Assembly: GCA_024704765.1 (NCBI GenBank)
Contig: JAKMXF010000365.1
Location: 124,001 to 188,000 of the forward strand
Direction of reading: 5' to 3'
Origin: Oopsacas minuta
Taxonomy: Eukaryota > Animalia > Porifera
DNA length: 64,000 bases
Shown: positions 1-64,000 of the stretch, in pieces
How the letters are laid out: every line of letters begins with the position of its first letter
How positions within the stretch are numbered: position 1 is the first letter of the stretch
Notes under the pieces: generated by a model
Database searches by the model: none
Seen by the model: only the letters and a program-made list of their open reading frames with translations
Told to the model about the DNA's origin: nothing
Made by a program: the position numbers and the translations under genes

Positions 1-1
1 C

Positions 2-970
2 CACCACAATGCACCACCACCTCGAGAACTGAGGTTCTTGTGTGATACACAAGACCTCGAGGAAAGCATCGCTTGTCTGGGAGAAATAACCCAACATGAG
101 ATATCTCCTATCCCTCCTCCTATGCTTGAAATCCCAGATTATGCTACATTCCAAAAACCCATTGTTGCTGTTGGGAAATTTGGATCAGGACAGGGAGAGC
201 TCAAATACCCAGCTGGTATTTCCATCGAGACAGAATCTGGACACATTTATGTGGCAGATGGTGGCAACGAAAGAATCCAAATATTCTCTCAGACAGGAGA
301 CTATCTAAACGAATTCAGAGATCAACACCTGGAGAGTCCATGGGGTATCCTAATACATGAGGACAACATTTATGTCACAGACATAGGACATCACGCTATC
401 TTCCTATTCAAGCTACCAGACCTAACTATGATAAAGCGAGTAGGTAAGAGAGGATCTGGTAGTAAACAGTTCAATAATCCTGGACAACCCGCCATCTCTC
501 TTAACCATCACCTTTATGTACCAGATTGTAACAACAACAGACTACAAATACTAACAACTAATCTGGTATTTAAAGACACGCTAGAACACAAAACCATGAG
601 CGAACCTGAGGATGTTAAATTCACAAAAAATGAAATATTTGTGTTGAGTAGAAGTGACAATCCGTGTATACACGTGTATACTCTCTCAGGAGAGAAGTCC
701 CGCTCCTTAGTTACTGGAGGAGGAATAGGAATGAAATTTCAAGGAGCATACTTCTTCTGTTTGGATAGACACAATAACATTGTCATTAGCGACTGCTCTG
801 CTAACCAAATCAAAGTATTCTCACCAGAAGGAGACCTCCTACACAGGATAGGACAGGAAGGACACAAAGCTGGAATGTTGTTCTCCCCTAGAGGCATAGC
901 AATACATAACACAAAACTTATTTTTGTATCTAATAACAGAAATTTTCGTTTACAAATATTTTCTTCATAA
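2..970 (+). CDS. NHL-repeat beta-propeller protein (TRIM71/NHL-like C-terminus), 5'-truncated by window edge
   Basis: Open frame from base 2 (HHNAPPPRELRFLCDTQDLEE...). Repeated NHL blades (YPAGISIE..IYVADGGNERIQIF, PWGILI..IYVTD, PRGIAI). Near-identical inverted paralog at 15434-16685. Confidence 0.9.
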   Translation, partial: HHNAPPPRELRFLCDTQDLEESIACLGEITQHEISPIPPPMLEIPDYATFQKPIVAVGKFGSGQGELKYPAGISIETESGHIYVADGGNERIQIFSQTGDYLNEFRDQHLESPWGILIHEDNIYVTDIGHHAIFLFKLPDLTMIKRVGKRGSGSKQFNNPGQPAISLNHHLYVPDCNNNRLQILTTNLVFKDTLEHKTMSEPEDVKFTKNEIFVLSRSDNPCIHVYTLSGEKSRSLVTGGGIGMKFQGAYFFCLDRHNNIVISDCSANQIKVFSPEGDLLHRIGQEGHKAGMLFSPRGIAIHNTKLIFVSNNRNFRLQIFSS

Positions 971-1180
971 TTCCTGTGCTTAATATTAATAATATTTCTT
1001 AATTAAATTATCCTATAATTAGTTACCTCTAAAATAAGTAGAATAGTAGACCAATGATACCATCCCTCCCTGAGGGGTGTAGCCAAATACCAACGAGGTA
1101 ATCATGGAAACTGGGACATAACACCTCACAGAAGCACGTTAGGGAGTTGGTGAATATATTAATGTATAGAATGCTATGAT

Positions 1181-1812
1181 TCATGGTATGTAGTATGTCA
1201 AAGGTGTTATAATATGAATAATCACAAACTTTTGAAGTTCCACAAGTTGTTTCTCTCTAGCATTATTCCAGTCTAACAGTTGATTGGTCTCATCGTACTC
1301 TTTTATCACTAGTTCCAATTGTTCACGCATTAATGTTAATTCGTGCTCCAACTGATTAGCTCTAATCTCATAGTCAATTTTGTTGTCATGTTCTTGAGAG
1401 AGACTCTTGTCTAAAGATTGGTTCCTGTTCATTAGTTCTGATACCAGTTGTTTTACTTGTTGATATTCTTCTGTTGATTGTACTAGTTCTACTATGCTGT
1501 CCTATTGGGAAGATAAACAAGTAAACAAGTAAACAAACAAACAAACAAACAAACAAACAAACCAACAAACCAACCAAACAAACAAACAAACAAAACAAAC
1601 AAACAAACAACCTCTACATGACTCATATCGGTCCCCGATTCAATTACTCGAATTCTAACAGATTCTAAAAATTCCATAAAGCTAGATTCCATCTGTTCAC
1701 AGGTGTCAAGTGATTGTCCCTGGCAGTCCACAAGTTTAGAGAGAGAGGTAGAGGTGTGAAGTGGACTGTACTCCAAAACCTCTTCATCCATGGGGAAAGT
1801 TTGTTTGCTCAT
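1181..1812 (-). CDS. Probable two-exon (or longer) coiled-coil protein of unknown function
   Basis: Exon 1812-1612 (MSKQTFPMDEE...SHVE), a GT..AG intron 1611-1502 full of GTTT repeats, then an in-frame exon from 1501 (DSIVELVQSTEEYQQVKQL...ELEHELTLMREQLE). The 3' end is uncertain. Confidence 0.55.
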
Positions 1813-1946
1813 AGTTGACTAACCATCTATGATTAGTTCAAATAGGTGATAGTTCCATATTCCATATATAATAGAAGTAATTGGAACTATACAATTGTAA
1901 TTAATAAATAATAACAAAAAAATGTGAAAATATGTAAATGAATAAT

Positions 1947-4900
1947 CTATAAAGTGAATATTAGCCTGTTACCAATTCTCTTCGGTTGTGACACATATTG
2001 CCCGCCTTTTGTATACACAAATTCCACAAATATCTTTTCTCCATCTTTTCCAGATATTTGAATCTCATTTCGGATTAACACGGGGAGATTCCTATTGGTC
2101 AATTCACGTACAGCTACTGATGTTTTGGCGACAACTTCAATCAGATGAGGACACATGAAAATAAGGTCTCCTTTCAAAGGGGTCGATTTAGTGACCGTGG
2201 GGAGTGAGCTCAAATGTAAGATGAAACAACCATCCGAATAAGTAGAAACTGAAATTTGTTTAAGAGTGTGAAGTGTGAACTGTTGTAAAAGTTTAAAGTT
2301 AGTTGGGTCGATTAATAACACATCCTGCCTCGTGACAACCAAAATTCGTTCTTGGAATTTACCATTCGTACGGTTAACTTTCAAAACATTTGAGTCCCAA
2401 ACAATGGGCGTGAATCCACCCGTTTGGAGTGCGATACGTTTCCATTTTACATTGGTAGATAGCCCCAAACGGTCACCTTGAAAGGACAAAGGGATCGATT
2501 TAGGGTAGGAGGCCTTTTTCCGACGAAATATGTTATTCGCTAATAATTTTTCCTTCATTTGTAATAAATGAGGCGGGTTGCGTAGTAACATTCCTCTGTA
2601 CAACTCGCATCTCCAAGAATGAAATAGTTTAAAAAGAATGTCAGAAGTTTCCCGCATAAACCTTGGGGAATCTGGCCAATCAAATCGCACTGGAGAGAGA
2701 GATGGCAGGTTCCTTGCTAACCGCGTTAAGTATAAATAGCGACACAAGTTTAAGAAAAATCTTTGGATTAACACTTTTGCATTTCCAGAAAAACTAAATT
2801 TGAATTGTTTACGAATTCTCCAACCGCGGAAATAACTTGATATAATAGTAACAGCTGATATCCTAGCGTTCTCTTCTAACACCCAATAGTACCAATTTCT
2901 TGTTTGGTACCCCTTGGCGTATTTACTAATTACATTAGCAGAAGTGCGAAGGGTTAAAAAATTTTTTCTCTGACAAAAGGCGCGGAAATTTGAGGAAATA
3001 ATTATCTGACTTTTGCGGATATTTTGGAATTGAACGCGCGCGCGCCATCCTTTGAAATATTTTTGTAAAATAATCGCGGCTTTTGAAAATGAGATTTCTC
3101 TAACTTTCTGTAAGATCGCTACCGAATCAGCTGATGAGAAAAACACCTTTGATTTACCGATTATATAATCACATTCTGGTATACTAAATCCAAGCATTAT
3201 CCGTTTGCATGTCTGATGCGGTTTTTCGTTTCTATAGCAACCAGCTATACTCTGGTATTTGCTAATAAAATCCGTAATTTTCTCTGAATATTTAAAACCG
3301 TATTTTTGTAATTTTATGATTTCTGTTAAATTCATATATCTTACTTGCTCAGTCACGAATTTCCTATCAAACAAATTCAATTCGTGGTTCGCATTCGCCT
3401 TCAGGCAGTGGACAGTGAAAATTTCACTTCCCTTGATCGCAGTGATGATATCATTAAGTAACTGACTGGTCTGTCGGAGAACAGACTTCACTTTATCTTT
3501 TCTATCAAATTTACCAGCCAAAGCAGGGTGTTGACAGTTATACATTATCTCAGTTATGTTAAACGAGGTTCTGTCAAGATTTTTCTGTTTGAAACTGGTT
3601 ACGTCATATGTGACTTGTCCCAAATGGTGTTTGATTCTAAAACAGTTATTTGAAGCTCTAACACTAATCGCGATGCCACTAGAGAATAAATGAGAATTGC
3701 CACAATTAGAATTGAGGTTTTTTATGATAACTTTTGGGTCTACTGTCTTTTGAATACAAGTGGCATCGATAATTGGTAGAATACCGCGAAAATTATCCAA
3801 CATTAGGTGGCACACATTGAAGTTGTCGAAGGGGTCGACAGACACCTTTCCGATGCCCTCTTTCTCAAATTCTGCCTGTTTGTCACGGATAATGAATGAC
3901 GTAAGCATATTATTAATCTTCTCAAACGAAAAGTTAACTAATAAACTTTCAAAATTTGCTTCATTTGTATTGTCAAAACCAGGAATTTCTAAAACTTTTA
4001 ATAATTTCACACCTTTCAAATCTGCATTTTTCTTATTGTTAATTTTGGTGATTAACCAATCGATTAGTTTCGTATAAAGCCCTCTAGCTAATGTGTCACA
4101 AACCACTCGCGATTGCTCAACTGTTAATGTATTCTTAATATGCCTGCCTGTCTTTGTTTGTAAGGTCACGTGTGTAAGGGCATCACCTAATTTACCTACT
4201 TGCGCGCCTAATAATGTTGAAATATTCATCAGCTGATCTTGATTCGACACCTCACAAGTTGTCAATCCCGTTTGAACAAACTCTAAATCTCCCACCAATA
4301 AAATGGCGGACAATAGCTCTAAAATAGATGCGATTACGTCACAATCAAATCCACATTCCTTAAATACTTTCATCATCATCTCGTAACCCTTTGTCGCATT
4401 AATTTCCGCGCCTAAATTCTTCTGAACTTTCAAATATTTCCCGCTTAGCCCGCTCAAAAATAGTTCATTGATCGTTTCATTTGGCGCCCCTTTAGCTAAC
4501 AAATAGAAAATATGAAAATTGAATCCATTTCTTGAAGTCACACGAAATGTGTCGAGTAAAAAGTGTCGCAAAATTTCATATGCGATTATTTTGCCGGAAG
4601 AATCAAAGTAAAAAGCGCCTAATTTGACAGACTGCGTGGCGTTATAACTAATGGATGTTATCGCATGTGTGAAGGTGTCAAGAAGCGTGCTTAGATACGT
4701 ATGTGGAGAATGGAATGTTTGCAATAAACTCTTACAAATATCTGATTTCCCTGAAGCGGATATTCCAGTAAAAATAAGTGAGAGAGAATTACTATTTGAG
4801 GCTTGAATCTGATTGGTTAAGTGTGTAGCTTCATGTTGTAGATGTTGAGAAGTGGTCGAGTCTGAACCGACACTAATTAAGGTGTTAGTTCCAATTCTAG

Positions 4901-4979
4901 ATATGAGAGTACCTTCAAGATAAAGTTCCTCCAAATACATACATAGTTCTTGTAAATTTGTTTGTGTTAGTTCTGCCAT
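1947..4979 (-). CDS. Divergent, intronless class-I-like myosin (motor domain, about 4 IQ motifs, TH1/PH-like tail)
   Basis: 1010-aa ORF from ATG 4979. P-loop-like GISASGKS, FHIFYLL, F.IKHHLGQVTY, IQ motifs (ILQKYFKGWRAR, ISSYFRGWRIR) and a TH1-like KVNRTNGKFQERILVVT. Confidence 0.85.
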   Translation of the reverse strand: MAELTQTNLQELCMYLEELYLEGTLISRIGTNTLISVGSDSTTSQHLQHEATHLTNQIQASNSNSLSLIFTGISASGKSDICKSLLQTFHSPHTYLSTLLDTFTHAITSISYNATQSVKLGAFYFDSSGKIIAYEILRHFLLDTFRVTSRNGFNFHIFYLLAKGAPNETINELFLSGLSGKYLKVQKNLGAEINATKGYEMMMKVFKECGFDCDVIASILELLSAILLVGDLEFVQTGLTTCEVSNQDQLMNISTLLGAQVGKLGDALTHVTLQTKTGRHIKNTLTVEQSRVVCDTLARGLYTKLIDWLITKINNKKNADLKGVKLLKVLEIPGFDNTNEANFESLLVNFSFEKINNMLTSFIIRDKQAEFEKEGIGKVSVDPFDNFNVCHLMLDNFRGILPIIDATCIQKTVDPKVIIKNLNSNCGNSHLFSSGIAISVRASNNCFRIKHHLGQVTYDVTSFKQKNLDRTSFNITEIMYNCQHPALAGKFDRKDKVKSVLRQTSQLLNDIITAIKGSEIFTVHCLKANANHELNLFDRKFVTEQVRYMNLTEIIKLQKYGFKYSEKITDFISKYQSIAGCYRNEKPHQTCKRIMLGFSIPECDYIIGKSKVFFSSADSVAILQKVREISFSKAAIILQKYFKGWRARVQFQNIRKSQIIISSNFRAFCQRKNFLTLRTSANVISKYAKGYQTRNWYYWVLEENARISAVTIISSYFRGWRIRKQFKFSFSGNAKVLIQRFFLNLCRYLYLTRLARNLPSLSPVRFDWPDSPRFMRETSDILFKLFHSWRCELYRGMLLRNPPHLLQMKEKLLANNIFRRKKASYPKSIPLSFQGDRLGLSTNVKWKRIALQTGGFTPIVWDSNVLKVNRTNGKFQERILVVTRQDVLLIDPTNFKLLQQFTLHTLKQISVSTYSDGCFILHLSSLPTVTKSTPLKGDLIFMCPHLIEVVAKTSVAVRELTNRNLPVLIRNEIQISGKDGEKIFVEFVYTKGGQYVSQPKRIGNRLIFTL

Positions 4980-5135
4980 AAACAACTAATCTCACACAAA
5001 TAATTAACAAAAATAAACAAACTCAAAATCTGTTTTCACTGTAACTACAGAGGTGTTATAATATGATTAATCATATGTATAGAGTGACATTTCACTTCAC
5101 TTCGGGGCAAAGAATTTGACAAGATTAACCGGAAG

Positions 5136-5471
5136 TTCAGAGCGGGATATAAATAAATTCAGGGGGGATATAAATAAAATCAAGCGGGATATAAATAAAT
5201 TCAGAGCGGGATATAAATAAATTCAGAGCGGGATATAAATAAATTCAGAGCGGGATATAAATAAAATCAGGCGGGATATAAATAAAATCAAGCGGGATAT
5301 AAATAAAATCAGGCGGGATATAAATACATTTTAGGCGGGATATAAATAAAATCAGGCGGGATATAAATAAATTCAGAGCGGGATATAAATAAAATCAGGC
5401 GGGATATAAATAAATTTTAGGCGGGATATAAATAAAATCAGGCGGGATATGAACAAGTTTAGGCGGGATAT
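5136..5471. repeat. Minisatellite, about 16 units of 21-22 bp (consensus AGGCGGGATATAAATAAAATC)
   Basis: Tandem units are directly visible. Confidence 0.95.
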
Positions 5472-5702
5472 TGGTGAATTAGGCAGGTAAACCAGTGGCC
5501 CTATTAACCGGAACCTACTATATTTTAGAGTCGATTTGGTGCATTGACCCAATTTTACCACGCTCTGTGTACCCCTGCTGTGTCCGTGGACTACCAAGTG
5601 GTCTATGGACCTGAGGTTGGAATGGCTGCAGAATTTCCATAAACATACAATAATTTTAAGCAATTATTGCATAATAATAATAATAATAATAATAATAATC
5701 AA

Positions 5703-5981
5703 TTACATTCGTTCCCAATTATGGTAAGACCTTGCCCTAGCGTCCGCTAGGTATAACTCTATCTTGTCAGTTAATTCCTCATCAAATACAAGATTAAACT
5801 GCATATCATTATGGAGGGTGTAGAAATGTCTCATTTCTTGGTACATATCACACCTTATCATTAAGTCAAACCATTCCTTATAGAAATCTAAATCTGGATA
5901 GACAGGTGGTTTTGTGTATTGTGTCAGAGTGCGCCATTCTAGTAGCAATTTGTGTTGCTTTTCGTAGAGAATTTCATCCAT
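5703..5981 (-). CDS. Possible 92-aa orphan protein
   Basis: ATG-initiated ORF with protein-like composition. No family recognised. Confidence 0.35.
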   Translation of the reverse strand: MDEILYEKQHKLLLEWRTLTQYTKPPVYPDLDFYKEWFDLMIRCDMYQEMRHFYTLHNDMQFNLVFDEELTDKIELYLADARARSYHNWERM

Positions 5982-6055
5982 CTCAGCTACAAATATATAC
6001 TCAAAAGTGTGAAAATGTTAATATTAATTACAAGAAAATGTGTTACAATATGGAA

Positions 6056-6286
6056 CTAACGTTTCGGGAGACACAACCAGGAGAAATACGAAATTTTCCT
6101 TCTGAATTTTTCTTCACCTATCTTTACAATATCATAACTCTCATCATCAGGATCTTCCGATATCTCTACCCCCGGGGGAAATAGAGGGAATGTTGCTTGA
6201 CAGCGAAGTGGCTGATAGGAATGTGACTTTATAACAGGTGTAGATATGTAAGGTAATCTTGTTAGAGTTTGAATGATACGAAACAT
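6056..6286 (-). CDS. Possible 76-aa orphan protein with a presequence-like N-terminus
   Basis: ATG ORF with an R/S/T-rich, acid-free N-terminus. No family recognised. Confidence 0.25.
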   Translation of the reverse strand: MFRIIQTLTRLPYISTPVIKSHSYQPLRCQATFPLFPPGVEISEDPDDESYDIVKIGEEKFRRKISYFSWLCLPKR

Positions 6287-6472
6287 GAAGGATTGCTAAT
6301 TAAAAATAGTTATATATGGAACTATAACACTTTATAGTTTCATTTCATGGTACCCCTGAGATAAGTATTGGCCCATTTTGGACCTTAACTCATAAATATG
6401 TATATAAAAGGCGCTAAAATTACTAATACAAAATACTAATTGAATTAACTACAATAGAATTCTAATTTGCAT

Positions 6473-9400
6473 TCATTTAACTTTCCCGCCTTTTTTCTTA
6501 ACAGCAGCCTCCTGATTGGTTGAAATCTCCTTAGCAACGTAAGGAATGTATTCTCTAAACTTTGTAGGCATAAATGGCTGCAGAGCTTCTGGGACTTTTA
6601 TGCCCGCCTCTGTTTGATAATTCTCTAAAATGGCACAAATTGTCCTTGTTGTGGCACACATAGTGGCATTCAACATGTGTACATAAGTGGCAGCTTCGTT
6701 CAATTTCTTCTGACCATATCTAGAGGAAACATATTTTGCGTTACCATGGTAACACAATGAATTCAAAAGTGAATCTAATAGATCGAACAATTCACACCTT
6801 TTCTCTGAGATGCATGAATATATCTCTTTGATATTTGAACACCATTCCTTAATTAATCACTTTCGACACATTTGTCAAATTTCAAGTCTCTATCTCTTAC
6901 AATTTGCTCAATAAAGCGTGTGAATTCTCACCTGATTAATAATCTTCTACTCTGCCAATCAGTGCAATTACTGCAAGAGACCAATTCCCTAAATTTCCCG
7001 CTTGAGGGGAACCAAGCTTCCAAATCATATTTCATCGCCGCAGCGTTATTCAGCTCTCCCGACACAATATTTACTACCTAGATACGAGATAAGTTCAATG
7101 GAATTATGATAAACAAGGCAGAAAGGGACAAGGAATATAACAGTGTCAGTTCAGCAGCCATAAAGGACACAAACTGTCAACCGTGAGACACAAATTAGCA
7201 CAGGTTTAATATGATTAATCGCCAAAAGGTGTAATAATTTCATACCCAAAACTAACTGCTAGATGGACACACTTACCCTATAAGGAATTCCTAACAACTT
7301 ATAGAAGCTCTCGGCATTTCCTATCATCTCATGAAACATTGTCCATGATTCATTCGGTGATGTTATACAGAACTGTTCGATTTTATTGAACTGATGGACG
7401 CGGAATATGCCGAGCATGTCTCTGCCATGTGAACCAACTTCCTGTCTGAAACAAGTAGAAATACCCGCGTAACGAATTGGGAGTGATTTAGTTGGTAACC
7501 ATTCGTCACGATGGAATGCAGCGATAGTCTGTTCACTTGTGGCTATTAGATATTTCTCCTCTATTTCCACGTCTTCCTTCACTTCACTACGCTTTCCGAC
7601 TACCTATGGAAAATACATACAATCAACTCCAGCCATATCGAAGTGTGAAAGTGTACAAATATGGCCCCAAACCGTCAAAGTAACATATATAGGATCGGTC
7701 TTTTGAGCTTCTATATAACGAGTATTGAATATGTTACTCTGACGGTTTGGGAGCATATTTGTACAATTTCACACTTTGATATAAGCGGGTATTTCGTATA
7801 TCCGTGTTAGATACAGCTGGAGTTAAAAATTGGGCTATTTTGACCAAAATATTCTTCACATGTGTGTATTTTTAGATATTTAACCATGGATGGTGGATTT
7901 AGTCAAGTATAAATTTCCTGTGTTCTAATGTCAAAGCCTCCCATCTGATTGGCTTAACTTTGGCCGCCAAAAGGTGTGAAAAATATCTACACCCATAAAT
8001 TCAGATTTATCAACCTTATATAATTCTTCATCAAATTGACTCAACTGTGCCACTTGCTGCATTACACCTTTCTTCATAAAAAATGGTGTTGATATAACTT
8101 CAAATCCTTTATCACCTAGTTCTCTAAGTGCTAATTGAATTAGTGCTTGTTCTAGGAACACTCCAGGGCCTTTAAGATAGTAACACCTAGATAATATATA
8201 AGGTGTAGTTACTTAAGGTGTTAAGTTAGGGTTATTGGGGAACTGGCTTGAGTCACAAACTTGAAACTTGTTGATAGTATAGAATATGATACTCATAGGT
8301 AATATTTCAAATATCTAAGAGAAATATCAAAAACTCTCTCTGAGATGGGTAACAAAGTTCTCCTAGTGTCTGGAAGAAGGACCAGCCCTGTGTGATCCAC
8401 TGAATATGTTAAAATTGACATAAAGGTGTCAACGGGTGATGAAATGTTACCTTGAGCCTGAGACTAGACTTCCTCTATGTAAATCAACAGCATCAATCAT
8501 TTCGATAAGGTCTACGTGTGAATGTTTATATCTGACAGAGCAATCGCCAAATGTTCTCTCTATCTTATTATTTTCCTCATCATCTGATATTATTACGTCA
8601 GGATGTAAGAGATTTCCTAGTTCAGAGAAGAGGACTTCTCTTTCCCTTTCCGTTTCCTGTAATATTGCAGACAGTAGAACGAGGGAAGTATTAATTTAGT
8701 GGGACAGCCGGGACATAGCATATTTAAATTAAACTGGAATGTAAGGTTTCCTCCAGTTTTGGCGGGATATTAGCCTCAATACTTATCAGGAAGGGCGCCA
8801 AAACCGGAATAGTTGGCAAGTATAAGAATTTTGCCCGCCAAAACGCGCCAAATTTGTTTTGTCTGGTTTTTGGTAGGTGAGATTAGGCGGGAAATAATAC
8901 AAACCATAAGTTTTTCATTATTGCTTTTCATTTCCAATTCAACCTTTGCAACTAATTTCTTCAAAACAGTTACATTTAGAACTGAAACTAATTCTTTGTT
9001 TAGTTCCGATAACTTCAGAATAATATCCTCAGGAATTTGATCCCCTTCCTCTCCCATTGGTCCTTTGGTCTTCATTAAGTCTCCAATCTATATTAAACGA
9101 ATATAATTATATTATTGCACCATGGATAATTTAAATTTCTCAAAGTATTCATGGTTGAGGCAAATACTTATTACCTCAAATAGTAACTAGGGTGGAAATG
9201 AATTTCTAACACCTTTGGACAGGGGACATAACATATAATCACATACTACATAGCATGAATCATAGCATTCTATACATGAATATGTTCACCAACTCCCTAA
9301 CGTGCTTCTGTGACGTGCTATGTCCCAGTTTCCATGGTTACCGCGTTGGTATTAGCTACACCCTTCAGCGAGGAGAAGGGCGGGCGGGTATTACCTGTGT

Positions 9401-9613
9401 ACACACGATCCTCTTTACTTTATTCCAGTTATCTCCAGAAAACCTCAGTTTTCTCCATAATGTGTCCAATTCGATTATCTTGTCAACACCTTCAACACTT
9501 TTAAATCTCTTCTTTTGGTTTTCCCGCACTAATTCTGGTTTCCCGCCTTTATCAGCTCTTAAGAGATCAAACTCGAGTGATGGAATGTCTGGAATGTTGA
9601 TGTTAGTTGCCAT
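6473..9613 (-). CDS. SARS1: Cytosolic seryl-tRNA synthetase, about 7 exons
   Basis: Exons approx. 9613-9395, 9087-8914, 8655-8455, 8187-8015, 7605-7277, 7078-6931, 6720-6473. Motifs [81 protein letters not shown]. Confidence 0.97.
7624..7815. mobile_element. MITE family A, two head-to-head partial copies in a SARS1 intron
   Basis: Core GTTACTTTGACGGTTTGGGACCATATTTGTACAATTTCACACTTCGATA is present in both orientations and shared with at least 7 other loci. Confidence 0.75.
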
Positions 9614-9886
9614 AGAAACTAATTAAAGTATGGTAATTGATTCTTGGCGGAAGATTGCAAAATTGGCGCCCAAATCTGGATGTCCAGACAGATTGTCAAT
9701 TATATTAAGGTGTCAGAACTGTAGTGTGAAAATTGACACCTTTTAAGTGGGTAACCCAGTAACTGAACCATGAATAATCAAAATATGAGAATACATAACA
9801 TTACCACCATCTGTTGTTAAGGAAGAGATATTTCAAATAGTAAGATATACGAATATTAATCCATGGTTCAAATTGCAGATATAAGT

Positions 9887-10485
9887 TCAGTCATCATCAG
9901 AATCTGAATCAACTTTTCTTCGTTGGAATTTCACTTTTGTGTCACTTTTCATTTGAGAATTGAATCTTTCTAATAAATCAATTAATTGAGCCTCAGTCAG
10001 TTTATCCATTATCTAGAAATATGAGGAATTGGAAAGAGATAGGAATTTGAAATTAGGCAAGCAGGTGTGAAATTATATGATAATGTAACTTGTAAAATAT
10101 CTAAACAAAATATTCATAAATCTCTGAGAAAAGGTGACAAACGTCCTCGAGGGTGCAAATATGTACCTTAATATTTGTCCAATACACAAATTAGCCTATT
10201 TACACGCTATAATCTGATTGGTCGTTACAAAGAGAAACACACCTGTCCAGATTGCGCCATTCTCAATAGTTGTGTTTCCACAACTTTTGCTTTGTCTGGC
10301 TTAACTATTGCAATACTGTTAAGTCTAGCTCTAGCGTCCTGACTTAAAATCTGAGAGAGAAGCATGTTCTGCATTTCCTCTACTCGGGCCTTCTCCTCGC
10401 CCTCTTGCCCTTGGCGTTCTTTCTGTAGCTCAGACATGCGTTTAGCTCTGATTGCTTCTAATTCTGAGTCTGGAACTTCCGCCAT
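9887..10485 (-). CDS. PDCD5: Programmed cell death protein 5, 2 exons
   Basis: Exon 10485-10243 (ELEAIRAKRMSEL..LSQILSQDARARLNSIAIVKPDKAKVVE..LLRMAQSGQ) and exon 10012-9887 (IMDKLTEAQLIDLLE...VKFQRRKVDSDSDDD*). Confidence 0.95.
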
Positions 10486-10639
10486 TTTACTTCTAATTAT
10501 ATTCGTAATTGAGAATTGAAAATTTATATCTCAAAAACCATAACCGCAATCGATTAGGTCAAAAAAGCAAATAAGTAGCTGAGGACATGAACCTTCCTAG
10601 GAAACACTTTTGGGGACACTGTGTAGAAATTCGGGCGGG

Positions 10640-10880
10640 GAAATCCTAGGTTTGTACCCTATGATCCTATTTGAAATTATGATTGATACCTTAATAGTCA
10701 GAGTTCAATCAATAAAGTGTGAAAATCGTGTATTTGTAATAAATCATGAAATATTTTAAACAAGTGACCACGAATCGCGCCACCATTTCTAAATACCCGC
10801 GGGCTACTTGCTACACACAAGGGGTCGTGTCTGTGAAAAGCGCAGGAGTATATAATATGCCCTCTGCGGACATAACTCCA
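10640..10880 (-). pseudogene. Decayed, internally deleted DUS1L fragment
   Basis: About 10640-10730 matches about 13400-13490 (DUS1L 3' flank). About 10733-10880 matches about 14040-14210 (DUS1L coding), with indels. Confidence 0.85.
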
Positions 10881-11037
10881 TGTATCGAAGTAATCATTAC
10901 GGTACTTTCGCTAAGATATAACCGATGTAACAATGATTAGTAAATATGTGAATATATGTTACTTTGATGGTTTTGGATCATATTTGTACAAATTAACACT
11001 TCGATATATCCGTGTTAGATATAACCAGAGTTGACTG
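10871..11037. mobile_element. MITE family A copy
   Basis: Family A core, ending AACCAGAGTTGACTG. Confidence 0.7.
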
Positions 11038-11563
11038 TGTATACATACCAACCTTGTACTAAGATGTGTAATTAGGAAGGGTACAATTTTGAGGTGTGAA
11101 TGCGCACCCTGAGGATGATAAATCTGTAATCTAAGACAGATCTAAACAATCCTCTAATACCTCTATCTCTTCAGAAATAGAATCTGCTTTAGCCTTACAG
11201 TCAACACCCATTGAATCGCCGCAACCTCACATAATTGGAACTAACCAGCGATTAGTTCCAATTCATAGGCCTATAAGTCCTCTCGTTTCTAACCATGTGT
11301 ACTCCACTCCAAGCAGTGATTCGGACAGTCATATTTGTATCAGAGATCCAAAGAAGAAATTCTCCCAAAGTGACAGGGTAAGTTCTGTTCTAAATTTAGA
11401 ACAGATTCAGAACTAATAAATTCCAGCTTAGAAATACTGCCACTTCACACCTAATTACCAAATTTCTAGTTTGTAGCTTTTAATAACTTATCAATATAAG
11501 AGTTGATATATTTAAAATAATATATCAATAAACAAACAAACTAATAACAAACAAACAAACAAA

Positions 11564-12775
11564 CTAGTAATATATTTCTAGACCGTAGTTCTCATTCACT
11601 GACACAGTAACTAATCTCCCGTTTGGAGTTATAGCTATTCCTTTGGGACTATATAACATTCCTTGTTTGTGTCCCTTTGTTCCTACCGTGTGTAGGAGAT
11701 TGCCTTCTGGAGAGAATACCCGAATTGAGTGAGAGTTGTTATCGCTAATTACAAAGTTGTTAAGTGGATCTAGACAGAAGAAGTAAGGGCCTAACACATC
11801 CATTCCTTTGGTAATGAGGGAGTGTAGCTTGTCTCCTTCTAGGGTTAGCACATGCATACACGGGTTGTTAGATGGACACAGTACGTACACGCGGTCACGT
11901 GACACTTTAACATCAAATGGTTCTCTCATAGACTGATGAGTAATGTTATGGAGATGGTTCAGGTCTGTGTCATGTACGCTGATTCTGTTGTTCAAGCTAT
12001 CTGCTATAAACACATGACCGATGGGATCTGTTGTTAGTTGACGAGGATAGTTGAATTGTCCGTTGTTTGATCCCTCACCTCCTATCTTCCTAACAAGACT
12101 CATGTCAGTTAGTGTGAATTGGCTTACAGTGTTAGGTACCCAGCGGCTGACATACACATTCTCTTTGTGTATAGCTATACCGTATGGAAGAAACAGCTGT
12201 CCTTCGCCCAGCTGATTGAGGTACTCTCCTGTTTCAGAGAATATCTCTACTCTGTTATTGTTACGATTAACTATGAATATTTGGTGAGAATCTTCATGTA
12301 TAGCTACACCTAATGGAACAATCAACTCTCCAGGACCGAAACCTTGCTTTCCAGTAGCAACGGTGGACGTTTGGAATTTAGCATAATCTGGTACCTGTAT
12401 GATCTCTCCTAGACGGAAAATGGTCGTTTCTAGGTTGCGTGTGTCGCACTTCCACTTTAATTGTGTCTCTATGGGAGCGTTGTTTCGCAGGTCTCTCAAT
12501 TTGTCCTCCATTTCTCGGACCATTCCCTCTTGCATGGACTGGAAAGGGTTTTCTTTTAGGGCTTCTTGGAGAAGTCCCTGTGCTTCTGTCAGTTGAGCGG
12601 TCATTTGTTGCCTAGCGATCTCCGCGGCTCTCTTGTCCTCTCGTATGTTACGGACTAGTCCCAGTAGCTGAGCTCTACGGAAGTTCAGCAGCCCTATGAG
12701 ACCATCAATTGTGTAGTTGATGTGTGTCTCTATTGGATCTACGATGTGAGAGGTGATTGGGTAATGTTCTGCCAT
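11564..12775 (-). CDS. Coiled-coil plus NHL-repeat protein, single exon, 403 aa
   Basis: N-terminal helical/coiled-coil region followed by NHL blades (PLGVAI, YPRQL..HVFIADSLNNRI, PKGIAI). Confidence 0.92.
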   Translation of the reverse strand: MAEHYPITSHIVDPIETHINYTIDGLIGLLNFRRAQLLGLVRNIREDKRAAEIARQQMTAQLTEAQGLLQEALKENPFQSMQEGMVREMEDKLRDLRNNAPIETQLKWKCDTRNLETTIFRLGEIIQVPDYAKFQTSTVATGKQGFGPGELIVPLGVAIHEDSHQIFIVNRNNNRVEIFSETGEYLNQLGEGQLFLPYGIAIHKENVYVSRWVPNTVSQFTLTDMSLVRKIGGEGSNNGQFNYPRQLTTDPIGHVFIADSLNNRISVHDTDLNHLHNITHQSMREPFDVKVSRDRVYVLCPSNNPCMHVLTLEGDKLHSLITKGMDVLGPYFFCLDPLNNFVISDNNSHSIRVFSPEGNLLHTVGTKGHKQGMLYSPKGIAITPNGRLVTVSVNENYGLEIYY

Positions 12776-13605
12776 TTTGTTGAGGATAAAGCTTATTTGT
12801 AATTGGAACAGAGCTGTTAAGAGTGTATAAGTAAGTATAAAAAATGAAATAGTTATAGAATGATATTAAAATGGCGCCCACGCGCGCCTTCATGAAGCCA
12901 CTCAAGCCATTAACACTTTGCCCTTTGCTTAATTATCTAATACCCAACAAGCAACCACTCCAAACAAATCAAATAAATTGAGTATTGTCTATTTAATGAA
13001 TTCTAATTTATATCATTGAAAGCATTTATAGAGTTCACATATTTGTTATCAGATATATCCTGTCCTTGCCCCCAGGGGCAAGGACAGTCTTTTAGACAAT
13101 GGTTAACGAATCCAAGAAAGGACTTCAATTTCTCTCCAAATATTGTGAGTATAAATTCACAACCAATATTGTAGCTATTATAAGAAATTCCAATGCACAT
13201 GCAACACTTCTTCTATCGCTACTCTACATCTCAGCTGAGTATGCACACTCCACTTTGTATTATATGGAAATTGACTGTAAGGGGTAATCGGCTCCAGGAA
13301 ATATGGACAGTTTAACGGTATGATAAGGCTCCTGTTGTTGTTATTATTGTTATTGCTAGCGACAATAACTTAACAAAACTATTTGCAATTTATGAATACG
13401 GAAATCTTAGGTTTGTACCCTATGATCCTATCTGAAATTCTGATACCTTAATAGTTAAAGTTCACTAAATAAAGTGTGAAAATATTATATTTAGAAACCT
13501 CCTGACAACAGATGCATCCCAATGTACCCACAGACCAATTTTGAATCCAATAGGGTCTGTACTTCTACCAAACAAATAAATACAAACACATTTAATACAA
13601 ACTTT

Positions 13606-14904
13606 TCATTGAATATTGTTAGACTTAAAATTATGTCCGCTACAGATTAATAACAAATTCCTGCATTTTTGTTTACAACACTTTTTACAACATTTGTGGT
13701 CACATTTCGCGGACAATGGATTGCAACCACATTCACTACAAAATGAGTATAATTCCAATCTTGATTTCTTGCAGTTTGAATTTGAGTTTTCCTGGAAATG
13801 TTTGCGATCTTTCTTAGATGAAAGTCCATCTGATTTCTTGTAAACTAATTCGCACACATTTTCTGTAGATACGACACTTTTTTGTGGTTCATTTTTGGTG
13901 GCATGGTGTAGATAAGGTCGACACACAAACTTGGAACCAAAGTTGTCCATCTCAACGCCGATATTTCCAACAATATCCATCAAACACTTAAAATCACTCG
14001 CAGTCCCGATTTGTTGTCTGAATTTCTCGAATCGATAGTTTTGTAATACATCGTGGAATATTTTAAAGAGGTGACCACGAATCGCGCTGGTATGTACTGG
14101 ATACTGGACCACCATTTCTAAATACCCCCGGGCCACTTCGTACACACAAGGGGTCGTGTCTGTGAAAAGCGCAGGATTATATAACAAGCCCTCTGCGGAC
14201 ATAACACCATCAGATTTTGTCAACAACAAACAATTCTTGACGTCATCAAGGCACAATATATTACCATTAGCGAAAACTGGAATAGAAACTGCTTGCTTGA
14301 CAGCTAAGATATGTTCCCAACTAGCTGAACCCGTCAGGACCCCCTTTTGGTCCCTTGTCCTCCCATGAACAGTCAAAATACTAACACCTTTGCTCTGTAA
14401 AAATAGTGCGTATTCAATAGTTCGTGTTATCTCAGGGAAAATTCTAATTTTACAGGTGACTGGTATTTTTAGGTTGTCATGTAAGATTGAAATAAGTTCG
14501 CCTATTAATTCCCAATTGTCCTGGAGGAAAGCGCCGTAATTACCCTTCTTAGCGATGGACTGTGGACACCCGAGATTGATATCAACACCATCACATCGGT
14601 CCTCAACCAGACGTGCAGCCTCCAATAAAATTACAGGATCATTAGCACAAAATTGAACAATTAGTGGTCTGTCTTTGGGAACTGTTGTGAAATTTTTAGC
14701 GCGGTAATTCTTATCTTTTAAGAACATTCCTGAGTGTAACATGGGAGTGAAGCAAAGTTGTGCGCCAAAATTACGACATAGCATACGAAAAGGAAGTTCA
14801 GATTGATCAACCATTGGCGCTAGTATGAATTTTGGTGAATTTAGTGTTTTTTGGTAGAATTCGTAAGCTGAGTTTATTATTGTTGTTGTTTGTTTGCTTG
14901 CCAT
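13606..14904 (-). CDS. DUS1L: tRNA-dihydrouridine(16/17) synthase-like, single exon
   Basis: FILAPMVDQSELPFRMLCR, PLIVQFCAND, GVDINLGCPQSIAKKGNYGAFL, TVHGRT and a Cys-rich C-terminus. First ATG is at 14904. Confidence 0.95.
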   Translation of the reverse strand: MASKQTTTIINSAYEFYQKTLNSPKFILAPMVDQSELPFRMLCRNFGAQLCFTPMLHSGMFLKDKNYRAKNFTTVPKDRPLIVQFCANDPVILLEAARLVEDRCDGVDINLGCPQSIAKKGNYGAFLQDNWELIGELISILHDNLKIPVTCKIRIFPEITRTIEYALFLQSKGVSILTVHGRTRDQKGVLTGSASWEHILAVKQAVSIPVFANGNILCLDDVKNCLLLTKSDGVMSAEGLLYNPALFTDTTPCVYEVARGYLEMVVQYPVHTSAIRGHLFKIFHDVLQNYRFEKFRQQIGTASDFKCLMDIVGNIGVEMDNFGSKFVCRPYLHHATKNEPQKSVVSTENVCELVYKKSDGLSSKKDRKHFQENSNSNCKKSRLELYSFCSECGCNPLSAKCDHKCCKKCCKQKCRNLLLICSGHNFKSNNIQ

Positions 14905-14937
14905 AATTTCTATAATTAGTAACAAATAAACAAATTA

Positions 14938-15036
14938 CAGTAGACTCTGCTTATACACATCTTTCATAGAGCTACCGGTTAATCGGGTCACAATGGTCTC
15001 TGATACCGATTAAACTCTATTAAGCAGAGTCTAATG
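14938..15036. mobile_element. Tc1/mariner/pogo-type MITE (family C)
   Basis: TIRs CAGTAGACTCTGCTTA and TAAGCAGAGTCTAATG (15/16 match), flanked by TA on both sides. Confidence 0.85.
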
Positions 15037-15433
15037 TATTTCAAAGATTGTATGACTTTAAGAGCTTTACTGCTTTGTTAAAAGTATTAATCACTATTAC
15101 AATAATAGCACACGAGGATAATATGTTGAGTATTCTGTTAATATAGCAATCGATTCTTCAGTCTAAGCAACTAATGTGGCAATTGTGACAGGTTTTCGAA
15201 TACTTTTGTAATCACGTTCTGTTTATGTGTCCTGAAATATTGCGCCAAATAAAGTATATAATATAAATGAGGTTATTTTGATTCATGTCCCAGTTTCCAT
15301 GGTTACCTCGTTGGTATTTGGCTATACCCCTCAGAGAGGGAGGGTATCATTGGTCTACTATTCTACTTATTTTAGAGGTAACTAATTATAGGATAATTTA
15401 ATTAAGAAATATTATTAATATTAAGCACAGGAA

Positions 15434-16685
15434 TTATGAAGAAAATATTTGTAAACAGAAATTTATGTTATTAGATACACAAATAAGTTTTGTGTTATGT
15501 ATTGCTATGCCTCTAGGGGAGAACAACATTCCAGCTTTGTGTCCTTCCTGTCCTATCCTGTGTAGGAGGTCTCCTTCTGGTGAGAATACTTTGATTTGGT
15601 TAGCAGAGCAGTCGCTAATGACAATGTTATTGTGTCTATCCAAACAGAAGAAGTATGCTCCTTGAAATTTCATTCCTATTCCTCCTCCAGTAACTAAGGA
15701 GCGGGACTTCTCTCCTGAGAGAGTATACACGTGTATACACGGATTGTTACTTCTACTCAACACAAATATTTCATTTTTTGTGAATTTAACATCCTCAGGT
15801 TCGCTCATGGTTTTGTGTTCTAGCGTGTCTTTAAATACCAGATTAGTTGTTAGAATTTGTAGTCTGTTGTTGTTATAATCTGGCACATGAAGGTGTTGAT
15901 TAGGAGAGATGGCGGGTTGTCTTGGTTGATTGAACTCTTCACTACCAGATCCTCTCGTACCTACTCGCTTTATCATAGTTAGGTCTGGTAGCTTGAATAG
16001 GAAGATAGCGTGATGTCCTATGTCTGTGACATAAATGTTGTCCTCATGTATTAGGATACCCCATGGCCTCTCCAGGTGTTGATATCCGAATTCGTTTAGA
16101 TAGTCTCCTGTCTGAGAGAATATTTGGATTCTTTTGTTGCCATCATCTGCCACATAAATGTGTCCAGATTCTGTCTCGATGGAAATACCAGCTGGGTATT
16201 TGAGCTCTCCCTGTCCTGATCCAAATTTCCCAACAGCAACAATGGGTTGTTGGAATGTAGCATAATCTGGGATTGCCACCATAGGAGGGATGAGAGATAT
16301 TTCATGTTGGGTTATTTCTCCCAGACGAGCGATGCTTTCCTCGAGGTGGTGGTGCATTGTGGTGGAGTTCTTTCATTTTAGCCTCCATCTCTTCGACTAT
16401 TTTCTCTTGGACGGAATGAAGCATATTATGAGTCATTCGACCTTCCACAAGAGCTCGGGTCTCATCCAGCTGTTGCTTCATCTGTTCACGAGTCACCAGA
16501 TTAGCTATGATTGATTCTCGTTTTTCTTTTAATGTGGCTAAGAGATGGACCCGTCTCTGATTTAGGAGGAATATTAACTTGTCGATTGACTGGTTAATTT
16601 CTAAGGCTATTGGGTCGATATGTGGCACTGGAAGTGGTTCAGGCAGATGTGACACTCCGATGGTTTCTGGGAATTGTGTCGCCAT
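15434..16685 (-). pseudogene. Frameshifted coiled-coil plus NHL gene, paralog of the gene at 2-970
   Basis: ORFs 16685-16302 and 16357-15434 are one gene split by a 35-bp deletion at about 16340 relative to the copy at 20-61. Confidence 0.8.
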
Positions 16686-17151
16686 GATTTGGTCAATTAT
16701 TTGTTAGTTGTTTGGTGTGAATTTGTGAATATTATTTGTTTCAAATATAACAGAATTTATAGTTTCTATTGAATGAATATTTTCAATAGAAAACCGCTGA
16801 ACTGACACAATTATTAAAATAGAATTATTCTCAGTGGTTTGTGTCGTATTCTCACTTCCATGAACTCTGTTCTTGTGACACAATCTAATCCCAGAAGTTA
16901 TTCCATAATTCGATAAGTTTATTGTGTCGATGTCTGTTAATTAAGCCATTTAGCTAATTGATTATTCCATCACATTCCAAGCAACCAATTTGGTTACTAA
17001 TTTGCATTGTAAACCCTGAAATCTGATTCGCTGAGATATTGGTTATCTTTCTTTATGAATTATATTATTTTCAGACTCAGGGTGCGCGTTCACACCTCAA
17101 AATTGTACCCTTCCTAATTACATATCTTAGTACAAGGTTGATATGTATACA

Positions 17152-17275
17152 CAATCAACTCTTGTTTTATCTAACACGGAAATATCAAACTACCCGCCTA
17201 ATTCGAAGTGTGAACTTGTACAAATATGGTCCCAAACCCGCCAAGTAACATAAATTTCATCGGTAATATCGAAGT
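17152..17275. mobile_element. MITE family A copy, inverted relative to the 10871-11037 copy
   Basis: Reverse complement of the family A core. Confidence 0.7.
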
Positions 17276-17460
17276 TCAAACGACACGTGACTCAAATTCC
17301 CTAAATTTTGACATATCACCTCCTGTGTCACGCTTCTTCACAGTTTTTTAAACATAAATAACAACAGATAATACTACTAATTCAATTATTGATAATATTT
17401 ATGATATACCAGTAGCGAATAGATGAATACAGATTTTACATCAAAGAGATTGGGTTGCCT

Positions 17461-22517
<5,057 letters not shown>

Positions 22518-22798
22518 TCAATTTGGGTTATGACACTATAGTCTCTTGTAATTATCTTATAATGAAAACAATGAGTCACTCGTGGGTTTTATGTCTCGAT
22601 GAAATTTGTGAACCCCCTCCCATAGACTGTAATACATATTTTGAGATCATGTGCACCCCTTACTGTCATCCGTGGACCACTAAGGGGTCAATAGAATTTT
22701 ACAAAAATGTGTCCCAAAAGGAATAAACATTTCACATAGCATAAATATCTAGAAATTCTGTTTACCACAGCTAAAAAACAAACAACGAACGACAATCT

Positions 22799-23122
22799 TT
22801 ACAAACGCGCCAACATTTTCGCTAACTCCCCACTCTTGTCAAGTTTTTGTAAATCAGAACATCCGCCTATATGTTTCCCGCCTATAAATATATTAGGCAC
22901 TGTACGCTGATTGGTTAGATCATCTAAAGCATCCTGTATTTCATTCCCATCACGTATAACATCGAGTTCCTTTATGCCTACACTTTTTGCTTTATGCTTT
23001 TTGAAGATGTCCTTGGCCGCGTCACAAAAATGGCAATAAGTTTTGCTATATACCATTACGTTATTGGCGCGTATTTCCTTTTCTACAGCTAGCTTTGTGG
23101 CTGTTTCTGTGGCTGATGCCAT
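22799..23122 (-). CDS. GLRX: Dithiol glutaredoxin, single exon
   Basis: YSKTYCHFC, TVPNIFIGGKHIGGCSDL. Confidence 0.95.
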   Translation of the reverse strand: MASATETATKLAVEKEIRANNVMVYSKTYCHFCDAAKDIFKKHKAKSVGIKELDVIRDGNEIQDALDDLTNQRTVPNIFIGGKHIGGCSDLQKLDKSGELAKMLARL

Positions 23123-23337
23123 TTGGTTTTGATATTTGTGCTATTGTATTATTAAAAAGTTAGTAAAATATCTCTAAGACTAAAAATCCAATTTAGATAC
23201 TCAAAATTACAAAAATGTAGGTTAGAATGCCCTCTTTCCGAAAATATGAGTTACGAGACAATTCATCTGATTATAACACCTATAATCTCGGTCTTAGTAA
23301 TCAATAATTAGATTATAATATTATTAGCTAAACACCA
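23123..23337. promoter_or_regulatory. Probable bidirectional promoter between GLRX and PRCC
   Basis: The two start codons face away from each other, 215 bp apart. Inferred from arrangement only. Confidence 0.5.
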
Positions 23338-24144
23338 ATGGCTCTTGTTGGTTACGACTCTAGTGACAATTCTGATAATTCAGAAAATGAAAATATTGAA
23401 ATAAAACCGATAAAAGCAACAAATAAATTTCTATCTTTACCAACGTGTGATTTTGACGAAGAGGATGACGCGCATTTTAACAAAATTCTTAACAAAACAG
23501 AAAAACAACCAAATTTGAAAGAAACAAACAAAAAATCAGGATTAATGAATTTACTTCCAAAGCCGAAATCTCTAATTATTTCAAATTCAAAGTTAAAATT
23601 AATCCCTCAATCAGTGAAAAATACAAAAAAAGAATTAATATCTTCTCAAAACGAAGAAATTCCTTTCTTCAGTTTTGTTGAAAAAAAGAAAAAAGAAATT
23701 CCATCGAATTCTATTCCAGAAAATGAAAAACTGAAACTACAAAACTCTGCTAGATTCGGTTACGGTAAATACGCCATCCAACCGATAGAAACACAGGCAT
23801 TTCCTAAACCTGTAGAAGTACCAGAACGAACCATGGATAATAACGAAATAGATCTGGTTATGACAGGCGGCAAGCGAAAAAGACCGATCCAAATGGAAAA
23901 TATCGTGGACATCAGTCAGGCCGATTTGATGGGAGATATTGAGCTAATCCAGTCTAAACGACTAACTGATGAAGCCGATTATATGTCACAAATTCCAAAG
24001 ACAGAATTTAGCGGACAACAAAGACGAAAACATCAAATGACCTATCTTGCATACCAAGCCAAAGAGAGAGAACTTGAACTTAAGAATCAATGGGCAGCGA
24101 ATAGAGCAAGTCAAAGAGAGACAAGAAAGAAGTATGGATTCTAA
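23338..24144 (+). CDS. PRCC: PRCC-like protein, single exon
   Basis: N-terminal MALVGYDSSD, LPKPK, and C-terminal QRRKHQMTYLAYQAKERELELKNQWA.NR..QRETRKKYGF. Confidence 0.92.
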   Translation: MALVGYDSSDNSDNSENENIEIKPIKATNKFLSLPTCDFDEEDDAHFNKILNKTEKQPNLKETNKKSGLMNLLPKPKSLIISNSKLKLIPQSVKNTKKELISSQNEEIPFFSFVEKKKKEIPSNSIPENEKLKLQNSARFGYGKYAIQPIETQAFPKPVEVPERTMDNNEIDLVMTGGKRKRPIQMENIVDISQADLMGDIELIQSKRLTDEADYMSQIPKTEFSGQQRRKHQMTYLAYQAKERELELKNQWAANRASQRETRKKYGF

Positions 24145-26329
24145 TTATATACAAAATTTGCTATACATATTGGTATTCTACTGTTTGAATATTGTAACGA
24201 CAGCAGGGGGGGGTCACAGAATGTGTTAACATTGGCATATAGGGGTCCACTGGTGAATAAGGTTAGGGACAGTTGTTTTAGCAGGATCAGGTTTCTGCAA
24301 GGGTTATTCAATTGGTATTACTCCAATTAATATGAACAGATTTTGACCCGTGTGCTGGTGTTCGTATTAATGAAGTTATTTGTAATTCTGAACAAAATTT
24401 ATGATTTTGAATGATCGAAGCTTTTAATACTGCCTTAGGCAAATTGGCAGGATTATCAACATTTGTGTTTACTTGAAAATAATAGCTAACAGTAAACAAA
24501 TGTTGATGTATAATAGTGATTACTGGGACAAATTGATCAAGTGTTATCTAAAAAATTGATCAAATGGGCGTATAGTGATCAATTGATAATATACTAGCCT
24601 AGACTAATGATTGGCATGCTTCGTTCCTGCAGAATTATCTACTAACATATTTTAGTAAGAAGAAATTTCAAACTTCCTGGAGGCATAAATTCCTTTAGGG
24701 GGTGCTTGTATGGCCCCCATGAGGGCAAGGAGATCCTTATGTGCCAACAGGCAACATTAGCTATACCGTAATTATGTAAATGAAGCTATTTTTAGGAAAC
24801 GATATTCATTACATATTCCTTTTGCCACATGGACATATATTAATTTTCGTATTATACACAATATAAAACGCGCCTAAAATGACATTACGCGCCTAAAAAT
24901 AATATTACGCGCCTAACTACAGGATATATCGTTTATTTGACACCTAGTTACAGCAATTTCAAAGGTCCCAGAAATATAGAATTGGTTGAAATACAAAATT
25001 ATCAAATATAAGATTGATAAATCAACTTCATATGAGACCGTCGATTTAAGGCATCTACTGAATCGACTCAGAGGTTTTCAAGGTGTTTGTCACACGATAT
25101 GGCACTCAAATTTCAGTAAATATATTCTTATGCTCGCGGTAAATATGATATAAAAATAGTAAACAGAATTGTGAACTCATTACAATTCAAAACAACATAC
25201 ATATAGTCACTAATTGAGCTAATTCTTAGTTAATCAAGTGATCTGTTTGCAATCCATTCATCTTATCTAGAATAAAAGTTGTTTATTAATATTTTAGGTC
25301 CAATTATGACCCCATGGGTACATATTGTCCTGTATTAATGTACCCTTGTGGCCACTATAAACAGAAATAAATATAGAACAAATGTTACTGAATTGAAAGT
25401 TACATTTTAGCGCCAAGAATTAGCGTCCATCGCGAAAATATTCACTTCCTTTTGCGCGCCTGAAGTAGGATATTACGCGCCTTAACTTGCAAAACACGCG
25501 CCAAATAACAAATTATCAAAATTTAAAACCCCAACTTCCTTGAATTTCCTCTCTCCATTATTACATGTACAATTTGACAAATGTGACAAATAACCCGAAC
25601 AGCTGATCCAAATTTCAAATCAGATTGTTATGATAGTATACCCTCATCTATTTTCAAAGTATTCCACTAACAAATAAGCCAGAATACGGTATGATTTGTG
25701 TGAAGTAAATACAAGAACATGTGTATACATAATTATTAACATGTATACATGAAGAGGAAATATATTTGATAAAAGATACACTATTAGATTATCGATCAGC
25801 TGTTTTTATCATCTCACTATAGATTGTAATTAAACTCGACTTGTTATTAAATATTTCAGTTAATAGCGTCCCTAAGTTTGCGCCGAATGTTATTCAGATA
25901 ATATAAGCCATGTGAATAAATAATTTAATTATGGCGCCACAATTAATAAATAATCTCCCCGCACGTTCTCTATTTTCTAGACGAGAAAAGATAAACTTGA
26001 TTAGCCCGCTGCGAACTACGAATAAAACATATGTTTAATACATTACGTCGGAAGTTTATCGTTATATTATAGTTATTTTAAAATATGCTTAGCCGAGTGT
26101 TATGAGAACTATTATAGCATGTAATCCATGCATTGAACAAATTGACTCAAAATTCCATCCAAAAAGTATGTATCGAACATTTCTTGGCTCAATCTATGGC
26201 GCTTGATATACCATTTATGCAATTATTACACAACTTGTAGACATTTCAGAAATGTATTCACATATTCAAAGCTTATTAATGACATTTGCTGCATAAAATT
26301 CAATGCAAATAAACTATTTTCAGAAGTGA

Positions 26330-26845
26330 TTATAATGTAAAATTGTCAGTTTGAGAGGGGAAGAAGGTGTAAGAGGGAGAACTTATGTTCCGTTTTATCT
26401 CACTAGGGTCGATTGGTTCTGTTTTAGGTGTCAAAAAGTTTGAAATTGGGAGGAAGGTATGTTGAAGTTGTGGGTAAGCAACAATTGGTTGACTTTGAAC
26501 CATCTTTTTGAATTTGGCACTCTCTGTAATTAATTTTGTCTTTTCATCAATTAACTTTTGTTTCCTCAAATGTAAAACTCGAATTTCAACTTCCATATCT
26601 GCCATTTGTTGCTGTTCACGAGCGCGGAAATTCTTGCTATATTTCCTGACTTTCACGCGTCTTCTCTGTTTAATAACTTTTTTGATCTCATCATTCGATA
26701 ATCCTTTTTTCTTGGCGTCCTTCCTCAATCCTGCGACTGTATACGGAGCTAAATCATCATCCGTGAATCCGTAAATAGCCTTCTGTTCGGCTGTATAGTC
26801 CATATCATCAATTGTTGAACTCGAATATTCTGACGAGACTGACAT
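26330..26845 (-). CDS. Atypical Maf/CNC-like bZIP transcription factor
   Basis: Extended homology region FTDDDL..TV..L......GLSNDEIKKVIKQRRR, a basic region, and heptad repeats downstream. First ATG is at 26845. Confidence 0.8.
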   Translation of the reverse strand: MSVSSEYSSSTIDDMDYTAEQKAIYGFTDDDLAPYTVAGLRKDAKKKGLSNDEIKKVIKQRRRVKVRKYSKNFRAREQQQMADMEVEIRVLHLRKQKLIDEKTKLITESAKFKKMVQSQPIVAYPQLQHTFLPISNFLTPKTEPIDPSEIKRNISSPSYTFFPSQTDNFTL

Positions 26846-27236
26846 TTCGAATATTTTCAATTTTGTTTATGTGTTTGATAAAAACAATCCAAAACATTCG
26901 TTTATATACTAAAAAGACTGAAAGTAATTTCGAATATTCATAGAATTTATTTGGATATTCCAAGTTAATTAGAAATATATTAGTTTCAGTTAGAATATGG
27001 TGTCTAAGTGTTTTACTTTCAAATATGTCTCAGTTCTATTCTATTAGAAATGCTATCTTTGCAGAACTTTGACAGATAATCTCTACCTGAGCTGAGTGGA
27101 CACTATTTATGATAACTTAGCTAATATGATATAGCCGCAGTTATTCCACAATTTGCAGAGACACAATGCAAATATCTCACAGTGGTTGGGCGGGGAAATG
27201 CCACAATATAATTGTTGATATTTGAGCATAATACTA

Positions 27237-27330
27237 CAGTGGGTATCGCTTATAAGAACACATTTTGTTACCCCCAAAAGTGTCCTTATAAGCTTTAAGT
27301 GGCCGATTACAACGGTTATTCCATTCAACT
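27237..27330. mobile_element. Family C-like MITE remnant
   Basis: TA-CAGTGGGTATCGCTTATAAGAACAC start, with an internal inverted GTGTCCTTATAAGC. Confidence 0.5.
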
Positions 27331-28476
27331 GCCACTTTTGACCATCCCCAGAGTATTATAGCAAGCTTCGAAATGGTTAACACCTTCTTAATTAATATAT
27401 AAACCACCTACAAAGCCCATTTACCAACCACTTTATTTATAATTTAATTATTATCTGTTAATCTTTTGAGAAAATATTTATTTGATTCATATCTGGAACT
27501 ATGGACTTGAGCGGTCTTTATAGTTCCAATTAGTATAATATTTGTGTTATGTGTGTGTATATAGGTGAACGCGCCTCTATATAATTTAGTATTGTTTCAG
27601 AGCAGAACAAATGATGGATGCTAATTATTTTGCTCCACTAATGTCAGGAAAAGCTCATCGGATTGCTACAGGGAAATATTTTAACTTAGTAACCATATTA
27701 CACACAAATATGTATTTATTTAGCGCTTAAATTTACACAATCATTATTTTAAGCGCGCGAGTAAGTATTGCAAAGAAATGGCGCTATTTTAATTAAGTAA
27801 AAATAAGAAAAATTGACAAAAGTTTGCGAATTCTAAAATTAGTTTTCTATTCTTACATCTGTAAAATTCAAAAGTGTCTAAGAATTTTGAACTTAGTCAT
27901 TCCAAACCGCTAATTTATAACAAGAAACATGTGTTGAATGGAATTTGATATAAAATATGTGTGGAAATCATCTTTGGTTAATTGCGTTTAATAATTAAGA
28001 ATAATTAACAAATCAAGACAATTTGGAATATTTATCTTTCAGGAAATGTGATTTCGTGTTTAACTGATTTGTAAAAAATTATACTCAAAAATATCAAAGT
28101 ATGCATTCGTTAATTTTTATTTTCTAACTTGTGACATAATTCACAGATGTTATACTGCAAATCAAACCACAAATTGAACTTTAATTCAAAGCTTAAATAT
28201 ATCGTAAGGAAAATGAATTACTTTTAAACCATAAACAGGAAGTCAATAACAACTCAGAAAGTGTTAAATACGCGAAAAATTGGTAAACAGCTGATTAAAC
28301 CTTTTGATATATAGCACACATTTCTGTTGAATATTTTATATTTCTCTGGCTAGTGACATAGCAATCTTTAGCGTGCATGTGCCGCACTAACATATTGCTT
28401 AATACCTGGTAGAAAATGTGGCTGCAACTTGTCAAAGCCACAATCTGTAGCTATAATACACAATAAATATTGTTAC

Positions 28477-31400
28477 TTACTTAATTACAGGTTCGGTTTC
28501 CATGACGCATGTCTCTTCTGAATCTCGGTTTTGTATAAATTGTTTGAAAAATTCTTTACATTCTTGGAATTCTCCCAAGCTTTGATCTACAAAAATACAT
28601 TCAACATTTTTACACCTTCTTTCCAAGAGGTGTGAAATTCTGATTCCGGTCCCAACTTTCTATACCCATTGGTTCATATCCAAAGGGAACAATCACTAAA
28701 ATTATTTCCATAGTATCAGTAAACTCCCGTCATATCGAATCTGAAGGGACCGTGATAATTACTGCGATATGACCGATAGAATATATGCTACTTTGACGGT
28801 TTGGGACCATATTTGTACAGTTTCACACTTCAATGTAAGCGGGTATTTCTATATAACAGGAGTTGGATGCACTAAGTAATTTATTGACTGACTCATGAAT
28901 TATGATAATGACTATTTTGATATATTTTTTACACTTTTACATATTAACTACACACATAATAAAGTGTATAAATAACGCAAAAGTATCCATTCAGTCACTC
29001 CTTAATATCCAGTTTTAAATACACAATTAGATCAAGCAAACCCTACAGATATCATTATATTTCAAATGCTAACAAAAAGTAATCACCATTACTTACACAG
29101 GAAATTAACTTCCAATATTAAAAACAGGCGCTATCGCCGAAAAGACTTATTTACAAACAAACCTTAATTTTCATAAAATACTTTATGATAAGCGAATTTT
29201 AATTGAATTCTCAGCTAGATTGTTCTACGAATTAATAATTAATTTACCGAATAGTTCAAAATACGTTTTAATTACAAGAAACTTATTATTTTGTGGCAGC
29301 TAATACAAACATAAATATACTTATTAAGATGATATTGCCAATTATTAGCCTCTAATTTGGATTTTTGTCGATTGTCATTCACAAATAAGTTTTAGCCTGA
29401 ATTTATTAATATTAATTTTAATAGCACCACAGAATAAAGGAGAATCATACAATGCTAATGATAGAATTCGGAAATTCATATCAATAATTATATGTAGAAG
29501 CGGCGCTAATTAATTAGTGAATTAGCGCTTATTGAATTTGTTTAAAAATAGAATTTTCGTATGTAAATTTTAATTTATATGATTTACGACAATCCTCTTT
29601 CTCTCTTAACCAATCAAATTACAGCCTCAGATAGGCATACAACGTTAAATTTAGTCAATAGAATAGCTGGGTAAACTCAAATCTGATAGGTCAAGACAGT
29701 TTGTCACCTATCTCAGAGATATATGAAGATTTTGCCCTGATATTAAGGAATGCTCATACTTTTATCACATTCCACACGCACAGTAAAATTCAAGTTTGTA
29801 GCTCATACCAGTTTTTCAAAATCTCGATCATTTTAAACCGCGATAGGAACTTTAATAGTGTCAGAATAAAATATTTAAAATCATAATAAACAAATACAAA
29901 AATTTCTAAAGGATGATTAACAAGTAACTGAACTTGTAATTACATGTATAGATATCGCAGCCATATGATACCCAAAGTCTAATAGCACATATGATACAGT
30001 CAACCAAGTTTCTACAAATTACATACTTGTGATAAATGGAACAGTAACAAATTAGAAAAAATGGTTGAAAGTGGCGATTATGTATTGAAATTGTGGCGAT
30101 AAATTGGAAGAAATATATTAAAATAGGTTTGTTGTTGAAAACACTACATTCATAGCCTAAGTTAGTAATTCAAATCGTAGTTTCGATTGTACATATAACA
30201 CTTGGACAAAATATGACGTCTTGTGCACCTAAAACATAGGGGTCGAAAGAGGACCTGTCCTATCAATGGATTAACAAGGTGGTCGCCTAGAGAGGAACAA
30301 TAGTTGTCGGGATTTTGTAATAGTGAAATATTATTCCACTATAACCATTGGAGGCAGTCGAACTTGTTACTCAACCATTCTCTTTGGTTTCCCGGCAACA
30401 AGCCTAGGGATGTAAGCGTTTAATATTACATCGTAATCATAACATCACATAATTAGATTATAAATTTGATGCAAATTGAATCTCCTCTTGAATAAAAAGG
30501 CCACTGTTAATGAGAAACTTGTTTCAGCTCCACATGAGTCCAAATGAGCACGGGCTTGCGGACTGGAGATTCATTATCATTATCTCATATTTTGTGATGT
30601 ATCAGCTGGAAAAATTCATTATTGATAAAAATATTAAATGACTAAAGTCAAATTTGAGCTAGAGGAGGAAAAGGTATCTACATCGGATAATTAGAAGGTT
30701 GTGTACTCTGCAGTCGAACCGTAATGACAATGTTCCTGTGGTAGCCACATGTATCCAACTAACAGTGGACTCAATTACCTCCATCTTTTTGATCACTCAT
30801 TATCAGATCCCTATAGACAAGAAAATGAAGTAAAGAGCAATTTTCCGAATGTCCGCACAGGGCAAAAGCATGTATGCATAAATCTATAAATGGTATTATC
30901 TTAGCAACCAACTATACCAACAACTATTCAATAAATGTGTTAGCTATTTTGCCACGTATATACAATATATTAGCTGAATAATCATAACTGATATTTAGAC
31001 AAAACACAGGAATAAAGTCTACAAAAATAGAGATAGCGTCCAAATGTATGCACATATAATATTCTGTGGAGTAATACCCCAATTGTCTCATTATTATATT
31101 ATAATGGAATATACAGACTTTTTAGATGTACATTTGTGAGAAAAATCTATGCGAAAAGGTGTCAAATGTTCTAGTACGTGGAGTGAAGAACTGTCCAGGG
31201 TCACTCCAATTATATCGAAGCTTAAGAGACCGTGATAATATAACAGATGTTACTTTGACGGTTTTGGTCCATATTTGACAATTCACACTTTGAAATAAGC
31301 ATAGTCACATACTTCTGAGAAATTTATGATTACTAATTATGTTTACAAATACTGAAAATATTTACATCGCTAAATACGTAAACAATAATCAACGGATTAA

Positions 31401-34400
31401 TCAATTCTCTAAAATCATTCAATTTCAAAATATATTCTTTCAAAAAAATTCTCACAAATGCGAATATCGAAATTACAACACAATCATTGTCTAAAAATAT
31501 AATTGTATAAACTGAAAGTTCTTTTCTAAGAATATTAATGATACAAACAGTGTGTTTGCTCGACTGATAGAATTCTATTTTTATTTCCGTTTACTAGATG
31601 GTTGTCGAAGTATGTACTGATCATACAGAGTCCTTGTTAATTGTAATTAAAACTAAAGGGCACTGCGAGTATAATTGGCAAATTTGGTGTCTTAATCTCT
31701 AAAGGTGTCAACAGGAGAGTGGACACTATACTACAGGGGACACTATACTACAGGGGACACTATACTACAGGGGAGGCCTCGTAATACAAACATCAACGAA
31801 CGGTCACTGAGTAATATTCCAATTGAAGGAATTCGTATTAACGAGATTCCATGTGCTAATATGTTCTGCAAGTCACTAATAAAATGACAAATTCGAGCAA
31901 AAATTTCAAATTACAATCTGTGCAGACAGGACTCTATATTAATTGAATATTTTTGCTGGCCATTTTAATTGGAGGCACTAAATGGTAAAAGTGTCCACAA
32001 TACTAGTACCACTGTAAGCTAATTTGATAACACTTTGTTAGGTATAAGGATTGGGATGGTACGCCATCCTTATGGATCTGACCTCTGAACAAACCCCGGT
32101 GAGGTTATTGAAAATATTTATATGATTTTCTCTACAAAGGCAGTTCCAACATAAATGGCTCATTCATTTCCTTGGTAACCAACTATCAATGAAATATGTA
32201 GAGTAAATCATTTTATGAGAATTTAATAAGTTTTGGAGCAATTACATTTAATTAGTTAAATAAATATATTTGTTTCAAAGTTTGTTTTGTTCAAAACAAC
32301 TTCAAAAGTAAGTAAACTAACACTTGTATGTATCATATGGTAATGGGAGTGGGGTAGCCGAAATGAAATCAATCTTTCAACTTTGTTCATTAGTTTACTA
32401 AGAGAATTAATGCTCGAGTTTGCTCCACAAATTGTTTTTCAGAAATCTCATATTTATAATTCTAGCAAAATGACAAGTAACCACCTATTAATTACAATTA
32501 CTGTGGAACCACAAACAGTGGCAGTCAGTTCTTTACAAATTGGCGTTCCACTAATGACCACTATATTCTCACAAATATCAAATACAGAGTATAGTCAACA
32601 TTCTTTCTCTCGAACGAATCTTCTCTTCAAAGTATTTTTAGTACTTTTCGTATCAGTTAACTCGGACTTTCGCTATCTCTGGATGTTTAACCTTGGGGGA
32701 AATAGCCCTTGAGAAGAGAAATAGATATCCACGTCCCCTGCTACCCAAAAATGCACCACTGTAATTTTGGAAATTTATCTGGGTTTGGACTTTGAAAATC
32801 TGCCAATCCTAAGATATCCGCATGCGGACAGGCTTATCCTCATGTAGATAGACGTAGTTAGCTGTATGCATCGAATTCGCTCGCCTGCGCTGCGAGGCTT
32901 TAGAAAAAAGACTTCGTCTTCGCCTCAGGCGTTTTAATAGGCATTCAATTGAACCAATAGAATACAACCTATACACATACTTACAAACCTTCAAATCTGA
33001 TAGGTCAAGAAGTTTTCCCATATTTTATGTCGCAAATACAGTAAAATTTCGAAATTCCTTTCTAATCTAATTATAGACTCTGGAATTCGGATATGCTTAT
33101 AGAATATGGAGGTGTTAGGTAAAAATATGCTCAGCTAGGGAAATATATATACTAATTAGAACTAATTAAATGCCATAAGCGTATAATTGTGTCTAGAGAA
33201 CTGACCATTCAAATTTATAATTTTCCTGATACGTTTGTGTCTAATCCACAATTCTGAATATTGTTACCCGCATTTAATAGTAATTATGAAAAATCTTAGG
33301 TAAGTTCTGGATAGATAAAGCAAACCATTTATAATTTAATTATACAAGGAGATTCATAAAACTTTCACTTCGATATAAAGCGTAACCTCTTTCAAACGAA
33401 TAAATATTTTCAAATCAAATCAGGTAGACCGGTTAATACCAACTCTGGATAAACAGACAAAATTGACAGTCTGTTAGAGTTCATATTAACGAAGTTGCTT
33501 TGCATGTTGACACTTCAAATTTTCTTCCGACAGTGCCGACCAGGGTGGAAGTTCACAAGTTGAAAAAAAACATAATATCCAATTTTAAATACGAATGGAT
33601 CGAGCGCTAAACATGAATTCCTACTCACCATTTACATTACTATAAACTAACATCTAAAGCACCCAACATAATCTCTATTGAATCAATCATACACTATAAA
33701 CTCTAGCAAAAGATTAGAGAGAAAATGCCAAGAAAAATCCCAGAAGCAGAGAACATATTCCTATTCATACCTAATCTAATTGGTTATGGTAGAGTCCTGC
33801 TAGCTCTTGTATCGTTCTATTATATGCCATATGAGCCTGTGTTATCAACAGCTCTATACCTTCTCAATTTTATTTTGGATGCCTTTGACGGGATGGCTGC
33901 AAGGAGGTTCAGACAGGAGACAAAATTCGGAGCTGTCCTCGATATGCTCACAGATCGAAGTGGTACAACTTGTCTTATAATGGTTCTCTGTGTCTTCTAC
34001 CCGAATTATTTGCTAGTATTCCAAATACTCGTTGCGTTGGATATAGTCAGCCACTGGGCACAAATGTATGCCACTTTATCAAAGGGTGACGGAAGTCATA
34101 AGAACATTCGGGCTGAAGCCAACCCTCTCCTTAGATTATACTACAGTGATAAATTGGTGATGTTAACATTTTGCGTATCTGCGGAGCTTTTCTATTTGTT
34201 CCTATACCTAATGCACTTCTCTACTACACCTGTGTTGCTAGGATTAAGTGTCTGTCAATTAGGTGCTATGATTAATCTCCCTTTCTTCCTCGGGAAACAG
34301 ATTGTCAATGTATTACAGCTACAATACGCATGTGTTGATATTGCTAATATTGATGTAATGTCTAGACAAAGAGCTTTGGACAAAAAAGTTGATATTCAAA

Positions 34401-37400
34401 CAGTTTGCTCTGAGACTTCAACATGAAACCTATATTTTTTGTGTGGATTAGTTTGTTGTTGTTTGCATGTGATATATATTTGTTTACGATATTGCATGGA
34501 TGTAAACAATTAACTTACTTAACTGTGACAACTTTATCCGGGTTGAATTTTACCGCTTTGGTGTAGTCAATGGGTACACATACTCTACCTGAATGAATAA
34601 CATAAGCCTACTTATAAGACCCAAATCATATTGGTCAGAATAATCCAAGTGCATATAGTATAGAACAATTCTGCCCAATAGGATTGCAGGGTTTTATACC
34701 TGTTTTTGGGTGTATGCAGAAAGGACTTTTCAGTAAATGATTGATGCCTTTTGTGACGTTTGTGTCCAGACGAGGGTAGCAATATTGAAACATAATTTCC
34801 ATTAGAACTTGCTAGAAAAAAAATTTAATTGAATACACAGTAAAACCGATAGAAGGGGAGAGTTTAATACTATGAAAACCCGCCAATCTTTTGCCAAACT
34901 TTAACTGCCAAAAAGGCGTGAAAATATTCACTTTACATAGATTTCATACCCGAGGTACAAACTACACCAAAAAATGTACCAATGTGCCGATTTACATACG
35001 AATCGGTCTAGTAGATTTCTCAGGGCACTGCGGACAAACAGAAGTGCTGCACCAAAATATTAAAAAATTACATCAGAAGTCTTGAATGCAACAGATTTAT
35101 AATTTTCAATCAGCTGATTTTCTAATTCTTGCCATCTCTCAATTGAACTGTTAGTTCTATCACCTTGCTGGGACCAAACTTGTGCCAAAAATGTTCTTGT
35201 CTCTAGTAAATATGATAAATATTAAAAAATGGCGCAAAAATAATTCGGAGTATATTTTTAAATAATTATTTGTGGAAACAGCTGTAAAATAATTCTGCTT
35301 ATTAAATAATAATTGTAGAATATTAGCAGTACTTATGGATAAATCACTCTCTCGCTAATTAGATTAGCGAATAAATTGACATATTTGTATCATTCAAGTT
35401 AGAAATTGTGTCGCGGGTGCCTATCAAATTTCCCGCGTATTATATCCCATTTGAACCAATTAAATATCAGCATTGGTCCAATGAGTATACAGGCTCAACC
35501 AATCAAATTCTACCTTTGAAGTTCACTGAACATATAAATAGGAAAATTGTCATAAAAACAAACTTTCGTTCGGTATAAGAGGCAATAATTTCTTCCAGTT
35601 TTCTTTCTTGTCGAGTAGTCCCTGAGATTCCAAAACGTTGCCCCAATAGGTGTGAATTATGTGATAAGCGCGCCTAAATTCACATAAATAAAAAATCTTA
35701 AATCACTGTCTGTGTAAAACCCTACAATCTGATTGGGTTAAAATACAGAAGCATTAAAAGGTGTGAAAATATACACATTAGAAGTCTCCAATTGTCAGGT
35801 CCACATCTAGATATCATTACGAGTACACATGCCAAATTTGGTCTCTTAATCTCTAAAGGTGTGAACAGCAGAGCGAAAACAAATAATATACGAATTTATG
35901 TAAATTTCTTACTAATAGAACTATGATAAACCTGGGATAATGGTTCCAATTATAGTTCCAATTACTAGCATAATTTACAGATACTGATAATAATAATACA
36001 CACAATAATTCCATATAATTTATGGATTGAAATCAAATTAGAAATGTTCATAAAAGGCAAAATTATACATTTTATGATAACACAGGAATGTACACCTTCT
36101 CCTGTATATGTACATTTAATTATGTCAAATCTTTGTTCGTATTTAATTGGATTTTGCAGTTCAATTAAAGTGCTTTTTCACATAAAACGAAACACATATT
36201 CGCATAGCAACGTTTATAGTTAATTGGAATCTTATAATATAAGCATCAGCAAAATGTGGAAATATTTTTGACCAGTGTTTTCAAGGAACTGGTAAGAGCT
36301 ACGGACTTGAAATTTTGCAGGATAGTGTCCAGTGGTGGAACTTAAAACAGATTAGAATAAAAAACCGAAATATATAGAAACCACTGAGAAAAGGTGATAA
36401 AAAGTCCTAACCAATCAGAATAGAGGGTTTATCCTCGGCTGTAAGCTGATATTCTATTGGTCAATTAAATAATTATTCATATACACTCTTACTATAACAA
36501 TATTAATATATATGACACTAACAACCAATTTGTTACATCAAAATGTTCCAAAAATGCTAAAAGAACACAAATATTGATCCGAACTGTAATGCACTTCTAA
36601 AACGGATGGAAATACAAAATGAATAATCGAAGGATAGGACATGAATTTATGCTTAAGAATCTGGCGATTTTCGCCTCGACAAAACTAAATAAAAAGAGAA
36701 AACAATTAGAGAAGATATGACAAATAAAATTCAAATCCTTTTCATATAATAGGAATTACTCTTGAGATTAATATCCCAGGGAATATGAAATAATAAGAAA
36801 TGATAATTAAAAATGGCACTATGAAGTTTAGTTCCATATTACTGACAATTTATACAGGAAGAGAAATATCCATAATCATTATATGGATGAATACAAACAT
36901 CATTGTTACTCTGTAAACAACATTTCCCAAACATAGACAAAATTCTGGAAAAAAAATCCGAAAATAATTCCAGTTATTTTAATGGAATTTTTGGTCATTT
37001 TTGTTTAGAGAATTACAGCTGATTTTGAACCAAATATTTCAAGGTAATTTTTTCGCAAAGCTCATGGTAACAAAGTTGGTCCTTTGGGTCACTTAATTGA
37101 ACCCAAGAGAATCGAAATATAATCAAATATACTCCTAAAATACATATAAATGTGTCTACAAACAAACAAACAAATATTAATCAGGTATAAATCTTGGATA
37201 AGGTGGTGGCGAAAATACCTGAAGGCCAAACTTGTTGTTATGAGAAACACTCACGATCTTACCACCTGAAAATCCCAACCCACACGGACATACCAAAATA
37301 CCCTCTCCGTTGTCACCGACTTTCCCTTCGGCCAGTCTGAATATAATTTCTGACTCTCTCATAATTTTAATAACTCCGTGACCAAAATCGCTAATTACAA

Positions 37401-40400
37401 AATTCCTGTATGGGTCTATACAGAAGAAATATGACGTATGTATTTCTGACAATCGAATCGTACGAATAGTGTCTTCACTTTGCTTCATAATCTGAATAGA
37501 TGGTTTATCAGGATGACACAGAATATACATAACACTAAGTGTTACTTTAATATCAACTGGCTCAATGAAGACTTCGTTCCTAATCGCTCGCAGGAACTGG
37601 AATTCTGGGCCAATTACTTGTATTCTATTATTATAACGATCCGGTATATACAAATATCCTTTATGTGACAATCCAGGTTGGCTAGGAAAATTGAATTCCT
37701 CCTCCAAATCGCCGAGTTTCCCTGTTGCTGATATCAATGTCAAATCTGACTTCCTGAACATGAAGACGGTGTGTAGTTGTACGTCCGTTACGTAAAGATG
37801 AGTTCTGTTTACAGCGACCCCCCACGGACATTTCAAGAAACATTGTCCTATAATTGAAATTGGTTCCCCGTTCTGATTGAATATCTGTACGCGGGAGTTA
37901 CTACTATCAGCTATAATTATATTTTGATTAGTTACATCTACTATTAATCCACGCGGGACTTTCAAATTTCCAGGGTTATTTCCCTCTTTACAAACTGCGA
38001 TATTACTCTGATATACTCTGTAGTTCAATGCCTTTCGTTCTTCTGGAATTTCATTATTTGCCATCCTAAAATGTTTGTAAACACATACAATAGAAGAGGG
38101 ACGTCTTATCCGAGCTCTACTGTAGCTTATATAATGAATTTATTGAGGAAATGGTAAGAGTTACAAACTTGAAAATTGGCATATACGTATGTGGAGTAAT
38201 GATATGTTTAGAAATCTATGCCTACATCTACTTAAGTCTCGCCCAAGCGTTTAAGACAGCGGTTCCCAACCCAGGGTCAATGACCTCTTATTGGTCTACG
38301 GACGACAGCAGGGGTTAAAACCTTCAGTAAGTGAACACCCTAGGGACCAGTCTAAAAGTTCACATTTCATGGCATTGTGTGTAGGGACCGAGAAAGGTGT
38401 CATCTTTTAGAGGTTTACCTTATCATTCACAGTTACGAACTACTTTCTGGTTCCAATTGATTATTCATATTAATAATATGCATAAACATAAGTAAGGAAT
38501 ATGATACTTAACTCAAGTTTCCATGTAATCTTCATCACATATTATCAAATTAATATCACAGACTAATTATTATATTCCAAGCTGATTGCAGTTTTAAGAA
38601 AAATTCAATTTTTAAAATGGCGGCTATTTTAATTATTTGTACCACAATTATGGTTAAATGGCGCCCAATAAAACGCTCGTATAATATAACGATATCACTT
38701 ACAGTTAGAATTTGTGGTGTTGTTATATTAATTGAAAAAATGGCGCCTAAAATTAAAGATGTTACAAAAGCACGTAATTGATTGGTTAAACTTACTAATT
38801 AAATGGTTGCTAGGTCACAGTGAAAATATGTATACTTTATATATCAAAACTCGATGCTTTCTTGGACTTCTGTGCGGAATTTATTGATGAACTGGTAAGA
38901 GGTGGAAACTTGAAATTTGGCACGTGTGTGGGAGGTGATAAATTTAGGGACAAGTTCTAAGAGCTAAGAGATATCTCAAAAACTCACTGAGATAGGTGTC
39001 AAAATGTCCTGACCTATCAGACTTTAGGCTCAAACAAAAATATCTGAAAGTGTCCAACTCAAATCGGGACAATTACCCTATGGGACAGGCTGTTAATCAT
39101 AAATATGTATATACCTGAGTGCGGGATATGTTGGATTCTTCAGCATAACCTTCTTTACCATTTTATCACCACCCTAAGTAAACAAATATACACGAATAAA
39201 CACAAATACACAAAAAGCAAAAGGAATCTCGTAAATCAATGACTAATTTTATGCAATTTGGAACTAAGTTTATAGTTCCAATTGACACTATCTTTCCTTA
39301 ATCCTCGAATCTGATTGGGCTATACATTTTTCGGAAAATCTCCAAGATATCTCTTAGAAATTATAAATTTTCTAGAAACCACAATTTGGCTAATTTGGCG
39401 GGTTTTTAAATAATATTTGTTGTTTATGAACTATTGAGTATTCGCTAGAATTTGTGTGGTAAATAGTTGAGAGTGTTTAGACATTATTAATATGTGAATA
39501 ATTGGTTTTCACACCTCAGTAATATTGGTAAACAAAACCTAAACAATTAGAATTTCTCAGAAACAGATGACAGATCTATTATAGATACATTTTTGGATGT
39601 CTTGTAATTATCCTTTCGTATTTTAGTTCCATTTTATAGACAAAATTGAAAAAATACGGAAAATAAATTTATTAGCATTACCCAACACCTAAACTCGTAC
39701 TTTTGGGTCTCGCTTGACCCCCTTATTGGAACTGTTATTTATGTGTTCTCTTGTTACACACCTCAAGGAATATGGTCTCAATACAAATAAAGCGTAACCT
39801 CGATAATACAAATAACAACGGACTTGTTCGCGGGAGTTACTATTAATTCGGCAATTTTAATCAGCTGTTTATTGATGGTTACATTTGCAGATTAAGCCAC
39901 AATTAATGATTGTAAATGGTTCCCCGCGTTTTTTTTAGGTGTAAAAATAATTGATTGCAATGTGGCCATTTATAATATTGTTGTTGTTGTGATTAATAAT
40001 AATATTTGATTAGTTTCAGTTCCATTAATAATATAGTTTCAATTTTGAAATGAATATATTATGATATAATTTCAATAATGAATTACAGCTGTAAAAATAT
40101 GATTTAACACTTTTTGACACTTTTGCATGTTTCCTGTTTATTTGGTTGTTATAGGAAAATTGTTTGTGTTGTTGTTTACAAATTTGTTAGTAATGATTCT
40201 TGGGTGACTTTTCGTAGAATAAATGAATCAATTTATTGCCTCAGACAGGTGTGAAAATGTGTATAAACCAAATTCATTTCAACCAATAGAATATCGCTGG
40301 GTAAACCCTCAAATCTGATAGGTCAAAACATTTTGTCACCTATCTCTGAGAGTTGTGGAGATATCGGTTAGATATTAGAATTCATTCCTAGATATACCAT

Positions 40401-42644
40401 ATTTCACACGTATGCGAAGTTTCAAGTTAGTAGCCCTTACTATATTCTCATACAATCCGATCAAAATATTTAAGGTTAATCAGATTTCTAACACCTCAGT
40501 GTGTATCAAACAAATGAATTTACAAACTAAAGAATGTAATTTGGCCGGAATGTATTTGTAATTATAGTTCCAGTGTTGAATAGTTCAAGAACCAAAATTA
40601 ATGTATTTTAGCAAACTGGCTTAGTTCCTATTAAAATTGCAATTTCCTGCAATTTTTCTGAAAGTTCTCATTTAGCATTTGTGGAGCATATACCTATTCT
40701 TCCCCTCATTTTAGACCCCTGTCTGGACACCTTAAGGTGTCAAATATCTTGCCGAATAAGATTCGAGTATTCTCCTAGTAGAAACTGACATTATAATGTG
40801 ATAAGTGGATATTATAACTCACAAATAAGAGTTAACACTTATATACTAGAATTCACAAATATTTCAAAAATAGCGTCGTATAATTCTCAGGAATTCTTGG
40901 AGGATAAAACAAACTTAAATGTGTTATATAGGTGTATTTTTCACACCTTTTTCGAGTGGATAATACTGTCAGCTGAATACTTAGCAGATATTCGAGAAAT
41001 TCATCGATTCGAATCGAAAATACATGCGAAAACATTCGAATTACTGGAATTAATACAACAAAGGAAAAATTATATTTCTACTTATTTGCCAGTTTGATAA
41101 TGTTTAAGTAGAATTATTTCAAGAATTCCTCGCAAAAGCCGACAATATTTTAATCAATAATTGGAGCAAAATATGCTTCTGTGAAACTTCTTCACGAATT
41201 TCAAAGTTTACAGAATGTTATCGTAAAGAGGACTTGTTATTAAGTTCACATATGTAAAAATTCAGTAATCTCGCCTGAACCAGTGAATGAGATTGCATCT
41301 TTAGTCATACATGTATATTGATGCTATATATGAACCATGGATATTACAATCGATTTTTGAGTTGGATTTGGTAGTTCTCAAGTTACAATCTATAGAATTT
41401 CATCACATCTACTTTAGGATAATATTCGAATTGTTTGTATATTTGTTTACTCGTTTGTTTGTTTATTACTTGTTTGTTTGTCCGTTTGCAGGAACAGGAT
41501 TAGACGGTGTACTCACCTCTCCAACCGTAAGATATCCTACTATAGCAGCCCTGGATTCATCGGACAGATTTCTAGCTGACGTGTCACAAACCCATCCATG
41601 AACACCTCTGCGCCCACTGTAAAACCAGATGGTGTGGTGGAAACCGAAATCTTCTAAAAATAGATTCCTTGGATAATTTTCTGGAAACTGTATTCGTAGA
41701 CCACAAATTCATGGGAGGAGGCGACAGGACACTTTTTTAATTAGTGCCCAATGGGTTCTTCAATTGTCACATAATTAAATTTTGGAACCAGAATTACCTT
41801 CAAGTGATTTTTGTATAATTAGTACTGCTAGTGCCATAAATATCCAACAGCCTTCACAAATATTAGCGCCTCTAAAAAGTAAACAAATACAGTAAACAAT
41901 GGGATAAGTTACCGAAAGGACCTCTGATAGAGTCACACGGGAGGGAAACATTTAAATGGAATTTTAAGCGGCCAAATCTGCCCAAACTAGCGACAACTTT
42001 TGGACACATTTCATAGGAGCATTATACCCTCATGCAGATATCCGAAAATATGGGATATCCCACACTAATGGGGACAGTTGGATGGACATCAAAGCTCCAC
42101 TTGGCTCATTTGGACAAATTTTCGGTAATTACTTGCAACAAGTTCTGACGTCATCATAGTCAGATATATCTATATCAAATACAAGCTCCTTGCTGATTGG
42201 TCGGAACATTCTTTGTACTGCAGCTTCTTTATGTCTGTTAGGCTAAACAACAAACAAACAAACAAACAAATAAACACACAAACAAACAAACATACAAACA
42301 AGTAAACAAACAAACAAACAAATAAACACACAAACATACAAACAAACAAACATACAAACAAGTAAACAAACAAACAAACAAATAAACAAACAAGCAAACA
42401 AACAAATTACAGGTGCAGAGAAGACAGCCCCGATATCAATTTTCGTAGGTTTTCTATGAACAATAGTATTCTTGAAGTCTTCACAAGTCTCAAAGGAATG
42501 ATATCTGACATAAATATCATTTGGTAGAGACATAGAGATCTCTCTCCGTGAAAAGAATTCGCTAGTAACCATGTCCCTTCCTCCATCTATAATTAAATTA
42601 TAGAATAAATAGTTTTGCATATCAGGTGTTGCTAGGGTGGTCAT
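28477..42644 (-). CDS. PRIM1: DNA primase small (catalytic) subunit, about 12 exons over 14 kb
   Basis: Exons: 42644-42411 (RREIS..DIYVRY..KIDIGAV), ~42240-42132 ([19 protein letters not shown]), ~41872-41796 (ICEGCW), ~41655-41510 ([18 protein letters not shown]), 39173-39115, 35673-35564, ~35194-35076, ~34812-34699 ([26 protein letters not shown]), ~34589-34519 (GRVCVPID). The last two exons, 30810-30779 and 28586-28477, are tentative but phase-compatible. Confidence 0.9.
28717..28870. mobile_element. MITE family A copy
   Basis: CAGTAAACTCCCGTCATATCG start, family core, ATAACAGGAGTT end. Confidence 0.75.
31196..31300. mobile_element. Truncated MITE family A copy
   Basis: Partial family core. 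Confidence 0.6.
31722..31772. repeat. Three perfect 17-bp tandem repeats (GACACTATACTACAGGG)
   Basis: Directly visible. Follows a CAAATTTGGTGTCTTAATCTCTAAAGGTGT motif that also occurs near 35832. Confidence 0.9.
33725..34426 (+). CDS. CDIPT: Phosphatidylinositol synthase (CDP-diacylglycerol--inositol 3-phosphatidyltransferase), single exon
   Basis: [14 protein letters not shown] and the CDP-alcohol phosphotransferase motif [27 protein letters not shown]. Confidence 0.96.
   Translation: MPRKIPEAENIFLFIPNLIGYGRVLLALVSFYYMPYEPVLSTALYLLNFILDAFDGMAARRFRQETKFGAVLDMLTDRSGTTCLIMVLCVFYPNYLLVFQILVALDIVSHWAQMYATLSKGDGSHKNIRAEANPLLRLYYSDKLVMLTFCVSAELFYLFLYLMHFSTTPVLLGLSVCQLGAMINLPFFLGKQIVNVLQLQYACVDIANIDVMSRQRALDKKVDIQTVCSETST
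37177..38064 (-). CDS. Stand-alone NHL-repeat beta-propeller protein, single exon, inside a PRIM1 intron
   Basis: [50 protein letters not shown]. Confidence 0.9.
   Translation of the reverse strand: MANNEIPEERKALNYRVYQSNIAVCKEGNNPGNLKVPRGLIVDVTNQNIIIADSSNSRVQIFNQNGEPISIIGQCFLKCPWGVAVNRTHLYVTDVQLHTVFMFRKSDLTLISATGKLGDLEEEFNFPSQPGLSHKGYLYIPDRYNNRIQVIGPEFQFLRAIRNEVFIEPVDIKVTLSVMYILCHPDKPSIQIMKQSEDTIRTIRLSEIHTSYFFCIDPYRNFVISDFGHGVIKIMRESEIIFRLAEGKVGDNGEGILVCPCGLGFSGGKIVSVSHNNKFGLQVFSPPPYPRFIPD
38890..39035. repeat. Dispersed repeat family B copy (reverse orientation)
   Basis: AAACTTGAAATTTGGCAC...GAGATAGGTGTCAAAATGTCCTGACCTATCAGA. Confidence 0.7.
40305..40440. repeat. Dispersed repeat family B copy
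   Basis: CCCTCAAATCTGATAGGTCAAAACATTTTGTCACCTATCTCTGAGA...AAGTTTCAAGTTAGTAGC. Confidence 0.7.
42244..42407. repeat. (AAAC)n-type microsatellite filling PRIM1 intron 1
   Basis: Directly visible. Similar tracts at 1515-1610, 43143-43220, 43695-43800 and 52580-52658. Confidence 0.95.
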
Positions 42645-43079
42645 TTTGTTATTTTGCTCTTTGCAAAAGTTCGTGTATTAATAAACGAATAATTTATGTT
42701 AGCCCAGCTAGATTGGGGTTAAGCAACCCAATTAAGCTGAGAATAACATAGTTTCAGTTTCAGTTTCAGTTTCAATACCTTCTTGCTTGACAGTTCTATC
42801 ACCACATGACAACCAATCAAATATGATCTGATAGGGATAAAATGCTTGATAGTAAACTTCTAAATATGCATCCAAATTCTCCATCCCTAGTTACCAAATT
42901 AAACACAAGGAATGTAAATATTTATGGCATTTATGGGGCTAGGGATAAACAACAATATGAATAAGGGTTAGATTATTTATTTTCTCGATTGTAAACAAAA
43001 CAATAAACATAAATAAGTATAAACTATAGAGTAAACAAAATATTGTTGTTATGTCCTAATATATTACATGTTGAAGTGT

Positions 43080-45172
<2,093 letters not shown>

Positions 45173-45416
45173 GCAGCTGTGTAGTTACAAGGATGGTGAA
45201 TAGGAATTTGGCTAGAATATTTAGGACAATTCGGTTAATTCATTTCTTGCCTCCCTCAGGGGTTTGGCGCCTATATTATATCGGCCTCAATTTGGGAGGG
45301 CGAAACATATACGCACACATTTTAGCAATTTTTAAGTTTTGTAATATGATTAACAATATGAATAAATTGACACTTGAGTGATCTAAGAATTAGCCTACAA
45401 CTTAACAGCTGATATA

Positions 45417-48400
45417 TTACTGTAAATTCTCAGACGTGATAGAATTTATTTCTTGTGATTTTTTGGTTCGGACGAGAGCCCCGTAATCTTCTGCAGGTGA
45501 AATTGGAAGTGAAGATAGAGATAGTTGCAGATTATCACACCTTTTGTTAGTGCCATTTTTAGTTTCCAAGGTGTTACAAGTTAGACTAGGATTAGTTATA
45601 TGTTTGAATTCTATCTCCAAATCATCTCCAGTTAGTCTCTGCTTATGCTAAAAGAAGACAATTCGATTGTAGGAGTTCCCAACCTTTGCACCTGTGGACA
45701 CCCCTCCAAAGTACTGCGATACAAATTTTCAGCTCATGTGGACCCATTAGTGTCGTCCGTGGACTATCAAATGATATATGGACCACAGGTTGGGAACTGT
45801 TGTTGTTTTATCCCTCACCACCCTGTCCGCACTGAATATACACTTTGCCCCAGGTGTATGGATATGGATTCATACACTATACTTGTGGATTTGACACCAC
45901 TTAACACGGGACAGGGGTGAGGTTATTGAGAAGTGACAATCCCTATCTTCACGCCTAACTGGAGGAGAGGGGAAGACACAAAAAGACAGGATTACCTTTC
46001 TATCCGTACAAGGAAGTAAAGTATTTTCTCCTTTCCTCTTTTCCTCAGGTTTTGGCGATCTTTTGAAAGCATTTGGCAGTGAATTTAGTGAACTAAATCT
46101 CTTATGAATCTTACCAATAGCACTCGGAGCTATTGGTTCTTCTAATGTTCTAATTTTCTTTATTTTAACGCCTTTATCTTTGGATTTTCCTTTCAGACCT
46201 AACCCTGATGCCAAACTTGAAATCGCATTCTTTCCAGAGGTGTCTGAGTTGACGTTTACTTGTTTATGTTTGTGCTTAGATATTGTCTTTAGTGTTGGAG
46301 TTTCTACAAAACACATTTGAATATTGGTATATGGATGGGACCTCAAGGAGTCGAAATTACCTGTCGTAGAAATATTAACCGGACTGGCGTATAATTCAGG
46401 TGAACTATCTGATCTGAGTCTATTAATTTGATCATTATTAGTTGTAGGGGATTCCTGGAGAGGTGACAACCTATCTGTTACAGGTTCTTTGTTTGTTGCA
46501 GAGCTATTCGACCTACATGCATACTATCATTTCCCGTTATATCTTAGCTCAAGGGACCGTGATAATTACTTGGATATGACCATGGAATATATGTTACTTT
46601 GAGGGTTTGGGACCATATTTGTATAATATCACACTTCGATATAACTGGAGTTGAGTGAATTTATATAAAAAATTGTACGATTTTTTGCATTATTTGGCAG
46701 AATTTATAGAAAAACTGGCAAGGGCTACTAAGATGAAATTCGGTATGTGGGTGTAAGGTGATATATCTAAGGAGATGTCCTAATATTAAACTAATATCTC
46801 TACAATTTTCTGAGTTAGGTGACAAAATATCTTGACCTATCAGATTCGAGAGTGCACTAACTATCGCTCGAGGCAAGCACATGGGCCTTCGAAGGTTCCG
46901 GAAAGGTGAGATGGTGTGAAAGATATGCTATATGTGTCTGGATGTCTCTTATTGCTATTTAACACACAACTATTCCAAACCTTGTTGCTGTGTTCGCCTT
47001 TGATTTGTTCTTAATTATCAGTTTAGAAGGTAGAGTGTCAGATGGTTTCTGTTCCAGTACGGATTTCTTGAAGATTTGTACACTACGTGGCAACGAATTG
47101 TGGTCAAAGGATAGTGAAGATGCAATAGGACTCGCGTTACAATCATTTGCCTACAAGAAAGTACAGATTTTCAAAAGTTATATAATAAAAAGTGTTTTTT
47201 GCAGAAAAGGTTGCGTCAATTTTTCAGGCATTTGAACTGGGTGCGTACCGTGATAATTTTTGGGGTGTTAGGTCGGCTTCCCTTCTCAGAGGGAGGCTGG
47301 GGGAGGAATCTGGAACTATTTGGGGTCTTTTGATTGGACAGGTCACTGGAAATGGAGATTGATTGGACAGGAGGAGGCTCTGCCTGACTGGGAGTAGTTG
47401 GGACGGAACTTTCTGGAGTTCTGTCCCTAGGGGGTCGAGTTGGAAACTGTTCCATCAACTGTCTACAAATAAATTCATAATATAATTGGAATACCCTCGA
47501 ATCTGATAGGCCATGACGTTTTGACACCTATTTCAGAGAGTTTATTATTATTATTATTACCTTGATGTTCTCAAGGCTGTGTCTTTGGCAAGTTTGGCTC
47601 TCGTTAATTGTAGTGATAGATCCCTAAACAAATATGTATATAAACAACAACAACAACAACATAACAACAACAAACTCACTTTGCCAGATCAACAGCATCA
47701 TTTCTCTCATTTTCAAACTCAATTAATGTAATCTGTAATTCTCTAAAAATTGAATCAAAATCACCCCAGCTGGAATATTGTGAAGTATTTGACAATTCAT
47801 AACCTCACCCCAGAGGGGATGTTCAAAGTTCAAATCCACAAGTAAGGTGCATTGATCCTCTCCTCACATGTATAGGACCAATTTTTACATATTCCAACAC
47901 TTAGTTCATCAAGTTAGTAACTTACCTTATTTTTATTTTAAGTTTGTTGACGTGAGAATTTTTCTCAGAAATTATTAATAAACTTTCTTCCAACTGTAAT
48001 CCATCCTAATAAATAATAACAAATTTGAAGAGCTATAAATGTAAATAATAACAATTACCTGTGTTGCTTGAACTAGATTTGTGTGTTTAGATTCAATTGC
48101 ATTAATCTTCAAGCTTAACTCCTGAAGGAAATCACATTTAATACGAGCATACATGGTCTACTTATGATAGAGACTGTTTGCTGTATATTCATGAAAACAA
48201 CAATAAATTTTCATATGAGAAACTTGAAAATGGGAAATTCGGATTCAGCGTACTTTGTTGCACCTTGTAGCTGTTAAAAGTAACTCTCCACCAATAAATA
48301 ATTACACATTTTCGCTAATTTGTTTATTTACATACATAGAAACAATACTAACTCTAAGTTCCTGTTGTTGTTGAAAAATTGTTTGTTGGTAACTTGGCAA

Positions 48401-50816
48401 TAGCTGCAATGCTTGATCCCCATTCATTCTTATTCCAATACGCTGTGCGCCAATTTTGGAAGCTTCACCCAATTCAACATCTCTGCTATATTCACACTAA
48501 ATATGATAAATGCAAATAAATAGAAGAAATAAACAATTTCTTAATTGGTAAACCCTCAAACCTGATAAGTCAATACATTTTGACACCTATCTCAGAGAGT
48601 TTACGAGATATCGCTTAGATAATAGAAGTTCATCCTAGAATAATCACATTCCATATACCTGCCAAATTTCACGTTTGTAACTCCTACCAATTCATCCATG
48701 GTTATTTCACGTATTTGAACTATGCATACAAATTCCTAAAATACCTTAGTTACCAATAATACCTTAGGAATGTAAGGGTATATCAGTGATTTGGCTTTTG
48801 GAAGCGAATCCTCATCAGTAAAACTCTGAGAATCAGAAGAATCAGGAATTACTCTACCCTGGTTACCAGATGTAGCCTTAGGAATGTCATTCATACTCTT
48901 AGAAATTCTATCATCAGGCAGGATTGCATTGAGTATCGCCTTGTCCTCTGGGGTCACAGGAAGTTTGTTCCCCTTCATTCTGTGGCTCAACAATGCACTA
49001 CGTACCTAGATAAAGCAACAAATAATGTGTTGCAAGTGTGAAAGTGGCAGAGTGGCATAAAGGAGGGTTGCAAAGATCACTGATAGTTACTTTCCCCGGA
49101 ATCGAACCAGGTAATTACAATTTCCAGTCGTACGTTTTCCCATTAAACTAAAAAGCGAAGTAGTGATCTTCATGGCCTCCTTAAACAACCATAATTTCAA
49201 ACTATATTTATACAGAAATGTGAAATGTAATCAATTGATGTGGTTGCATAATAAAAGCTAGAACTATTTTCTGTAACCTCGCAAAAAGTTTGCAAATTTG
49301 AATGTGGATGGCGTCATTGACACTGAACCAGGGGGGCAGGGGGCTCGTGGAGCATGGAAGCTGTCCAATATCCATGTATAGTTCGTAACAATTTGTAAAT
49401 GGAGCAAAAAGGAGGGTAGCAAGGATCTCTAGGGGGGTTTCTTTTTAAGGGGTCACCCATGTGTTTCAAATTAAACTAAAAAGCGAAGTAGTGATCTTCA
49501 TAGCCTCCTTATACAACCATAATTTCAAACTATATTTATACAGAAATGTGAAATGTAATCAATTGATGTGGTTGCATAATAAAAGCTAGAACTATTTTCT
49601 GTAACCTCGCAAAAAGTTTGCAAATTTGAATGTGGATGGTGTCATAGACGCTGAACCAGGGGGGCAGGGGGCTCGTGGAGCATGGAAGCTGTCGCAATAT
49701 CCATGTATAGTTCGTAACAATTTGTAAATGGAGGAAAAAGGAGGGTAGCAAAGATCACTGGGGTTTCTTTTCCAGGGATCGAACCAGGTAATTACAATCT
49801 TCAGTTGTATGTTTTTCCAATTAAACTAAAAAGACGAAGTAGTGATCTTCATAGCCTCCTTAAACTGGAATAATTTCCAACTATATTTATACAGCAAGAT
49901 GAATGATAAATAATCGATGTGGTTGGATAAAAATAGCTTTCATTCGTTGTAAATATTAATGGAATGCCACTAAATAGTCTTGTTCCAAATCCTGAAAAGT
50001 GAGCTGGAAATAGTGTGTTAACACCTTCAAAATTCAGGAAATGGAACCAGACTAAAAAGTTCTAAAAGGTGCCAAAATGGAGGGTGGCGCCGATCGTAAC
50101 AGACCTTTCCGGGAGTCGAACCCGGTTCTTATAATCCTAAGTTATATGTTCTCACCAATAAACCAAAAAGCAGAAGTAGCGATCAGCAAAGCCTCCATAC
50201 AAATACACTAATTTTCAAATCAGTTATACTACAAGTTAATTCAGAATATATGATGTGGTTGTATAATATATCAATGCAGATCCTCGGATATGATTGAATG
50301 AGGGCTTATTGGCCATATCTCGAAGAGGTGTGGAAATAATTTTTACATATTTTTGTACAAAAATAAAATTATAATTGGAAATAGAATTGAACTTACCTTT
50401 TCTTTTTTGAGTCGAAGTTGAAGTCTACTGTTCTGATTATTGGCAAACTTCAATTTTCGTTTGAGTTCTCCTTTCATTGCTTTTTCTTGCATCACCGAAG
50501 CTTCTAAGTTATTCAATCGGGCAATTACATCTGATTCTACTTCATTACGTCTTGATATACCCGTATTCTCAGTTTGCAGTGCCAAAACACTATCTTCTAA
50601 CTTTCTTATCCGTTCAAGAGCCATTCCAAGATTACTTGTTTGAAATGGTGGAACTTCAGTGATTATATCTGTGACACTTCTTACACCTGGATATGAGGAT
50701 GTGCCTATATTCTGGTCAACTGGCACATTATTATGTCTAAACTGGTTCAAACTAATATATGGATCCATTTGATAATATTTCAAAAATCTCGTTCTTATAA
50801 TATTGTAAATTGCCAT
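45417..50816 (-). CDS. Multi-exon coiled-coil/low-complexity protein of unknown function (host of the RNA array)
   Basis: Exon 1 50816-50397 (GTAAGT donor) splices in frame to an exon starting 49005 (VRSALLSHRMKG...). Further exon-like segments at ~48500-48350, ~48130-48060, ~47460-47240, ~46500-45900 and ~45620-45417. The internal structure is only partly resolved. Confidence 0.65.
45670..45802. mobile_element. hAT-like MITE (GTTCCCAACCT-type termini)
   Basis: Inverted AGTTCCCAACCT / AGGTTGGGAACT. Partial relatives at ~5575-5620, ~24195-24280 and ~38257-38330. Confidence 0.65.
46530..46656. mobile_element. MITE family A copy
   Basis: Family core, ending ATAACTGGAGTTGA. Confidence 0.7.
48545..48690. 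repeat. Dispersed repeat family B copy
   Basis: CCCTCAAACCTGATAAGTCAATACATTTTGACACCTATCTCAGAGAG...GCCAAATTTCACGTTTGTAACTC. Confidence 0.7.
49062..49180 (-). ncRNA. Stem-enclosed tRNA-like RNA, copy 1 (anticodon GGA)
   Basis: Minus strand: GGAGGCCATGAAGATCACTACTT, cloverleaf 49157-49087, then CTATCAGTGATCTTTGCAACCCTCC-TTT. D stem GTTT/AAAC, anticodon arm TACGA CT GGA AA TTGTA, T arm CCTGG TTCGATT CCGGG. Confidence 0.8.
49205..49251 (-). promoter_or_regulatory. U6-type (type 3 Pol III-like) promoter of copy 1: PSE-like element at -71..-56 and TATAAATA at -32..-25
   Basis: TTATGCAACCACATCA-like motif and TATA occur at the same offsets upstream of all four copies. Confidence 0.65.
49411..49508 (-). 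ncRNA. Copy 2, internally deleted (D arm and acceptor-like stem kept; anticodon and T arms absent)
   Basis: Same leader and trailer, followed by TTTTT. Inner sequence GCTTTTTAGTTTAATTTGAAACACATGGGTGACCCCTTAAAAAGA. TATA at 49540-49533. Confidence 0.7.
49740..49859 (-). ncRNA. Stem-enclosed tRNA-like RNA, copy 3 (anticodon GAA, Phe-like)
   Basis: Anticodon arm TACAA CT GAA GA TTGTA (anticodon 49802-49800), T loop TTCGATC, trailer AGTGATCTTTGCTACCCTCC followed by TTTTT. TATA at 49891-49884. Confidence 0.85.
50079..50196 (-). ncRNA. Stem-enclosed tRNA-like RNA, copy 4 (anticodon TAG, Leu-like, short variable loop)
   Basis: Anticodon arm TATAA CT TAG GA TTATA (50139-50137), perfect T arm CCGGG TTCGACT CCCGG, leader GCTGATCG pairing with trailer CGATCGGC, then ATTTT. 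Confidence 0.85.
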
Positions 50817-51624
50817 ATATGGAAATTTTGGTTGGATTCTTTGTTTGGGAATTATGGATCATAATAGCTAGCTATGTATTGTGAGATTTTCAAATACTTA
50901 TTCGTGAATTACGAGCACTATTTCGCTTCTAGCAAGTGTCTACAGTAATATATTAGGATTTTCACACCTTTTGGCAACAGTCTACTCGGCTTAATAAGGT
51001 CACCGATTAACGAGAGTAATTTAACAATATTTGTATGGTTCAGTTTCTGTCCAAGATGGAGTATTAACAATCTCCGAATTAATGAGATTCTCATCAATCG
51101 AATGCGCTTATAATTCTAAATTCAGGAGCTTATATATATATATATCACTTCAAAGTTCAATTAGAATACATATTCAGCCTAGAATCCAAACAAATCGACA
51201 AACTTGTATAAATCTAGTTGGAAATGAGATAATTGACGGATATTTATTATTACTGATACGCTATTCATGCTTAACTGTCCGTATAATATTCTTACAAATC
51301 TCAGTCTCAGATAGGTGTGCAAATATACATAATCTCGGGCAAAGTATATTCATACATATGGGCAAGTTTCTAAAGATTCATATTCGGGAAAATTGTAATT
51401 CCATGGCAACCAGATTGAAGAAACAGCCGTGATGGAATGCTGTATTTTAGCGGGGAAAATGAGTTGTAGAGTTACTCAATTTAGCGGTCTTTTAACACCT
51501 CTTAGGACAAGTTGTTACCCATTTTGTAATGTGCTTATAAAATAATCAGATGATAAACTAATTGAGTGAAGATGGTTCATAAATACAAACAAGTAAACAA
51601 ATGAGTAAGCATATTAATCTGTTG

Positions 51625-54600
51625 TTATGCCCAAATATCTTGAATATATCTCTTAGACTTTAGGAGTTCTTTCAAATAGCTCAGAGCTTCTTCCGGAGTC
51701 AATCCTAAACACAAATTTTAAAGATTTTGTCCTGTACACTTGCATGAACAGTCAGGCGATGGTCCATACTTGCCAATTCTACCGGGACCTATCGATTTTA
51801 CAAGAAATCCAGAGAATCGAGGAAATAATTACATATTTATGTTCCTTTTCTGGGGTAGGACTAGAGATCACAGAGCGAGGAAGCAAGGATGGATATTTGC
51901 CTCAATATACTGGCGATTACAATAGGGAAATGAGGTAACGCCCGAAAAAGCGAGGAGGCAACTGCATCCTCTGCCTCAATGCTAGTTACTCCCTAGCTTT
52001 TACCAAAATATTTGCCTAAAATTGCAATTTCTGGAGTCAAATTTGGAATCTATGGAATTGTGTGAATATTCTAGTTGTATATGTATACTCTTGTATCTAC
52101 ATTGACTTGTCAAGTGCATTTGAACCACAATAAGTACATGATACCACTTTAGTTGCATAAGAAATTGATTTCACACCTTTTGGTGGGGAAGTTACTCACC
52201 TCCAAACTTCTCAAATATCTTTATCCAAGCAGCTCTGACGTCAGGCGCCATATTATTAACATCTCCACATAGATATATAACAGCATTCTCATCCAGTACT
52301 AATCTAATTAGCTCATTACCATTTTCTATCATAGAATCTTGCACGTAGTGGTGTTGGTGGTTAGGATCTCTGGAGAAGGCAGTTTCCAGTTTTGTGAGGA
52401 TGTTATTTGTTTTGAAGTTGTTTAGCTCTTCTCTAAAAGAAGTAAACATAAATAAACAACAACAAATTGTTTGTTTGCTTCTTACTTAAATAGGAAGTCT
52501 CCTTCAGAATGCCTGCACCCGAAAAATAGATGAGCACTGCCAAATTGAATGCCTTGGGAATTATTAACCCTCTCTCTAAGAAGTAAACAAATAAACAAAC
52601 AAATATACAACAAGTAACGAACTGGTAAACAAACTTGCAAACAAACAAATAAACAAACCTGTGCTCCAGAAATCCAATGAAAGGGGCTACACCAGTACCA
52701 GGCCCAACCATAATTATCGGCCTAGTTACATCACCTGGTAGATGGAATGTGTTCACCATTCTTGCTATTATTGACAACTCTATCTATTATAAACATCAAT
52801 TATATATGGAAATAAACTAATAAACAAACTTACTTTTTGCTTAACACCTTGACTGGTGGTTGATGTCATTAACTGGGTTGATAACGTTTTCAACCAGCTT
52901 GTACATAATCCATATCTAAAAGTAGCTCATTAAAATGGTGTGAATTTGTGTCAATTACACAGCCACTTATCACCTGTTGTTTGGATGCCAAGGTCTCGTA
53001 TTTAGATGTACTAAACTGAATACAATCTTTATCGTGTCTTCAGAAGTTAGAGGAGAACTGATAATGAAGGGAATAAACAAATAAACAAACAATCAAACAA
53101 TCAAACAAACAAACAAACAATCATATTTCTATATAAATAACTGTAAACATAAGGTGCTTACTTGCAAATAGAATAATATCTCGGATTAAGAGGCAGTAGA
53201 AATTCTAAAATTACAACAAACAAATAAGCACAAATTATTGATTATTTTACACATCTTAGAGTCACAATGTGTCCTCTAGGGTGTCCGTAGACAAGGTGTC
53301 AAAACATAAATATTACCAATTAGTCTGGATAGAGGAGGATTACATGAAGGAAATGTATACAATACATCCATTAGAGTACTTGATTGGTGTCTTATTAATG
53401 TCCCATAGTCTGTGGCTCCTATCGGAATAAAGTTAAAATTGTGGAGAAGTTGGAAACTTGTTTCAGCGCTGTCACGTGAATGAATAATTTCAATATATTT
53501 ACTAACTAACGGGTGAATAGTAGTGACAGACCTCCTTTAACACGCTTAATTAACATATTTAGAATTAGAGTCATTAATATTTCAATGAATTGGACACTTT
53601 GTATTATGATAAAGTCATCAAATAATGATATATGAAATGCCATCCGCCCGCATGCTTCGATGTACACCATGTGGAGCTGAAACAAGTTTCTCATTAACAA
53701 GGGACTTATATGTGTGTGTGTACCTTCTTTGCTTGACAGTTTCGCTAGTTTATAGCTCTCCTCATCGTCACTAGTGTATTGAGCCAACATCCATAGTAAT
53801 GACTACAAAGATTAATGCATTAATGGATGAAGGATATCATCCAAAAGGTGCGGAAATATTCACCGTAGGATATTTTAAAATGGAGATTTCCACCAAAATT
53901 GTGATACTTCCATATTCCATATCAGATATCAGTTAAATATTAAGTATAGGCTATCTTCATAATGAAAGTATAATACAGTTGCTATGGTTGCTATTGACGT
54001 CAGTAGATATGTAGAACTCCAATATATATATATATATACGATTGAATTCTAATCGTATGTCTACCAGCTCTCAACTTAAATAACAGGCAACATTCCTCAA
54101 ACAGCTGAAGTGAAGTTGACTGTATTTTTAGCAAATACGCGAAAAAATGGCAGAAACGTTCTTGCAACAGGCTAAATATGCAGAAGCGATGGAAAGATAC
54201 GAAGGTCAGTTGTTATCCCTGCCCCTGGGGACTCCTTTTCTGTCCAAGTTGATTGTGGAACTGATCCAAGGGGGCTGGCTCGGGTCCAGCTCCGATGTTG
54301 TGGTGAATATTTTGTTGCATACAAATCAGGTATTTTGAATGTTTCAAAGTGTATTATGATAATTTGATTTTGCAGATATGAGAAAGTTTATGGAGAGTGA
54401 ATACAGAGTCATGTTTGAAAATAATGGAACGATTCCACCAGAACATAGAAACCTACTCTCTGTCGCTTACAAGAATGTAGTCGGAGCCAAGAGGAGCTCC
54501 TGGAGGACAATATGTTCCATCCAAGAGAAAGAAGAGAATGGTCAGGCTAAGAACAAAGACCAGAAACTGACTATCATTAAGGTGAGCAAACTTTTGCAAA

Positions 54601-57600
54601 TACGAGGCACTAGAAAGTTGTCTACTGCATCATATTTGCAGGTTTTCATTTAGAAGGGAGGCGTTCTCCTTAGCTCGCTATTTATATAATATACCTACAG
54701 AAAGTTAAGAGTGCTATCGAGGAAGATCTAGACGAAATCAGTAACAGCCTTCTCAACCTGATAGACAGTTATAAGCTATGCAATGCTCATTTTGAGGGTA
54801 CAGATGATCCAAACTTAGTGTCAAATGTGTTTTACTCAAAAATGTAAGTCAATTATAGAATATTACAGTAGACTCCACTTATAGAGTCACATCGGGACTA
54901 CTTTTAACCCGATTAACGGAGTAATATAGCACTGCTATTATAGAGTGTAAGATCAATAAGCAGGGGTCTCTATAAATGGGGAAAGTCTGTAAGCGGGCAA
55001 TTTTGGTCTACTTTCATTCATTTTCATAGAAATAAACCTCTATAAGCGGGAAGTGGGGTATGGAGCTTACTTTAGAGATACTTTTCCCTCACATCATTGA
55101 AATTTACTTATATTTGTGGAGAATTCTGCCATAAATTTCTTGAGTATTCAATTTTTGTGCTAATATTGGAAAAACACGTATTTATAGCTCCGATGAATTG
55201 AAATTTTGGGTTTCTCAGAAGAATTTCTTACAAATTAGTATATTCAACCAACAACGATATTATGAATTGTACACAGGAAGGGGGATTATTATCGCTATAT
55301 GGCAGAGTACAAATCAGGAGATGAGAGAAAAATAGTTGTGGAAAAAGCATCTGAAGTTTATAAACAAGCTGAAGAATTGGCAAAGCCCTTGCAATCAACT
55401 CACCCAATTAAACTGGGGTAAGAAACAACTAGCACAATTACACTAAAACTAAAACCTCAGATTACAGTCTGTACCGAGTTAATTTTCACCAGAGCATTAA
55501 GCGTTCCTCATTCTTTGGAGCGTGCAGGAAAAATGGAGCGCGGTCCTTTCCATTCATCAATATTGAATTTATTCATTGCACATTCAAGAAATTACTAAAT
55601 ATGCAAAGTAAAACAATTCCAAATGTGATTTATACAAATTGTCTCTCAGCAGCCACTTTTTATAGAAAGAATACTGATTTTCTGCAGAATAGCCATGAAT
55701 TTTGTGTATTGTTTGCAATTAAATAGGAGCGCGCTCATAAATGGAGAACTCCACCTTCCGCTTCTGAATCATAACTTGAGCGCGGTCCTTTAATGCTCTG
55801 ATTTTCACAAAAGTAATTACAGTGAATTATTGAACTATATTATTCTACTCAACACATTTTAGCTAAGAAATTTCGGATACAGAAGAACTCGGATAACACC
55901 TCGGGGAACGAAATTAAGTACGTCTTAAGCCGAGTTCTAGTGTAGTATATAGATAATCGTGAAAGTGTCAAAATCTAATTCTATGTCCCAATTTAATATA
56001 TACTATATTACATATTTTTTTATCACAGGTTAGCTCTGAATTATTCAGTTTTTCACTACGAGATCCTTTCCAATCCTGAGGAAGCCTGCAAATTGGCTAA
56101 GATGACATTTGATTCAGCCATCGCAGATTTAGACTTGTTAAAAGACGACACTTACAAAGACGGTGCATTAATTATGAGTCTGCTGAGAGACAATCTTTCC
56201 CTATGGACAGCTGAAATACAAAGTGGTATGTAGCTACAGTTAACTCCAGTTATATATATAAAACACGAATATACCGAATACCCGCTTATACCGAAGTGTG
56301 AAATTGTACAAATATGGTCTCAAACCTCCAAAGTAACAAATTTTCATCGGTTATATCGAAGTGATTATCACGACCCCTTGAGCTTCGATATGACAGGAGT
56401 TTCCTGTATAACAATTGCAGGATATTCAAGATAACGAATGTCAGCTGGCATTTTTGAAGCACTTTTACTAGATAAAAAGAAGAAAATTTCAAATCGTTCA
56501 CTGAATTCCTGAAAATTAACTACAGTTGTATTCGGGTATTTTCGTCCGTTTCTTTATAAAAGAATGAAGACGAAACATCCAATTGGCTTGATATCAATTG
56601 TAATTATTTGGTGTTTGTATTTTAGAGGCACCTACAGGAGAAGAGGGGACAGGAGATCAATAAAGATGTCGACCCCTAGTTACACACATTCCAATAGTTC
56701 AGCATTGTTTCCATGTTAGAACATTACTGTAATATAATGGTATTAATATTTTCTCATAATTTCTACAAAAGAGAAAAGTTTTCAATAATTTTGGGATGTA
56801 AATTTACAAAAGAATTATCAGTGGGTACCAAATATGGGATATTGTGTCAATAAGTGTCACGATAGGTGTTATATATCAAATAACTCAAAGTAACAATAAC
56901 TCATGCTCCAAATATGACAAAGTGGTCTCTATCGAAGCAAAAAGTTGGCTCATATGTGAGACAATTCGGGAACATTCAATAGCTAGAAATAAATACCTTT
57001 TTAGGAATGGCTCTAATATCCAGATGGTGTAGAAATAATTCCTTCACAGAACAAATGTTAGGTATATACGGTGGTATACAAGCACCTACATTGATAAATA
57101 TATTGTCAAAAGTGTCCAATTTCAAAATCACAGTGGACCTCGTTAATAGGAACACGGTTAATACGATTTTCCGGATAAGACGGTCACATCTTGACAGTTG
57201 GCGTTAGTATTAACGAGGTTCCACTGTAATTGAATTATCGTTCACTGTTCAGGCTGAAAGCAGGGGCGTGCTGTGCTGGTCCTTCAAAAAAGGACAACAA
57301 TCTAGCATAGCCTGAGGAGTCCAGTCGCGGATGCAAGATATGCCTTGGATAATCTCACGGCTCTACGCTAAGATATCGATCTTTCACGAGAACTTTGTTT
57401 ACTTGGAAAATTGTTACCGTTGGACCAAAAATTCAATGATTACTTGGTTCTACCTACTTTGAAATTTTGATCCCACGAACCAAAATATTCCACTGACAGC
57501 TCTAGGGACTATATTCGAGCTGCACTCTCATCAGATGAATTCATATTCAATATATGTATTGTAGTGCATGATACGTTTATGGGGGGCCATGAGTCAGTGG

Positions 57601-60600
57601 CCCAAAACTAGTTCTCGTTGTCTCGTCCCAAGCCAGCACGCCCCTGACTGGAGGATAGGAATGTCCAGATTGGGCACAACAATTTAGAGCGTAAGAATAT
57701 ACCATTTTTCTTATTGTGAGGAATAATAGAGAGTTCTATTAGTGAGTTGGCCTTGTCTTTAAGATGTAATCTTTGTAACAAGTATTCTACTTCAAATTCA
57801 TCATTAGGACAGAGAATACCAACTGCATCTCCAGCTTGGAAACCGAATGGATCCTATGACAAATATTGTGAGTGAAAGGACCGTTGGGAGACAAAGACAT
57901 AGTTGCTAACCCTCCCAGGATTTCAAGTCTTATAAGGGGAAACTTTGCTATATTTCTGGATATTATGATCGCTCTTAGCTAATAATAAATATGTAGTGCA
58001 TTTGAATATACCAAATAATTTGTTAAAATGTGTGCTCTATAACAAAATTCGAATTTATGAACTTCTCAGGTTCACACGAGGGTTCATAAATCGCCCATAA
58101 CACCAGCTGTATATAAATCGCCAGTTAAAAACCTACATGCATTTGTATATCCAGCTCTATTACTGTATTAACATCTGGATAATTCACTGTATCAGTAAGC
58201 TGATTAGCTTTAACCAGCTGACATATTGATATTATGTCATGTGGATATATTGGATGAGCTCTGAATGAAGGACACTCCGCCGTGTTCTAAATGAAATGAG
58301 AATATATGCAATAGGCTCCGATTAATAGATTCACATCGGTTAACTGGTGTCTCTATTAAGGGGAACTACTCGACACCTAATAGTTAGTTTAGATGGTATA
58401 GAATACTCACATCTGTAATTTCTAAATGCAAATATTCATGCTGTAACATTGGAGTGGACAGTTGTCCGTATTGTTGTGTATTTACTGTTGAAACATAATG
58501 TGTGTTTGTGGTGTCCATATTTGCACTCGTGTTGTTTGAAGATACAGGTGACGCTGAGCTAAACAAACAAACAATAATATACACTGGTGTTCGCCTATTA
58601 ACAAGTTTTCAGAGACTTAGCGCCCATTTTGTATTGGAAATATTCCTTAAATATGCAAGGGAAATTTGCTATTCTAATGACAGTGTATGCTTACATTGAG
58701 GTCCGTAAGAGAGGGATTTGTGAGTCCATTAGAAGTGGAGAATCAGAAACATGATCACGCTTCTTACCTAGAGATATAGACAGGGGTTTATCTAGGTGTT
58801 TTGGCGGTCACCTAAGAGTGTCAGTTCAGCAGCCGTGAAGACATAACTGCCATTCTAGGAGAGCCCCTGCAAGAAGTGTCAACCCAAGAAATTCCTAGAT
58901 GTATAACAATTCGTTCGAATTCGTAACAAATAAACAAACAAAAACACATTTCTCACTTGCTAAATGAACGGGATTAATTCTATTTTTCTTTAAACAACAA
59001 AACATTACAAATACACAAATATCTGACACAAACAGCTAAATAGCCATAATAAACAAATGTGAATATACACAGAACAATACACAAAGCCTATTGCTATTAT
59101 CACACAATCCAAACAATAGAAATACAATTTCTAAAGAAACAAGCAATCCATATAGAGTAAATAAAAACATGAATGATTACGCGTTATTTATTTGTTTACT
59201 TTTAATCACATTCGTGACCGAAGGCTTTTAACTGTGACTTATCGGTCCGATTGAACCTCGAACTAAATTCTATAATTAGACCTGACCTGTTGTAACTGAA
59301 TACTCACCATTTTTGTTATTAATATCAATGGCAGATAACTGAATCTGATTGATTGCAGATTCTAATTTCTCAGACATTCCAATCAAGTTTGTTGGTTGCT
59401 TTGATACGATTAGTGGAGATGTTTTTGATGAAATAATTATGCCATCTAAGAGTGGTTCGTTATCACTGAATTCTTGTTTGTTTCCCTAGCAACATACAAA
59501 TATGTATATGAGATATAATACTAAATAGTTTTGATAACTAACTGTAATAAATGTTTGGAATGATTGCCATAAGTTATCGACCCAGGGATCAACAACTACT
59601 TCCAACCTAAATAACAAACAATAATGTATACAAGTATTAGTAATACAAACATAGTATGTATATATATATATACACATATACACTATGTCACAGGTATTAC
59701 ACTTCAAAAAAGGTGTTAAGATATGAATAATTGTGCGAATTATCAACACAGAAATATTAGTTTTTATTCATAGGAGGATTTATGTCAAGTTACGCGCGTG
59801 TGCCTGCACATGTCAATAACTAACCCAGTCCCATCGTCCGCAAATCCTGGTGCAAAGAATGGTATCGCTCCTAAACTCAACAGTCTCTGATTTAAATTCT
59901 TTCCCATAGCACAGAAATTAGCGTAGTTGGAATCTCCCAGACCTAATAGGAACTGTCAAAATATATTTAAGAACCAAATAACCATATATGGGACGTGTGA
60001 ATTGTATGCATAATTAGGACAATTATTGCAATTCAGATAAAAACTGAATGAAAGACACAATTATAATTGAATTAGGGAGATTACCTAAGAGAGCAAATCT
60101 GAGATTAGAGAGTAGATTGTTACTCAATCCTCTATTCTTAATTAATCTCCAGAATTTCCTTACAGTATCAGGAGGTTCTCCCTCTCCCGTTGTAGACACT
60201 ATAAATACCACAAATCCTCCAATCTTCAATCGTTCCTAAAAATAATCGGGCAAAATCTTAGTACCTCTGAGTGTCATTCGTAGCACTCGACAGGCATACA
60301 AACCCCCCGAGATGCCTAGACTATCAGGGTGTTATTCAGGGACGAATTAGATATTCTTAGGATATAATTGCAAATTTATGTGCCTACTTTGCCAAATAAT
60401 TACATGAGATTGACACTTATGGATGCTAAACTTGGAAATCCCTGCATTTAGCAAATACAATGCCGAGAATTATGCGAACAGATTTTGACTGTCAGTTGGC
60501 GTTCTTATTTACGAGGTTTCACTGTAATTCCCTTACTATTATTCTAAGTTTTACGTACAAAACTACCAGGCTGTGATAAGCAAGCTATATCAACTTGTAA

Positions 60601-60708
60601 CGAGAATTCCTGTCTCCCAGTTTCCAATACTTCTTCTGCTATTGCCTGGGCCTGTCCTTTCTGAGATCCATATAGTATCTGTACAGGTGGATATTCCTTA
60701 GTTGCCAT
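51625..60708 (-). CDS. MTRR: Methionine synthase reductase (diflavin reductase), multi-exon
   Basis: [121 protein letters not shown], and the terminal KRYIQDIWA* (stop at 51625). Confidence 0.93.
54147..56663 (+). CDS. Divergent 14-3-3 protein, 6 exons, nested antisense in an MTRR intron
   Basis: [70 protein letters not shown]. Exons approx. 54147-54204, 54376-54581, 54701-54843, 55277-55417, 56030-56225, 56626-56663. Confidence 0.95.
55490..55800. mobile_element. Non-autonomous hAT element in a 14-3-3 intron
   Basis: Perfect 11-bp TIR CAGAGCATTAA/TTAATGCTCTG and perfect 8-bp TSD ATTTTCAC (55482-55489 and 55801-55808). Confidence 0.92.
56237..56406. mobile_element. Full-length MITE family A copy (Tc1/mariner-type)
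   Basis: TA-CAGTTAACTCCAGTTATA ... TATGACAGGAGTTTCCTG-TA: imperfect TIRs with a TA duplication. Confidence 0.85.
57131..57226. mobile_element. pogo/Tigger-like MITE (family C)
   Basis: TIRs CAGTGGACCTCGTTAATA and TATTAACGAGGTTCCACTG with TA on the right. A partial copy ends at 60524. Confidence 0.8.
57261..57646. mobile_element. Probable non-autonomous TIR element
   Basis: Perfect 13-bp inverted termini CAGGGGCGTGCTG / CAGCACGCCCCTG. The 8-bp flanks match only 5/8. Confidence 0.6.
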
Positions 60709-61488
60709 TTGTATTTTGTAATGCTAATATTTGTAAATTCATACAAAATGGCAAGCAATATGAAAAATCTGTGGACAGTGCAATAATGTATGTGTTAGCA
60801 TAGGACAATAGGATATTAGTTATTTGAGTATTCGGAGTGTGTGTTATAATTAGAATAAAGTGTTTTACAACGTATGGGTTTCATGTGAGTATACCTTCTA
60901 AATATCCATAGATTTTGATATGATCATACTTGGCAACTATCCTGCACCATCGCCCCGCGTTTTCTTTCACTCAGATAAATTTACAAATCAAAGGAAATGG
61001 TTAGACGAGGTAGTAAGTATGCGATGGATAACTGTTTGATCTAATAATATAATCATCTACTGTATTTCCTTGAATAGAGTAGACACCTGAGGTAGTCTTG
61101 GGATTAATAATCGCCGCGACTGCTATGCTATTCAAGGAAATACAGTATTTGTCCTGGAAGGCAAACATGACAAAACTCGAGTTAAATAGTGTTTAACGCA
61201 GTTTACGGCGAATTTTAATGATAAAGTTAAAATATTATAAATTGAAAAGTTACACAATATGATATTCTGCAAAAATTATAGGTGATGACATTCCTATTAC
61301 ACAATTAAATAACTAGGATTGAGCAATTGATTTGTATTCAATAAATTTCGTCAGTAGCTAAAAGCATTTCTCAATAGACACATGATTAATCAAGGTTGAC
61401 TAAACACAAGATTATCCTGCATGATTCAAGTATAAAAAAGGTGTTTTCCACAAAAATAAACAACAAAAAATAAATCTTCTCACTCAAG

Positions 61489-62300
61489 ATGACACTCAAT
61501 ATCTTAATACTGACATTACTCGTTATTACATACTCGAGTGCCCAGACAGAAATAACAATAACTGTGAATATTCAAGCACCGCAGTTTACTCCAAATCCAC
61601 CGCCAATAACGGTAAGAAATTATACATATTTCTAAAGTTTATTAGATTTCATAGTTAGAAACTGAAAATCGAATTCTACGCACTCGATTATCCTAATTAA
61701 CCGTTGGAAGCTAAGCTCTAGCTTATTTTTGGACTAGACGCAAAAAGGTGTGAAAATATGATAAACATAAGCAAAACCACCAATAAGATTGCAGGATTTT
61801 TCAATAGTATCATATCAGTAGAACCAATAGAATGCTAGTATTCAGTGTGACAAAGCCAGCAGTCAAATTGATCAAACATAACTCGCAAAAAAAGGTGTGA
61901 AAATATTAGTTCATAAAATCCTGACCACAATTACTCAAATTGTACCCATGTGCCACTTTCGATGCCATTTGGACCATTTTGTAATAATTCCAATTTCCTA
62001 TAGGTTAGCGTGCCAATTGGGGCAACAGCTTTAGAAGCTATAGAACTAGCTGCAGGGCAAAACAGCCAGTATCGGTTTGGAGGCACTAACTTTGGGCCAG
62101 GGCTCGGATGGCTGATCGACACATACAATGGACTCAGTAATGACCTCCAAGCTAACACCTGCTGGTTCTTCTTCATACGTCAACGGGGAGGAGAAGCGTT
62201 TAAGCCCAACAAGGGGGTGAGTACCTATCTGCTGTCGGTTGAGGAGACCATTATTTCATTCAGGTACCGGGAAGACACGGAGTTTTGCATAGAATTCTAA
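61489..62300 (+). CDS. Secreted single-domain transcobalamin-beta/DUF4430-like (putative cobalamin-binding) protein, 2 exons
   Basis: Exon 61489-61611 (signal peptide MTLNILILTLLVITYSSA-QTEITITVNI...) and a phase-0 exon 62004-62300 (VSVPIGATALEAIELAA...RFGGTNFGPGLGWLIDTYNGL....NTCWFFF......KPNKGVSTYLL..EETIISFRY). The pattern was recognised by eye. Confidence 0.7.
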
Positions 62301-63543
62301 TTAAGAATCATAGTGTCTACAATTGTTATTATTTGTGTTTGTTAGAGTGTGATAAACTTGTTGTGTGATATTATATGTTTTCCCTCAGACATGGGAACCA
62401 CAGGGGTATAGTTCCAATGCCCAATGGACCCATTTGACATACCCAAAGTGGTGTCGGCAAGTCTTGTGCCTTTAAATAATAATCAGGTATATAATCGGAT
62501 AGAAATGTTATTGTTGATATATACATCTTAAGGTGGTTGTATGGACGAATCTTGCATTCCTATTACACAAGGATGTCGTCAAGCTTTGCTACATTCACGT
62601 TTACATATTTGAAGAAATGTATCGAGGGCCAATGAGGCTAATATCCCGCCAAACTACTAAATCTTTAATTGTCAAGTATACGTTTATTACAGCTAGTATT
62701 TTGAATCAACTGATTGCATCAACTGTAGCAGAATGTTAGGGCGGGGATTCTTTGCATGTTTGCTTTCTTTATTCAGATATTTTATTGATTATGTAACTAC
62801 TAAGGTATACGATGAACAAAGGCATGACGGAAGAAAGTACAAAAGGAATTTAACACCTAAGAGCAATAGAAATATTACAGATGACATAGTGCTATAAAAT
62901 GAGTATTTTTCATTTACTTTCAGCAAAAAAACTCTAACCAATATGAAATTCTAGAAGGGTACGAAGGTGTAGAATTGTTTTCTCTTTCGAATGGTGTGGA
63001 AATTTTGGCACCTTTGCTTTCATAATTTTTGCTAGAGGCCAGACAAATGTTTGACCAGTGTGAAATAATGACACTTTGTAGTTTTGGCTGCGGGGAGCTT
63101 AAGGAGAAAAAAAATTGTATAGGCAACCATTTCACTACTGGGTCACAATACTAAAGTATGTCAGCACAGTAAAACTTTGCAATCTCTAGAAAGGGTAAGG
63201 ATTCATTCAGGACTCCTTACGCAAGGTATCGAATGCTAAATTAGAATTTCAAACAAACTTGTGGTGAAAGAAAGCATTAACAACATTCCAAACTATGTTT
63301 ACACAGAGTTAAGAAAATATGATACAAAAAGTTGAGAAAATATGCTGTTTAGTGCCCTCAGCATACCTTTGTGCTTTCTGACGTACAATCAAGGTTAATA
63401 TATTAGATAAATAGGTGCTTCTGATACTCACAAAGAATATTCTAGGACACACTGCCATTTAGTATAAATACGAGTGTCACCTAGTGAATTGCCATAATCG
63501 CGACTAATCACCTAAATCAGCTGATACGATAATAAATATTACA

Positions 63544-63993
63544 ATGGCGGAAAGATATCCGAATCGGGGGCAGGAAAGAGCGCCCACTAATAGGGAGAAT
63601 AGGTGGATAGAAATATTGAAGCGGAGAAATGAAATCATGAGGGAGCAAATCGAATACTTTATAAATAGCACGATCAGGAAGGCACACGAAATTGTGGATT
63701 GGTTTAAAGAAAAGGGCATACTTATTATTAAAACTAAATTTCAAGAGAAAGAGCCGCAAGCAAAAAAAATATACAACAAAATCGAAGATCTCCAAGCCGA
63801 ATTAGACGTGCTATTAGTTACTTGTGAAGACAGAACAGCCAGTGCGGAGGAAGCTGAGATGATAGAGCAGATTATACAACAGATAGGAGTAGAAGAATGC
63901 AAATTCCAAGACACGATACCTGATATCAAATCTTACCTAGATGGGCAGGCATTACGCGAAGTGTTGAAAGAAGATCTTCCTTTCGAAGATTAG
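63544..63993 (+). CDS. 149-aa helical, charged protein of unknown function
   Basis: ATG-initiated single ORF with protein-like composition. No family recognised. Confidence 0.55.
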   Translation: MAERYPNRGQERAPTNRENRWIEILKRRNEIMREQIEYFINSTIRKAHEIVDWFKEKGILIIKTKFQEKEPQAKKIYNKIEDLQAELDVLLVTCEDRTASAEEAEMIEQIIQQIGVEECKFQDTIPDIKSYLDGQALREVLKEDLPFED

Positions 63994-64000
63994 AAAGACA

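Follow-up and report, generated by a model that had tools for sequence, protein, structure and literature searches.

The question raised by this locus is whether four small RNA units lying within an intron of the glass sponge Oopsacas minuta are genes for tRNAs, for a tRNA-shaped RNA of another kind, or repeats without function. The window, i.e. the whole stretch of 64,000 nucleotides that was analysed, contains an uncharacterised coiled-coil gene, one intron of which encloses all four units (Table 1). They lie on the minus strand, with GGAGG starts at 50196 (A), 49859 (B), 49508 (C) and 49180 (D), thus at unit-to-unit spacings of 337, 351 and 328 nt. The four-unit array, these spacings and the strand shared with the host gene had been claimed in the initial annotation and were borne out when the coordinates were read again. 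The intronic location, also claimed there, was verified by a spliced RNA-seq contig (run X4), in which 49002 is joined to 50394 (the cut being placeable +3, which gives a minus-strand GT..AG); the depth of this run was 1000-2800 in the exon and 21-53 in the intron. The array was not reported in the window by Tandem Repeats Finder, because the units are too diverged and the period is too long, and the units were therefore aligned directly.

Table 1. Features of the intronic array (positions in the window; R1, score with model R1; tRNA, score with the Rfam tRNA model)
Feature	Position	Strand	Details
Host intron, 1391 nt, enclosing the whole array	49006..50396	-	uncharacterised coiled-coil gene; spliced RNA-seq contig
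Unit A, RNA, 123 nt including T-run	50074..50196	-	terminal helix; R1 114 bits; tRNA 51.3 bits
Unit A, tRNA module, anticodon UAG	50101-50172	-	ARAGORN and Rfam tRNA
Unit A, promoter	50224..50265	-	PSE-like box 50252-50265, exact PSE motif match; TATAA 50224-50228 (-32 to -28)
Unit B, RNA, 125 nt, T5 terminator	49735..49859	-	R1 139.6 bits; tRNA 48.0 bits
Unit B, tRNA module, anticodon GAA	49764-49835	-	ARAGORN and Rfam tRNA
Unit B, promoter	49884..49929	-	PSE-like box 49916-49929; TATAAATA 49884-49891
Unit C, RNA, frame intact	49406..49508	-	R1 62.5 bits
Unit C, promoter	49533..49578	-	PSE-like box 49565-49578; TATAAATA 49533-49540
Unit D, RNA, about 122 nt, weak T3 terminator	49057..49180	-	R1 119 bits; tRNA 46.5 bits
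Unit D, tRNA module, anticodon GGA	49087-49157	-	ARAGORN and Rfam tRNA
Unit D, promoter	49205..49250	-	PSE-like box 49237-49250; TATAAATA 49205-49212

The transcribed region is 120-127 nt long, begins with GGAGGC and ends with CCUCC and a T-run. All four units of the window have these ends, as the first reading of the DNA had stated, and the letters directly 3' of CCTCC are A+T4 (unit A), T5 (B), T5 (C) and T3 (D). Leader and trailer form a terminal helix of about 15 bp in two parts, i.e. 5 bp, a conserved internal loop and then about 10 bp. The helices GGAGG/CCTCC and AAGATCACT/AGTGATCTT are found in units B and D and a compensated version in unit A, so that the pairing of the ends proposed earlier, the changed copy included, was recovered. 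When 14 units drawn from several assemblies were compared, pairing held in 95.4% of cells and 16 of the 34 pairs had changed on both sides, a level reached by none of 500 shuffles, while slid controls paired in 41-55%; in the inner frame helix alone 8 of 10 pairs were compensated. Covariation thus strongly supports the enclosing stem put forward in the initial annotation. The terminal helix clamps the tRNA, and both this helix and the stems of the cloverleaf are kept through compensatory changes.

Sequence conservation peaks in the frame and in the leader, which carries a conserved CUACUUC, and not in the tRNA stems. The linkers that flank the acceptor stem, a 5' one of about 6 nt and a 3' one of 0-10 nt, are unpaired and variable in sequence, which may give access to processing enzymes. 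A K-turn was considered for the conserved internal loop and rejected, since the GA of the bulged strand is not conserved and the other strand has no GA. In unit C, the alignments reveal a deletion of the anticodon arm and the 5' half of the T arm, and its fold was no better than those of shuffled sequences (z = +0.76); it is probably a dead copy.

The orthologous intron was found in seven other contigs belonging to six assemblies, all of them with the same type of gene, which brings the number of units to 17 including those of the window. These six assemblies are likely to represent other glass sponges, and the identity of the host exon across them is 51-72%. At the place of unit A, the contig of a relative (run X5) carries a unit with the anticodon GUG, whose changes are compatible with the structure. 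Among the units of array L073, divergence is 2-6% in the RNA bodies and 15-25% in the spacers; that of the RNA is 4-10 times below that of the spacers, indicating purifying selection. The units probably belong to a small-RNA gene family conserved among glass sponges. A search of metagenome contigs with the exact pattern of the leader/acceptor junction returned 70 loci, all of which were chance matches according to model R1, the best being a piece of an ordinary tRNA (22.9 bits).

The arrangement of signals is common to the 17 units: a PSE-like box at -66 to -56, a TATA box at -34 to -27, the RNA and a T4-T5 run. In the four units of the window, the TATA box is at -32 and the PSE-like box near -60. 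With its spacing fixed across all of them, it corresponds to the type-3 Pol III layout (PSE near -60, TATA near -30, a T-run at the end). The promoter block of unit A is 100% conserved across four assemblies in which its flanks are unalignable; from one assembly to another, alignment is confined to the promoter boxes and the RNA. Across the contigs, units occur both on the strand of the host gene and on the opposite one, within the same intron of the same gene, suggesting that they are transcribed independently of it. The evidence of sequence and conservation supports the view that the units are independent snRNA-type genes, with Pol III as the likely polymerase. Of the earlier claim of snRNA-type Pol III genes, the PSE, TATA and T-run, conserved at fixed distances, thus held, while the assignment to Pol III is to be read as likely only. 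A U6 gene for comparison of the promoters was not found among 200 kb of sponge DNA searched with Rfam.

A type-3 gene would carry no T-run of terminator length within its transcribed region. In 16 of the 17 units, a T4-T6 run, as long as the supposed terminator, is present at +25 to +34, and an early stop of Pol III would be expected there, a caveat missing from the initial annotation. The occurrence of T-runs of equal length inside the gene and at its end poses a concrete question of Pol III termination. Over the units, run X4 had only intron-level depth and unit D was absent from it, although this run is an ordinary spliced mRNA-type library, present as contigs, which says nothing on a 125-nt Pol III RNA. 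Runs X1, X2 and X3 behave as DNA, and no RNA run was listed beyond X1-X4.

The interior of the RNA was analysed as a tRNA. The cloverleaf that had been noticed in three copies of the window was found by both ARAGORN and the Rfam tRNA model in units A, B and D. With this model (RF00005), 15 of the 17 units scored 33-59 bits against a threshold of 29; the units above it include A, B and D of the window and L071, L072, L073a-e, L075, L076a/b and L078, and those that did not reach it are window unit C, L074 and L073f. The positions kept include U8, A14, G18G19, U33, the UUC(G/A)A T loop and A58. In the acceptor stem, the uppermost pair 1:72 and often also 2:71 are mismatched, leaving 5-6 pairs, and the seven-pair acceptor and short, free leader and trailer of an ordinary tRNA gene are not found here. 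The A/U-rich cloverleaf has little stability when excised (at 37 C, -0.5 to -11.6 kcal/mol), and usually another fold has the minimum energy.

The anticodon varies from copy to copy on an RNA body that is nearly constant, and the anticodons seen cover Phe, Tyr, His, Gln, Pro, Leu, Val and Ser. At the wobble position, all 15 canonical units have either G or U and none has A or C (p of roughly 0.001-0.004 if 8-10 lineages are counted as independent), and 14 of the 15 have a purine at position 37. A37 occurs in three cases, on the anticodons GGA, GAC and UUG, and G37 in all GAA, GUA, UAG, UGG and GUG units, a coupling for which a hypergeometric count gives 4 in 455. The GAA units of three assemblies have the common loop CUGAAGA on bodies that are only 66-74% alike. 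Such constraints on the anticodon loop, of the kind known from tRNAs, lean towards a working tRNA module. An anticodon that evolves faster than neutral was also considered and is unproven, since L073 b-e need at least 3 changes where the spacer rate predicts 1.2 (p about 0.12); in these units the triplet is unconstrained or switching, but an excess over the neutral rate is not demonstrable. All stems are retained in unit L073f, with a compensatory change, yet its loops, CCUACCU and AUCAAAA, are not those of a tRNA, which suggests a function without decoding. As many anticodons occur on one body, among them those of Leu and Ser without a long variable arm, the identity rules of the cytosol would fail.

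The explanation considered most plausible, although it is still tentative, is that the units are externally promoted tRNA genes ('framed tRNAs'), in which the conserved leader-trailer helix is an element for handling the precursor. Transcription by Pol III would start from a type-3 or hybrid promoter, and the terminal helix, which closes just before the T-run, may mark the true terminator as against the equally long T-run in the acceptor stem. The cloverleaf would be the working part and would behave as a tRNA, RNase P and RNase Z cutting in the linkers beside the acceptor stem to give a tRNA about 72 nt long, the anticodon of which would matter, while the CUACUUC leader and the terminal helix might serve as a handle by which the precursor is stabilised, processed or routed. 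If the cloverleaf is released and charged, this would be a mode of tRNA expression not seen before in animals, combining an external promoter, a leader-trailer of conserved structure and rapid anticodon switching on one body, with consequences for tRNA identity, gene recruitment and possibly the import of tRNAs into mitochondria in a lineage in which the mtDNA loses tRNA genes. Against the reading as framed tRNAs stand a leader and trailer more conserved than is expected of discarded parts, the lack of a transcript in the only RNA run (X4, mRNA-type contigs), the internal T-runs, the weak cloverleaf with its mismatched acceptor top, the conflict of the anticodons with cytosolic identity rules, and the loops of L073f.

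The architecture looks undescribed, as had been supposed from the letters of the DNA. No Rfam family covered the whole RNA when five stretches were searched at permissive thresholds; the permissive matches to snoRNA, Plastid-ycf2, DUF2693 and similar families are noise. No published description of hairpin-framed tRNA genes was found in the literature. The units thus have clean comparative support (covariation, footprinted promoters, synteny), yet stand outside every curated RNA family. Among known systems, the gene for selenocysteine tRNA is driven by an upstream PSE and TATA beyond its internal boxes, but this tRNA starts at +1, without a leader or a leader-trailer helix, and is a single specialised tRNA rather than a family with many anticodons. 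The stem-bulge RNAs of nematodes, which are homologues of Y RNAs, come from small Pol III genes with an upstream PSE-type motif, have conserved ends paired in a stem and a variable interior and are often clustered or intronic, but their interior is not a tRNA and they contain the conserved motifs of the Y type. In mascRNA/MEN-beta and in the TMERs of gammaherpesviruses, tRNA-like folds are cut from a larger, structured transcript by RNase P and/or RNase Z; the Rfam mascRNA model scored 19 bits on unit A. Unlike the sponge RNA, these lack a proper anticodon arm or are uncharged, and have neither a covarying frame helix nor a promoter of the sponge type.

It is possible, if on balance doubtful, that the RNA is instead a stable RNP component of about 125 nt, similar to Y or vault RNAs, which stays whole. 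The initial annotation had put forward both possibilities, an RNA that carries or yields tRNAs and a mimic of the Y/vault kind. Its helix, internal loop and CUACUUC would then bind Ro60, TEP1/MVP or La, and the cloverleaf would be a mimic that recruits tRNA-binding factors. Vault RNA genes are alike in many respects, being about 100-130 nt long, with paired ends, A/B-like boxes in addition to TATA/PSE, an oligo-U end and small tandem clusters, and the sponge units do have, by sequence and conservation, a hybrid promoter of the vault type (internal A/B boxes with upstream TATA/PSE), a terminal stem and a T-run. The Vault model (RF00006) aligned along the full length of window unit A (24.5 bits) and L076a (25.4 bits), with E = 0.0015-0.0045 in narrow searches, which is below the gathering threshold of 34, and it had no match in the remaining 15 of the 17 units. 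Moreover, the sponge RNA has a 25-nt leader before box A and encloses a full cloverleaf (D, anticodon and T arms) where vault RNAs have a variable loop.

The likeness to Y RNAs is of a similar kind. A terminal stem with an internal loop is common to both, as are the oligo-U tail and type-3 promoter in the case of animal Y RNAs, and in the bacterial Yrn1 and YrlA a Ro60-binding stem is joined to a tRNA-like domain; the Ro-binding stem of Yrn1 of D. radiodurans leads into this domain with the same connectivity as in the sponge RNA (PMC4201824). The Deinococcus_Y_RNA model gave a weak alignment (19.2 bits, far from its threshold of 80) and Y_RNA (RF00019) no match at E up to 5-10. The Ro60-binding motif of the 5' strand (GNCGAAN0-1G or GGUCCGA; PMC4201824) is absent, the equivalent positions varying among units as GGAGGCUAUGAAGAUC, GGAGGCUAGAUUGAUC or GGAGGCUAAGCAGAUC. 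In contrast to Y RNAs, the tRNA part is complete, scores as a tRNA and has varied anticodons under constraints of the tRNA type. The avoidance of A and C at the wobble position and the coupling with position 37 are unexpected of a free loop, and a 3' linker of 0-10 nt is odd for a rigid scaffold. The conservation of frame and leader above the tRNA stems and the retention of stems without tRNA-type loops in L073f agree with an RNA that stays whole. MVP has been reported in sponges (PMC3762200), and the sponge partners of Ro60 and of vaults are unknown (PMC2655684, PMC3762200), a gap that such an RNA would fill as the first candidate. The tRNA-like Y RNAs of bacteria would then have an animal RNA of like layout, with a bearing on the proposal that Y and vault RNAs arose from tRNAs. 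Whether the RNA is cut or stays whole, the units offer the first experimentally usable PSE and TATA promoter of a glass sponge.

An unlikely special case of framed tRNAs is a carrier precursor for mitochondrial import, which would escape nuclear processing with the frame as its import signal; mitochondrial RNase P/Z would then free an organelle-type tRNA that supplements or replaces decaying mtDNA tRNAs, so that the nucleus would hold a second, organelle-style tRNA set. A wobble base restricted to G and U is as in minimal organellar sets. The pattern of G37 with GAA and GUA is cytosolic rather than mitochondrial and counts against import. A framed import precursor is not known to have a natural precedent. 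Engineered stem-loop tags import tRNA precursors into mammalian mitochondria, and the sponge frame, if import is true, would be their natural counterpart, and the locus would show nuclear genes in the course of replacing those for mt-tRNAs. The weak A/U-rich cloverleaf, the acceptor mismatch and the short variable loop with Leu/Ser anticodons resemble the mt-tRNAs of glass sponges (PMC2267718), but the canonical D and T loops do not. The tRNA sets of glass-sponge mtDNA are reduced and variable, with 18 tRNAs in Aphrocallistes vastus, which lacks those for D, E and T and has a doubtful trnF, and 20-22 in others (I. panicea, S. nux, Oopsacas), and tRNA import was inferred for glass sponges by the authors of PMC2267718. 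However, the anticodons seen here are mostly still encoded in mtDNA, and that of Oopsacas has 22 tRNAs.

That the units are non-functional, whether as a tRNA-derived SINE, as a satellite or as decaying pseudogenes, a possibility for which their tandem order, the broken copy C and the weak terminator of D could be cited and which the initial annotation had set against its own reading, is very improbable, as the many dispersed and randomly decaying copies of such an element are not seen, covariation, promoter footprints and the low divergence of the RNA relative to the spacers argue otherwise, the position is syntenic across assemblies whose host exons have diverged widely, and, at a likeness of at least 85%, the DNA runs cover the units at 1-2x single-copy depth, against about 600x for a true repeat 1 kb away.

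The array lies in an intron (49006-50396, 1391 nt) of the minus-strand, uncharacterised coiled-coil gene, and this intron is genuine, since in the spliced RNA-seq run X4 one contig bridges 49002 and 50394, with minus-strand GT..AG borders, and X4 depth is 1000-2800 over the flanking exons versus 21-53 over the intron. The adjacent introns of this host gene measure only 183-266 nt, the 140-aa segment encoded by the exon upstream of the array intron has no match in Pfam, and the window otherwise encodes common animal proteins: myosin I, Dus, PRCC and NHL-repeat proteins. When both strands of the window were read, the four units A-D, each with a helical frame that in three of them clamps a tRNA cloverleaf, all fell on the minus strand. 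Their starts agree with the spacings of 337, 351 and 328 reported in the initial annotation, and the GGAGG...CCCTCC ends with the following T runs were recovered in all four. A cloverleaf had been seen in three copies, and both ARAGORN and Rfam (tRNA threshold, 29 bits) call tRNAs in A, B and D; all sequence statements of that annotation proved correct. The fold of unit C is no better than that of shuffled sequence. The Dus gene, for a dihydrouridine synthase that modifies tRNA D-loops, lies 35 kb from the array, which is probably a coincidence.

Framed tRNA units and neighbouring features in the window and in orthologous-intron contigs (L071-L080)
Feature	Location	Strand or orientation	Anticodon	PSE-like box	Remarks
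Unit A	window, GGAGG start 50196	minus	UAG	CAACCACATC	CCCTCC then A+T4; Rfam tRNA 51.3 bits
Unit B	window, GGAGG start 49859	minus	GAA	CAACCACATC	CCCTCC then T5; Rfam tRNA 48.0 bits
Unit C	window, GGAGG start 49508	minus		CAACCACATC	CCCTCC then T5; anticodon arm and half T arm gone
Unit D	window, GGAGG start 49180	minus	GGA	CAACCACATC	CCCTCC then T3; Rfam tRNA 46.5 bits
Six tandem units	L073	opposite to host	UUG, GUG, UUG, GAA, GUA, one variant	TGACCCATGAG	period ~245
Sixth unit, L073f	L073 6864-6988	minus			
Two convergent units	L076	one on each strand relative to host	GUA, GAA	CCACCCATAA, AACAACCCATAA	
One of these two units	L076 7083-7210	minus			acceptor stem GUCAAAU/AUUAGAC, encoded ACCA directly after; sole unit without internal T-run
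One unit	L072	opposite to host	GAC	CGCCCACAAG	
One unit	L075	host strand	GUG	CAACCACATC	
One unit each	L071, L074	host strand	UGG	CAACCACATC	plus extra promoter
Extra promoter	L071 6847-6885; L074 6848-6886			CAACCACATC	then 18-26 nt, TATAA; no framed RNA behind
One unit	L078	host strand	UGG	CAACCACATC	
One unit each	L079, L080	host strand	UGG		
Minisatellite	L072 7260-7450				~18-nt units, AAAGTTAAAGATTTAGAA-like; same intron
High-copy repeat	window 48170-48303				neighbouring host-gene intron; many back-joints and loose ends
Lesser repeats	window 48572-48705; 50984-51117				~30x; ~14x
Dus gene	window 13606-14925	minus			
GCCAC(T) and TGTGCCAC / TTGTGTCAC motifs	window 49040-49056; L071 6644-6680; L078 6741-6765				right after terminators and near 5' splice site, several assemblies

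A search of public assemblies with the host exon gave eight homologues (51-72% identity), and seven contigs from six assemblies were taken for comparison. All seven carry the same type of unit directly downstream of the orthologous exon, and the orientation of the units relative to the host flips, indicating that they are transcription units of their own. The finding is real and extends to a conserved gene family, likely of glass sponges. In a close relative, about 10% diverged, a contig of the low-coverage run X5 spans unit A with the anticodon GUG replacing UAG (plus-strand changes 50139 A>C and 50138 T>A). Other changes are compatible with the structure, G-U becoming G-C (50103) and G-C becoming G-U (50089); at 50097 a mismatch beside the inner helix is replaced by C-G, and T-loop position 57 is still a purine. 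The extra promoter in L071 and L074 is either a relic left after unit loss or a promoter for something else.

Depth in the DNA runs of the same organism, at no less than 85% likeness, was 55-211 over the units versus about 100 for single-copy sequence, thus ruling out a SINE or satellite with hundreds of similar copies, which had been raised initially; the repeat in the neighbouring intron reaches about 61,000.

Covariation of the stems was confirmed on an alignment of 14 units, the D stem being added to the RNAalifold structure before pairs were counted. RNAalifold recovers the terminal helix, inner helix, acceptor, anticodon and T stems, with standard pairs in 95.4% of 474 cells and both-side changes in 16 of 34 pairs (49 cells). 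None of 500 shuffles matched the observed paired percentage, compensated-pair count, compensated-cell count or covariation score, the further-pair-types measure was matched by 29 of 500, and sliding the partners by 1-3 columns leaves only 41-55% of cells paired. Compensation is strongest in the inner frame helix, where 8 of 10 pairs changed on both sides (GAUCAC/GUGAUC, CAGUUUGC/GCAAACUG, GAAUCAU/AUGAUUC); in one unit the terminal helix reads GGAAG/CUUCC. Little or no variation is seen in the GGAGGC at the 5' end, the unpaired CUACUUC leader directly before the cloverleaf, the tRNA positions U8, A14, D-loop GG, U33 and T-arm GGUUC.A..CC, and the 3'-strand GC and (C/U)CUCC; the 3' linker from cloverleaf to frame varies from 0 to ~10 nt. 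A covariance model built on the full-length RNA scored intact units at 99-140 bits and matched only units A-D over the 64-kb window; among 70 metagenome loci it found nothing credible.

Counted from GGAGG, each of the 17 units has a TATAAAT-like box spanning -34 to -27 and a PSE-like box spanning -66 to -56, the layout of type-3 Pol III promoters. Within the window, exact matches to the PSE motif are confined to the four units. Between first-position orthologues of four assemblies, alignment is possible only over the RNA, the TATA box and the block TTATACAACCACATC. The units also contain a box-A-like TAGTTTAATGG and a box-B GGTTCGATTCC, resembling in this the hybrid promoters of vault RNA genes. 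Transcription would probably be by Pol III, judging from the sequence. In 16/17 units the acceptor stem's 5' strand contains, at +25 to +34, a T4-T6 run as long as the final T-run (e.g. 49828-49832 in unit B). This raises the issue of how Pol III terminates in these sponges, or hints at a ~30-nt leader RNA. Their Pol III may require a run longer than T5; termination may be aided by the long helix closing directly ahead of the final T-run, hairpin-assisted Pol III termination being debated; many transcripts may stop at ~30 nt; or the polymerase may be other than Pol III.

Rfam assigns the interior alone, to tRNA. The initial annotation had allowed for a confident match to a known family; the whole RNA has none, as Vault reaches 24.5 bits in unit A and 25.4 bits in L076a versus a threshold of 34 and has no match in the other units, Deinococcus_Y_RNA reaches 19.2 bits versus 80, mascRNA 19 bits, and Y_RNA gives no match. 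No description of such genes was found in the literature, and the architecture appears undescribed.

An ordinary tRNA is argued against by several features. Pair 1:72 is mismatched, often together with 2:71; the stems are A/U-rich, and the excised cloverleaf folds at -0.5 to -11.6 kcal/mol at 37 C, usually not as the minimum-energy structure, most stability of the full RNA coming from the frame; the body that bears Leu and Ser anticodons has a variable loop of only four bases. In these features the units are reminiscent of animal mitochondrial tRNAs. The anticodon loop is nevertheless not merely a free loop. In an A/T-rich genome, the wobble base of all 15 canonical units is G (10) or U (5) and in no case A or C (chance ~0.001-0.004, assuming 8-10 independent lineages). 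All 15 have U33, and 14 have a purine at position 37. A37 occurs in exactly three units (GGA, GAC and one UUG) and G37 in every GAA, GUA, UAG, UGG and GUG unit, a split by anticodon that corresponds to 4 of 455 arrangements; between B (CUGAAGA) and D (CUGGAAA) positions 35 and 37 changed together. G37 with GAA and GUA is the cytosolic pattern, and the full seven-base loops CUGAAGA, CUGUAGA, CUUUGAA, UUUGGGU and CUGGAAA resemble eukaryotic cytosolic isoacceptor-specific loops, a lead rather than a test. Against such constraint stand U37 in L074 and the unit L073f, in which frame and all stems are intact, one C-G pair of the anticodon stem being compensated, while its loops, CCUACCU and AUCAAAA, are not tRNA-like.

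The reading tentatively favoured, held at slightly less than even confidence, is that these are unusual tRNA genes, in which a structured precursor would release a cloverleaf with tRNA-type loop constraints, its conserved helix of leader and trailer serving as a handle for termination, protection or routing. Gene anatomy, conservation, covariation, low copy number and the constrained loop positions are established; polymerase, processing, charging and compartment are predictions. Somewhat less than half of that confidence falls to routing to mitochondria, which by itself is unlikely. The mtDNA of Aphrocallistes vastus has 18 tRNA genes, D, E and T being missing and trnF lying inside nad5, and its tRNAs have acceptor mismatches, with a need for import inferred (PMC2267718); other glass-sponge mtDNAs have 20-22 tRNAs, and that the framed anticodons are mostly still mtDNA-encoded counts against mitochondrial routing, as does the cytosolic pattern of G37. 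A stable Y/vault-like mimic of tRNA is possible, if somewhat doubtful: Yrn1 of D. radiodurans has the same topology and MVP is present in sponges (PMC3762200), while the Ro60-binding motif GNCGAAN0-1G (Chen et al., PMC4201824) is absent from the framed units. Y and vault RNAs are reported as largely unknown outside deuterostomes (PMC2655684). The remaining probability goes to functions not yet thought of.

Units cluster with others of their assembly rather than with those sharing their anticodon: outside the anticodon loop L073d (GAA) and L073e (GUA) are 98% alike; GAA units across three assemblies are only 66-74% alike. Among L073 b-e, with four different anticodons, RNA bodies differ by 2-6% and upstream spacers by 15-25%, so that the RNA is under purifying selection or is being homogenised; that the units have no function is highly improbable. 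The anticodon rate in L073 b-e is compatible with that of the spacers (at least 3 changes needed versus ~1.2 expected, p ~0.12), and positive selection is therefore not claimed. L073f differs from L073e by 4.5% in the promoter and 27% in the RNA, and in the window the C and D promoters are nearly identical and the B and D RNAs ~12% apart; the unit histories are mosaic.

What the first reader, a model, noticed from the sequence alone, without database searches (positions are those of the whole stretch)
49087..50175. Three different anticodons (GGA, GAA, TAG) on one mitochondrial-looking tRNA body
Seen: copies 1 and 3 are nearly identical yet carry GGA versus GAA. Copy 4 carries TAG. All have AT-rich stems and a short variable loop. 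Established: cytosolic Ser and Leu tRNAs have long variable arms, SerRS depends on that arm, eukaryotic nuclei normally use AGA (IGA) rather than GGA for Ser, and short-arm Leu(TAG) is typical of bilaterian mitochondria. Inference: these are nuclear-encoded tRNAs for the organelle, anticodon-shifted mistranslating tRNAs (a Phe body reading UCY), or mimics in which the anticodon is free to vary while the loop geometry is kept.
Basis: partly seen in the sequence, partly recalled or inferred. Interest (0 to 1): 0.8.

Follow-up and report, generated by a model that had tools for sequence, protein, structure and literature searches.

The report
tRNA-shaped cores inside vault-like RNAs
The three "tRNAs" with different anticodons are almost certainly not working tRNAs: they are the cloverleaf-shaped middles of small RNA genes with paired ends that resemble vault RNA, one cluster of a family of about 20 genes in a glass sponge.

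Summary
ARAGORN and Rfam find three tRNA-like sequences on the minus strand (GGA, GAA, TAG), plus a fourth, broken copy.

They are not free-standing tRNA genes. Each sits inside a ~125-nt gene with:
- a U6-type upstream promoter (PSE-like box at -63, TATA at -30);
- a conserved 5'/3' panhandle (AAGGAGGC..YUACUUCG / ..GCAAYCCUCCUU);
- a T-run terminator.

A covariance model finds 13 such genes in the genome (consistent with Oopsacas minuta). Six more carry the same frame around a non-tRNA core. Panhandle and cloverleaf stems covary strongly.

The "anticodons" run through 12 different triplets, including a stop anticodon. U33 is missing in 4 of 13. Normal GC-rich tRNAs exist for Phe, Leu(UAG) and four Ser anticodons. 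The published mtDNA lacks only trnW.

The Rfam Vault model aligns end to end with several members (best 33.6 bits; cut-off 34). The genome encodes MVP and TEP1. The same frame occurs in three marine metagenome contigs.

Best reading: Pol III vault-like RNAs with a tRNA-mimic core whose anticodon loop drifts freely. No expression data exist, and an internal T5 run is unexplained.

The scan had already met this family on other DNA of this genome.

The parts
49058..49182 (-). Gene c1: panhandle RNA with a tRNA-like core (core 49087-49157, loop CUGGAAA, 'GGA'). Its 3' end reads CCCTCCTTTAT, so the terminator is weak or degenerate.
   Evidence: MFE -35.2, z -2.69; model R1 scores 131.3 bits; coordinates.
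49404..49510 (-). Gene c2: degenerate copy. The frame and promoter are intact, but the anticodon and T arms are replaced and helix P2 is broken.
   Evidence: 66 bits; z -0.90. The upstream spacer is 97.7% identical to that of c1.
49736..49861 (-). Gene c3: panhandle RNA with a tRNA-like core (core 49764-49835, loop CUGAAGA, 'GAA'). T5 terminator at 49735-49739.
   Evidence: z -2.76; 123 bits.
50075..50198 (-). Gene c4: a more diverged copy (core 50101-50172, loop CUUAGGA, 'TAG'). T4 terminator. The only window copy that the Rfam Vault model aligns to.
   Evidence: RF00006 24.5 bits, 1-99/99, 50073-50198; z -2.35; 113.5 bits.
49237..49245 (-). PSE-like box AACCACATC at -63 of c1. The same box lies at 49565-49573 (c2), 49916-49924 (c3) and 50252-50260 (c4).
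   Evidence: U6 has the same box position (-65) and the same spacing to the TATA box; U2 has its box at -58/-59 and no TATA.
49206..49212 (-). TATA box (TATAAAT) at -30 of c1. Also at 49534-49540 (c2), 49885-49891 (c3) and 50222-50228 (c4, TATAACT).
49150..49154 (-). Internal T5 run in the 5' acceptor strand of c1. Also at 49478-49482, 49828-49832 and 50165-50169. It looks like this species' own Pol III terminator and is unexplained.
49006..50396 (-). 1391-nt intron (GTAAGT...TAG) of a minus-strand protein gene. It contains the whole array, in the same orientation as the host gene.
   Evidence: spliced joint in RNA-like run X4. Sequence read.

Best explanation
The three tRNA-like sequences are the central domains of three intact tandem genes, plus one broken copy, for a ~125-nt small RNA. 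The genes are probably transcribed by RNA polymerase III from an external U6-type promoter (PSE-like box at -63, TATA at -30). Each gene ends at a T-run placed directly after a panhandle formed by the RNA's 5' and 3' ends. Shown here: the genes belong to a family of about 20 in this genome, which is consistent with Oopsacas minuta. The family is defined by the conserved frame. Thirteen members enclose a cloverleaf and six enclose an unrelated AT-rich core. All helices covary, and the anticodon loop sequence is not conserved. Inferred: the frame is the functional, protein-binding module. Its architecture and loop motifs match vault RNA: an outer 6-7 bp helix, an internal loop of 5' CUUUA-like and 3' GCUNU-like sequence, an 8-9 bp second helix, then YUACUUCG and a U tail. 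I therefore take it as the sponge's vault-type RNA (about 50% for that specific identity), with TEP1 and the vault particle as candidate partners by analogy with vertebrates, where TEP1 is needed for vault RNA to stay with the particle. The cloverleaf supplies the internal box A and box B promoter elements and a tRNA-shaped handle. It does not decode, which is why GGA, GAA and TAG can sit on related bodies.
For: Anatomy: searches show the panhandle in every minimum-free-energy fold. Family size: (model R1) give 13 members with a tRNA-like core, 2 degenerate copies, and 6 with a non-tRNA core plus a fragment. Covariation in the 10 cloverleaf members: 89.8% of cells paired and 23 of 37 pairs changed on both sides, against 11.5 in shuffles (0 of 500 reach it) and 5-10 in slid controls. 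Frame only, sponge plus metagenome sequences: 8 of 9 P2 pairs changed on both sides. Promoter: same geometry as U6 and unlike U1 and U2. Terminators: T5 or TTATTG, as at the canonical tRNA genes. Loss of decoding constraint: U33 in 9 of 13 against 41 of 42 (Fisher p=0.009), R37 in 11 of 13 against 42 of 42, and 12 different triplets including TTA. Normal tRNAs exist for Phe-GAA, Leu-TAG, Leu-CAA and Ser-AGA/TGA/CGA/GCT. The mtDNA has 22 tRNAs (PMC4520895). Vault link: RF00006 aligns 1-99/99 to family members at 33.6, 28.6, 26.8, 26.0, 24.5 (c4) and 22.2 bits. The 33.6-bit member is the only genome-wide hit, E=3.4e-4. A complete MVP and a TEP1 orthologue are encoded. Conservation beyond the sponge: the same frame with new compensating P2 sequences lies on three marine metagenome contigs.
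Against: There is no expression evidence. The one RNA-like run shows only background depth over the array, and contigs cannot show small RNAs. All four window copies carry an internal T5, which matches the terminator of this genome's tRNA genes, none of which has an internal T5. c1 also lacks a proper terminator and c2 is broken, so this array may be decaying. On the vault identity: every RF00006 score is below the cut-off of 34. c1 and c3 give no Vault hit at E<=5. Members without box B, in the sponge and in the metagenome contigs, give none at E<=1. Much of the score therefore rests on box B plus a generic panhandle. The P3 pairing of the Vault model is not kept. A second TROVE gene, possibly Ro60, is present, so a Y-RNA-type partner is not excluded.
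Confidence: 0.7

Rival explanations
1. The window's array is a decaying cluster of an otherwise functional family. The copies are tRNA-like pseudogenes that produce little or no full-length RNA.
For: Internal T5 in all four copies. c1 ends in TTTAT with no T4+ nearby. c2 has lost its core although its spacer is 97.7% identical to that of c1. There is no depth above background in the RNA-like run.
Against: c1, c3 and c4 keep P1, P2 and all cloverleaf stems, with z-scores of -2.4 to -2.8, and they are among the best scorers of the family model. c4 is only ~70% identical to c1 and c3, yet its P2 is compensated. The T5 is shared with members on other contigs, so it is an old, retained feature.
Confidence: 0.15
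2. They are precursors of real, chargeable tRNAs, either anticodon-shifted mistranslators or specialised isoacceptors, released from the panhandle by RNase P and RNase Z.
For: tRNA covariance scores are above threshold. c1, c3 and c4 themselves keep U33 and R37 and have 7-nt loops. The T loop and D loop are canonical. c3's anticodon loop is identical to that of the genome's tRNA-Phe, and its T arm carries the same T stem and loop, including the U-U mismatch.
Against: The 1-72 pair is mismatched in 7 of 10 members. 'Ser' GGA and 'Leu' TAG have 4-nt variable loops, whereas the real ones have long arms. Family-wide there is loss of U33 and a stop anticodon. The same frame houses non-tRNA cores. 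Canonical genes already cover these codons. Core GC and scores are far below those of the canonical set.
Confidence: 0.06
3. They are nuclear-encoded tRNAs imported into mitochondria, or a numt.
Against: The published O. minuta mtDNA encodes 22 tRNAs and lacks only trnW (PMC4520895). None of the 13 members carries a Trp anticodon. The snRNA-type promoter and conserved frame at every copy and at unlinked loci are incompatible with a numt. The array lies in an intron of a nuclear gene.
Confidence: 0.02
4. The family is a Y-RNA-type RNA (a Ro60 partner) or another panhandle RNP RNA rather than a vault RNA. Like bacterial YrlA, it would combine a protein-binding stem with a tRNA mimic.
For: A second TROVE-domain gene besides TEP1 exists. 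The architecture of terminal stem plus tRNA-like module recalls YrlA (from my own knowledge). A weak full-length alignment to the Deinococcus Y RNA model, 19.2 bits, E=2.
Against: RF00019 gives no hit at E<=5. I saw no bulged-C Ro-binding helix. The loop motifs and YUACUUCG match the Vault consensus instead.
Confidence: 0.1
5. The transcript is a processing substrate. RNase P and RNase Z would excise a mascRNA-like tRNA mimic and leave a leader-trailer duplex (~26 nt and ~30 nt) that acts as a small RNA.
For: A weak mascRNA-menRNA model match on c4 (19.2 bits, E=0.75). The leader and trailer are sequence-conserved and paired.
Against: Members with non-tRNA cores keep the same frame without any RNase P/Z substrate. 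Nothing in the data shows processing.
Confidence: 0.07

Closest known systems
Vault RNA (Rfam RF00006; vertebrate vtRNA)
   Same: Both are ~100-130 nt with a 5'/3' panhandle and a U tail. The outer helix, the internal-loop letters (5' GGC-UU(U)A-G, 3' GCGCU/GCAAU) and an 8-9 bp second helix followed by UUACUUCG/CUACUUCG all line up in the cmscan alignment. Both have box A and box B plus upstream elements. The genome encodes MVP and TEP1.
   Different: The central domain here is a complete, covarying cloverleaf, or in six members an AT-rich hairpin with no box B. Scores are 22-33.6 bits, below the cut-off of 34. The P3 pairing of the Vault model is not kept. The family has about 20 genes, and particle association is untested.
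Bacterial Y-RNA-like RNA YrlA and eukaryotic Y RNAs
   Same: A terminal protein-binding stem combined with a tRNA-mimic module (YrlA). Eukaryotic Y RNA genes use Pol III type-3 promoters and give a U tail. (From my own knowledge.)
   Different: No Ro-binding bulged helix was seen and the Y_RNA model gives no hit. As I recall, the protein-binding stem of YrlA takes a different position relative to the tRNA-like module, whereas here the panhandle extends the acceptor stem.
mascRNA/MALAT1 and gammaherpesvirus-68 tRNA-like Pol III transcripts
   Same: Non-decoding tRNA-shaped modules embedded in a larger noncoding transcript.
   Different: Those are 3'-end or 5'-end modules that are cut out. Here the cloverleaf is enclosed by a conserved panhandle that also occurs without it.
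Selenocysteine tRNA gene (a tRNA with a PSE/TATA promoter)
   Same: A tRNA-shaped product driven by an external type-3 promoter.
   Different: tRNA-Sec has free ends, a fixed anticodon and a 9/4 acceptor/T geometry. None of these applies here.
Anticodon-shifted ('remolded') tRNA genes of sponge mitochondria
   Same: Paralogous tRNA bodies carrying different anticodons.
   Different: Remolded tRNAs keep U33, R37 and identity elements, and they replace a lost gene. Here canonical genes coexist and the loop conventions are broken in part of the family.

Membership tests
Decoding cytosolic tRNA | 7-bp acceptor stem with a paired 1-72 position and free 5'/3' ends | tested here: not met
   Column pair 28-100 is unpaired in 7 of 10 members. 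The type-II members match the tRNA model only over positions 3-68. The acceptor continues into a conserved internal loop and panhandle.
Decoding cytosolic tRNA | U33 and a purine at position 37 in a 7-nt anticodon loop | tested here: inconclusive
   Met in c1, c3 and c4. Family-wide, U33 is kept in 9 of 13 and R37 in 11 of 13, against 41 of 42 and 42 of 42 in canonical genes.
Decoding cytosolic tRNA | Long variable arm on Ser and Leu tRNAs | tested here: not met
   c1 ('Ser' GGA) and c4 ('Leu' TAG) have 4-nt variable loops. The genome's real Ser and Leu genes are 82-84 nt with long arms.
Decoding cytosolic tRNA | Aminoacylation and CCA addition | not testable with these tools
   Needs acid-urea northerns or tRNA-seq.
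Vault RNA | Match to the curated covariance model RF00006 at the gathering score | tested here: inconclusive
   The best family member scores 33.6 bits against a cut-off of 34 (E=3.4e-4 genome-wide). c4 scores 24.5 bits; c1 and c3 give no hit at E<=5. Members without box B give no hit.
Vault RNA | Pol III gene with box A and box B plus upstream TATA/PSE, terminal panhandle and U tail | tested here: met
   (in silico only; the polymerase was not tested).
Vault RNA | Vault proteins encoded in the same genome | tested here: met
   An 855-aa MVP with all five MVP Pfam domains. TEP1 with TROVE, NACHT and TEP1-type propellers. vPARP is reported only by earlier notes and was not checked here.
Vault RNA | Physical association with TEP1 and the vault particle | not testable with these tools
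   Needs vault purification or immunoprecipitation.
Y RNA | Ro60-binding lower stem with a conserved bulged helix; match to RF00019 | tested here: not met
   No RF00019 match at E<=5. Only a 19.2-bit, E=2 alignment to the Deinococcus Y RNA model.
Numt / mitochondrial tRNA | Near identity to mtDNA including flanks | not testable with these tools
   The mtDNA is not in the assembly. Indirectly against: the flanks are a nuclear PSE/TATA promoter and a frame shared with unlinked loci.
tRNA-derived SINE | Retroposed copies with an A-rich or simple-repeat tail and dispersed high copy number, the promoter being internal only | tested here: not met
   About 20 copies. Each has a diverged but positionally conserved upstream promoter and ends at a T-run, with no tail.

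The most novel reading that the evidence does not exclude
These are true vault RNAs of a non-bilaterian animal that still enclose a complete tRNA cloverleaf. On this reading, vault RNAs arose by locking a tRNA gene inside a panhandle. The same frame in unidentified marine eukaryotes would then mark an ancient, eukaryote-wide vault RNA family that current models miss.
Probability: 0.35. Interest if true: 0.8.

Novelty: new variant of a known kind. Interest (0 to 1): 0.62.

Why it matters
Practical point. At least 13 tRNA predictions in this sponge genome are not decoding tRNAs: GGA, GAA, TAG, GAT, GTC, TGG, TTC, TGC (twice), CAC, GCT, CAA and a TTA 'suppressor'. The genome paper lists a predicted suppressor tRNA (PMC10280926), which may be one of them. 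Codon-usage or genetic-code inferences drawn from such lists would be misled.

Biological point. Vault RNAs are poorly conserved, and I found no paper describing one in sponges or other non-bilaterian animals. This family is a candidate, testable with one vault preparation. It comes in two forms, one with a tRNA cloverleaf as central domain and one without. That bears on the old idea that vault RNAs descend from tRNA genes. It also gives a search frame that already picks up relatives in marine eukaryote metagenomes.

Tried and rejected
- Tandem Repeats Finder found nothing. The array has too few, too diverged units.
- The first pattern search for the frame was mostly chance hits: 59 matches against 55 in the reversed control. 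Real members had to be picked by eye, then by covariance model.
- Sequencing runs: no run on record as RNA holds the stretch. Of four runs of one study, X4 behaves as RNA-seq but shows only background over the array. Contigs cannot show small-RNA ends, so this is no evidence of silence.
- Nearest canonical tRNA for each core: no clear parent, with best identities of 0.62-0.69. c3 is marginally nearest to Phe at 0.65. 'A Phe body' is therefore not established.
- The Rfam Vault model on the non-tRNA-core members and on the metagenome relatives gave no hit at E<=1.
- The Y_RNA model gave no hit.
- The metagenome pattern scan returned 32 contigs, of which 29 are chance matches. Only L142, L166 and L167 carry real relatives.
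- The host gene's first exon has no Pfam family.
Full report
**What is at the coordinates**

ARAGORN calls three tRNA-like genes on the minus strand: 49086-49157 (gga), 49762-49835 (gaa) and 50101-50172 (tag). The Rfam tRNA model scores them at 46.5, 48 and 51.3 bits. Read on the minus strand, they are not free-standing. There are four tandem units:
- c1, 49058-49182
- c2, 49404-49510
- c3, 49736-49861
- c4, 50075-50198

Each unit starts with AAGGAGGC (ATGGAGGC in c4). Then follow an 8-9 nt helix strand, the motif CUACUUCG, the cloverleaf, a pyrimidine-rich stretch, the complementary helix strand, GC(A/U/C)ACCCUCC, and a T-run. c2 has the frame but a wrecked core.

Minimum-free-energy folds put the two ends together in every intact copy, with z-scores of -2.35 to -2.76. 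c2 gives -0.90.

The units upstream of c1 and c2 are 97.7% identical. c1 and c3 are 86% identical over the gene and 82% over the core. c4 is about 70% identical to either.

**Promoter and terminator**

Every unit has AACCACATC at -62/-63 and TATAAAT (TATAACT in c4) at -30.
- The genome's single U6 gene has AACCCATAT at -65 and TATATAAA at -33, with the same box-to-TATA spacing.
- Three U2 genes have the ACC box at -58/-59 and no TATA.
- U1 has the box at about -55.

The units therefore look like Pol III type-3 genes.

Their ends (T5, T4, or TTATTG in relatives) are the same signals that end this genome's canonical tRNA genes. Of the 46 tRNA calls listed, 30 end in exactly T5 and 5 in TTATTG.

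One feature does not fit. All four window copies, and two relatives elsewhere, have T5 inside the RNA, in the 5' acceptor strand. No canonical tRNA gene has an internal T5. I leave this unexplained. A hairpin-assisted termination mechanism would reconcile it, but that is speculation.

**The family**

An own-genome BLAST, a pattern search and then a covariance model built from ten members (R1) give the following.

Thirteen genes have a tRNA-like core:
- c1, c3 and c4 in the window
- C350:43830
- C188:286813 and C188:296108
- C222:188703 and C222:222428
- C298:481133 and C298:486203
- C311:67268
- C233:152218 and C362:115898 (these two have a long variable arm)

Two copies are degenerate: c2 and C350:43346.

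Six genes have the same frame and promoter but an unrelated AT-rich core of 97-117 nt without box B: C334:73789 and C334:74483; C110:524367, 559201, 559517 and 559812. There is also a fragment.

The invariant columns are the frame, box A (TAGTTTAATGG-like) and box B (GGTTCGAnnCC).

**Covariation**

On the ten-member MAFFT alignment, with a structure I derived from c3:
- 89.8% of cells pair.
- 23 of 37 pairs change on both sides. Shuffles give 11.5 ± 1.9 (0 of 500 reach 23), and slid controls give 5-10.
- Every helix has compensatory changes, including the anticodon stem (5 of 5 pairs) and the T stem (4 of 5).

The whole shape is therefore under selection as RNA, not only the promoter boxes.

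For the frame alone, on a model-fitted alignment that includes the non-tRNA members and the metagenome relatives, 8 of 9 P2 pairs change on both sides. The outer helix (GGAGG/CCUCC) is conserved in sequence. That alignment leans towards the structure by construction.

**Do they decode?**

The 13 loops read GGA, GAA, TAG, GAT, GTC, TTA, TGG, TTC, TGC, TGC, CAC, GCT and CAA.
- U33 is replaced by A or C in four members.
- Position 37 is a pyrimidine in two.
- In the canonical tRNA calls scored, U33 is kept in 41 of 42 (the exception is a mis-parsed intron-containing gene) and R37 in 42 of 42. Fisher p is 0.009 for U33 and 0.05 for R37.

The three window copies themselves keep U33 and R37.

'Ser' GGA and 'Leu' TAG have 4-nt variable loops, whereas the real Ser and Leu genes have long arms. 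The first acceptor pair is mismatched in most members.

Canonical GC-rich tRNA genes (GC 0.49-0.68; 54-72 bits), roughly one per anticodon and without the frame, include Phe-GAA, Leu-TAG, Leu-CAA and Ser-AGA/TGA/CGA/GCT.

The assembly (365 scaffolds, ~61 Mb, ~36% GC) matches the published Oopsacas minuta genome (PMC10280926). Its mtDNA has 22 tRNAs and lacks only trnW (PMC4520895). There is no gap for imported Phe, Leu or Ser tRNAs to fill. The mtDNA is not in the assembly, so I could not align the cores to mitochondrial tRNAs directly.

**What the frame resembles**

With permissive thresholds, the Rfam Vault model aligns end to end (1-99/99), exactly from the first to the last base of the frame:

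| Member | Bits |
|---|---|
| C311 | 33.6 |
| C298:481133 | 28.6 |
| C233 | 26.8 |
| C362 | 26.0 |
| c4 (50073-50198) | 24.5 |
| C222:222428 | 22.2 |

The gathering score is 34. Genome-wide, C311 is the only hit, at E=3.4e-4.

The printed alignment shows that the match is not just 'a stem plus box B':
- The outer 6-bp helix lines up.
- The 5' loop (vault CUUUA; here C-UAAG, CUUAG or CUUUG) lines up.
- The 3' loop (vault GCUgU; here GCUAC, GCAAU or GCGCUA) lines up.
- The 8-bp second helix lines up.
- The following UUACUUCG (here C/UUACUUCG) falls at the same structural position.

The genome encodes a complete 855-aa MVP (C350). It also encodes a TEP1 orthologue with TROVE, NACHT and TEP1-type propellers (C210). 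TEP1 is the protein needed to keep vault RNA in the particle in mice (reviewed in PMC7904556).

Against the vault identity:
- All scores are below the cut-off.
- c1 and c3 give no Vault hit at E<=5.
- Members without box B give none.
- The model's third helix is not kept.
- A second TROVE gene (C3) leaves room for a Ro60/Y-type partner.

I put the specific vault identity at about one half.

**Relatives elsewhere**

One metagenome scan for the frame motifs returned 32 contigs. Model R1 recognises full-length relatives on three of them:
- L142 455-566, among six tRNA genes.
- L166 1586-1659 and 1673-1786.
- L167, four tandem copies at 181-853, between a 5S rRNA gene and a U2 gene.

They are GC-richer, have non-tRNA cores, and have completely different but complementary P2 strands (for example GGGAAUGGG with CCCAUCCC). 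They end in CCUCCUUUU. None of these features was demanded by the pattern. The frame is therefore older than this sponge. The organisms are unknown.

**Context**

Run X4 behaves as RNA-seq, showing spliced joints with GT..AG on the minus strand. One joint skips 1391 nt. Read against the sequence, the intron is 49006-50396 (GTAAGT...TAG), so the whole array lies inside an intron of a minus-strand gene and in the same orientation. Depth over the array in X4 is 0-60, the same as nearby intergenic DNA. This says nothing about a structured small RNA.

**Verdict**

The organelle, mistranslation and numt readings are not.

The three 'tRNAs' are cores of panhandle small-RNA genes of a ~20-member, strongly covarying family with U6-type promoters, most likely vault-type RNAs.

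The same family was already met by this scan at other loci of this genome (notes s1-293491, s1-252712 and others). My tests of it here were made independently of those reports.

Noticed in passing
window 49006-50396: The whole array sits in a 1391-nt intron (GTAAGT...TAG) of a minus-strand protein gene. The first exon, ~50397-50816, encodes ~140 aa with no Pfam family. Further introns of the same gene are seen at about 48497-48762, 48121-48351, 47743-47925, 47463-47560 and 47150-47247.
   Followed up: partly
window 48169-48335: Depth spikes to 13,000-30,000 in the three DNA-like runs (against ~100 around it), with many loose ends. This is a very high-copy repeat inside the neighbouring intron.
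   Followed up: no
G000 canonical tRNA loci L044-L087: The sponge seems to have roughly one gene per anticodon: about 45 canonical genes were found (a lower bound). Their terminators are strikingly uniform, CTTTTT(G/A) within 0-7 nt, with TTATTG as the alternative in five genes. T4 occurs inside six tRNAs; T5 never does.
   Followed up: partly
G000:C188:296108-296237 (L089/L110): This family member has the loop CUUUAGA (anticodon TTA, 'ochre suppressor'), a one-base defect in the outer helix and no T-run. It is probably the 'suppressor tRNA' kind of call that tRNAscan reports for this genome (PMC10280926).
   Followed up: partly
G000:C3:1999-5319 (L097): A second TROVE-domain gene, possibly Ro60. 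Its TROVE pieces are separated by a 607-aa ORF with PR/SET and C2H2 zinc-finger domains (C3:3025-4848). This is either a gene nested in an intron or an assembly oddity near the contig start.
   Followed up: no
G000:C350:69631-72198 and C350:43346-43957: The intronless 855-aa MVP gene lies only ~26 kb from one intact and one degenerate family member on the same contig. A second, fragmented MVP-like locus is at C188:720521-721711.
   Followed up: no
L167 (PVBE011151344.1) 7-1083: This metagenome contig carries 5S rRNA, four tandem frame-RNA genes and U2 snRNA within 1.1 kb. L142 packs six tRNA genes and one frame RNA into 1.3 kb. Both come from an unidentified marine eukaryote with very dense small-RNA gene clusters.
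   Followed up: partly
G000:C111:108375-260857: The three U2 genes are all on one contig and share an (A)AACC(A/C)(A/T)A box at -58/-59 without a TATA box. U1 (C144:490666) has GACCCTTAA at about -55. Together with U6, this gives a first PSE consensus (WACCM) for this lineage.
   Followed up: partly
window 38-16357 and 37177-38064: Four ORFs with NHL repeats (six-bladed propellers) lie in the same window, next to a long single-ORF myosin-I (1947-4985), a dihydrouridine synthase (13606-14925) and a PRCC homologue (23338-24144).
   Followed up: no
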